From Candidatus Saccharimonadota bacterium (GTDB lineage Bacteria; Patescibacteriota; Gracilibacteria; UBA4473), in contig OZ245819.1 in NCBI GenBank assembly GCA_965228485.1, forward strand, positions 1 to 32,000: DNA of 32,000 nucleotides, written 5' to 3'. The first letter of the stretch is position 1. Each line of letters starts with the position of its first letter. The position numbers and the translations under genes were made by a program. The notes beneath the pieces are model-generated. The model saw only the letters and a program-made list of their open reading frames with translations. It did not search any database and was not told the origin of the DNA. Of the stretch, positions 1-32,000 are shown in pieces.

Positions 1-1
1 C

Positions 2-772
2 GTCTTCTGTATCGAGTGCGAGATCATTATCATCGTCCGGGTCTCGATTGTCTCCGATCCCATCATTGTCGGTGTCAGCGCTTTCGTTTGGGTCTGTTGG
101 GAATAGATCCTCTTTGTCCCAGATTCCATCACCGTCAGTATCTCGGTTCTGGCTATCAGTTCCTAATAGTGCTTCTTCGGTATCATAAAGTCCATCGTTG
201 TCATCATCACCATCGGCATTATTCCCCGTGCCATCACCATCTGTATCGACGTGTTCATTCGGATCGAGAGGGAAAGCATCTTGAGGGTCTCCAACATTAT
301 CGTTGTCATCATCATCATCTTCACTATTGAGAATTCCATCTCCGTCACTATCAATGTCTTGTACTATCTTAAGAGTGCTTCGTTCACTCCAATATTCAGC
401 ACTGTCCCAAGTATTTTCTGTTACGAGTGCTTCGATATCGTATTCATCAGGATTAATAAAGCTAATGTCTGTCCAGAGAGTGTCTTGGCTTTCTGATTTA
501 ACAAATACTGGTAAATCTTGTTTAAGAATGGTTCTAGTTGGAATATCCCTGAAGGTGACCCATCCTCGAAAATCTTCGTTTCCGGTATTTTCTGTTTGTA
601 AGTAGACTCGAATATTGCCTCCGTCAATCAAAGCAGTATTACTTTCTGATACATTTTTGAGGTCAGACTCTCTGACGTATAACTGTGAATATATTTGGGC
701 AAACGTGGTATGACTAAAAATGCAAGCCATCGATAGCCAGAGGGAGTAGGCGATTAATCGACTTTGTTTCAT
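2..772 (-). CDS. Secreted Asp-rich calcium-binding repeat protein (thrombospondin type-3-like repeats); C-terminus lies beyond the window edge
   Basis: Absent from the ORF track because there is no stop in the window. Manual translation from ATG 772..770 gives [26 protein letters not shown] (signal peptide). The frame then stays open to position 2, with repeated DxDxDGxxDxxD units ([67 protein letters not shown]). Confidence 0.7.
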
Positions 773-896
773 TTTTTTGTTCAATTATTTAGTCCTTTTA
801 TAGCACTAAATTCTATAAAGGACAAAATTTTTTATTTGTTAAATTCTTCTTATTTTTTTGGTAATTAACCTTTATGATTTTTTTCTCAATCTCGTG

Positions 897-924
897 TAGA
901 CAAATCCGATTAAAGTCATAGAAT
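897..924 (+). promoter_or_regulatory. Possible sigma70-type promoter for the tRNA-Cys/tRNA-Leu pair
   Basis: TAGACA (897-902), a 16-nt spacer, then TAGAAT (919-924), about 30 nt upstream of the tRNA-Cys 5' end. Confidence 0.3.
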
Positions 925-956
925 CACGAAGCTTTTTCAGGAGCAAGTTTTTGGAT

Positions 957-1030
957 GGCGCCATGGCCAAGTGGTAAGGCAGGGGCCTGCAAAGCCTTTA
1001 TCCCCAGTTCGATTCTGGGTGGCGCCTCCA
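957..1030 (+). tRNA. tRNA-Cys (anticodon GCA), CCA encoded
   Basis: Hand-folded cloverleaf. Acceptor GGCGCCA/TGGCGCC, anticodon loop CTGCAAA, T-arm CCCAG-TTCGATT-CTGGG, discriminator T, then CCA at 1028-1030. Confidence 0.9.
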
Positions 1031-1035
1031 GATTA

Positions 1036-1123
1036 GCCCAGGTGGTGGAATTGGTAGACACGCAAGACTTAAAATCTTGTGGCCTAAACAGCCGTGCGGG
1101 TTCGATTCCCGCCCTGGGCACCA
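1036..1123 (+). tRNA. tRNA-Leu (anticodon UAA), class II long variable arm, CCA encoded
   Basis: Acceptor GCCCAGG/CCTGGGC, anticodon stem CAAGA/TCTTG with loop CTTAAAA, long variable arm, T-arm GCGGG-TTCGATT-CCCGC, CCA at 1121-1123. Confidence 0.9.
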
Positions 1124-1132
1124 TGAAAAGTT

Positions 1133-1158
1133 TGTGACCTTCTTGGTCGCAGGTTTTT
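1133..1158 (+). terminator. Rho-independent terminator after the tRNA pair
   Basis: Stem TGTGACC (1133-1139) / GGTCGCA (1145-1151), 7 bp including one G-U. Loop TTCTT, followed by GGTTTTT. Confidence 0.55.
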
Positions 1159-1180
1159 CATTTTGCAGTTTAAAGGCTCT

Positions 1181-1666
1181 CTATTCAGTAGTTTCAATAA
1201 TCTCCCAGTTTTTAATAATATCTTCGCAGCTGCTCTTTTTATTGGTGGTTACTTCATAACTACAGCTGCCGAGAAGGAAGTGATTACTTTTGTTTACAGG
1301 ATAAATTCTTTGCCAAAAAATTCTTATAGGTAAATCTGCCTGAGGCTGTCCTTTAAAGCTCCATTGATTATTGGTTTTTTCTAAAATTTCAAAAAAGAAA
1401 AAATCTTTTTCAACTCCGGCTAGAATTTGTTCTTGAAGATTGTCTTGTTTTTGATTTCTTTTCAGGATTACAAAATTTTCATCTTGGTTTCTTGCCATAA
1501 AAAGAACATCTGTTTGAAGTGGAAGTTTTTCCCAGGACTCTGGAACGGTAACTTGCCAATTTTTTCCATTAAAGCTAACGGTCTCTGAAGTGACAGAACT
1601 GCTTTTTAGGGTAGAACCACATCCAGAAAGTATTATAATAACCAAGAATAGAATTAATTGTCGCAT
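1181..1666 (-). CDS. Lipoprotein, function unknown
   Basis: 161-aa ORF. The N-terminus MRQLILFLVIIILSGCGS has a lipobox (LSGC). Confidence 0.75.
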   Translation of the reverse strand: MRQLILFLVIIILSGCGSTLKSSSVTSETVSFNGKNWQVTVPESWEKLPLQTDVLFMARNQDENFVILKRNQKQDNLQEQILAGVEKDFFFFEILEKTNNQWSFKGQPQADLPIRIFWQRIYPVNKSNHFLLGSCSYEVTTNKKSSCEDIIKNWEIIETTE

Positions 1667-1692
1667 TTTAAATTCATTCTAAAAAGAATTAT

Positions 1693-2148
1693 ATGAAAAT
1701 TAAAGTTTATTTTTTCGGTAAGAAAACAGAGATTGAGGCTCGAGAAAAGAAATATATCCAACGTGTAAATTTTAATCATGAGCTTGAAGTGATCAGTTTA
1801 TCTCAATCTGGTAGTAAGGATATTGGAGTGGTGAAGTCTCAGGAGGCAGAAAGTTTTTTGAAGAAAATTGAGTCTACTGATTTTTTGATAGCTCTTGATG
1901 AGAGAGGTGTACAGATGGATTCTTTAGAATTTTCTGATTTTTTAATGTCACGACAGTTGGCTTCACAGCGTTTGGTTTTTGTAGTGGGGGGAGCTCATGG
2001 GCTTCATGATTCCATTACTCAGCGGGCGGATTTTTTGCTTTCTTTTGGACGGATGGTTTGGACGAGGGAGGTGGCAAGATTAATGTTGTTGGAGCAGTTG
2101 TATAGAGGATTTGAGATTGCTCGAGGGAGTAATTTTCACAAAGTATAA
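1693..2148 (+). CDS. rlmH: 23S rRNA (pseudouridine1915-N3)-methyltransferase RlmH (SPOUT family)
   Basis: 151 aa. Contains LDERG, FVVGGAHGL and a C-terminal LSFGRMVWTREVARLMLLEQLYRGFEIARGSNFHK, which matches the RlmH knot-region pattern. Confidence 0.85.
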   Translation: MKIKVYFFGKKTEIEAREKKYIQRVNFNHELEVISLSQSGSKDIGVVKSQEAESFLKKIESTDFLIALDERGVQMDSLEFSDFLMSRQLASQRLVFVVGGAHGLHDSITQRADFLLSFGRMVWTREVARLMLLEQLYRGFEIARGSNFHKV

Positions 2149-2241
2149 TTTCTTCTTGAATTTATTTCTTAAAAATAATTTGCTCCCTTTGGGAAATTAT
2201 TTTAACATCACCCGCGAAAAAATTGTTAACTCACAAAAATT

Positions 2242-2853
2242 ATGTTCAAACGTATCTTGGTTTTAGTCTTGTTTTTATTTGGAGTTTTTTGGTGGCTATC
2301 AAATCGGAATGATGACCAGACGCCAAAAAATACTGATACAGAGGTTGTAGAAGAAAATACTTCAGAAGGAACGGAGAGTACTGAAACTGAGGTTTCTGAT
2401 AATGAAGAAGAATCTACGGAGGGTGAAGAAAATGCTTCCGAGGAAGCAGAGGTACCGGTTGAGTCTGGAAAAGAGGAAGCTAATACTCCAGCAGAAACGA
2501 CTCAAACAGAAACAGCAAAAACCCAGTCACCAGTTGCACCAAAAACAACATACCGTCCACCAGTAGTACCGATTCCCGATGTTCAGACGGATGTGAAAGT
2601 TTATGTTTATGAATGGAATATGGATTTCTCTAAGAAGACTATCCCGTCAGGAACGGTGAATTTTCAAGTAGAAAATAATGGTCGATTCACACATGATTTT
2701 GCTATTAAAGGTTTTGGAAATCTTGGGAAAGTTACTCCGGGACAATCTCAAACATTTACGATCAAGCTTAGACCAGGAACATATGAAGCTTTTTCAGACC
2801 GAAGACAAGATTATGAACGAGGCGTGAAAGGCTCTTTCACGGTGACTCAATAA
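2242..2853 (+). CDS. Membrane-anchored protein with an acidic linker and a C-terminal cupredoxin-like domain that lacks copper ligands
   Basis: N-terminal TM (ILVLVLFLFGVFWWL), an E/T-rich linker, then VKVYVYEWNMDFS...GTVNFQVENNGRFTHDFAI...GTYEAFSDRRQDYERGVKGSFTV. This resembles the cupredoxin fold pattern, but the domain contains no Cys. Confidence 0.6.
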   Translation: MFKRILVLVLFLFGVFWWLSNRNDDQTPKNTDTEVVEENTSEGTESTETEVSDNEEESTEGEENASEEAEVPVESGKEEANTPAETTQTETAKTQSPVAPKTTYRPPVVPIPDVQTDVKVYVYEWNMDFSKKTIPSGTVNFQVENNGRFTHDFAIKGFGNLGKVTPGQSQTFTIKLRPGTYEAFSDRRQDYERGVKGSFTVTQ

Positions 2854-2873
2854 TATAAAAGAAGAGAGGAAGG

Positions 2874-2908
2874 AAAAAAAGTCATTCTTTGGGGGAATGG
2901 CTTTTTTT
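2874..2908. terminator. Rho-independent (potentially bidirectional) terminator
   Basis: A7 run, stem GTCATTC (2881-2887) / GAATGGC (2895-2901) with one G-U, then a T7 run. Confidence 0.6.
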
Positions 2909-2922
2909 GTGTATAATCTTTC

Positions 2923-3405
2923 TTGATGAAGCGGTATAAAACCCCTAGAGAATATGTTTTGTTTTTATTGGGACGACGTGAATATTCCGTGAAGGAATTA
3001 ACCAATAAAGCGTTAAAGTATTTCCCAGATCATGAAAAATCCGTCTTAGATTTGATCAAAAAATTTGAACAAGAAAAAAAAGTCTCTGATGAGCGTTTCT
3101 GTGATGTTTTTATTCGTAGTGAAGTCATTAAAGGAAATGGAGTTCGAAAAATTTATCAAAAATTACTACTTAAAGGCATTGCTAAAGACTTGGCAAAACA
3201 TAAATGTAATGAGTGTATTAAGAAAGAGGATGTCTTAGAGCAAGTTCAGCACTTGGCTCGGAAGAAACAACTTCAGATTTTAAGAAAGTATCCCCATATT
3301 TCTGAATTCGAACTTCGAGGTAAAATTACACAATATTTGGCAGGAAGAGGGTTTGATTATGGTCTTATAAAGAGCGGCCTTGACTTTTTGAAATCAGAGG
3401 CATAA
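2923..3405 (+). CDS. recX: RecX-like regulatory protein
   Basis: 160 aa, helical. The N-terminus EYVLFLLGRREYSVKELTNKALKY matches the RecX repeat pattern. The likely true start is ATG 2926; the ORF-track start at 2923 is TTG. Confidence 0.7.
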   Translation: MMKRYKTPREYVLFLLGRREYSVKELTNKALKYFPDHEKSVLDLIKKFEQEKKVSDERFCDVFIRSEVIKGNGVRKIYQKLLLKGIAKDLAKHKCNECIKKEDVLEQVQHLARKKQLQILRKYPHISEFELRGKITQYLAGRGFDYGLIKSGLDFLKSEA

Positions 3406-3420
3406 GTTTCGGCGTAGATT

Positions 3421-4422
3421 ATGATGAAAAAAATTAGCTACTTGGCTTTTGCATTGATGTTTTTTTTGGTGGCTTGTACTTCGGAAGAAGTATCAGAAAT
3501 TGATTCCCAAGAAGAAGCCTTTAATAATAGTGGTCGAGCAAAAGCTATAGAATCAGAAACAGATATGTGGATGCTTTATGAAGATGAAGTGGCCGGTTTT
3601 TCTCTGCAGTATCCACATGATGTTGTTTTGAACGAGAATAATGATTTGGGAATACTTCTTTCACTTGAAACAGCTCCTATCGAATCACTAGAAGGAACTC
3701 TTGGATTTGATAGAGAAACGGCAGAATCTAATAAAATCGCGTTGAGCCTTGGGGATTATGGAGTAGATGTAGATTTTCCGCTGGAGTCTTCTAAAAAAGT
3801 TCGTTCTTTAGAATCAGGAATTAACGCACAGGAATTTATGGTGCTCGGGCGATTTGAAGTTTGTGATATGACTTTTGAGCGTAAGCTGTATTTTTTTAAT
3901 CATGATCATCAGGTTGTTGTGAGTTTAGAAATTCCGTTGGAATTGGTAAGAGAAGAATTAAATTCTTATTTAAAACAAGATAATGAAAATTGTGGTGGTG
4001 AACTTGTTTGGGATTTTGATAAACAGTCTGATTTTTTTGATGATTTATCAGCAGAAGATTTTAAAGGGGAATTGTTGAGTCGATGGTTTAAGGTTTTTGA
4101 TCAGATAGTAGGGACAATAAAGGTTTTGCCTGCAAGTGATGAAATTGCGCTAGATGCTTCTTTGTTGCAGGGTAAATGGAGGTCTCTTGATGATGAAAAA
4201 TCTGTCATAGAATTCCGTGATAGTTATAAAATTGATTATTATAATCAGGAAAAACTGTCAGAGGATTATTTTAATTTTGATCCTTATACCAATCATCTAG
4301 TAGTGACTGGAGATGATATAGAAGAAGCTCTGAAATACTCTGTGGAAGAACTGGATCAAGAAAGCCTAGTCTTAATGTATTTGTGGCGTGGAAACTTTTT
4401 GAAGTATAAGAGATTAGAATAA
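3421..4422 (+). CDS. Lipoprotein, function unknown
   Basis: 333 aa. MMKKISYLAFALMFFLVACTS has a lipobox (LVAC). The mature protein is acidic. Confidence 0.75.
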   Translation: MMKKISYLAFALMFFLVACTSEEVSEIDSQEEAFNNSGRAKAIESETDMWMLYEDEVAGFSLQYPHDVVLNENNDLGILLSLETAPIESLEGTLGFDRETAESNKIALSLGDYGVDVDFPLESSKKVRSLESGINAQEFMVLGRFEVCDMTFERKLYFFNHDHQVVVSLEIPLELVREELNSYLKQDNENCGGELVWDFDKQSDFFDDLSAEDFKGELLSRWFKVFDQIVGTIKVLPASDEIALDASLLQGKWRSLDDEKSVIEFRDSYKIDYYNQEKLSEDYFNFDPYTNHLVVTGDDIEEALKYSVEELDQESLVLMYLWRGNFLKYKRLE

Positions 4423-4478
4423 TTGTATATTGAAAAAAAACTATATTTCAGCATGCTGCTCTTGTATAGGTTTTTATT

Positions 4479-5672
4479 ATGAACAAAAATTTTGATCTAG
4501 AAGGTAAGTCAGGTAAGGCGAGAGCTGGAGTTTTGAAGACTCGAAAGGGGGAAATTCAAACGCCTTTTTTTATGTCAGTAGCGACAAGAGCGGCTATTAA
4601 AGCGGGCGTTTCTATGGAAGATTTAGAAGCGGCTCAGGCTCCAGTAGTGCTTTGTAATACGTATCATTTATATTTGAAACCAGGTCCAGAAAATATAGAA
4701 GCCATGGGAGGGCTTCATGAGTTTATGAAATGTGAGAAACCCATTTTAACCGATAGTGGGGGATTTCAGGTTTTTTCTATTAAGCGAAAAAAAATCACGG
4801 ATGATGGTGTTTGGTTCAACTCCCATATTGACGGAAAACGTATCTGGATTGATGCAGAAAAGTCTATTGATATTCAGCATAAACTTGGAGCAGATATGAT
4901 CATGGCTTTTGATGAGTGTCCGCCAAGTAGTTTACCAGTAAATGAAGAACGATTAGCAGAATTGGGGAAGAAAGAGTACTGGCGTCGTCATAATAAAAAA
5001 CTCTATTTTAATGTTAAAAAAGCGGTTGAACGAACTACCGATTGGGCAAAAAGATCTCTTGATTTTCATGCCAAAAAATATGATTTAGATTTGCCTCCGA
5101 CAGAACGCTCTCAGTTATTTGGAATTGTGCAGGGAGGCTGTTTTAAAGATCTTCGAGAGAAGTCTCTTTCGGAAATCACGGCTTTGCCTTTTGATGGTTT
5201 TGCAATGGGGGGGTTGGCAGTAGGGGAGCCGAATGAAGTGATGTATCAGGTCTTGGATGATATTGTCGATAAACTGCCCGAGGAGAAGCCTCGTTATTTG
5301 ATGGGAGTGGGTACGCCTCAAGATTTGATAGAGGCCGTTAGTCGAGGGATTGACATGTTTGATTGTGTTTTTCCTGCTCGAAATGCACGTCATGGGACGG
5401 TTTATTCTTGGGAGGGAGCTTTTCGAATCACTAATGAAGAATATAAATTAGATCAATCACCTTTAGATAAAAAATGTCATTGTCCTGTTTGTAAGAAAGG
5501 TTATTCAAAAGGTTATATTAACCATCTTATGAAGGTTGATGAAGATTTAGGGAAGCGTTTTTTGACGATTCATAATCTTGCATTCTATCATGATTTAATG
5601 CGAGTAATGCGAGAAAAAATTATTGAAGGGACTTTTGATGATTGGAAGGGCAAGATACTAAAGCAATTGTAA
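4479..5672 (+). CDS. tgt: tRNA-guanine transglycosylase (queuine tRNA-ribosyltransferase)
   Basis: 397 aa with LTDSGGFQVFS, LFGIVQGG, GFAMGGLAVGE, PRYLMGVGTP, DMFDCV and the zinc site CHCPVC...H. Confidence 0.95.
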   Translation: MNKNFDLEGKSGKARAGVLKTRKGEIQTPFFMSVATRAAIKAGVSMEDLEAAQAPVVLCNTYHLYLKPGPENIEAMGGLHEFMKCEKPILTDSGGFQVFSIKRKKITDDGVWFNSHIDGKRIWIDAEKSIDIQHKLGADMIMAFDECPPSSLPVNEERLAELGKKEYWRRHNKKLYFNVKKAVERTTDWAKRSLDFHAKKYDLDLPPTERSQLFGIVQGGCFKDLREKSLSEITALPFDGFAMGGLAVGEPNEVMYQVLDDIVDKLPEEKPRYLMGVGTPQDLIEAVSRGIDMFDCVFPARNARHGTVYSWEGAFRITNEEYKLDQSPLDKKCHCPVCKKGYSKGYINHLMKVDEDLGKRFLTIHNLAFYHDLMRVMREKIIEGTFDDWKGKILKQL

Positions 5673-5703
5673 AAAAACCATCTCGGAAAGGAGATGGTTT
5701 TTC
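5671..5703. terminator. Bidirectional rho-independent terminator between tgt and a small minus-strand ORF
   Basis: A-run, stem ACCATCTC (5677-5684) / GAGATGGT (5691-5698), loop GGAAAG, then a T-run. Confidence 0.7.
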
Positions 5704-5732
5704 TAAAAATCGCATTTAAATTTTCACCGTTT

Positions 5733-5888
5733 TTAGAAAAACCCCCAATCGGTGAAGAATAGATTTGCTTGAGTTAAGGCTGCAAATTCTCGGGCATAAA
5801 ATCCTAGAATTGCAGAAAAGGCTACTACTCCAGCCGCAACGAAGCAGTCAGTCCAGATTTCAGGAAGGGCAAAAGTTTTTGTTTTCAT
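5733..5888 (-). CDS. Possible 51-aa single-pass membrane protein
   Basis: Below the ORF-track size cutoff. Manual translation gives MKTKTFALPEIWTDCFVAAGVVAFSAILGFYAREFAALTQANLFFTDWGFF. The ORF ends just before a 9-bp inverted repeat and the shared terminator. Confidence 0.3.
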   Translation of the reverse strand: MKTKTFALPEIWTDCFVAAGVVAFSAILGFYAREFAALTQANLFFTDWGFF

Positions 5889-6038
5889 GTTTTGGTTTTG
5901 GGGGTTAAAAATATATCAGGCTATTGTAACAAATTTTTAATGAAATTTGAAGTCTATTTTCTGCTTTTTTTCTTTAGGTTTTCTTAAGGTTGAAATGAGC
6001 TTTTGGTTTTAGTTTATTTTTGTAGAATCTTTGTGATT

Positions 6039-7163
6039 ATGTCGAAACTTAAGAATAAAAAAGTGGTTATTATTGCCGATTGGCTCACCAATCAAGGTGG
6101 TGCGGAGCAGGTAGTGGCCGCCATGTCTGAATTGTTCCCAGAAAGCCCTATTTATACTTCAGTGTACACAAAAGGATCTGTGCCAGTATTAGATGGAAAG
6201 GATATTCGTGGTACATGGCTGCAAAAACTCCCTCTCAAGCTTAGAAAGAAGCATCAATTTTTATTGCCGTTTTTACCTGGGGCTTTTGAGCGTTTAGACT
6301 TATCGAATTTTGACGTGATCCTGAGTTCTAGTTCAGCATTTTCCAAAAGTGTTCGGAAAAAGAAAAAAGAGCAAATTCATTTTTGTTACTGTCACACACC
6401 AACACGTTATTTGTATAATGCTCGACAGGAGTATCTTGAGACTTATCCACTGCCTTGGTGGTTGCGTCCATTTAAGGTTTTTCTGCCAAAATTATTAGAT
6501 TACCTGACCAAAAAAGATCAAAAGGCGGCTCAAAATGTAGACTATTTTATTAGTAATTCAGATTATATCGGTCAGCGGATTGATACTTATTATAAACAAG
6601 ATTCTCAGACTATTTACCCTTGTATTGAGGCTGATCGGTTGTTGAATTCTCAACGAAAAAGAGACGACTACTTTTTAGCTGTTGGGCGTTTTATTCCTTA
6701 TAAGAGATTTGATTTGTTGGTAGAGACATTTGTTAAAAATGGTTTGCCATTAAAGCTTGGAGGAACGGGGCCTGAAATGGACCGTTGTAAGGGGCTTGCT
6801 AGGGGGGCAAGAAATATCGAATTTCTCGGCTTTGTTCCCACGGAGGATTTGCCAAATTTATATGCAGGTGCACGAGCTTTTTTGTTTCCTGCTGAGGAAG
6901 ATTTTGGTCTTACTCCTGTGGAAGCAATGTGTGCGGGAGTGCCTGTTGTTGCTTATGGAAAAGGAGGAGCAATAGAGTCTGTAACGCCTGATACGGGGAT
7001 TTTCTTTGGAGAGCAAAGTATTGAATCTTTGCAGAAGTCTATTGATAATTTTATATTAAATGAACAAAAATTTAGTTCAAAAAAAATAAAAGAAAGAGGC
7101 GCTCAATTTGATGTAAAAATTTTTCAGGAAAATTTAATTCAGTTTATGGAAAAAAATATTTAG
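6039..7163 (+). CDS. Glycosyltransferase family 4 (GT-B fold)
   Basis: C-terminal EDFGLTPVEAMCAGVPVVAYGKGG (E-x7-E-type motif). The likely start is ATG 6039 (MSKLKNKKVVII). The in-frame GTG at 6033 and the ORF-track start at 6003 are alternatives. Confidence 0.85.
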   Translation: MSKLKNKKVVIIADWLTNQGGAEQVVAAMSELFPESPIYTSVYTKGSVPVLDGKDIRGTWLQKLPLKLRKKHQFLLPFLPGAFERLDLSNFDVILSSSSAFSKSVRKKKKEQIHFCYCHTPTRYLYNARQEYLETYPLPWWLRPFKVFLPKLLDYLTKKDQKAAQNVDYFISNSDYIGQRIDTYYKQDSQTIYPCIEADRLLNSQRKRDDYFLAVGRFIPYKRFDLLVETFVKNGLPLKLGGTGPEMDRCKGLARGARNIEFLGFVPTEDLPNLYAGARAFLFPAEEDFGLTPVEAMCAGVPVVAYGKGGAIESVTPDTGIFFGEQSIESLQKSIDNFILNEQKFSSKKIKERGAQFDVKIFQENLIQFMEKNI

Positions 7164-7170
7164 AATCTGT

Positions 7171-7611
7171 GTGATGACAAAAATTTATATCGGTTCTGAT
7201 CATGGAGGTTTTGAGCTTAAGGCTAAGGTAAAAGATTATTTAACTAGTGAATCTTATGAAGTTGAAGATTTGGGGTGTGAGAGCTCAGATAGTTGTGATT
7301 ATCCTAATTTTGGTAAAGCGGTAGGAGAAGCCGTTGTAGGGAATGAAGGAAGTCTTGGGATCGTGATCTGTGGTTCTGGTATTGGGGTTAGTATCGCGGT
7401 GAATAAGGTTCAAGGAGTTCGATGTGCTCTGGCTAATTCCAATGAATTGGCACGTCTTGGAAGAGAGCATAATGGAGCTAATATTTTGGCGATGGGGGAG
7501 CGGACTCAGTTTATTGATGACCCGTTAGAAATTGTTAATTCTTTTTTGAATACAAATATTGATCAGGGAGAGCGTCATGAGCGACGACGAAAACTGCTTG
7601 ATGATATGTAG
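7171..7611 (+). CDS. rpiB: Ribose-5-phosphate isomerase B (RpiB/LacAB family)
   Basis: KIYIGSDHGGFELK, ICGSGIGVSIAVNKVQGVRCAL and GANILAMGER. GTG at 7171 or ATG at 7174. Confidence 0.9.
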   Translation: MMTKIYIGSDHGGFELKAKVKDYLTSESYEVEDLGCESSDSCDYPNFGKAVGEAVVGNEGSLGIVICGSGIGVSIAVNKVQGVRCALANSNELARLGREHNGANILAMGERTQFIDDPLEIVNSFLNTNIDQGERHERRRKLLDDM

Positions 7612-7706
7612 AAACTGTTTTTTTGCTTAGGTCAACATAAAAGGTTTTTCCCTTTGCTGAATTGGTTTAAAATGCTAAGGCGTTATTATTTTTTAAGCCC
7701 GTAAAG

Positions 7707-8135
7707 ATGAATTCACTGAACAAGGCGCAAATCATTGGAAACCTGACAAGAGATCCAGAGCTGAAACAGACTACAGGCGGTCAATCTGTTTGCACTTTTG
7801 GAGTAGCGACAAATCGTTATTGGACTGACTCCAATGGTCAAAAACGAGATGAAGCCGAATATCATAATGTTGTTGCCTGGGGGAAATTAGCTGAGATTTG
7901 TGCTCAGTACTTGAAGAAAGGAAATAAAGTCTTTGTGGAAGGGCGATTACAGACTCGAAATTGGGAAGATGAAGGAGGTGCAAAACATTATCGAACTGAA
8001 ATTGTGGCTAATGATATGATTATTTTAAGTCCTCGAGGAGAAGTTGGGACTCAAGAAAATAGCGTAGCGGACGATGCTTCAGCACCTACACAAAGTGTAG
8101 AGGAAGAGATTAGTCCAGAGGATCTGCCTTTCTAG
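7707..8135 (+). CDS. ssb: Single-stranded DNA-binding protein
   Basis: OB-fold N-terminus (NKAQIIGNLTRDPELKQT...YHNVVAWGKLAE), a disordered acidic tail, and a terminal EDLPF. Confidence 0.9.
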   Translation: MNSLNKAQIIGNLTRDPELKQTTGGQSVCTFGVATNRYWTDSNGQKRDEAEYHNVVAWGKLAEICAQYLKKGNKVFVEGRLQTRNWEDEGGAKHYRTEIVANDMIILSPRGEVGTQENSVADDASAPTQSVEEEISPEDLPF

Positions 8136-8168
8136 TAGATTCTGATTTTTGTTTTTTAAATTTTTTGT

Positions 8169-8633
8169 ATGGCAAAGATTGAACAGACATTGGTATTAAT
8201 TAAACCAGATGCAATTCAGCGTGGTTTAGCAGGAGAGGTTATAAGTCGTTATGAAAAGAAGGGATTAAAAATTATCGGTCTAAAAATGATGCAACTAAAG
8301 GATGCCATCTTACGTGAGCACTATGCTCATGTGGTTGATAGACCTTTTTATGAAGAATTATCTCAATTTATGAGCTCGTCGCCGGTTATGGCTTTGTGTT
8401 TAGAGGGGCTTGATGCGGTTGAGGTAGTGAGAAAAGTTTCAGGAGTAGAGATGACTGATTTTGGAACTATTCGAGGTGATTTTTCAACTTCGGTTCAAAG
8501 AAACCTTGTTCATAGTTCTGATTCTTTGGAAACGGCTAAAAATGAAGTAGCTCGTTTTTTTGAAGCTCATGAGCTTTTTGATTATGAAAAAGATGAGTGG
8601 CGTCATGTATATGCAGATTGTGATAAAAGTTAA
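8169..8633 (+). CDS. ndk: Nucleoside diphosphate kinase
   Basis: TLVLIKPDAIQRGL, GTIRGDF and the active-site region NLVHSSDS. Confidence 0.9.
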   Translation: MAKIEQTLVLIKPDAIQRGLAGEVISRYEKKGLKIIGLKMMQLKDAILREHYAHVVDRPFYEELSQFMSSSPVMALCLEGLDAVEVVRKVSGVEMTDFGTIRGDFSTSVQRNLVHSSDSLETAKNEVARFFEAHELFDYEKDEWRHVYADCDKS

Positions 8634-8637
8634 GAAC

Positions 8638-11040
8638 ATGAAGATTATTTCTCGGTTGTGTTTCTCTCTCTTTTGTTTGAGTGTTGGGACGGCTCAGGCC
8701 GTTTTTTTGGATGTAGATACTACTCATCCATATTATCACGCTATTGCTGAACTCCAAAATCGTCAGATTGTAAAAGGTCATGCACTAGGAGAAAGGAGGG
8801 TTTTTAAGCCTCGAGAAGTTATTAATCGGGTTGAAGCTCTAAAAATGATTCTTTTGTCTGGAGAAGTGAATATTCCACCAGACATTACGACCAATTTTCC
8901 AGATGTAGCGACGAATCATTGGTTTTTTCCATATGTAGCTGGAGCGGCAGAATATGACATTGTTAATGGTTTTCCAGATGGTACTTTTCGTCCTGCGAGT
9001 AAAGTGACTCGCGCAGAGTTTCTCAAAATGCTTACTCGGTCTTTTGGATTGAGTGTTCGTGAAGCCCGAGAAGACGAAACCTGGTATGATCCTTATTTTG
9101 ATTTGGCAAAAGACTATAGACTCTTGCCTGATGAAGACACGCCCCATGGTTTGGTAAATAGAGGAGAAGCGGCGGAAATTATCTATAGAACTTTGCAGGT
9201 AGAAGCCATTGATTTTGCTCGTAAATATACTTTCTTCGGTTCTGGAAAAGCGAGTTATTACAACGAAGGATTTGCAGGTAAGCCTACGGCGAATGGAGAA
9301 ATCTATGACCCCTATGATATGACGGCGGCTCATAGAACTTTGCCATTTGGGACACGTTTGAAAGTTTATAATGAAACAGGAGATTTTGTGGTCGTAAGAA
9401 TTAATGATCGTGGACCTTATCATAAATCTCGAGTATTAGACTTATCCGAAGCGGCTTTTGAGCGACTAGCACCAATTTCAACAGGAGTAATTGCGGTACG
9501 TTTTGAAGTTTTCTCAGACCCATCTGATGAGACTATATCTATACCAGAGCAGATTCGTCCTCAGTTATCGACAGAGATAAAAACTAGCGAAATTCCAACC
9601 ACTATTCAGGAAGCTTTAAGCGCTCCAGTACCAGTAACGAGTGAATCTCAAAATTTGGAAAACACAGGAGGAATACCACTGCAACCATTATTCAAGGAAT
9701 CAATTGGGAGTGTTGGAATGAATTTTTTTCCAGGAGTAGAATTGCGTAACACCTTTCCTCAAAAACTTCCAGAAGGATATGTGTTTCATTTAAAAGGGCG
9801 GATCACAACGGATGATCGTTTTGAGAAGGTTGTTGTTTTCATGCAAGATCATGCCAGTGGAAGCCAGACTCAATTTGAGTCTCGTGTCTCTGGTAAAAAT
9901 TTTTCTGTGCCCGTTTATTTTTTCCAGTCAGGAACTTTCGATTTAGGGATAGTATTTGATAGCCAGAGAGAATCTAAAGTAGCAGAAATAGAGGTCGTAA
10001 AACTCAATAGAGAAAGACGATATTCAGCGAGCGAAATTATGTTTGCCTCCAATTTAGAGGTGAACTTAGTTCCAGAGGATGAAGAAGTATACTTTCGTTG
10101 GGCGAGTGCAGAAGATCGTTTAACAAAGTTGATTTTTACTCAGGGAAATCTTAAAAAAACGGCTTATTTTGTTGATGGGATTAATTATTTCCGTTTTCCC
10201 TACAATTTCTTTGATGGATTTGAATTAGAGCGAAATTTGGCGATTGATGTATTTCAGGCTCAGTCTGAAGATGGGAGTTTAGATAAGCAGTTTACCAACT
10301 GGAAAAAAGTAACGTTCAAGAATTATAAAATTGTTAGAGGTTTTCCTGATGTAGAGACGAGTGATGTTTCTATTAAACCTTTTAACCGTTATCAAAGGAC
10401 GCTGTCACCGATGGTCTTTGATGGAACACTTTTTACTGATAAAAAAGTATTTGAGGATGCTTTTATTATCAAACCAGATGGAACGGTTCAAACAGCGGAT
10501 GTGACTTCTTCGGGTGATAATTTTAGATTTAGTTTTATTCCTCAAGACTTTGGCCAGCATATTGTTGAGGTGATTTCGGACCAAGGAGAGATATTATTTA
10601 ATCGAGCCATTTATATTGATTCTGATTTGGTTTTGCCGATTTATCCAAGAAAACAAACGGTTGTTAAGGTAAATAATTCAACGGCGATTTTAGATTGGGT
10701 TAACCGAATCAGAGACAATCAAGGGGAAGGAGCGCTCTTGTCTGATGTGAACATAAAACGTGTAGCACAAGCCTATGCAGAACGAATGGCCAATGAAGGC
10801 TTTATCTCTCATGTAAGTCCAGATGGAGGGAGTCCGGCTGATAGAGTTGAAGACCTTAATCTTCCAGCTTTTGCAGAAAATTTGAGCTACGGTTCGAATC
10901 TTAACTTAGCCCTTAAGGGACTGGAAAATTCTGGTTCTCATCGTAAAAATATAATTTCACCACGATGGACTCGTGCAGGAATCGGTTTAGCTCAGAATCA
11001 AAAGGGTGAGTTTTATGTTGTTCAAATTTTTTCAAAATAG
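8638..11040 (+). CDS. Secreted cell-wall protein: SLH repeats, an RlpA-like DPBB domain, a large central region of unknown function, and a C-terminal CAP/SCP (YkwD-like) domain
   Basis: ATG 8638 gives the signal peptide MKIISRLCFSLFCLSVGTAQA. SLH motifs lie at nt 8701-9195 (FPDVATNHWFFPYV...GFPDGTFRPASKVTRAEFLKML). The DPBB domain lies at nt 9238-9510 (SYYNEGFAGKPTANGEIYDP...VVVRINDRGPY). The CAP domain lies at nt 10687-11037 (SHVSPDGGSPADR...GSHRKNIISPRWTRAGIG). The ORF-track start at 8560 overlaps ndk and is unlikely to be real. Confidence 0.8.
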   Translation: MKIISRLCFSLFCLSVGTAQAVFLDVDTTHPYYHAIAELQNRQIVKGHALGERRVFKPREVINRVEALKMILLSGEVNIPPDITTNFPDVATNHWFFPYVAGAAEYDIVNGFPDGTFRPASKVTRAEFLKMLTRSFGLSVREAREDETWYDPYFDLAKDYRLLPDEDTPHGLVNRGEAAEIIYRTLQVEAIDFARKYTFFGSGKASYYNEGFAGKPTANGEIYDPYDMTAAHRTLPFGTRLKVYNETGDFVVVRINDRGPYHKSRVLDLSEAAFERLAPISTGVIAVRFEVFSDPSDETISIPEQIRPQLSTEIKTSEIPTTIQEALSAPVPVTSESQNLENTGGIPLQPLFKESIGSVGMNFFPGVELRNTFPQKLPEGYVFHLKGRITTDDRFEKVVVFMQDHASGSQTQFESRVSGKNFSVPVYFFQSGTFDLGIVFDSQRESKVAEIEVVKLNRERRYSASEIMFASNLEVNLVPEDEEVYFRWASAEDRLTKLIFTQGNLKKTAYFVDGINYFRFPYNFFDGFELERNLAIDVFQAQSEDGSLDKQFTNWKKVTFKNYKIVRGFPDVETSDVSIKPFNRYQRTLSPMVFDGTLFTDKKVFEDAFIIKPDGTVQTADVTSSGDNFRFSFIPQDFGQHIVEVISDQGEILFNRAIYIDSDLVLPIYPRKQTVVKVNNSTAILDWVNRIRDNQGEGALLSDVNIKRVAQAYAERMANEGFISHVSPDGGSPADRVEDLNLPAFAENLSYGSNLNLALKGLENSGSHRKNIISPRWTRAGIGLAQNQKGEFYVVQIFSK

Positions 11041-11056
11041 TAGTATAATCAGCGAA

Positions 11057-12442
11057 ATGAAGAATTTTCTGTCTTCCAATCCTTTCTTTCAAACACTTGC
11101 CAAAATATTTGTGTTAGGATTCTTTGTGACAGGAAGTGTTTTTGCTCAGGGGATAAATGTTCCTAGTGATGTTGATAATTTGACAGCAGAAGCTCAAGAT
11201 AAGGCCGTTAATCTTGTGTGGAGTCCTGCGACAGATGATGGGATTATTTACCAATACAAAATTTACTACGGGACTTCTCAGGTGCTTGAACCTGATGATT
11301 CTTACGATGCTCATATTGTAGTAGATGGTGAGCTTACAGAGTATTTGGTAGGAAACCTTTTAAATGATGTTCAGTATTATTTCGCCGTTACGGCTGTAGA
11401 TGACCAGGGACAAGAATCGGATAATTACTCTCCAGAGGCTTCGGCAACACCGACCCTTGGAGGTTCGAGTTCAGGGAATCCAGAGGTTCTGAGCGCTCAA
11501 CACAAAGCCCCTAATGAGATCCTTGTAACGATGTCTGAGTCTGTTCAGGTTGATAGTAGTACGGATTCGTTTTTGGTGGTTCATGCCAGTGATGATGAGC
11601 AGATTGGGATTTCTAATACGATTGTAAATTCTGAAAAAGTAATCATTTTACTTTCTGAAGATTTGATTGTAGGAGATCAATATTTCATTACCGCTACATC
11701 AGGAGTTGAAGATATGGATGGTAATCCAGTGAGCTCTGGTATTACCGATACTATTGATCTTTTTGCTCTGGATGAATTTCCAGTAGATGAGCCAGAACCA
11801 GTGGTGACGCCGCCGACAGAAGAAGAACCATTAATTCCTGAGGAATCGGTTATTGAAACGCCAGAAGATAATCTGCCTCCAGCAGTAATTCCTAATGATG
11901 AAGAGGAGTTTGATTTCTTGGATACATTTCTGGAAGACCCAGAAAACGCTAATATAAACAATGATACTTCACTTGAGGATCTTGAATTGGAGGGAGAACA
12001 ACCTTCTGAGAATCTTGAAGCGGAAGACAATAGTCAGTCTTCGGCACCAGATAATCAACCACCGCAAGATGCTCGTAATTTGCAGGTTGATACGAGTACG
12101 GCTCAGAGTGAGGGGAGCGTGATGGTTTCTTGGACTCCAGCAGTTGATATTGATGATGATATTGCCGATCAAGTGCTTTACACTCGGGTAGGTCTTGGAG
12201 AATGGGATGGAGGATATTCTTTAGGGAAGGATGTAACGTCAACAGAAATTGATGTAGCACAAAATCAAAACTACCAAGTAAGAATCGTGACAATTGATCG
12301 TTCTGGGAATGAATCAATGGGAACTGAGTTTACTTTTTCTACAAACCTTGTTCAGTCTGGTAATGGAGGAATGATTTGGATTATGGGAGGAGCGCTACTA
12401 TTTGGAATGCTTCTACTCTTTGGGAGAAGGCAGTCTGCTTAG
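11057..12442 (+). CDS. Surface protein with two FN3 domains, an Ig-like domain, an acidic linker and a C-terminal GG-TM-RR anchor
   Basis: ATG 11057 gives MKNFLSSNPFFQTLAKIFVLGFFVTGSVFAQG (signal peptide). FN3 pattern: NLTAEAQDKAVNLVWSPATDD...YYFAVTAVDDQGQES. Second FN3: NLQVDTS...VSWTPAVD...YQVRIVTIDRSGNES. The protein ends SGNGGMIWIMGGALLFGMLLLFGRRQSA. Confidence 0.7.
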   Translation: MKNFLSSNPFFQTLAKIFVLGFFVTGSVFAQGINVPSDVDNLTAEAQDKAVNLVWSPATDDGIIYQYKIYYGTSQVLEPDDSYDAHIVVDGELTEYLVGNLLNDVQYYFAVTAVDDQGQESDNYSPEASATPTLGGSSSGNPEVLSAQHKAPNEILVTMSESVQVDSSTDSFLVVHASDDEQIGISNTIVNSEKVIILLSEDLIVGDQYFITATSGVEDMDGNPVSSGITDTIDLFALDEFPVDEPEPVVTPPTEEEPLIPEESVIETPEDNLPPAVIPNDEEEFDFLDTFLEDPENANINNDTSLEDLELEGEQPSENLEAEDNSQSSAPDNQPPQDARNLQVDTSTAQSEGSVMVSWTPAVDIDDDIADQVLYTRVGLGEWDGGYSLGKDVTSTEIDVAQNQNYQVRIVTIDRSGNESMGTEFTFSTNLVQSGNGGMIWIMGGALLFGMLLLFGRRQSA

Positions 12443-12945
12443 ATTTTTCGACCATCGTAAGCCCAGTGGATTAGTGTTTGGCGTTGTTTTTTTCGGCAGT
12501 TTAAATCTCCTGGTGTACAGTTCTTTTTTAGGGCTCCTATATGTCTTTTGATGGCTTTCCATCGTTTGATTTGTCGTAAATCTTCTTCCGGGATTCTTCG
12601 TCCGTAGTAGTATCGACAATACCACTGGAACCATCCACGTGGGTCTTCTGAGTAGATCCATCCTTTTCGTTCCCATTCTTCTAGGGGGAGAGAGGCATCA
12701 ACTTCAAAAAAGTTTAGTTCAATGTCTTTTTTAGTGGGAGATAATTTGGCATTTTCAAACCAATTTTTGGGGAACTCTGTTTGGCAATCGGTCATATATT
12801 TACCGCCAAAAGCTCCGAGTTCTAAAATTTCTTTGGGCGTGAGTTCGGGGTTAAATTCTGGGTGAAAGTTTTTTCCAGTGGGCTCATCCAAAAAGTATTC
12901 ATAATGCTTTTGCATTTTATCGTTTACGATAATCTTTTTTTTCAT
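12439..12945 (-). CDS. Conserved-looking hypothetical protein with a Trp/Tyr-rich motif
   Basis: 168-aa ORF with the striking block KGWIYSEDPRGWFQWYCRYYYGRRIPEEDLRQIKRWKAIKRH. I cannot name the family. Confidence 0.65.
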   Translation of the reverse strand: MKKKIIVNDKMQKHYEYFLDEPTGKNFHPEFNPELTPKEILELGAFGGKYMTDCQTEFPKNWFENAKLSPTKKDIELNFFEVDASLPLEEWERKGWIYSEDPRGWFQWYCRYYYGRRIPEEDLRQIKRWKAIKRHIGALKKNCTPGDLNCRKKQRQTLIHWAYDGRKI

Positions 12946-12969
12946 TCGTTTTTAAGTATACCTTAGCTA

Positions 12970-13653
12970 ATGACAGAAAAAATTCGAGTACAGAAATATC
13001 TATCTCAAAAAGGTCTCTTTTCAAGAAGGCAGGTTGAAGACTTTATTCGTAAGCGTCGTTTGAGAATTAATGGAGATATCGCTCAACTTGGGGATCGGGT
13101 AAGTGATGATGATATTATTTTACTCGATAAAAAGCCTCTGGAGATACCAAAAGAGGTGAAATCTATAGTACTGGCTTTTTATAAACCCAAAGGAGTTGAG
13201 ACGACGCTTAAGCTTTTGGAAGAGAGTCATACTTTGGCAGATTTTGACTTTGGAGTGGGAAGAGTTTTTCCTATTGGGCGTTTGGACAAAGATTCTCATG
13301 GTCTGCTTTTACTTACGAATGATGGAGATTTAGCTAATAAACTTATGCATCCGCGATACCAAAAATCTAAAGAATATCTGGTGTCACTGCATAAAAATAT
13401 TGATCAAGAATTTTGTTCAAAAATAGAATCTGGAATGGAGATCGATGATAAAATGACAGCCCCTTGTCAGTGTGAGAAGATAGATAACTCTATTGTAAAA
13501 ATTACGCTTACTGAAGGACGAAATCGTCAGATTCGTCGAATGTGTGGACGCTTGGGGTATGAGGTTGTCGATCTTTTAAGAGTAAAATTTGGTGATGTAG
13601 AGTTGGGGAGCCTTAAGCCAGGGATGTGGAAAGTAATTGAGTGGCAAGGTTAA
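12970..13653 (+). CDS. rRNA pseudouridine synthase, RsuA/RluB/E/F family (S4 domain plus catalytic domain)
   Basis: N-terminal S4-like segment (RVQKYLSQKGLFSRRQVEDFIRKRRLRING). Catalytic motif GRLDKDSHGLLLLTNDGDL, then KEY and EGRNRQIRRM. Confidence 0.85.
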   Translation: MTEKIRVQKYLSQKGLFSRRQVEDFIRKRRLRINGDIAQLGDRVSDDDIILLDKKPLEIPKEVKSIVLAFYKPKGVETTLKLLEESHTLADFDFGVGRVFPIGRLDKDSHGLLLLTNDGDLANKLMHPRYQKSKEYLVSLHKNIDQEFCSKIESGMEIDDKMTAPCQCEKIDNSIVKITLTEGRNRQIRRMCGRLGYEVVDLLRVKFGDVELGSLKPGMWKVIEWQG

Positions 13654-13709
13654 GATTTTATTAAGGGGTTTTAGTGGGAAAAAGTTATTTTTTAAGTAGG
13701 ATATAAAAA

Positions 13710-15941
13710 ATGATAAATACTCTTAAAGACTTTGATTTTTCGGTACTTGATGGTCCAAGTTTTAAAGAAGATTCAGTACGAGAAGAGATTATAAAACCAA
13801 TTCTCAACGAGCTGGGTTATTCGCTTGAAAAAGAAGCTAGAATTACGAGGAGTAAAACTCTTTCACACCCTTTTGTTAAAACAGGTTCTGGTGAAAAAAA
13901 ACCTATTACTTCTTTTCCCGATTACCTTCTGGAAGTTAACGGGAAGGACTCTTGGGTTTTAGATGCTAAAAATCCAAATGAAAATATTTTAGAGGGAGAC
14001 CATGTCGAGCAGGCTTATTTTTACGCGATACATCCGGAAGTTCGTGTAGATTACTTTGCTTTATGCAATGGAAAAGAATTTTCCGTATTCCATATAAGTG
14101 AGCACAAACCACTACTTCATTTCTCAATTTCTGAAATTGAAAAATACTGGGAAAATTTTTTTGACTTGTTGGCTCCTAAAAGCTTTTCAGGTGAAAATCA
14201 AATTCCAAAAATAAAACCTCAAAAATCAGATTTTGATTACTTAGCCCAAAAAATACCTGGGGAAATGGTAGTACGAAAAAGAGCTGCGAAAAGACATTTT
14301 GGTGTGCATGGTTATTTTACCAAACAGTCCTGGAATATCGTTCAGGAGTATATCAAAAACTTTACCCAACCTGGGGATACAGTGTTTGATCCTTTTGGTG
14401 GAAGTGGAGTAACTGCTATTGAGGCGATGATGACAGGGCGAAAAGGCATTCATATAGATTTGAATCCAATGTCGGTTTTTTTGGTGAAGAGTTTAGTTGT
14501 ACCAGTGGATTTTGATGAATTTTCTCAAGCCACTGGAAGGGTTTCTAGGTTTTTTGAAAAAACTGTCCCAAAGAATGAAATAGAAGTACAAGAAGCCCTT
14601 GAAAAATACCCCTTACCTAAAAATTTATCGTTACCAAAGGGATCTGATGTGGAAATGATGCATGATTTATTTTCAAAAAAGCAGATGGCAGAGTTAGCTT
14701 TACTTAAGTTTTCCATTAAAAAAGAAAAAAATAAAGACATTCAAAATTCATTACTTTTAGCTTTTTCTAGTACGATAAATAAAATAAATCTTACATATCA
14801 TCACTCGACGTATGCTAGTAAAAATGCTGGAGACTCCGGGATGTTCAAGTACTATCGTTATAGAATAGCTCCTTCTGAAGTGCCCTTAGATACCTTGGAT
14901 ACCTTTATTGGAAAAGCTAACAACGTTTTAAAAGCTAAAAAAGAAATATTTCCAGTTATTGCTAAAGAAGTAGTTAAAAAATCTAAAATTTTTAAAGGCA
15001 ATGCGGCGCACTTAGATAATATAAGTTCCGAAAGTGTGGATTATATTTATACTGACCCACCTTATGGAAGCAAAATTCCTTATTTGGATTTATCTACCAT
15101 GTGGAATGCTTGGTTGGACTTGGAAGTGACGGAAGATGATTTTGAAAATGAAGCGATTGAAGGAGGAGAGCATCACAAAACCAAAGATGAATATGGAGGA
15201 CTTATTGCAGATTCTCTTAAAGAAATGTTTCGGGTCTTAAAGTGGAACCGTTGGATGAGTTTTGTATTTCAACATCAAGATCCTTATTACTGGCATTTGA
15301 TTGTAGAAACCGCTGAAAAAATTGGTTTTGAGTATGCGGGATCAGTAGCACAAAAAAACGGACAAACCAGTTTTAAAAAACGACAAAACCCTTTTACGGT
15401 TCTTTCTGGTCAGCTTATTTTAAACTTTAAAAAAGTAAAAAATCCAAAATCCATACTGAAAAATGAATTAGGTATGAATGCCATGGATGCGGTGATTAAT
15501 AATGTGGAAGCATTAATTGCCAAGAATGATGGAGCAACACTTGAAGAAATCACCAATGAGTTGATTATTCGTGGTTTAGAGCTTGGATTTTTAGATTTAC
15601 TCAGTAAAGAAACAGCAGATATTGCTGATCTTTTAAGCACCCACTTTCATTACGATGAGGAAACTGATAAATATCATCTTCGTAAGAATACAAAATTTAG
15701 AAGCCACATTCCTGTAGAACTAAGGATTAGATACTTTATTATTTCATTTTTAAAACGATCTGAATTAGAAAAAGATTATCCTACCTTTGACTCAATTGTT
15801 TTTGATATTTTGCCCCTACTTAAAAACGGAACGACTCCAGAAAATCAAACAATTCGAAAAGTTTTGGAAGAAGTTGCAGATCATAGAGGAAGTGACAAAT
15901 GGCAACTAAAAAAAGATGGTCAGCAAAGTTTATTTCTTTAA
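13710..15941 (+). CDS. Fusion of an HsdR-N-type PD-(D/E)xK nuclease domain with an N4/N6 DNA methyltransferase (single-polypeptide RM-like enzyme)
   Basis: aa 20-130: SVREEIIKPILNELGY ... FPDYLLEV ... WVLDAKNP ... EQAYFYA ... ALCNGKEFSVF. aa 200-252: HGYFTKQSWNIVQEYIKNF..VFDPFGGSGVTAIEA..HIDLNP (AdoMet motif I region). aa 442-452: SVDYIYTDPPYG (motif IV), followed by FRVLKWNRWMSFVF. Confidence 0.75.
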   Translation: MINTLKDFDFSVLDGPSFKEDSVREEIIKPILNELGYSLEKEARITRSKTLSHPFVKTGSGEKKPITSFPDYLLEVNGKDSWVLDAKNPNENILEGDHVEQAYFYAIHPEVRVDYFALCNGKEFSVFHISEHKPLLHFSISEIEKYWENFFDLLAPKSFSGENQIPKIKPQKSDFDYLAQKIPGEMVVRKRAAKRHFGVHGYFTKQSWNIVQEYIKNFTQPGDTVFDPFGGSGVTAIEAMMTGRKGIHIDLNPMSVFLVKSLVVPVDFDEFSQATGRVSRFFEKTVPKNEIEVQEALEKYPLPKNLSLPKGSDVEMMHDLFSKKQMAELALLKFSIKKEKNKDIQNSLLLAFSSTINKINLTYHHSTYASKNAGDSGMFKYYRYRIAPSEVPLDTLDTFIGKANNVLKAKKEIFPVIAKEVVKKSKIFKGNAAHLDNISSESVDYIYTDPPYGSKIPYLDLSTMWNAWLDLEVTEDDFENEAIEGGEHHKTKDEYGGLIADSLKEMFRVLKWNRWMSFVFQHQDPYYWHLIVETAEKIGFEYAGSVAQKNGQTSFKKRQNPFTVLSGQLILNFKKVKNPKSILKNELGMNAMDAVINNVEALIAKNDGATLEEITNELIIRGLELGFLDLLSKETADIADLLSTHFHYDEETDKYHLRKNTKFRSHIPVELRIRYFIISFLKRSELEKDYPTFDSIVFDILPLLKNGTTPENQTIRKVLEEVADHRGSDKWQLKKDGQQSLFL

Positions 15942-15951
15942 GTTTTTACCT

Positions 15952-16221
15952 ATGAATACTTTTCAAAATAACCAAGAACGAATTGAGTATTACTACAATC
16001 GAAAACAAAAGTTTTTTCTAAGCTTCTCTGCTTGGTCGGTATTTTTTACTGGTTTGTTTTTTGTTTTATATAAACTTGGTTTTTTAACTGGTTTGGAGAT
16101 GGTTTATTGGTTTGGAGGATGTGTTTTTATGCCAGTTCTTCTTTATATTACAATTTATGACAAAAGAGCTTCTTTTTCTATCGGAAACAAAAAAGCAAAT
16201 TTTTATGGAAAGAAAAAATAA
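15952..16221 (+). CDS. Small two-TM membrane protein, hypothetical
   Basis: ATG 15952 gives MNTFQNNQERIEYYYNRKQKFFLSFSAWSVFFTGLFFVLYKLGFLTGLEMVYWFGGCVFMPVLLYITIY... The ORF-track start at 15916 overlaps the upstream gene. Confidence 0.45.
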   Translation: MNTFQNNQERIEYYYNRKQKFFLSFSAWSVFFTGLFFVLYKLGFLTGLEMVYWFGGCVFMPVLLYITIYDKRASFSIGNKKANFYGKKK

Positions 16222-17775
16222 CTAATCCACCGTTGTCTCACTTCGCCTAAAGACTCTAAAAATTCTTTGGAAAAGTCCAAATTCGGATTTTGATTTTGGT
16301 TCTCTAAGACAGGTCATTACCACAATGAGTGGAATGAATAGAGAAATTAAAATGGCACTCCAGAGAAGCATTCCGAGTTCAGAGTAGTCTTGAGGGGTGA
16401 GAACGTCTCCAGCTTCATTTTTGGTTTCTCGGGTAACGACAAAAATTTGATTTAAGTATTTAGTAAAAATCGAACCGGCACTTAGTGCTAGATTCATAAA
16501 ACTAGCTGATACGGCAAACCAGGTGGCCCTTGAGCCTGCTGGAGCATAATAGGCAATCAGGGCGAGCATCGGGATCATTGAGATGTGAAGGAGGGGGCTT
16601 TCAACGACGGTATCGAAGAGTGCAATCGCCCGAGCAGAAACTCCGAGTGATTCATGAAGCCCATAATAAAGCGCCAGGTTTGGAAGATCAAAGAGAGCTC
16701 CAATAACGATTAAAAGCAATAGTACTGTTTTCACAGGTTTACTCGCAATGTAATCGGCAATCAACCAGAGAATTACGAGGGCCGTAATAGAACTAATCTG
16801 TTTGAGAACACCAAAGAAGGCTTCATCGAATCCAAGAATATCAATAGCCCACCAATTGTATCCTGGTCCGACACTCGGTGTAGCTCTAAAAACAAAGAGG
16901 GCAGTGAAGGTTAGAACAATAGCCTGAATGATTTTTTTATCTTGGTTTTTTAGAAGGGTGAAGAGCATGTAGGAGAGGAGGCAGAAAGAAACTCCTAGTA
17001 CAATTTCTTGGGAATAGCTTACCTGACTAAACGCCATAAAGACGGTGAAAACGGCAAAAGCAATTCCGCCTCCAAGAATGTTTAGATCGAAGTGGGATTT
17101 TTCTTTTGGGGTATCGAGTTTTACCAGTGTGGCTCCGATGATAGAAATAACGGGAATAACAAGGGCTATGAGAAAGACCGTTTCATAATTGAATTTGCTC
17201 GCTAAAAATCCGCCAATTCCAGAGACACAAACGAGGGCTATCATGAGGCTTAATCGTCCGAGTATTTGTATGAGAGCGAGTTCTTTTTTGATATCTTCTT
17301 CAGATTGATTTCGGTCAATGATTTCTGTACTCATAGCATCGGCGGTAACATCTTGGATCAAGAATCCCATTACCATTACAAGATTGGAGGCTAGGTACAT
17401 GGTGAATTGTCCCCCCATCCAGGTAATAAATGGATGGCTTGTTGCCATTCCATAGAGCATTAGATACCCAAGAGCCATGAGAAGTGCTCCAAAGTAGACG
17501 TAAGCTTTTCTTTTTGAGCCAGCGATTGGGACGACATCGACGAACTGTCCGAAGATCATTTTAATCGTCCATGGGAGGCTCACCCAAACCGAGACCGAGA
17601 GTAGTTGTTCGGCACTTAAAGTAAGATTTTCTTTTTCCCAAAAAGTAAGTGCAATTGCGGTTAGCCCTTGTGTTCCATAGGCAAAGTAAATCAGGAGTAG
17701 AGGAATGTATCTTTTCTTGATGGCTTTGAGGGGAGTCAAAAAAGCTTTGTCCAGTTTTAAACAGATCCATTTCAT
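16222..17775 (-). CDS. Polytopic membrane transporter, folate-biopterin transporter (BT1)/MFS-like
   Basis: 517 aa with about 12 hydrophobic segments. The N-terminal pattern LLLIYFAYGTQGLTAIALTFW...LPWTIKMIFGQFVDVVPIAGSKRKAYVYFG resembles the BT1 family. Confidence 0.65.
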   Translation of the reverse strand: MKWICLKLDKAFLTPLKAIKKRYIPLLLIYFAYGTQGLTAIALTFWEKENLTLSAEQLLSVSVWVSLPWTIKMIFGQFVDVVPIAGSKRKAYVYFGALLMALGYLMLYGMATSHPFITWMGGQFTMYLASNLVMVMGFLIQDVTADAMSTEIIDRNQSEEDIKKELALIQILGRLSLMIALVCVSGIGGFLASKFNYETVFLIALVIPVISIIGATLVKLDTPKEKSHFDLNILGGGIAFAVFTVFMAFSQVSYSQEIVLGVSFCLLSYMLFTLLKNQDKKIIQAIVLTFTALFVFRATPSVGPGYNWWAIDILGFDEAFFGVLKQISSITALVILWLIADYIASKPVKTVLLLLIVIGALFDLPNLALYYGLHESLGVSARAIALFDTVVESPLLHISMIPMLALIAYYAPAGSRATWFAVSASFMNLALSAGSIFTKYLNQIFVVTRETKNEAGDVLTPQDYSELGMLLWSAILISLFIPLIVVMTCLREPKSKSEFGLFQRIFRVFRRSETTVD

Positions 17776-17797
17776 GGTTTATTTCTGATTATTTTTA

Positions 17798-17806
17798 TGG
17801 TATAAT
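17798..17806 (+). promoter_or_regulatory. Extended -10 promoter element TGGTATAAT
   Basis: TGGTATAAT lies 31 nt upstream of ATG 17837. The identical 9-mer occurs on the minus strand at 25899-25907, upstream of the M23 peptidase gene. Confidence 0.45.
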
Positions 17807-17836
17807 CACATGATAATTTTTTTGTAAAAAAAGTTA

Positions 17837-19210
17837 ATGTCAAAATTTAGACAATGGTATCAAGAACGAGAAATTATTGGGAGATTTATTTTTAAATTAC
17901 CAGAATCTGCGAGTACGGAAGTGATTGTCAGTGCTGAAGATGTAGAGAGACCTGATCCTTTAGACAAATCAAAAATAGAATTAGGATTGGCTGAGCTTAC
18001 TGAGAAAACTGAAACTGGACCGAATGAGCCGGTTCAACAAAGAGTTTTGGCAGAAGCAACAGATGATGAGCGAGCAGTTTTGTCTGACGGAGAATCAAGA
18101 GTGACAGATGTGTTGCCTAAGTCTGGAGAGGTTTCCCTGACAGAGCTTCCAAAAGTTCTTCAGGATAGAGGTATAAAAATAGAAAATAATCATATTATTT
18201 TCCCAGGAGGAGGGGCTTTGTATGCTCCAGAAAATTCTAGATATGAGTTTACCTTAAATGAAGATGGTAGTTATAGAGTGAGGACAAAGTTTGAGTCTAA
18301 AGATGATGAAAAGGCTTTTGATGATGAATTAGAGTCACGAGGGATAGATATAAAGGCCGCCGTGGAAGATCATCGATCCAGTAATTTAGCAATTGATCCT
18401 AATACTAATTCTGTAAGGATTACAAATGGAGAAGGGAAGGTGATTTTTACTTCTTCTTTGGAAGAGTTTAGTTCAGAAAAAATGATAGATGCCTTGTTTT
18501 TTAAGGAAGGTAAATATTCGATTCCTCCTAACTCTGGAGTGCGTGAGCTGTTTTCTGGGACAGGGGTAAATCTTGATATGCCTCAAGATTTTCTTCAATC
18601 AGTTGTTGATAGGAATATGATGCCAGAAAATGTTTTGGGCGAGGCTGAAGAAGGCGGTGTTATTCATTTGGCTACGGATGAAATGAATCAAGAGAATGAG
18701 GAATTTCTTTTTAATACTTATCTAGATAATTATTTTCCAGGTTCAAAAATGGGGTCGTTGGATACTACCATGGCTAACGAATTAGCGCATAGATTTTTAT
18801 TGGAAAAAGGATTGGATTTTTCAGATGCGGAGAATCGATTTAGGGATTTAAATTTTGAAGCTTCATCTTTTATTAAGACAAATATAGAAGCTCATGAATT
18901 TATTTCCGATGCGGCTAGTATTGCTACTAACTCTCGTGATTTTTTTAGAGTCTTAGAAAATTACTCGTCGGAAGGATATGGTGCTACAGCGGATTTTGCT
19001 CGTCATAAAGTGATTGAAATTATGGGGAGAAGAGATCCTAACTTCGATTATAATCGAGATTTTCAATCTTTATTGCTGCCAGCAGAGCATACTCCATATG
19101 ATAGAGCCAAAATATTGGGAGAAGCTGGATTTACTCCTGCTGATTTAGAAGAGGTAAAAAATGCGTATTTGCTCTCTGCTCAAGAGATGATTGATCACTT
19201 AGGGAAATAG
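17837..19210 (+). CDS. Hypothetical cytoplasmic protein (orphan)
   Basis: 457-aa ORF, acidic, with no signal peptide and no motif I can assign. It contains MANELAHRF, which is not a full HExxH. Confidence 0.65.
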   Translation: MSKFRQWYQEREIIGRFIFKLPESASTEVIVSAEDVERPDPLDKSKIELGLAELTEKTETGPNEPVQQRVLAEATDDERAVLSDGESRVTDVLPKSGEVSLTELPKVLQDRGIKIENNHIIFPGGGALYAPENSRYEFTLNEDGSYRVRTKFESKDDEKAFDDELESRGIDIKAAVEDHRSSNLAIDPNTNSVRITNGEGKVIFTSSLEEFSSEKMIDALFFKEGKYSIPPNSGVRELFSGTGVNLDMPQDFLQSVVDRNMMPENVLGEAEEGGVIHLATDEMNQENEEFLFNTYLDNYFPGSKMGSLDTTMANELAHRFLLEKGLDFSDAENRFRDLNFEASSFIKTNIEAHEFISDAASIATNSRDFFRVLENYSSEGYGATADFARHKVIEIMGRRDPNFDYNRDFQSLLLPAEHTPYDRAKILGEAGFTPADLEEVKNAYLLSAQEMIDHLGK

Positions 19211-19265
19211 GTTTTGGTTTTTTTAAAGGGATTAATATGATGCTTTAGATATTAGTTTTTTGTTT

Positions 19266-19829
19266 ATGAAATATTTTTTGGGATTGTTATCATTGTTTTT
19301 GTTAATCGGATGCGTAGAGAGTGAATGGGATTCTATAGAGGATTACAAATTGAATAAAAATACTGAACAAGAACAAAATAATAGTTCTAATAATATTTGG
19401 TCTGATCAGGCTTTTTCCGATCGTTGTGGTTGGTTTGATTTAGAGCGTACCGTTGATGGGGATACGATTATTGTGCGAGATGGTCAGGTGAGGATTCGGG
19501 TAAGGATGATTGGTATTGATACTCCCGAAAGTAAGAAAGAGGGAACCGCTATTGAGGACTATGCTTTAGAAGCTGGGGATAAACTTACTGAGTTTTTAAG
19601 TGGGGAGAAAGAGGTATGTTTGATTGATGATGAAGTTGGAGATAAATATGATGTTTATGGTCGTAAGCTGGCGTATGTTTTTACTTCAGAAGGTTTAGAT
19701 CTGAATGCTGAAATGCTCAAAGTAGGATTGGCTCGAGGGTATTTTAGTTTTCCCTTTGAACGAAAACAGGAATTTAAAGGATATGAATATGAGGCTAGAG
19801 AAGCAAATCTTGGTCTCTGGGAAAACTAA
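19266..19829 (+). CDS. Thermonuclease (staphylococcal nuclease, SNase family) lipoprotein
   Basis: MKYFLGLLSLFLLIGCVES has a lipobox. SNase core: VDGDTIIVRDG..VRIRVRMIGIDTPES...YGRKLAYVF...LNAEMLKVGLAR. The ORF-track start at 19260 is TTG. Confidence 0.85.
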   Translation: MKYFLGLLSLFLLIGCVESEWDSIEDYKLNKNTEQEQNNSSNNIWSDQAFSDRCGWFDLERTVDGDTIIVRDGQVRIRVRMIGIDTPESKKEGTAIEDYALEAGDKLTEFLSGEKEVCLIDDEVGDKYDVYGRKLAYVFTSEGLDLNAEMLKVGLARGYFSFPFERKQEFKGYEYEAREANLGLWEN

Positions 19830-19876
19830 AAAAAGAGTTTGGTATTCAAGAATCAGATAAATAAAATCGTGGCAAC

Positions 19877-20554
19877 ATGTTTATAAATTCATTGGAAGCG
19901 ATTTTGTTTGATTTTGATGGTACTCTGGCGAGAACTGAAGACGTAAAATTAGACGCTCTAAAATCTTTTATGACCAATAAAGGAGTAGAAGAATTTAAGA
20001 GGGAGCCAGGAGATTCTAGCTCTCAGATTATTCGAGATACCTTTGCTCATTCTCATTCAGTAGAAGAGCGGGAAGTTTTGGCCAAAGAATTTGGAGCTTA
20101 TCAAGCAGAATTTATGGATAGTTCAATAGAAGCTGAAGAAGTGCTCTATGAAGACACCATGAGAATGCTTTCTCAAGTGCATGATCACGGGGTGAAAAAA
20201 ACAATTGTTACAACGTCTAATAGATTAGTTATTCGGGCGATGGGGAATAAATCAGGGATTCTTGAGATGTTTGAAGAGGAAATCGTGGTGACCAAGGATG
20301 ATGTTCCAGCGGGGAAAGAAAAACCAAATCCAGATCCATATTTATTGGCTTGTGAGCGGTTGGGGGTCAATCCAGAAAAATGTCTGGCGATTGAAGATTC
20401 TTCAACGGGAATAAATTCAGCATTGAATGCCGGGTGTCATGTGGTGATTCTGAATCGAGAGGATAAAGATTTTTCCCGATTTCAAGGTCAAGCAATTCTC
20501 GAAGCTACTGATTTGGATGAAATCTGGGAATTTCTTCAGCATCAATCAGCGTAG
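19877..20554 (+). CDS. HAD-IA family hydrolase (beta-phosphoglucomutase/phosphatase-like)
   Basis: Motif I AILFDFDGTLA, motif II VTTSN, and motifs III/IV KEKPNPDPYL ... AIEDSSTGINSALNAG. Confidence 0.85.
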   Translation: MFINSLEAILFDFDGTLARTEDVKLDALKSFMTNKGVEEFKREPGDSSSQIIRDTFAHSHSVEEREVLAKEFGAYQAEFMDSSIEAEEVLYEDTMRMLSQVHDHGVKKTIVTTSNRLVIRAMGNKSGILEMFEEEIVVTKDDVPAGKEKPNPDPYLLACERLGVNPEKCLAIEDSSTGINSALNAGCHVVILNREDKDFSRFQGQAILEATDLDEIWEFLQHQSA

Positions 20555-21545
20555 CAATCTGTTTGAGCACCGCGATTATATGTCGATTGTAGGCATCAAT
20601 GATAGCCCTATGTCTTTCGTGAGTAGCATCATCGGTATCTTTTTGGTTTGGATAAACATCTGCTTGTTCTTCAACGATATCGATAAAGTGATTTGGTAGG
20701 TGTTCGTATCCCGGGTTGGCGAAAAAATGTACGAGTGCTTCAAATAAACATCGGTTTAATTCGTGAGGATCGAGGATAATATCAGCATCTCGATTATCAA
20801 GTTCTATGTATCCTGGAAGAAGTATTTTGTTGAATTGTAAAAATTCTCGAAAAGCATATTCTGGGTCTTTCTGTCTGTCTGGTTTTTCAACGCCTCTTTT
20901 TACCGTATTGAGGAGTGCTACGGCAGGATCGGTATAAACAACCATATTAATAGCACCAACGGTTTGTTGCTCAACTTCTTCTGGTATGGACTCAAGAGCT
21001 AATTCAGCAGCCGCTTTGGCAACGGTTCCTTCAGCGAGTAGGATTTGAGGACCCGCTTGTTGTCTCTTGACCGTAAGTTGTCCTGTGTGTCTTCCGTGGT
21101 TGGCGGAATCATAAGCATTTCTTGTTTCGTAGGTATCGTTTGCAACAAGGGCTCTTAAAGTTTTAACTAGCTCTTGAACTCTAAAAAATTGTGCTCGGAC
21201 ACTTTCGACAGAACCTTCTTGTAGGAAATCGAGTTTTTCTTGTCCTCGTTCTACGGACATAAGGTAATCTAGAGCCAGGATTTCTGATGGATTTCCATTG
21301 AGAGAAACTTCAGCTAATGGACTTCCTTTCGCTTTTAAGGCGGGTTGAAGATGTGTGCTGAGTGTTGACTTACATCCACCACAAAGACCCGAGATGGTAA
21401 TAAGAGAAACTTCTGATGGTTGGCCGTCGAGTTTTTGCCAGATTTTTTCTAGGGCTTCTTCTTCACTTCCGACAATATTTTCTTGGTCTCTCGATAACTC
21501 TAATTCTTCTGGTACGTCTGCAATTGAAAGTCTATGTACTGACAT
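20505..21545 (-). CDS. P-loop kinase-like protein (phosphoribulokinase/uridine kinase family-like) with an atypical Cys-containing Walker A
   Basis: 346 aa. ITISGLCGGCKSTLSTHL (nt 21363-21389), ILLAEGTVA, and VVYTDPAVALLNTVKRGVE resemble the PRK/Udk layout. There is a long C-terminal extension. The 3' end overlaps the HAD gene by 50 nt. Confidence 0.55.
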   Translation of the reverse strand: MSVHRLSIADVPEELELSRDQENIVGSEEEALEKIWQKLDGQPSEVSLITISGLCGGCKSTLSTHLQPALKAKGSPLAEVSLNGNPSEILALDYLMSVERGQEKLDFLQEGSVESVRAQFFRVQELVKTLRALVANDTYETRNAYDSANHGRHTGQLTVKRQQAGPQILLAEGTVAKAAAELALESIPEEVEQQTVGAINMVVYTDPAVALLNTVKRGVEKPDRQKDPEYAFREFLQFNKILLPGYIELDNRDADIILDPHELNRCLFEALVHFFANPGYEHLPNHFIDIVEEQADVYPNQKDTDDATHERHRAIIDAYNRHIIAVLKQIATLIDAEEIPRFHPNQ

Positions 21546-21704
21546 GGCTGAACTCTATTTAGATTGATGTGTTCGTCAAAAAAATTTTACTATTTAAGTT
21601 TAAAATTATGTTTTTTCCTATGGTTTTTTATTTTTTTATAAAAATATTTTACTTTTTAGTTTATATTTATAAAAAGAGTAAAATTTAATAATCTTTTTTA
21701 TACA

Positions 21705-21938
21705 ATGGTACGATTTGATCAATTGCCTGGAGATAGGCAAAGTGCTCTTGAGGCAGAAGGAATTGGTGAAGCGCGTTATTATGAAATTCAGAAAATGAGT
21801 ATGACGGCTGCAGAGCGTGTTGCCGCTTTGGAAAAAGGAAACGTAGCAGCCGTTGTTCCAGAGGTTGACTCTGATTCAGCAGATGGTCCAGAAGGATGGA
21901 CATCTATTGGAGCTGGAGATAGAAATTACGAAGTTTAA
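21705..21938 (+). CDS. Small hypothetical protein (77 aa, Ala/Glu/Gly-rich)
   Basis: An ORF followed by a strong terminator. Its composition differs from that of neighbouring genes. Confidence 0.5.
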   Translation: MVRFDQLPGDRQSALEAEGIGEARYYEIQKMSMTAAERVAALEKGNVAAVVPEVDSDSADGPEGWTSIGAGDRNYEV

Positions 21939-21950
21939 GGCTTCAAAAAA

Positions 21951-21977
21951 GAAAAGCGCCATTCGGCGCTTTTTTTA
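21951..21977. terminator. Bidirectional rho-independent terminator
   Basis: GAAA-AGCGCC (21955-21960), loop ATTC, GGCGCT (21965-21970), then T7. It sits between convergent genes. Confidence 0.75.
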
Positions 21978-22000
21978 ATTCTTAAATTTTAACGGTATCG

Positions 22001-22306
22001 TTAAGAAGACTTTGAGAGAACCGCTCTTATCCTTTCAAAAATTGCTGGTACAGAAAAGCTTCTTCCAGAAACCTCAGGAGGACTTACTTCATCTGGTTTG
22101 ATGCCCGCCTGCATAAGATTTGAGAGAATATCTTTTTCTTGGTCTTCGGTGAGCTTATTCCAGAATCTTCTCGTGAACCTTCCGTCTTCATCGATGATTT
22201 TTTCTAAATCTTTTCCTTCCAGAGTGTCTCTTAGGGCTTTAACGTAAGGAATAGTTGAGATAAGTATTTCCATGACTCGTCCTCGCTGCGTTTTTTCTGT
22301 CTCCAT
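22001..22306 (-). CDS. Hypothetical protein (101 aa), last gene of the M23-SLH operon
   Basis: ORF separated by 2 nt from the upstream gene. No recognisable motif. Confidence 0.6.
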   Translation of the reverse strand: METEKTQRGRVMEILISTIPYVKALRDTLEGKDLEKIIDEDGRFTRRFWNKLTEDQEKDILSNLMQAGIKPDEVSPPEVSGRSFSVPAIFERIRAVLSKSS

Positions 22307-22308
22307 GA

Positions 22309-23187
22309 TTAGTCTTTGTTAGTTTCAAAAGGTAAATTTTTTTCCCACTGTTTATAGAGCGGAGTTTCTTCTATTGGGGTGTTCCAGAATTTATCGTCAA
22401 AGGTATCTTTTTTACTTTTTTGTCTTCCTCGTGAAGATATAAAGATAAGTAGTCCTCCAAGTAGAAAGAGTACTATAGGGAAGGCATTAATGAGCCATTT
22501 TTGAGAAATGGCTTTTACTTGCGCGGTATCTTTTTTCTGAAGACTTTCCCAGAGAGAGGGAAGGCTGCTTGAGAGCTCATGGGCTTGGTAGTTTTCTAAA
22601 TCGATTGGGAAGTTGGCCATGAAGGCTTCATCCCCATATTCGGCTTCAATAGCCATTCGGGTTCTCATTGGACGATCAAATTTTCCAATGAAGTAGGCTG
22701 ATTTATCATTGAGATAAGGAATGTTATCTGGAATGACTTCCGATACGTTGCCTCCAAATTGTGCATTTATATTTTGTAGGTAGATAGGTCCCAGAAAATT
22801 AACCGTGAATTCGGTGAAACTCTCCATAATATCCACATTGGGAGCGGGTTGGAACTGAGTAAATCCTTCTATAGAGTCTCCTCCTAGAACGATAAGTCTA
22901 AATTCTTCTCTGAAGAGATATTCTCGACTTTCTTCTGGGGTAAGGACTTTTGCCCCGAGGTTTTCAAGCTCTTTAACGAGAGTTTTAAATCTTCTTTTCT
23001 CTGAATTATTACTAAAATTTGTAATGAATACATCTTCGATGTGTTTTGGGCTTAGGTCCTTTCCAGGGAAAATCCGAACAGCGAAAAATCCTGGACTACT
23101 TTCGGTTCGAATGACTTCATACTCTAGCGTTTGGGCTAGAGTTTGAAGGGGTAAAAGTAAGAAGAGGATAAATGATGTAAGTCTCAT
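22309..23187 (-). CDS. Secreted protein with a C-terminal TM anchor, hypothetical
   Basis: Signal peptide MRLTSFILFLLLPLQTLAQ. TM segment WLINAFPIVLFLLGGLLIFISS near the C-terminus, followed by a basic tail. Confidence 0.7.
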   Translation of the reverse strand: MRLTSFILFLLLPLQTLAQTLEYEVIRTESSPGFFAVRIFPGKDLSPKHIEDVFITNFSNNSEKRRFKTLVKELENLGAKVLTPEESREYLFREEFRLIVLGGDSIEGFTQFQPAPNVDIMESFTEFTVNFLGPIYLQNINAQFGGNVSEVIPDNIPYLNDKSAYFIGKFDRPMRTRMAIEAEYGDEAFMANFPIDLENYQAHELSSSLPSLWESLQKKDTAQVKAISQKWLINAFPIVLFLLGGLLIFISSRGRQKSKKDTFDDKFWNTPIEETPLYKQWEKNLPFETNKD

Positions 23188-23232
23188 CTATCCTCTTTTT
23201 AACAATATTTGCTTTTTTTTCAAATTATTTTT

Positions 23233-23829
23233 TTATAAATTTAATTTATGTACTTTACTGGTTTGTCCTGCGGCGGCTAAAATAGCATTTATTCTCCCAA
23301 CATTACTGATCCCTTCATAGAGTACTAGGTAGGTTCTGACTTGGGCTAATCCGTCATTTGGAGTGTGAGATTCGGGAAGTTGTTCACCGTCTTTTAGGTA
23401 GCCTCCAGGAATTACTAATTGAGCTTCCATATTTTTCAGTTCTTCAATTGTAAACATATCCATAAATACTGGAGAGTATTTTCCTGGAGTGTGTTTCCTT
23501 TCGAACATTACAATTTTAGCTCCTCTGGCTTCTAGTTTGTCGATGGTCATTCTGTCATCTCGGTATTCGAAACTGTCAATCCCATTCACTTTAAGAAATT
23601 CTCTGAAATTAAGTGAAATTTCTGTATCAGCTTCTACTGGGAGGTTCTCACTCTCTGTCTGAATGTTATTTTCATCCGTGGTAATGTGAAAAGCACCTAT
23701 AGCATGTCCATGGCGACTGGCTTGCCATCTTTCTCTATCGGCTAGAGCAAATTCCTGTGGTAAATTGGATACTGGGATTGTGGTGATTTCACCTCTTTCA
23801 CAATCCGATCGCAGTGTTAAAGAAGTCAT
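23233..23829 (-). CDS. Hypothetical cytoplasmic protein (198 aa)
   Basis: ORF starting 3 nt after the M23 gene stop. No recognisable motif. Confidence 0.65.
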   Translation of the reverse strand: MTSLTLRSDCERGEITTIPVSNLPQEFALADRERWQASRHGHAIGAFHITTDENNIQTESENLPVEADTEISLNFREFLKVNGIDSFEYRDDRMTIDKLEARGAKIVMFERKHTPGKYSPVFMDMFTIEELKNMEAQLVIPGGYLKDGEQLPESHTPNDGLAQVRTYLVLYEGISNVGRINAILAAAGQTSKVHKLNL

Positions 23830-23832
23830 AGT

Positions 23833-25878
23833 TTATTGTTTAATAATTTTACTAAGTCGGTAGATCACATCAGCGGCTTCCCCTCGGTTAATCGGGTCAT
23901 TTGGTACAATGAAACCTCCTTTTTTCATTCGTAGTAATTCATTGTCTCGACCAAACTGAAAGTATGGTGCGTACCAAAGATCAGATTTCACATCTGGATA
24001 AGGATCATTAATAACGTTTTCATTTGGTGTAAACTCGGCTGTAAGGATCGCCATTTTTAGGAATTCAGCTCGAGAAATGGTGTTTCCTGGTCGGAATTGT
24101 CCATCTCCGTAACCTTTAACGATTCCTTTAATGAAAGCGGTATTGATATAGCTTGCAAACCAAGCATTACTGTCTACATCAGGGAAGTTATTGCTGTTTT
24201 CATTGGCAGCAATACTATTGGCTTCTAGAATAATTTTTAGAGCCTCTGCTCTATTAAGTGTATTGTCTGGTCGGTAGGTGCCATCCTCATAACCTTTCAC
24301 GATTTCATTTTCCCGTAGAAATTTGATGGCATCAGCATAAGTGTGTGTGGCTGGAACATCTTCAAATACTTCTGGTCGAAGGCTTCCTGATTTTACTTCT
24401 CCAAAATCACCTTCAGCAACGACTTTGAATGGATATTCACTTTCAGTGACTACCGCTACTTCCGCAACATTATTTACAAAGTCATCTTTGGTAAGCACGC
24501 TTGGAGAAACGCTGGCACGGTCTTTTAGTGTAGAGGTAAGACTGATTGAGTCGGTAATTAGCTCTGCGGCATTTACATTAATTTTTACGACTTCTTTTTC
24601 TCCTGGAATGTAGTTTTGATCCGTCACAATTTCTACTGTGATTTTGTCTGGAAGATTGGTCGTTTCGGCTTCATCTTTAATAATTTTTCTGTCTTCTAGG
24701 GATTCTTCTTCTGGTATTTCAACCTTTTCTGTGGTTTCCTCCTCGAAAGTTGGTGGCGTTTCTGCTAGCTCAATATTGTTTTGATCTACTGGCTCTGGAG
24801 CACTACTATGGATTGGTTCGTCTTTGATAATTTTGTTATCAGCGGTCCCACTTTGTACGAGTAGATTTTCTTCATTTGAAAATCCTTCAAACTTAGCAAT
24901 GAAGTTTACTGGATGTACGGTGTACTTTCGGGCTTCATTTTTTTTGAAACCTGCTTTTACGGCTTCAAAGGTAGAGCTGTATCCAGCATTTTGAGCTTCA
25001 TTCCATGTGAATGGCCAGTAGGGGATAAATGGCGCATCATCTCGATCAATCTGGAAATGGATGTGTGGTGCTGTGGCGTATCCCGTATCTCCAGATTTTC
25101 CAATTGATTGTCCTTTTCGGATGGTTTGTCCTTCTCGGACATCGATTTTTGATAGATGTGCGTAGGTTGAAACAAGCGTTACATTTCGGTTCTGATCGTT
25201 TGGATCAGGAATGTTTACATGAGCGATAGAAACGGCTTTTCCAAAACCGGTGGCTTTATCCTGGACTTTATAAACCACTCCATTGGCAATAGCATGAATA
25301 GGAGTGCCAATAGGAATCTTGATATCGATTCCAGGATGAGAACCACTATTTTCTGTCCCGTCCAGAAGGTAATTTCCTAGATTTGGGACTGGGTAAGTAA
25401 CGTAGATATTTCTTTCTTGAGCGTTATCAGGTTGCCATTCTTGACCAGCTCTCATGGCCTGAATGTCGTATTCTGGCAAATCCATGAACTTGGATTTTGG
25501 AATTTGATCATAGGTCATTTTTCTTTCGGCTTCGGTGAGTTCTGTCCAAATTGGAACTTTTTTAACGGGCATTTCTGTTCCCGTGAATTCTGTCTGAGGT
25601 AGATCCAAAAGACTCGCTTTGAAGACAAAACTATACTTCTGAAATACATCTCCAAAGAAAATCAGTGCAATAGCGGCAACGAGTACCCAAGTAGCTTCAG
25701 GTCTTTCCTGAAAGAAGCTCCACCAAGTATGATTCTGAGTCTCATTACTAATTCTTTTTGATGTGAAATGAGCTTCAGTATCTTCTGCTGTAGGCATAGA
25801 AGTATTTTTTTTCTTCCACAGGAAACTTCCAGCAATAATGCCAGCTACTATTACGATTACGCCCCAGAGTTTTCGCAT
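23833..25878 (-). CDS. Membrane-anchored M23 (LytM-type) metallopeptidase with three C-terminal SLH domains
   Basis: M23 core at nt 25042-25344 (GSHPGIDIKIPIGTPIHAIANGVVY ... YAHLSKIDVREGQTIRKGQSIGKSGDTGYATAPHIHFQI). SLH repeats at nt 23842-24384 (FPDVDSNAWFASYI...GYGDGQFRPGNTISRAEFLKM). ATG 25878 (MRKLWGVIVIVAG) is preferred over the ORF-track TTG at 25896. Confidence 0.85.
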   Translation of the reverse strand: MRKLWGVIVIVAGIIAGSFLWKKKNTSMPTAEDTEAHFTSKRISNETQNHTWWSFFQERPEATWVLVAAIALIFFGDVFQKYSFVFKASLLDLPQTEFTGTEMPVKKVPIWTELTEAERKMTYDQIPKSKFMDLPEYDIQAMRAGQEWQPDNAQERNIYVTYPVPNLGNYLLDGTENSGSHPGIDIKIPIGTPIHAIANGVVYKVQDKATGFGKAVSIAHVNIPDPNDQNRNVTLVSTYAHLSKIDVREGQTIRKGQSIGKSGDTGYATAPHIHFQIDRDDAPFIPYWPFTWNEAQNAGYSSTFEAVKAGFKKNEARKYTVHPVNFIAKFEGFSNEENLLVQSGTADNKIIKDEPIHSSAPEPVDQNNIELAETPPTFEEETTEKVEIPEEESLEDRKIIKDEAETTNLPDKITVEIVTDQNYIPGEKEVVKINVNAAELITDSISLTSTLKDRASVSPSVLTKDDFVNNVAEVAVVTESEYPFKVVAEGDFGEVKSGSLRPEVFEDVPATHTYADAIKFLRENEIVKGYEDGTYRPDNTLNRAEALKIILEANSIAANENSNNFPDVDSNAWFASYINTAFIKGIVKGYGDGQFRPGNTISRAEFLKMAILTAEFTPNENVINDPYPDVKSDLWYAPYFQFGRDNELLRMKKGGFIVPNDPINRGEAADVIYRLSKIIKQ

Positions 25879-25898
25879 TGATAAAAATAAATCCAAAC

Positions 25899-25907
25899 AT
25901 TATACCA
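25899..25907 (-). promoter_or_regulatory. Extended -10 element TGGTATAAT for the M23-SLH operon
   Basis: The reverse complement of ATTATACCA at 25899-25907 is TGGTATAAT. The predicted transcription start near 25892 lies downstream of TTG 25896, which supports ATG 25878 as the start. Confidence 0.45.
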
Positions 25908-25936
25908 AAAAATGACCAAAAATTCAATAAAATCAC

Positions 25937-25965
25937 TTGCCTAAAACCTCAGGTCTGATTACTAT
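25937..25965 (+). promoter_or_regulatory. Sigma70-type promoter for tRNA-Arg
   Basis: TTGCCT (25937-25942), a 17-nt spacer, then TACTAT (25960-25965). The tRNA starts at 25982. Confidence 0.4.
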
Positions 25966-25981
25966 CTCGCTTGCTCTTAGC

Positions 25982-26058
25982 GCACGCGTAGCTCAGCTGG
26001 ATAGAGCACCGGTCTTCGGAACCGGGTGTCATAGGTTCGAATCCTATCGCGTGTACCA
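25982..26058 (+). tRNA. tRNA-Arg (anticodon UCG), CCA encoded
   Basis: Acceptor GCACGCG/CGCGTGT (G1-U72 wobble), D-arm GCTC-AGCTGGATA-GAGC, anticodon arm CCGGT-CTTCGGA-ACCGG, T-arm ATAGG-TTCGAAT-CCTAT, then A-CCA. Confidence 0.9.
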
Positions 26059-27711
26059 CATTGGATACTTACATTCAGAATCTGCCAGAAATTCTTTACT
26101 ACAAAGGGTTTCTGGCGGTTCTAACCTATTAGGGGCGTATTGCTTGAGCTGATTCATGAGCAAATACTCCTTTTTGAGGTCTAATGCGAGTTTCTTGTCC
26201 TCTAAAATGAGGTTCGAGCCGATTTTAGAAAAGATAAATTTTTTCTCCTGAATGGTGCCATTTTGGAATCTTTTTAAGATTCCTTCTATGAAGTTAAACT
26301 CATCTTCAGCCTCTTTAAGGTCTTTGTTGGATTTATTCATAGATTTAGCAATCTGATCTTTCCATTGTGTCTCTTCACCTTCTATGGCTCGTTTAGTCTC
26401 TTCATACTCAGATTGAGAGATCTCATTATCCATTCGCATAGTTAGCAGGTTTTGTTTTCGTGTATGAGCCTGTGCAAGGCTTTTCTGAAGAATTTTCAGC
26501 TCTGATTCAGACACTTTGGCATTCTCTTGATGGATGTATCTGAGCCATCTGATTGCCCATTGCTCAAAGTCTTTATCAATTTCAAGATCATCAAGAACCT
26601 CCATTATTTGAGGCTCTAAATCTCTTTCTCTAATGCATTTTTGAGTACAATTTTTGTTCTTTTTCTTTGTGCATCGGTAGTAGGTATACCAATTTGCTGA
26701 TTCAATAATCTTATCAGTGATCTTAAAACCACATTTCTTGCAGGGATGTGGGTTCTTTGATGTCTGTGGACAGCTACACTTAGGACAAAAATACTTCACT
26801 TTCTCTTCAGCCGTGATACTACTTCCACACTCACCACACTTCATACATCCAGTGAATGAGAACTGATACTTTTCTGGTTTTGATTTTCCAGAACGCCTTA
26901 AAAGCCTCTGTACTTCCTCAAATTCATGCTTGGTAACCATTCTTTTGTGCTGTCCCCAGCTTTCAATGTCCCCATTACGAACTAAACCATAGTAAAAAGG
27001 ATTGGTAAGTATTTTATGGAGAGAGGAGACACTAAGCGGCTTCCCACCACTTTTTTTCCTCCTAATCGTTTGGAAGTTCCACTCTTTATCGGCGATCTTG
27101 CAAATCTCATTGAGAGAGTAAGAGCCTGTAAGATAATAATCCCAAATCTTTCTTACTGTATTGTAACGGTTCTGATCTATTACCACTGTCTTACTAACTC
27201 TATCATTTAAGTATCCGTGAGGAGCTACACTGCACCATCCTCCATTCTCAGTCTTAGTCTTATTCCCTCGCTTAATGTTACGAGATAGATCAATAGAGAA
27301 TTGATTACTCATCCCTAAATCTATTGTTAGAGGTAAAGTATTATCACTTGGGAGATACCTTTGGTGTTGAGTCTGGATGACCTTTACAATTGAATTTTGG
27401 AGTAAGTAAATTATCTGACCTCCTTCAATCATGTTTCTAGCTAGTCTATCTGACTTCCAGACCAAGATACCGTCTATTTCACCTTTTTGTATTGCCTCCA
27501 TCATCTCAATGAATTGAGGACGGTTATTGACCTTGTGAGCTGATCCAGAATCTATGAAAGTCTTATGGATTTTGATGCCTTCTTTGTTCGCATAGTCTTT
27601 CATCTCTCTTAGTTGAGACTCTATGGATAGCATCTGTCTATCTTTATCCTCTTGAGATTTACGAGCATAAAGTGCGAACTTGATATGTTTGTGCGAGTAA
27701 TTCATTTTCAT
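26044..27711 (-). CDS. Large serine recombinase (integrase)
   Basis: Resolvase domain: FALYARKSQEDKDRQMLSIESQ ... DSGSAHKVNNRPQFIEMMEAIQKGEIDGILVWKSDRLARN. Recombinase domain: LHKILTNPFYYG. Cys-rich zinc-ribbon region: CMKCGEC..CPKCSC..CKKCG..YYRC. There is a C-terminal coiled-coil. ATG 27711 (MKMNYSH) is the preferred start. The stop codon TAG at 26046..26044 lies inside the tRNA-Arg T-arm. Confidence 0.9.
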   Translation of the reverse strand: MKMNYSHKHIKFALYARKSQEDKDRQMLSIESQLREMKDYANKEGIKIHKTFIDSGSAHKVNNRPQFIEMMEAIQKGEIDGILVWKSDRLARNMIEGGQIIYLLQNSIVKVIQTQHQRYLPSDNTLPLTIDLGMSNQFSIDLSRNIKRGNKTKTENGGWCSVAPHGYLNDRVSKTVVIDQNRYNTVRKIWDYYLTGSYSLNEICKIADKEWNFQTIRRKKSGGKPLSVSSLHKILTNPFYYGLVRNGDIESWGQHKRMVTKHEFEEVQRLLRRSGKSKPEKYQFSFTGCMKCGECGSSITAEEKVKYFCPKCSCPQTSKNPHPCKKCGFKITDKIIESANWYTYYRCTKKKNKNCTQKCIRERDLEPQIMEVLDDLEIDKDFEQWAIRWLRYIHQENAKVSESELKILQKSLAQAHTRKQNLLTMRMDNEISQSEYEETKRAIEGEETQWKDQIAKSMNKSNKDLKEAEDEFNFIEGILKRFQNGTIQEKKFIFSKIGSNLILEDKKLALDLKKEYLLMNQLKQYAPNRLEPPETLCSKEFLADSECKYPMWYTR

Positions 27712-27730
27712 TATTGGGTGAATAAATAGT

Positions 27731-27854
27731 GAAAACCCAGAAAAGGACGGTTCTGGCTTACCCGTTACAACGACCAAATGGTAGTTTTACGGCAGAACCG
27801 CCCATCTCTGGACACAAAATTCTACCATTTGATCGTAAATTGTAAGGGGTAAGC
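27731..27854 (-). promoter_or_regulatory. Highly structured leader or palindromic site upstream of the recombinase gene
   Basis: Nested inverted repeats: 27756-27769/27841-27854 (14 bp, 1 mismatch), 27770-27773/27833-27836 (4 bp) and 27775-27784/27822-27831 (10 bp, perfect). There is also a 6-bp hairpin 27737-27742/27751-27756, followed on the minus-sense RNA by GUUUUC. A competing 8-bp pairing is 27748-27755/27793-27800. Confidence 0.4.
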
Positions 27855-27901
27855 ACTTTCATTTTCTCTTTTCTTGGGTTATTTGGCAAGTTGGTTAGGA
27901 A

Positions 27902-28252
27902 CTATAAATTAAGGGACTTGAGTCTTTTCAGTTCTTTCCCAAGATCTCTACTGGCATCTCCATTTTCCCAGTTCATGTGGTGCGTATGCTCCCACAAGTA
28001 GTGTTCTAGGTACTTCCCACCACTGAACCTTTCATGCCATTCTAATTTAGGGACTAAACCCTGCATGTGCGAAGTAAGAATCGTTCTCATCTTCTCATCT
28101 AACTCAAACTCATAAATGTACCAATCATGGTCTTCTTCAGAGTTAGAGCTGTCAAAATCTACCGTCTCTAGGTAAAAACCATAGACAAGTAGCAGTATGG
28201 CAACATCTCTATCCTTAGTTCGGAATGTTTTTTCGTCTTTGCTCATTTTCAT
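27902..28252 (-). CDS. Small hypothetical protein, DUF5659-like N-terminal half
   Basis: 116 aa. FRTKDRDVAILLLVYGFYLETVDFDS...WYIYEFELDEKM follows the same pattern as the 77-aa neighbour (helix, G-F, beta-strand F-x-F). Confidence 0.55.
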   Translation of the reverse strand: MKMSKDEKTFRTKDRDVAILLLVYGFYLETVDFDSSNSEEDHDWYIYEFELDEKMRTILTSHMQGLVPKLEWHERFSGGKYLEHYLWEHTHHMNWENGDASRDLGKELKRLKSLNL

Positions 28253-28319
28253 TGGGGGTTAAAAAGTAAAAAAATTGAGCTTTTTACATCTGCAACCAGT
28301 GGAGATCCTCTAATGCTTT

Positions 28320-28475
28320 TCATGGTTGAATGGGAAAGTCATGATTTTGAGCGAGAGACATAAACGTCAGAAGATCTCTAGCTTCTTGTTCTACCTCTTC
28401 TCTGGACAGCTCACGCCCAAACTTTTTGAGATAAAGTTCTTGTAGTTCATCAATGGCTTGTTGTGGGATCTTCAT
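28320..28475 (-). CDS. 51-aa micro-ORF translationally coupled to the upstream gene
   Basis: Not in the ORF track. Manual translation gives MKIPQQAIDELQELYLKKFGRELSREEVEQEARDLLTFMSLAQNHDFPIQP. Its ATG (28475..28473) overlaps the TGA stop (28474..28472) of the 77-aa gene as ATGA. Confidence 0.45.
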   Translation of the reverse strand: MKIPQQAIDELQELYLKKFGRELSREEVEQEARDLLTFMSLAQNHDFPIQP

Positions 28476-28705
28476 TTTTTAGACACATCAAAAACTCGGC
28501 TCTTGAGAAGCCGGTGGTGGTAGAGCAGATTACGAGCCTCTACCTTTAGCTTGCCTTTCCAGTAGTCACTAACTGCTTTATTGAGATCTTCTGTACTTCC
28601 ACCAAAGGCAAACACAATTCGTCTCGGATCTGAACTATCCAAAGAATCAATGGGAAAGCCCAATGCAAACAGAGTTGTTGCTAACTGAAAATCAGAGGTA
28701 CTCAT
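28472..28705 (-). CDS. DUF5659-like small protein
   Basis: 77 aa: SDFQLATTLFALGFPIDSLDSSDPRRIVFAFGGSTEDLNKAVSDYWKGKLKVEARNLLYHHRLLKSRVF. This matches my recollection of the DUF5659 pattern found in phages and mobile elements. Confidence 0.6.
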   Translation of the reverse strand: MSTSDFQLATTLFALGFPIDSLDSSDPRRIVFAFGGSTEDLNKAVSDYWKGKLKVEARNLLYHHRLLKSRVFDVSKK

Positions 28706-28758
28706 AAATACTCATTAAAAAGCAACTGAATTGTTGCTCAGTATTGCTTTTCGAGCAT

Positions 28759-28776
28759 TTCTAGAACATTCTAGAA
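28759..28776. promoter_or_regulatory. Tandem palindromic TTCTAGAA boxes (candidate operator)
   Basis: TTCTAGAA at 28759-28766 and at 28769-28776, 10 bp centre to centre. They lie between the 372-aa gene stop and the 77-aa gene start. A third copy is at 30089-30096. Confidence 0.4.
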
Positions 28777-28783
28777 AAAGTTA

Positions 28784-29902
28784 TTAGTAAACCTCAGAGT
28801 CATGTAGGAGCCTCATCTCTTGTTCATTAGGAGAAAGCTCAAAACATTTTGATGGTATGTTGAGTTTTGATACCAAATTCTTAATAAAGTAGTTTCGTAA
28901 TTCTTTTACAGATTTTACTTCAGGCGGTTGAGAAGGATCTCTAAGACTCTCAAAGCTCATCCATTCACCTTTATGTTCCAGTAGTTTGGTAAAAGACCAG
29001 TAATGAGATTTTTTGTTATTTGCAATGATTCTAAATGGAAATTTTTCTTCTGGTCTATCTTGGTGCCAAAATTCCTGTTTTGTAAAATCAAAAGAAAGGT
29101 TTAGGTATGATGGAAAAGGATTATCACTTGTTATGCCTTTATCAGTTTTAAGGCACTTAATCCTCAATGAGTCTGCTGATAGAATTTCTACAATCTGAAT
29201 CAGTCCACCGTTTTCTAAAAACCATGCAGTAGCAAAAAGATCTAAGTATGCATTTTTACCAATCTCTGGGGATTGTAATACTTGAGTATCTGAAGCCGAT
29301 GTCTCTGAAGCTTCAATAATTTGATCCTTCACAAGTTGGATCTGCTTTGTTGAGTCCAAAATGTTGAGACTATAGTCATTGAATTGGTTTGTAGACCAGA
29401 GTTCTAGGTACTTACTGAGATAAGTCTTTAATTGCACTTGATTCACCTTTACCTCAAAAAACCACTGCACTAAAGCATCTATGTCAGTGCTTGTGAGAAA
29501 GCTCACTCCATCTAGTGTGGAAAAGGTATCACTATCAAATTCTCTTATCTCTAAAATCTTTAGATCCAAAGCTCTTGTTCCGCACTTTAGGGCATTGGTA
29601 TGTGATAATACTTTTTGCTGTAGCAAAGAGGTCAAAGCATCAGCTAAATCTTTTTCAGATAAGCCAGCAGGGTAGCTTACTTCCAAAAACCCTTTTGGAG
29701 TATTGCGAGAATGTTTATCTGGGTAATGGTCTTCATCAGTTGCTTCTACGGCTTGAACATCCAAGCTTCCACTTGGGGGCATGTTACTGAGATCTTTTGG
29801 TGCAATTCTGTCCTGAAGCTGAACATAGATGCACAAAGCTACCTGAAACACTTTTGTGTCTCGTTCTACATCAATCCTACCATCCCACATGTTCATACTC
29901 AT
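28784..29902 (-). CDS. Hypothetical protein (372 aa), first gene of the island's minus-strand cassette
   Basis: Long ORF with no motif I can assign. Confidence 0.7.
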   Translation of the reverse strand: MSMNMWDGRIDVERDTKVFQVALCIYVQLQDRIAPKDLSNMPPSGSLDVQAVEATDEDHYPDKHSRNTPKGFLEVSYPAGLSEKDLADALTSLLQQKVLSHTNALKCGTRALDLKILEIREFDSDTFSTLDGVSFLTSTDIDALVQWFFEVKVNQVQLKTYLSKYLELWSTNQFNDYSLNILDSTKQIQLVKDQIIEASETSASDTQVLQSPEIGKNAYLDLFATAWFLENGGLIQIVEILSADSLRIKCLKTDKGITSDNPFPSYLNLSFDFTKQEFWHQDRPEEKFPFRIIANNKKSHYWSFTKLLEHKGEWMSFESLRDPSQPPEVKSVKELRNYFIKNLVSKLNIPSKCFELSPNEQEMRLLHDSEVY

Positions 29903-30088
29903 TATGTGGACATTATAGCCCCCAGCCTCAAAACGAGAGAATCAATTTACAAAAAAACCATGAAGGAGTAAATTATGCACGCAACCTTTTTCTAGTTTCG
30001 TTAAAAAAATCCTTGCTGCAGCTTTTGCTGTTTCAAGACACCTAAAGATGGGGCAATTGACTGCCTTTCATGGGTGTCCGCAAGGAAA

Positions 30089-30096
30089 TTCTAGAA
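30089..30096. promoter_or_regulatory. Third TTCTAGAA box, in the divergent control region of the island
   Basis: A perfect palindromic 8-mer, 32 nt upstream of ATG 30128. It is embedded in the long hairpin at 30050-30120. Confidence 0.3.
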
Positions 30097-30127
30097 AAGG
30101 GTTGCCAGTTCAGTTGCCCCTTTTTTG

Positions 30128-30412
30128 ATGAAAAATTTAGGTATCGGATTCGGCATTATGGTGTTGGTGTTTGCACTTTCCCTCATAAACCCATTCATAA
30201 GCATGGTTCTGTTTTTTCCTGCTATGATTTTCATATCCATCTTCTTCCCCATTAGATTTTTCCCTAATAAACCAGAGGAAGAATCTGAAGAAGAAATTTC
30301 TGATGATGTGAAAGCCGCTCAAGAGGTTATGAATAAGCCATCAAACCTTGTTTTTAGATTTGTCTTACTGATAATAATTACACTGGTGGCTTACCTTTTC
30401 CTTAATTCATGA
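30128..30412 (+). CDS. Small three-TM membrane protein with an acidic loop
   Basis: MKNLGIGFGIMVLVFALSLINPFISMVLFFPAMIFISIFFPIRFF ... LVFRFVLLIIITLVAYLFLNS. The ORF-track start at 30125 is TTG. Confidence 0.55.
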   Translation: MKNLGIGFGIMVLVFALSLINPFISMVLFFPAMIFISIFFPIRFFPNKPEEESEEEISDDVKAAQEVMNKPSNLVFRFVLLIIITLVAYLFLNS

Positions 30413-30645
30413 CAGAGAAAGTAGATACGCCTTATCATGAGATTAGGAGGATCAGAAAAGAACAGAGGGAAGCCATCAAAACCTTTAAGCTAGTAGATCA
30501 AAAGTATCTCAGAGTCTTTTACCCAGACTATGCTTCTAAAATTATCAAAGAAGCTCAGAAAGGAAGCTTTCCAAGAATTAAGCACAAGGGGAAATGGTAT
30601 TACAACAAACAACAGATTAGTTTTTATTGTAGAGGTCTTGAATAG
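30409..30645 (+). CDS. Excisionase-like (HTH_17/MerR-type) DNA-binding protein; candidate recombination directionality factor or regulator
   Basis: 78 aa. YLRVFYPDYASKIIKEAQKGSFPRIKHKGKWYYNKQQISFY fits the excisionase-family HTH followed by a wing (K-x-G-x-W-x-F/Y). The start overlaps the upstream stop as ATGA. Confidence 0.5.
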   Translation: MTEKVDTPYHEIRRIRKEQREAIKTFKLVDQKYLRVFYPDYASKIIKEAQKGSFPRIKHKGKWYYNKQQISFYCRGLE

Positions 30646-31999
30646 AATTATTAGCTAGGAATATGCCGTTTCTATCATAAAGAGGATCTATTTCGGTTGA
30701 GTAAATGTCTAGTTGATGCTTTAGAAGTTTTATCTTCTCCTCGGCTAAAAAGCTAACATCAATGTCTTTTTTCCGATTCTTTTCAAGAACCAGATCAAAG
30801 TGCTTTTTAAGTATTGCACTTACTAACTCACGATCTCTACTACGGAGAAGGGGAGGAATTATCTCAGCGAAAATCCTACCACACATTTCAACTGTTAAAC
30901 TATCATCTAGAACAATACCTCTCATAAATTGGCATACAAACCCTAAAGCTGTCTCTAAATTCACACCATAGTTCTCAGAAAGAGTGAGGTCTAAATGTAG
31001 GTGTTTTATGTTTTCGGGCGTAAAAACATCTACAGCACCATTTCCAAAAACGGCTTTGGATAGATCATCAACTTTTAACTGTAAGAAAAACAACCTGTAA
31101 CCACATAAATAGCTGAAAAACTCTAAATACTCTTGAAATGATACTTTCTTTTCCTCACACAAGGCTCTTACAATAAAAATGATGGATGCAAATTTAGGGG
31201 CTTCGCTCTCAGTTTCTACTGCATTTGCACGCACATATAAAAAGTCTTCTGTAATAACACAGGCTCCATTATTTTTAGCTAGGATGGTTGCATCACATAG
31301 TTCTGGTGGAACTTCTTTCTCGGTAAAAGCTTCTGCTTTGTTTACAGGGGAAATTGTTTCAACCTTAGCCTTGTTTTCTAGGTAACTAATGAAGTTATTA
31401 AAATTATCTTTTACCTTTTCATATTTGGAAGGATCTATTTCGTTTAATCTTATCCCACTATCATCGGAATAACTCATATGCCCTGCCTGATTTGGTGAAG
31501 ACTCAAATCTATCCCTAACGGAAAAGAGGTATTTAATAACAGATTGGGGCACCCTTAGATCCGCAATGTGATCTAAAACACGAGTTAAGTTTCGTTCAGC
31601 TAAAAACAGAGCAGAGGTAGCATCTAAATAGACAGGTGAGCCTTCTAGTATCTTAGAAGAATTTTCTTCTTGTTCTTGGATAGCTTGCACTGTGTTGTGT
31701 GAGCATTTCACGAAGCCTTTTTGTTCTTGGCTTATTCTTCCTACAGCACTTGTTAGTCCTCCTTCACTCATTGCTAAAAATGCTAAAGGAACAGGCGTTG
31801 TACAGTAGCTTTGGAAAAAATCGGAACTTCCTGATTGTGATTGCAAAGCTTTAACAAGATAAGTGGTGTCAATGGAATCTCCATCCATTGGTACTTCCAC
31901 TAAAAATCCATGAGGCCAGCTAGGTTCTTTACAGAGCTTCATAAAAGACTCTCTAGATTGCCAAAGGATGTACTGTTCTCTAGAAAAAATCAGTTCAAT
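30617..31999 (-). CDS. Large PIN-like domain protein with a helical C-terminal region; N-terminus possibly outside the window
   Basis: PIN-like signatures: SPVYLDATSALFLAE (nt about 31620) and ELCDATILAKNNGACVITEDFLY (nt about 31240-31300). The first ATG is at 31942, but the frame has no stop between 31943 and 31999 (IELIFSREQYILWQSRESF precedes the Met). Confidence 0.6.
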   Translation of the reverse strand: MELIFSREQYILWQSRESFMKLCKEPSWPHGFLVEVPMDGDSIDTTYLVKALQSQSGSSDFFQSYCTTPVPLAFLAMSEGGLTSAVGRISQEQKGFVKCSHNTVQAIQEQEENSSKILEGSPVYLDATSALFLAERNLTRVLDHIADLRVPQSVIKYLFSVRDRFESSPNQAGHMSYSDDSGIRLNEIDPSKYEKVKDNFNNFISYLENKAKVETISPVNKAEAFTEKEVPPELCDATILAKNNGACVITEDFLYVRANAVETESEAPKFASIIFIVRALCEEKKVSFQEYLEFFSYLCGYRLFFLQLKVDDLSKAVFGNGAVDVFTPENIKHLHLDLTLSENYGVNLETALGFVCQFMRGIVLDDSLTVEMCGRIFAEIIPPLLRSRDRELVSAILKKHFDLVLEKNRKKDIDVSFLAEEKIKLLKHQLDIYSTEIDPLYDRNGIFLANNSIQDLYNKN

Positions 32000-32000
32000 A

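Follow-up and report, generated by a model that had tools for sequence, protein, structure and literature searches.

Introduction

P4-like satellites, PICIs and integrative mobilizable elements are small islands at tRNA 3′ ends that depend on tyrosine integrases, keep the tRNA intact and place the integrase at the tRNA-side edge. They carry an AlpA/Xis-type HTH protein, often a primase-helicase, and defence or toxin-antitoxin cargo, and they duplicate tens of tRNA bases as direct repeats. In SSV1-type archaeal integrases, the target is likewise a tRNA gene, and attP lies within the integrase coding sequence; the SSV1 enzyme, a tyrosine recombinase, has its gene split into two large pieces. The Ccr proteins of SCCmec are large serine recombinases (LSRs), which place the island at the 3′ end of rlmH/orfX, a protein-coding target that is not inactivated; the recombinase genes are internal to the island. 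The phage LSRs Bxb1, phiC31 and A118/LI consist of Resolvase, Recombinase and zinc-ribbon domains with a coiled-coil region, and use short att sites with a 2-bp crossover and no long direct repeats. For the A118/LI integrase, the half-sites of attP and attB reportedly differ by a 5-bp shift. Known LSRs insert within or between protein-coding genes, usually disrupting them (review PMC5704250), and in a survey of thousands of LSRs the word tRNA is absent (PMC10083194).

Here we analyze a window of 32,000 nt (contig OZ245819.1, positions 1 to 32,000), in which the region right of a tRNA-Arg gene reads as a small mobile island of DNA, placed right at the end of that gene in a tiny-genome (CPR) bacterium. 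The locus and its relatives resemble the P4-like group in the traits listed above, but the recombinase chemistry is different and unrelated, and the junctions share only 6–10 nt. The locus is similar to SSV1 in its tRNA target and in having the att site inside the integrase gene, so that in both cases integration alters the integrase gene product; here, however, only the last 17–25 codons appear to be exchanged and the catalytic protein stays whole. As in SCCmec, the recombinase is an LSR and the island sits at a housekeeping gene's 3′ end without inactivating it; unlike in SCCmec, the recombinase gene overlaps its target. With the phage LSRs it has in common the domain set, the short att sites, the 2-bp crossover, the lack of long direct repeats, and the A118/LI-type rule that the outer motif lies 5 bp further from the centre in the element half-site than in the host half-site. 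In contrast to them, the target is a tRNA gene 3′ end with the T-arm as a half-site, attP would lie within the last codons of the integrase itself, and the tRNA would be repaired by five element-borne nucleotides. The novelty is the integrase–tRNA arrangement and not the cargo, which is partly of known kinds; the use of tRNA genes by this LSR family appears to be undescribed so far.

Integrase and tRNA Target

The features at the left edge of the element are as follows.

25982-26058, plus strand: tRNA-Arg(UCG), the integration target (ARAGORN; Rfam tRNA, 67.7 bits)
26025-26085: attL (T-loop-anchored alignment of 42 attL sites)
26044-27705, minus strand: large serine recombinase (integrase), 553 aa (Pfam Resolvase, Recombinase, Zn_ribbon_recom; PHROG 95)
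26053-26054: predicted crossover dinucleotide (plus-strand GT) at tRNA positions 71-72, marking the element's left edge (by comparison with four relatives)
26117-26126: second T-loop-like motif GGTTCTAACC, integrase codons R-L-E-P, 83 nt from the tRNA T-loop motif

ARAGORN and Rfam agree on the tRNA gene (anticodon tcg, plus strand). The open reading frame at 26044-27777 on the minus strand matches Resolvase (E 5e-21), Recombinase (E 2e-09) and Zn_ribbon_recom (E 5e-07) in Pfam, as well as the PHROG 95 integrase (E 2e-73). Its true start is probably the methionine at 27705, giving a 553-aa protein that is 100% identical to a database protein (P0001) encoded on a 1.295-Mb contig. There are 1890 homologues, and the catalytic-region residues are invariant in the alignment (A2).

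An initial annotation of this DNA placed the recombinase flush against the tRNA. It does adjoin the 3′ end, but the two genes in fact overlap by 15 nt at the tRNA 3′ end, with the integrase stop codon (26044-26046) inside the tRNA gene. The integrase C-terminus, W-Y-T-R-stop, is thus the antisense of the tRNA CCA, discriminator base and acceptor stem. Convergent overlap of this kind is found in about 55 of 80 reference-genome loci of the clade, involving at least 12 different tRNAs: in 43 loci a convergent tRNA (Arg, Trp, Val, Gln, Asn, Lys, His, Ala, Ile, Ser, Leu or Met) overlaps the integrase stop, and in about 12 more the contig breaks inside the tRNA. The integrase reading frame across the tRNA is fixed, the T-loop always being read as D/E-S-N and an encoded CCA as Trp, and 34 of 42 loci have the conserved Glu positioned exactly 26 codons upstream. 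A search of 34 loci found no direct repeat of at least 11 nt derived from the tRNA within 10 kb upstream, which fits a 2-bp serine-recombinase crossover.

The B arm of attL (26025-26052) is the tRNA T-arm and acceptor stem, and the P′ arm (26055-26085) is formed by the final integrase codons, with TCCAA at −11 to −7 from the centre. The P′ consensus of the 42 aligned sites, ..TcCa...TgGc, fits the window sequence tatCCAAtgTGGt. The second T-loop-like motif recurs at equal distance as L/F-E-P in 34 of the 42 attL loci, and 5 further loci have it as V/A-R-T in another reading frame. The centre of the T-loop motif TTCGAA (26036-26041) is 15 bp away from 26053-26054, as in four relatives with both junctions delimited (below). 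By analogy with these, we infer that the window's crossover lies at 26053-26054, which agrees with the att centre originally suggested within 26040-26060. Seven loci, some with and some without an integrase, have an identical 3′ half of this tRNA-Arg, and the sequences diverge immediately past CCA. Positions 1-71 are predicted to be host-derived and the final ~5 nt (T72-A73-CCA) to be supplied by the element.

Both Junctions in Related Elements

The far junction was found for 4 of about 45 loci searched, delimiting elements of 7.07, 5.77, 8.09 and 10.09 kb (L023, L053, L069 and L079, respectively). All four place the crossover at tRNA positions 71-72: a block of CCA plus 3 nt is all that attL and attR have in common, and identity stops at position 71. 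Every far junction (4/4) carries the last 6–8 nt of the tRNA followed by a T-loop-like motif displaced by exactly +5 bp. No such motif occurs at +4 or +6, and about 0.3 would be expected by chance (73 candidates). Interpreting these sequences as half-sites draws on the 5-bp attP/attB rule reported for the A118/LI integrase; the 5-bp shift itself was measured in the far junctions. The block is preceded in L023, L069 and L079 by a hairpin and A-run, the displaced tRNA terminator; in L053 there is only an A-rich stretch in its place.

Integrases reconstructed in the circular form end in ...R[IV]V[DR]D[IV]R[TM]... plus 8–20 further residues, the same ending as in clade integrases that do not adjoin a tRNA. 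The last 17–25 integrase codons are swapped upon integration.

We propose that the T-arm and acceptor stem of tRNA-Arg(UCG) serve the integrase as half of the chromosomal attachment site, with strand exchange at tRNA positions 71-72. The element's own attachment site would be the final codons of the integrase gene, and the element would therefore bring its own version of the final ~5 nt of the tRNA, CCA included, so that the tRNA remains whole. The original tRNA end and its terminator would be displaced to the far junction, and the integrase gene would lose its natural last ~17–25 codons and read antisense into the tRNA.

The reverse arrangement, in which the tRNA-Arg gene is itself cargo and the true boundary lies to its left, would account for the physical overlap of tRNA and integrase and for their constant association in the loci seen. 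We regard it as highly improbable, since two contigs (L087 and L088) have the same tRNA-Arg without an integrase and with a terminator directly after it, in several loci a host tRNA cluster (His-Arg, Lys-Leu-Cys) ends with the targeted tRNA, and the far junctions hold the tRNA's last nucleotides, together with the displaced terminator in three of four.

Genes of the Proposed Element

Seven plausible genes, rather than the at least eight initially counted after the recombinase, lie to the right of the integrase.

27902-28252, minus strand: 116-aa protein with weak DUF5659-like similarity (Pfam DUF5659, E 0.0033, 17.7 bits, below cut-off)
28320-28475, minus strand: 51-aa protein (tblastn: 17 fetched loci have a homologue upstream of the integrase)
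28472-28705, minus strand: 77-aa DUF5659 protein, backbone gene (PF18903, E 4.7e-07, 30.0 bits, cut-off 23.6)
28784-29902, minus strand: 372-aa protein, full-length ORFan (C-terminal ~110 aa predicted to be an OmpR/PhoB/ToxR-type winged-helix DNA-binding domain)
29981-30105: strongly structured intergenic stretch between divergent genes (inverted repeat and RNA fold)
30125-30412, plus strand: 95-aa predicted membrane protein (ORF list and hydrophobic stretches)
30409-30645, plus strand: 78-aa protein, predicted MerR/excisionase-type winged helix-turn-helix (AlphaFold2 single-sequence model and Foldseek)
30617 to beyond 32000, minus strand: 3′ part of a TPR-GreA/B-C-PIN (TGP) family gene, cut by the window edge (PF20698, E 8.5e-07, 29.7 bits, cut-off 27.8)

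The first four would constitute a backbone operon co-directional with the integrase, and the 95-aa and 78-aa genes a divergent pair. The window and the delimited relatives share the layout cargo, divergent HTH, regulator, DUF5659, 51-aa gene, small genes and integrase. The roles assigned here to the small proteins are predictions. The 51-aa protein has no Pfam, PHROG or PADLOC family; it is the most widely conserved companion gene of the integrase clade, directly adjoins the integrase in several loci, and is a candidate regulator or directionality factor. Homologues of the 77-aa protein occupy the same position in eight loci. These two genes are a conserved backbone of the element family and not cargo. 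The first reading had recognized two DUF5659-like proteins; the 77-aa protein is one of them, but the 116-aa protein falls below the cut-off. The latter has no homologue in the fetched loci and fills the slot of the relatives' Prim-Pol/helicase replicase; a search of the window for a primase remnant found none.

The 372-aa protein is probably a regulator of the element. It is its own sole match among 5.8 billion clusters, and its C-terminal domain has five remote relatives among 1.84 billion representatives. Residues 261-372 are modeled by AlphaFold2 with a pLDDT of 80–92, and each of the top 46 Foldseek PDB matches is an OmpR-family DNA-binding domain (probability up to 0.99, TM 0.58–0.67). 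Upstream of it, the stretch 29981-30105 contains a 15-nt inverted repeat (93% complementary) and folds as RNA at −54.7 kcal/mol (z −4.27; 0 of 200 shuffles equally stable). It has no Rfam match and is possibly a leader RNA or a pair of operators.

The 95-aa protein matches no family in Pfam, PHROG or PADLOC, and the 3′ end of its gene overlaps the start of the 78-aa gene. The 78-aa protein has no Pfam profile match; its single-sequence AlphaFold2 model (core pLDDT ~80) resembles BldC in Foldseek (probability 0.93–0.98, TM 0.66–0.72), as well as the GIsul2 and RdfS excisionases and SoxR. Its gene is divergent from the backbone operon, like the HTH_17 genes of the relatives, and in L079 and L054 the gene at this slot is HTH_17 (E 4e-11).

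The TGP gene had been noted as PIN-like. The PIN match holds within the TGP family, but the reading frame is incomplete, remaining open to base 31999, where ...YILWQ... corresponds to the end of the GreA/B-C region of 670–740-aa homologues. Including this region, the gene product is 36–41% identical to members of 420–740 aa. One homologue (P0129) is encoded in a defence island, together with TIR, SEFIR, PIN/RHH and HicAB genes. TGP membership and defence-island context rest on profile and homologue matches and on bioRxiv 10.1101/2024.11.07.622273. The proposed role of the family is to detect RNA polymerase that has been hijacked and to set off anti-phage responses; within it, antiphage function has been demonstrated for Bab/Agp alone, from E. 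coli ECOR25 (same preprint). The window gene is like these TGP conflict systems in its above-threshold match to the PIN model, but it belongs to another branch, and the window does not reach its N-terminal half (TPR, most of GreA/B-C, any amyloid motif) or any partner effector. The TGP gene may lie inside the element and is probable anti-phage cargo. The description of the cargo as almost entirely uncharacterised and the suggestion that this is the window's most likely place for an undescribed system were thus overstated, given a PIN gene of a described family, two DNA-binding folds and the DUF5659 and 51-aa backbone genes.

Probable Size and Mobility of the Proposed Island

We consider it likely that the segment from 26054 to beyond 32000 represents the left portion of a small integrative island moved by an LSR and not an arm of a prophage or ICE. 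By analogy with the relatives, its right end would lie beyond 32000 and its length is probably 7–10 kb. Integration at tRNA-Arg, as first suggested, is supported indirectly, the window's own right junction being out of view. That junction leaves room for the proposed regulatory or lysogeny arm of a far larger prophage or ICE, with structural or transfer genes beyond 32000, and both kinds of element typically have an integrase, a Xis-like HTH and small regulators at one end. We find this reading improbable, because the four delimited relatives measure just 5.8–10.1 kb and lack virion or conjugation genes, and the integrase clade is nearly missing from IMG/VR (a relative at ≥36% identity in only 2 of 2.9 million contigs). 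In agreement with the initial annotation, we see no capsid, terminase, relaxase or replication gene right of tRNA-Arg, and Pfam and PHROG detected no virion or conjugation families among the window genes. In PHROG and PADLOC only the integrase was matched and none of the seven genes. Moreover, the defence gene follows the regulators, as in L079, whose cargo is a type III restriction-modification system and a SocA/HigB-like toxin-antitoxin pair. The other initial proposal, a compact recombinase-borne island with a defence or addiction module, is favoured by these relatives.

The change of character previously reported right of the tRNA is not seen in G+C content, which is flat across the tRNA (0.37–0.39 on the element side, 0.34–0.41 in the host part) and does not mark the element. 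The tetranucleotide distance to the host part, 21–24 for the element versus 11–19 for the host with one host block at 24.8, is only at the upper end of the host range.

The host-like G+C would also suit a fixed, immobile remnant, in which the integrase and its neighbours are inherited vertically beside tRNA-Arg and excision and replication have been lost. The first annotation called for related genomes with an empty tRNA-Arg site. In L087 and L088 the same tRNA-Arg lacks an integrase, but all contigs sharing the window's M23/SLH host neighbour (L001-L003 and L090) have an integrase. L001-L003, three contigs of one related element, have the same tRNA-Arg and the same 15-nt overlap; identity to L001 is 54% for the integrase and 49% for the host neighbour protein, similar values that would fit a long stay at this site. 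With the Prim-Pol/helicase of most close relatives missing from its visible part, the element may be a copy that is reduced or decaying. We nevertheless think a remnant unlikely, though less so than the prophage or ICE arm. The integrase gene encodes a full-length protein that retains all three domains and the conserved residues, and the P′ arm fits the family consensus. L079 likewise lacks a primase, with its junctions intact. The integrases abutting the identical tRNA-Arg are very diverse, at 54% (L001-L003), 33–34% (L089 and L090) and 20% identity to that of the window (L091, a partial match only), and the gene sets differ, L001-L003 encoding an 822-aa primase; this points to repeated insertions. 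In addition, one Peribacteria MAG contains three paralogues, of which at least two sit at different tRNAs. The preferred reading is of a small island that is, by inference, still mobile.

Integrase Gene and Its Overlap with tRNA-Arg

The tRNA-Arg gene and the integrase gene to its right share their 3' ends:

25982–26058, plus strand: tRNA-Arg(tcg), predicted by ARAGORN; Rfam concurs (67.7 bits)
26044–27777, convergent with the tRNA: integrase ORF with Resolvase, Recombinase and Zn_ribbon_recom domains

The window integrase contains a resolvase catalytic domain (Pfam PF00239, E 5e-21), and the catalytic Y-x-R-x-S motif is invariant across an alignment of 27 integrase sequences. C-terminal to the catalytic domain, PF07508 (E 1.8e-09) and PF13408 (E 4.7e-07) both exceed the Pfam cut-offs. 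Judged by its domains, the ORF at 26044–27777 can be assigned to the large serine recombinases (LSRs); it also strongly matches PHROG 95, "integrase". The database copy of the protein, P0001, is 100% identical, comprises 553 aa, starts at base 27705 and is encoded on a 1.295-Mb contig. Its closest named relatives are from Candidatus Peregrinibacteria/Peribacteria and Gracilibacteria, and a CPR bacterium of Peribacteria type is very probably the host.

The stop codon of the integrase falls within tRNA-Arg, and the final W-Y-T-R codons of the gene are read antisense from CCA, the discriminator and the acceptor stem. The left neighbor of tRNA-Arg is a host gene encoding an M23 peptidase with SLH domains. 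G+C content is unchanged across tRNA-Arg, and the tetranucleotide usage of the right part of the window merely reaches the upper edge of the host range. The cumulative GC skew has its maximum at about 24–26 kb (in the region of about 20000–26000), and gene orientation flips from plus to minus near 20.5 kb; the change in skew is therefore considered a host strand or replication feature that does not mark the element. A stretch directly preceding the start of the integrase gene, 27758–27889, is conserved in the related contig L001 (3804–3884; 52% over 27 codons) and may represent a small ORF or a regulatory region of the integrase.

Family-Wide tRNA Overlap

A scan of one genome per species yielded at least 575 integrase relatives, from which the best 80 loci were kept. 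The integrase stop is overlapped by an opposite-strand tRNA, over 6–189 nt, in 43 of these best 80 loci, and about a dozen further contigs among the 80 stop inside such a tRNA. Twelve tRNA species are targeted in the 43 loci, the target sometimes being the last gene of a host tRNA cluster. The reading frame across the overlapped tRNA is fixed: CCA, where encoded, is a Trp codon in the integrase frame, the T-loop is always read D/E-S-N, and 34 of 42 loci have a conserved Glu at a distance of exactly 26 codons upstream, with variable intervening residues and no length changes. The clade is large and common in CPR bacteria, and it also occurs in Bacteroidota, Gammaproteobacteria MAGs and others.

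Many contigs from metagenome assemblies stop no more than about 100–200 bp past the integrase gene, either at or within the tRNA or within the element (L016, L024, L030, L035, L038, L042, L047, L066, L070, L071, L074, L082 and L001–L003). The assemblies appear to be interrupted at the junctions, which would be expected where a population contains both occupied and empty sites, or different elements. The Peribacteria MAG CAZQFO01 contains three paralogous integrases of the clade in one genome (L002, L007, L010): one is at tRNA-Arg, one at tRNA-Gln, and the contig of the third terminates in antisense sequence resembling a tRNA.

Attachment Sites and Crossover

A search for repeats of the 28-nt tRNA 3' end, allowing up to 3 mismatches, was negative for the window and for the related locus L005. 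A long duplicated att core was dropped from consideration because no tRNA-derived repeat of at least 11 nt occurs within 10 kb upstream in 34 loci. The far junction was sought by scanning upstream for the last six bases of the tRNA followed by a T-loop-like heptamer. Four matches were obtained, and compared with the tRNA the heptamer is shifted by exactly +5 bp in all four. No displacement of +4 or +6 was found, and about 0.3 matches are expected by chance among 73 candidates.

Table. Relatives with both junctions found
Locus; host; target; element length
L023; Saccharibacteria; tRNA-Asn; 7.07 kb
L053; Falkowbacteria; tRNA-His; 5.77 kb
L069; Gammaproteobacteria MAG; tRNA-Met; 8.09 kb
L079; Parcubacteria; tRNA-His; 10.09 kb

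The junction pairs of these delimited relatives have 6–10 nt in common. The block shared by the two junctions is only "CCA + 3 nt", and in three of the four the identity stops at tRNA position 71. L069 displays a dyad, TCCAACA/TGTTAGA, centered at positions 71–72. The distance from the center of the T-loop motif to this point is 15 bp in the tRNA arm and 20 bp in the far arm of the element. Short att sites, a 2-bp crossover and no long direct repeats, as found in these relatives, are in line with LSR integration. On the outer side of the far junction, L023, L069 and L079 have a hairpin plus an A-run, which, read in the tRNA sense, is the displaced tRNA terminator; L053 has an A-rich stretch only. 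For large serine integrases, Rutherford et al. 2013 reportedly described a zinc-ribbon-domain motif that is shifted 5 bp outward in attP versus attB half-sites.

We propose that crossover takes place within the acceptor stem, with the tRNA T-arm acting as the host half-site and the element providing the final ~5 nt of the tRNA. The far arm of the element would imitate a T-arm set 5 bp further out, and the attachment site of the element would be encoded in the final codons of its own integrase.

The T-loop motif of the window tRNA, TTCGAA, is located at 26036–26041, and from this position the crossover is predicted at 26053–26054 (GT, tRNA positions 71–72). In the integrase-side arm, TCCAA at −11 to −7 and TGG are positioned as in the family consensus. 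The window attL (the tRNA-side junction) agrees with this consensus, and it is the only att site of the window that is visible. No site of the attR (far-junction) form was found in 26100–32000; the element should therefore exceed 5.9 kb, with its right end beyond the window.

A second T-loop-like motif, GGTTCTAACC, lies within the integrase gene at 26117–26126, 82–83 nt from the tRNA T-loop motif. Of 42 related attL loci, 39 have a motif of this type in the corresponding position, where its codons are L/F-E-P in 34 loci and V/A-R-T, in another reading frame, in 5. Since it is conserved in two reading frames, selection on DNA rather than on protein is suggested. The possibility that this R-L-E-P motif is a mirror half-site of the tRNA T-loop was rejected; the 83-bp spacing is far too large, and it is also contradicted by the junction comparisons, which map the crossover elsewhere.

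Exchange of the Integrase Tail

If the attachment site lies in the last codons of the integrase, integration exchanges the C-terminal tail of the enzyme. The circular form of each delimited relative was reconstructed by joining the integrase 3' end to its far arm. The resulting integrase ORFs gain 17–25 extra codons and end in ...W-L-R-I-V-D-D-I-R-T-Y-Y..., ...W-G-R-V-V-D-E-I-G-T..., ...W-G-R-I-V-R-D-V-R-M... and ...L-L-R-V-L-D-D-I-R-T.... Endings of the type "..DVRT[FWY]..", which match these reconstructed circular tails, occur in about 15 of the 80 loci, in integrases that are not tRNA-adjacent. The enzyme would thus end in a conserved ...R-I-V-D-D-V-R-T... tail when the element is circular, and in tRNA-antisense residues when it is integrated in the chromosome. 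We consider it possible, if rather unlikely, that this swap is functional, reporting the state of the enzyme and contributing to the choice of recombination direction, either by itself or jointly with a conserved 51-aa protein encoded near the integrase.

The loci with "..DVRT[FWY].." endings are L013, L019, L029, L033, L036, L039, L041, L044, L048, L060, L063, L064, L067, L072 and L075. All are on long chromosomal contigs that lack a second integrase within 10 kb, and a downstream tRNA is nearby solely in L044; an origin in tandem arrays, with the arm supplied by a second element, is not supported by these contexts. Such loci represent either an intact attP (the circle form of the site) in the chromosome or an ancestral tail with att sites elsewhere. 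Other RNA targets for the tRNA-less members of the clade were discarded as well: the tmRNA mode of ARAGORN found no tmRNA, and in six such loci the Rfam search was negative for RNA genes at the 3' end of the integrase.

Relation to Known Integrases

For the insertion of large pieces of DNA into genomes, serine integrases are the principal tool. In textbook and review accounts, they land in protein-coding genes and tyrosine integrases land at tRNA genes. According to a review of integrative mobilizable elements (PMC5704250), tRNA 3' ends belong to tyrosine integrases, and site-specific elements with serine recombinases disrupt dispensable genes. A survey that covers thousands of LSRs with their att sites makes no mention of tRNA (PMC10083194). 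We found no prior description of tRNA-targeting serine integrases in the open-access literature, which is not proof of novelty, and large island databases may already include such cases.

The clade appears to have converted tRNA genes into landing sites for serine integrases, and we rate the novelty as residing in the integrase and att design and not in the cargo. If true, a widespread clade that hits conserved tRNA 3' ends and repairs the tRNA with five nucleotides of its own would add a class of landing site that is natural and that every cell possesses. These integrases might provide an entry into the genetics of CPR/Patescibacteria, for which tools are almost absent, and the exchange of the enzyme's tail may offer a new control of recombination direction.

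Occupancy of the tRNA-Arg Site

The closest retrievable relative of the window integrase, P0004 (54% identity), is located on contigs L001–L003, in which tRNA-Arg, the 15-nt overlap and the M23/SLH neighbor are all as in the window. Their gene set is unlike that of the window, with DUF5659, a 49-aa gene and then an 822-aa primase. For P0008 (51% identity), the overlap is with tRNA-Trp and measures 33 nt. Metagenomes were scanned for exact matches to the tRNA-Arg 3' end, which returned five contigs. In two of them the tRNA is abutted by an integrase 33–34% identical to that of the window, and in a third by one that is 20% identical over a partial match. In L087 and L088, tRNA-Arg is followed directly by a terminator hairpin, without an integrase, and the gene context differs from that of the window. 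All seven tRNA-Arg loci compared are identical through CCA and diverge straight after it. From this comparison and the metagenome contigs, we infer that different integrase lineages use the tRNA-Arg site repeatedly and that unoccupied copies exist.

The main alternative is that the window holds a fixed remnant rather than a mobile element. Consistent with a remnant, every contig with the M23/SLH context is occupied by an integrase, the integrase and the host neighbor have diverged similarly (54% vs 49%), and the replicase is missing in the window. However, the window integrase and its arm are intact, diverse integrases are found at tRNA-Arg, and one Peribacteria MAG has three paralogues, at least two of them at different tRNAs, all of which argue against a fixed remnant.

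Type of Element

The absence of capsid, terminase, portal and relaxase genes noted in the initial annotation was confirmed by Pfam and PHROG searches of the visible ORFs. No match to capsid, terminase, portal or tail genes was obtained among these ORFs, the part beyond 32000 being unseen, and no virion, packaging or conjugation genes are present in the delimited relatives L023, L053, L069 and L079. Pfam gave no match to relaxase, coupling protein or type IV secretion families in the window ORFs or the relatives examined. A phage satellite (P4-like or PICI-like) is not indicated either, as the window shows no replicase trace and no packaging genes. In IMG/VR, just two contigs carry an integrase relative at 36% identity or more, and a scan with the window integrase alone returned nothing. 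Given the lack of virion, packaging and conjugation genes and the two IMG/VR contigs only, we read the element as a small integrative island that has an integrase and a few regulators that bind DNA, with a replicase and defense cargo as optional parts.

Genes to the Right of the Integrase

Seven plausible genes lie to the right of the integrase:

27902–28252: 116-aa protein; weak DUF5659 match (17.7 bits), under the PF18903 threshold
28320–28475: 51-aa protein, the most conserved companion of the clade; in 17 loci a homologue is encoded upstream of the integrase, often next to it
28472–28705: DUF5659 protein, 77 aa (PF18903, 30.0 bits vs a gathering score of 23.6), recurring in 8 loci
28784–29902: 372-aa protein, an ORFan over its full length, with a predicted OmpR/PhoB/ToxR winged helix in its C-terminal ~110 aa
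30125–30412: 95-aa predicted membrane protein
30409–30645: 78-aa protein with a predicted MerR/excisionase-type winged HTH fold
30617 to beyond 32000: partial gene assigned to the TPR-GreA/B-C-PIN (TGP) family

In relatives, a protein of 600–850 aa with Prim-Pol, PriCT_1 and helicase domains is encoded between the 51-aa gene and the integrase. The window has no primase remnant, and the slot holds the 116-aa gene instead; L079 likewise lacks a primase.

The 372-aa protein has no Pfam sequence match, and its five remote relatives cover the C-terminal ~110 residues only. In the AlphaFold2 model, residues 261–372 have pLDDT values of 80–92, and the top 46 PDB matches are all OmpR/PhoB/ToxR winged-helix DNA-binding domains, with probability up to 0.99. 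The C-terminus is thus predicted to adopt this fold, with a four-stranded sheet, three helices and a C-terminal hairpin. For the 78-aa protein, Pfam gave no match at E ≤ 0.1, the HTH_17 profile included; BLAST and PDB sequence searches were empty, and BLASTP against the HTH_17 protein of L079 gave E 0.36. Its AlphaFold2 model (core pLDDT ~80) finds BldC, the GIsul2 excisionase, SoxR and RdfS as best Foldseek matches, suggesting a Xis/MerR-type winged helix-turn-helix. The divergent position of its gene equals that of the HTH_17 genes in L079 and in another related locus, L054.

The frame of the TGP-type ORF is open through the final base of the window. It matches the PIN family PF20698 (29.7 bits vs a cut-off of 27.8, E 8.5e-07) and has 27 homologues at 36–44% identity, many with PF20698. 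It aligns with TGP proteins of 420–740 aa, including the end of their GreA/B-C region; the window contains just the final ~20 residues of this aligned region (...IELIFSREQYILWQ...), and the remainder lies beyond base 32000. A scan of the genome collection with the window PIN protein gave no match. The TGP family has been proposed as an anti-phage system, and its member Agp, together with Bab, protects E. coli from phage T5 (bioRxiv 10.1101/2024.11.07.622273). In L092 (6845–22214), from a different genome of 1.24 Mb, the homologue P0129 follows a 530-aa TPR protein in a dense defense island with TIR/ThsB-like, FRG, SEFIR/TIR, PIN with RHH, and HicAB genes.

At the equivalent position, L079 carries a type III restriction-modification system and a SocA/HigB-like pair. 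The islands, 6–10 kb in size, appear to carry defense genes between very small genomes, with TGP in the window and restriction-modification plus toxin-antitoxin in a relative. PHROGs and PADLOC scans of the cargo ORFs were blank apart from the integrase. This region had initially been singled out as the most likely place for an undescribed system; its cargo turned out to be mostly regulators and a known defense family, with no new system, so the practical result from the window alone is more modest.

The Saccharibacteria locus L021 features a LOOT RNA (7571–7685; Rfam RF03000, 72 bits), probably inside the element and ~2.3 kb upstream of the integrase. Promoter and terminator consensus scans remained at background level. 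The intergenic stretch 29981–30105, between the divergent 372-aa gene and the 95/78-aa operon, has no Rfam match. It contains a 15-nt inverted repeat, 93% complementary (GCAACCTTTTTCTAG / CTAGAAAAGGGTTGC), and its plus-strand fold has an energy of −54.7 kcal/mol (z −4.27; 0 of 200 shuffles equally stable). An alternative pairing of 30044–30060 with 30110–30126, followed by a U-run, is terminator-like. Together, these features suggest a leader/attenuator RNA or paired operators.
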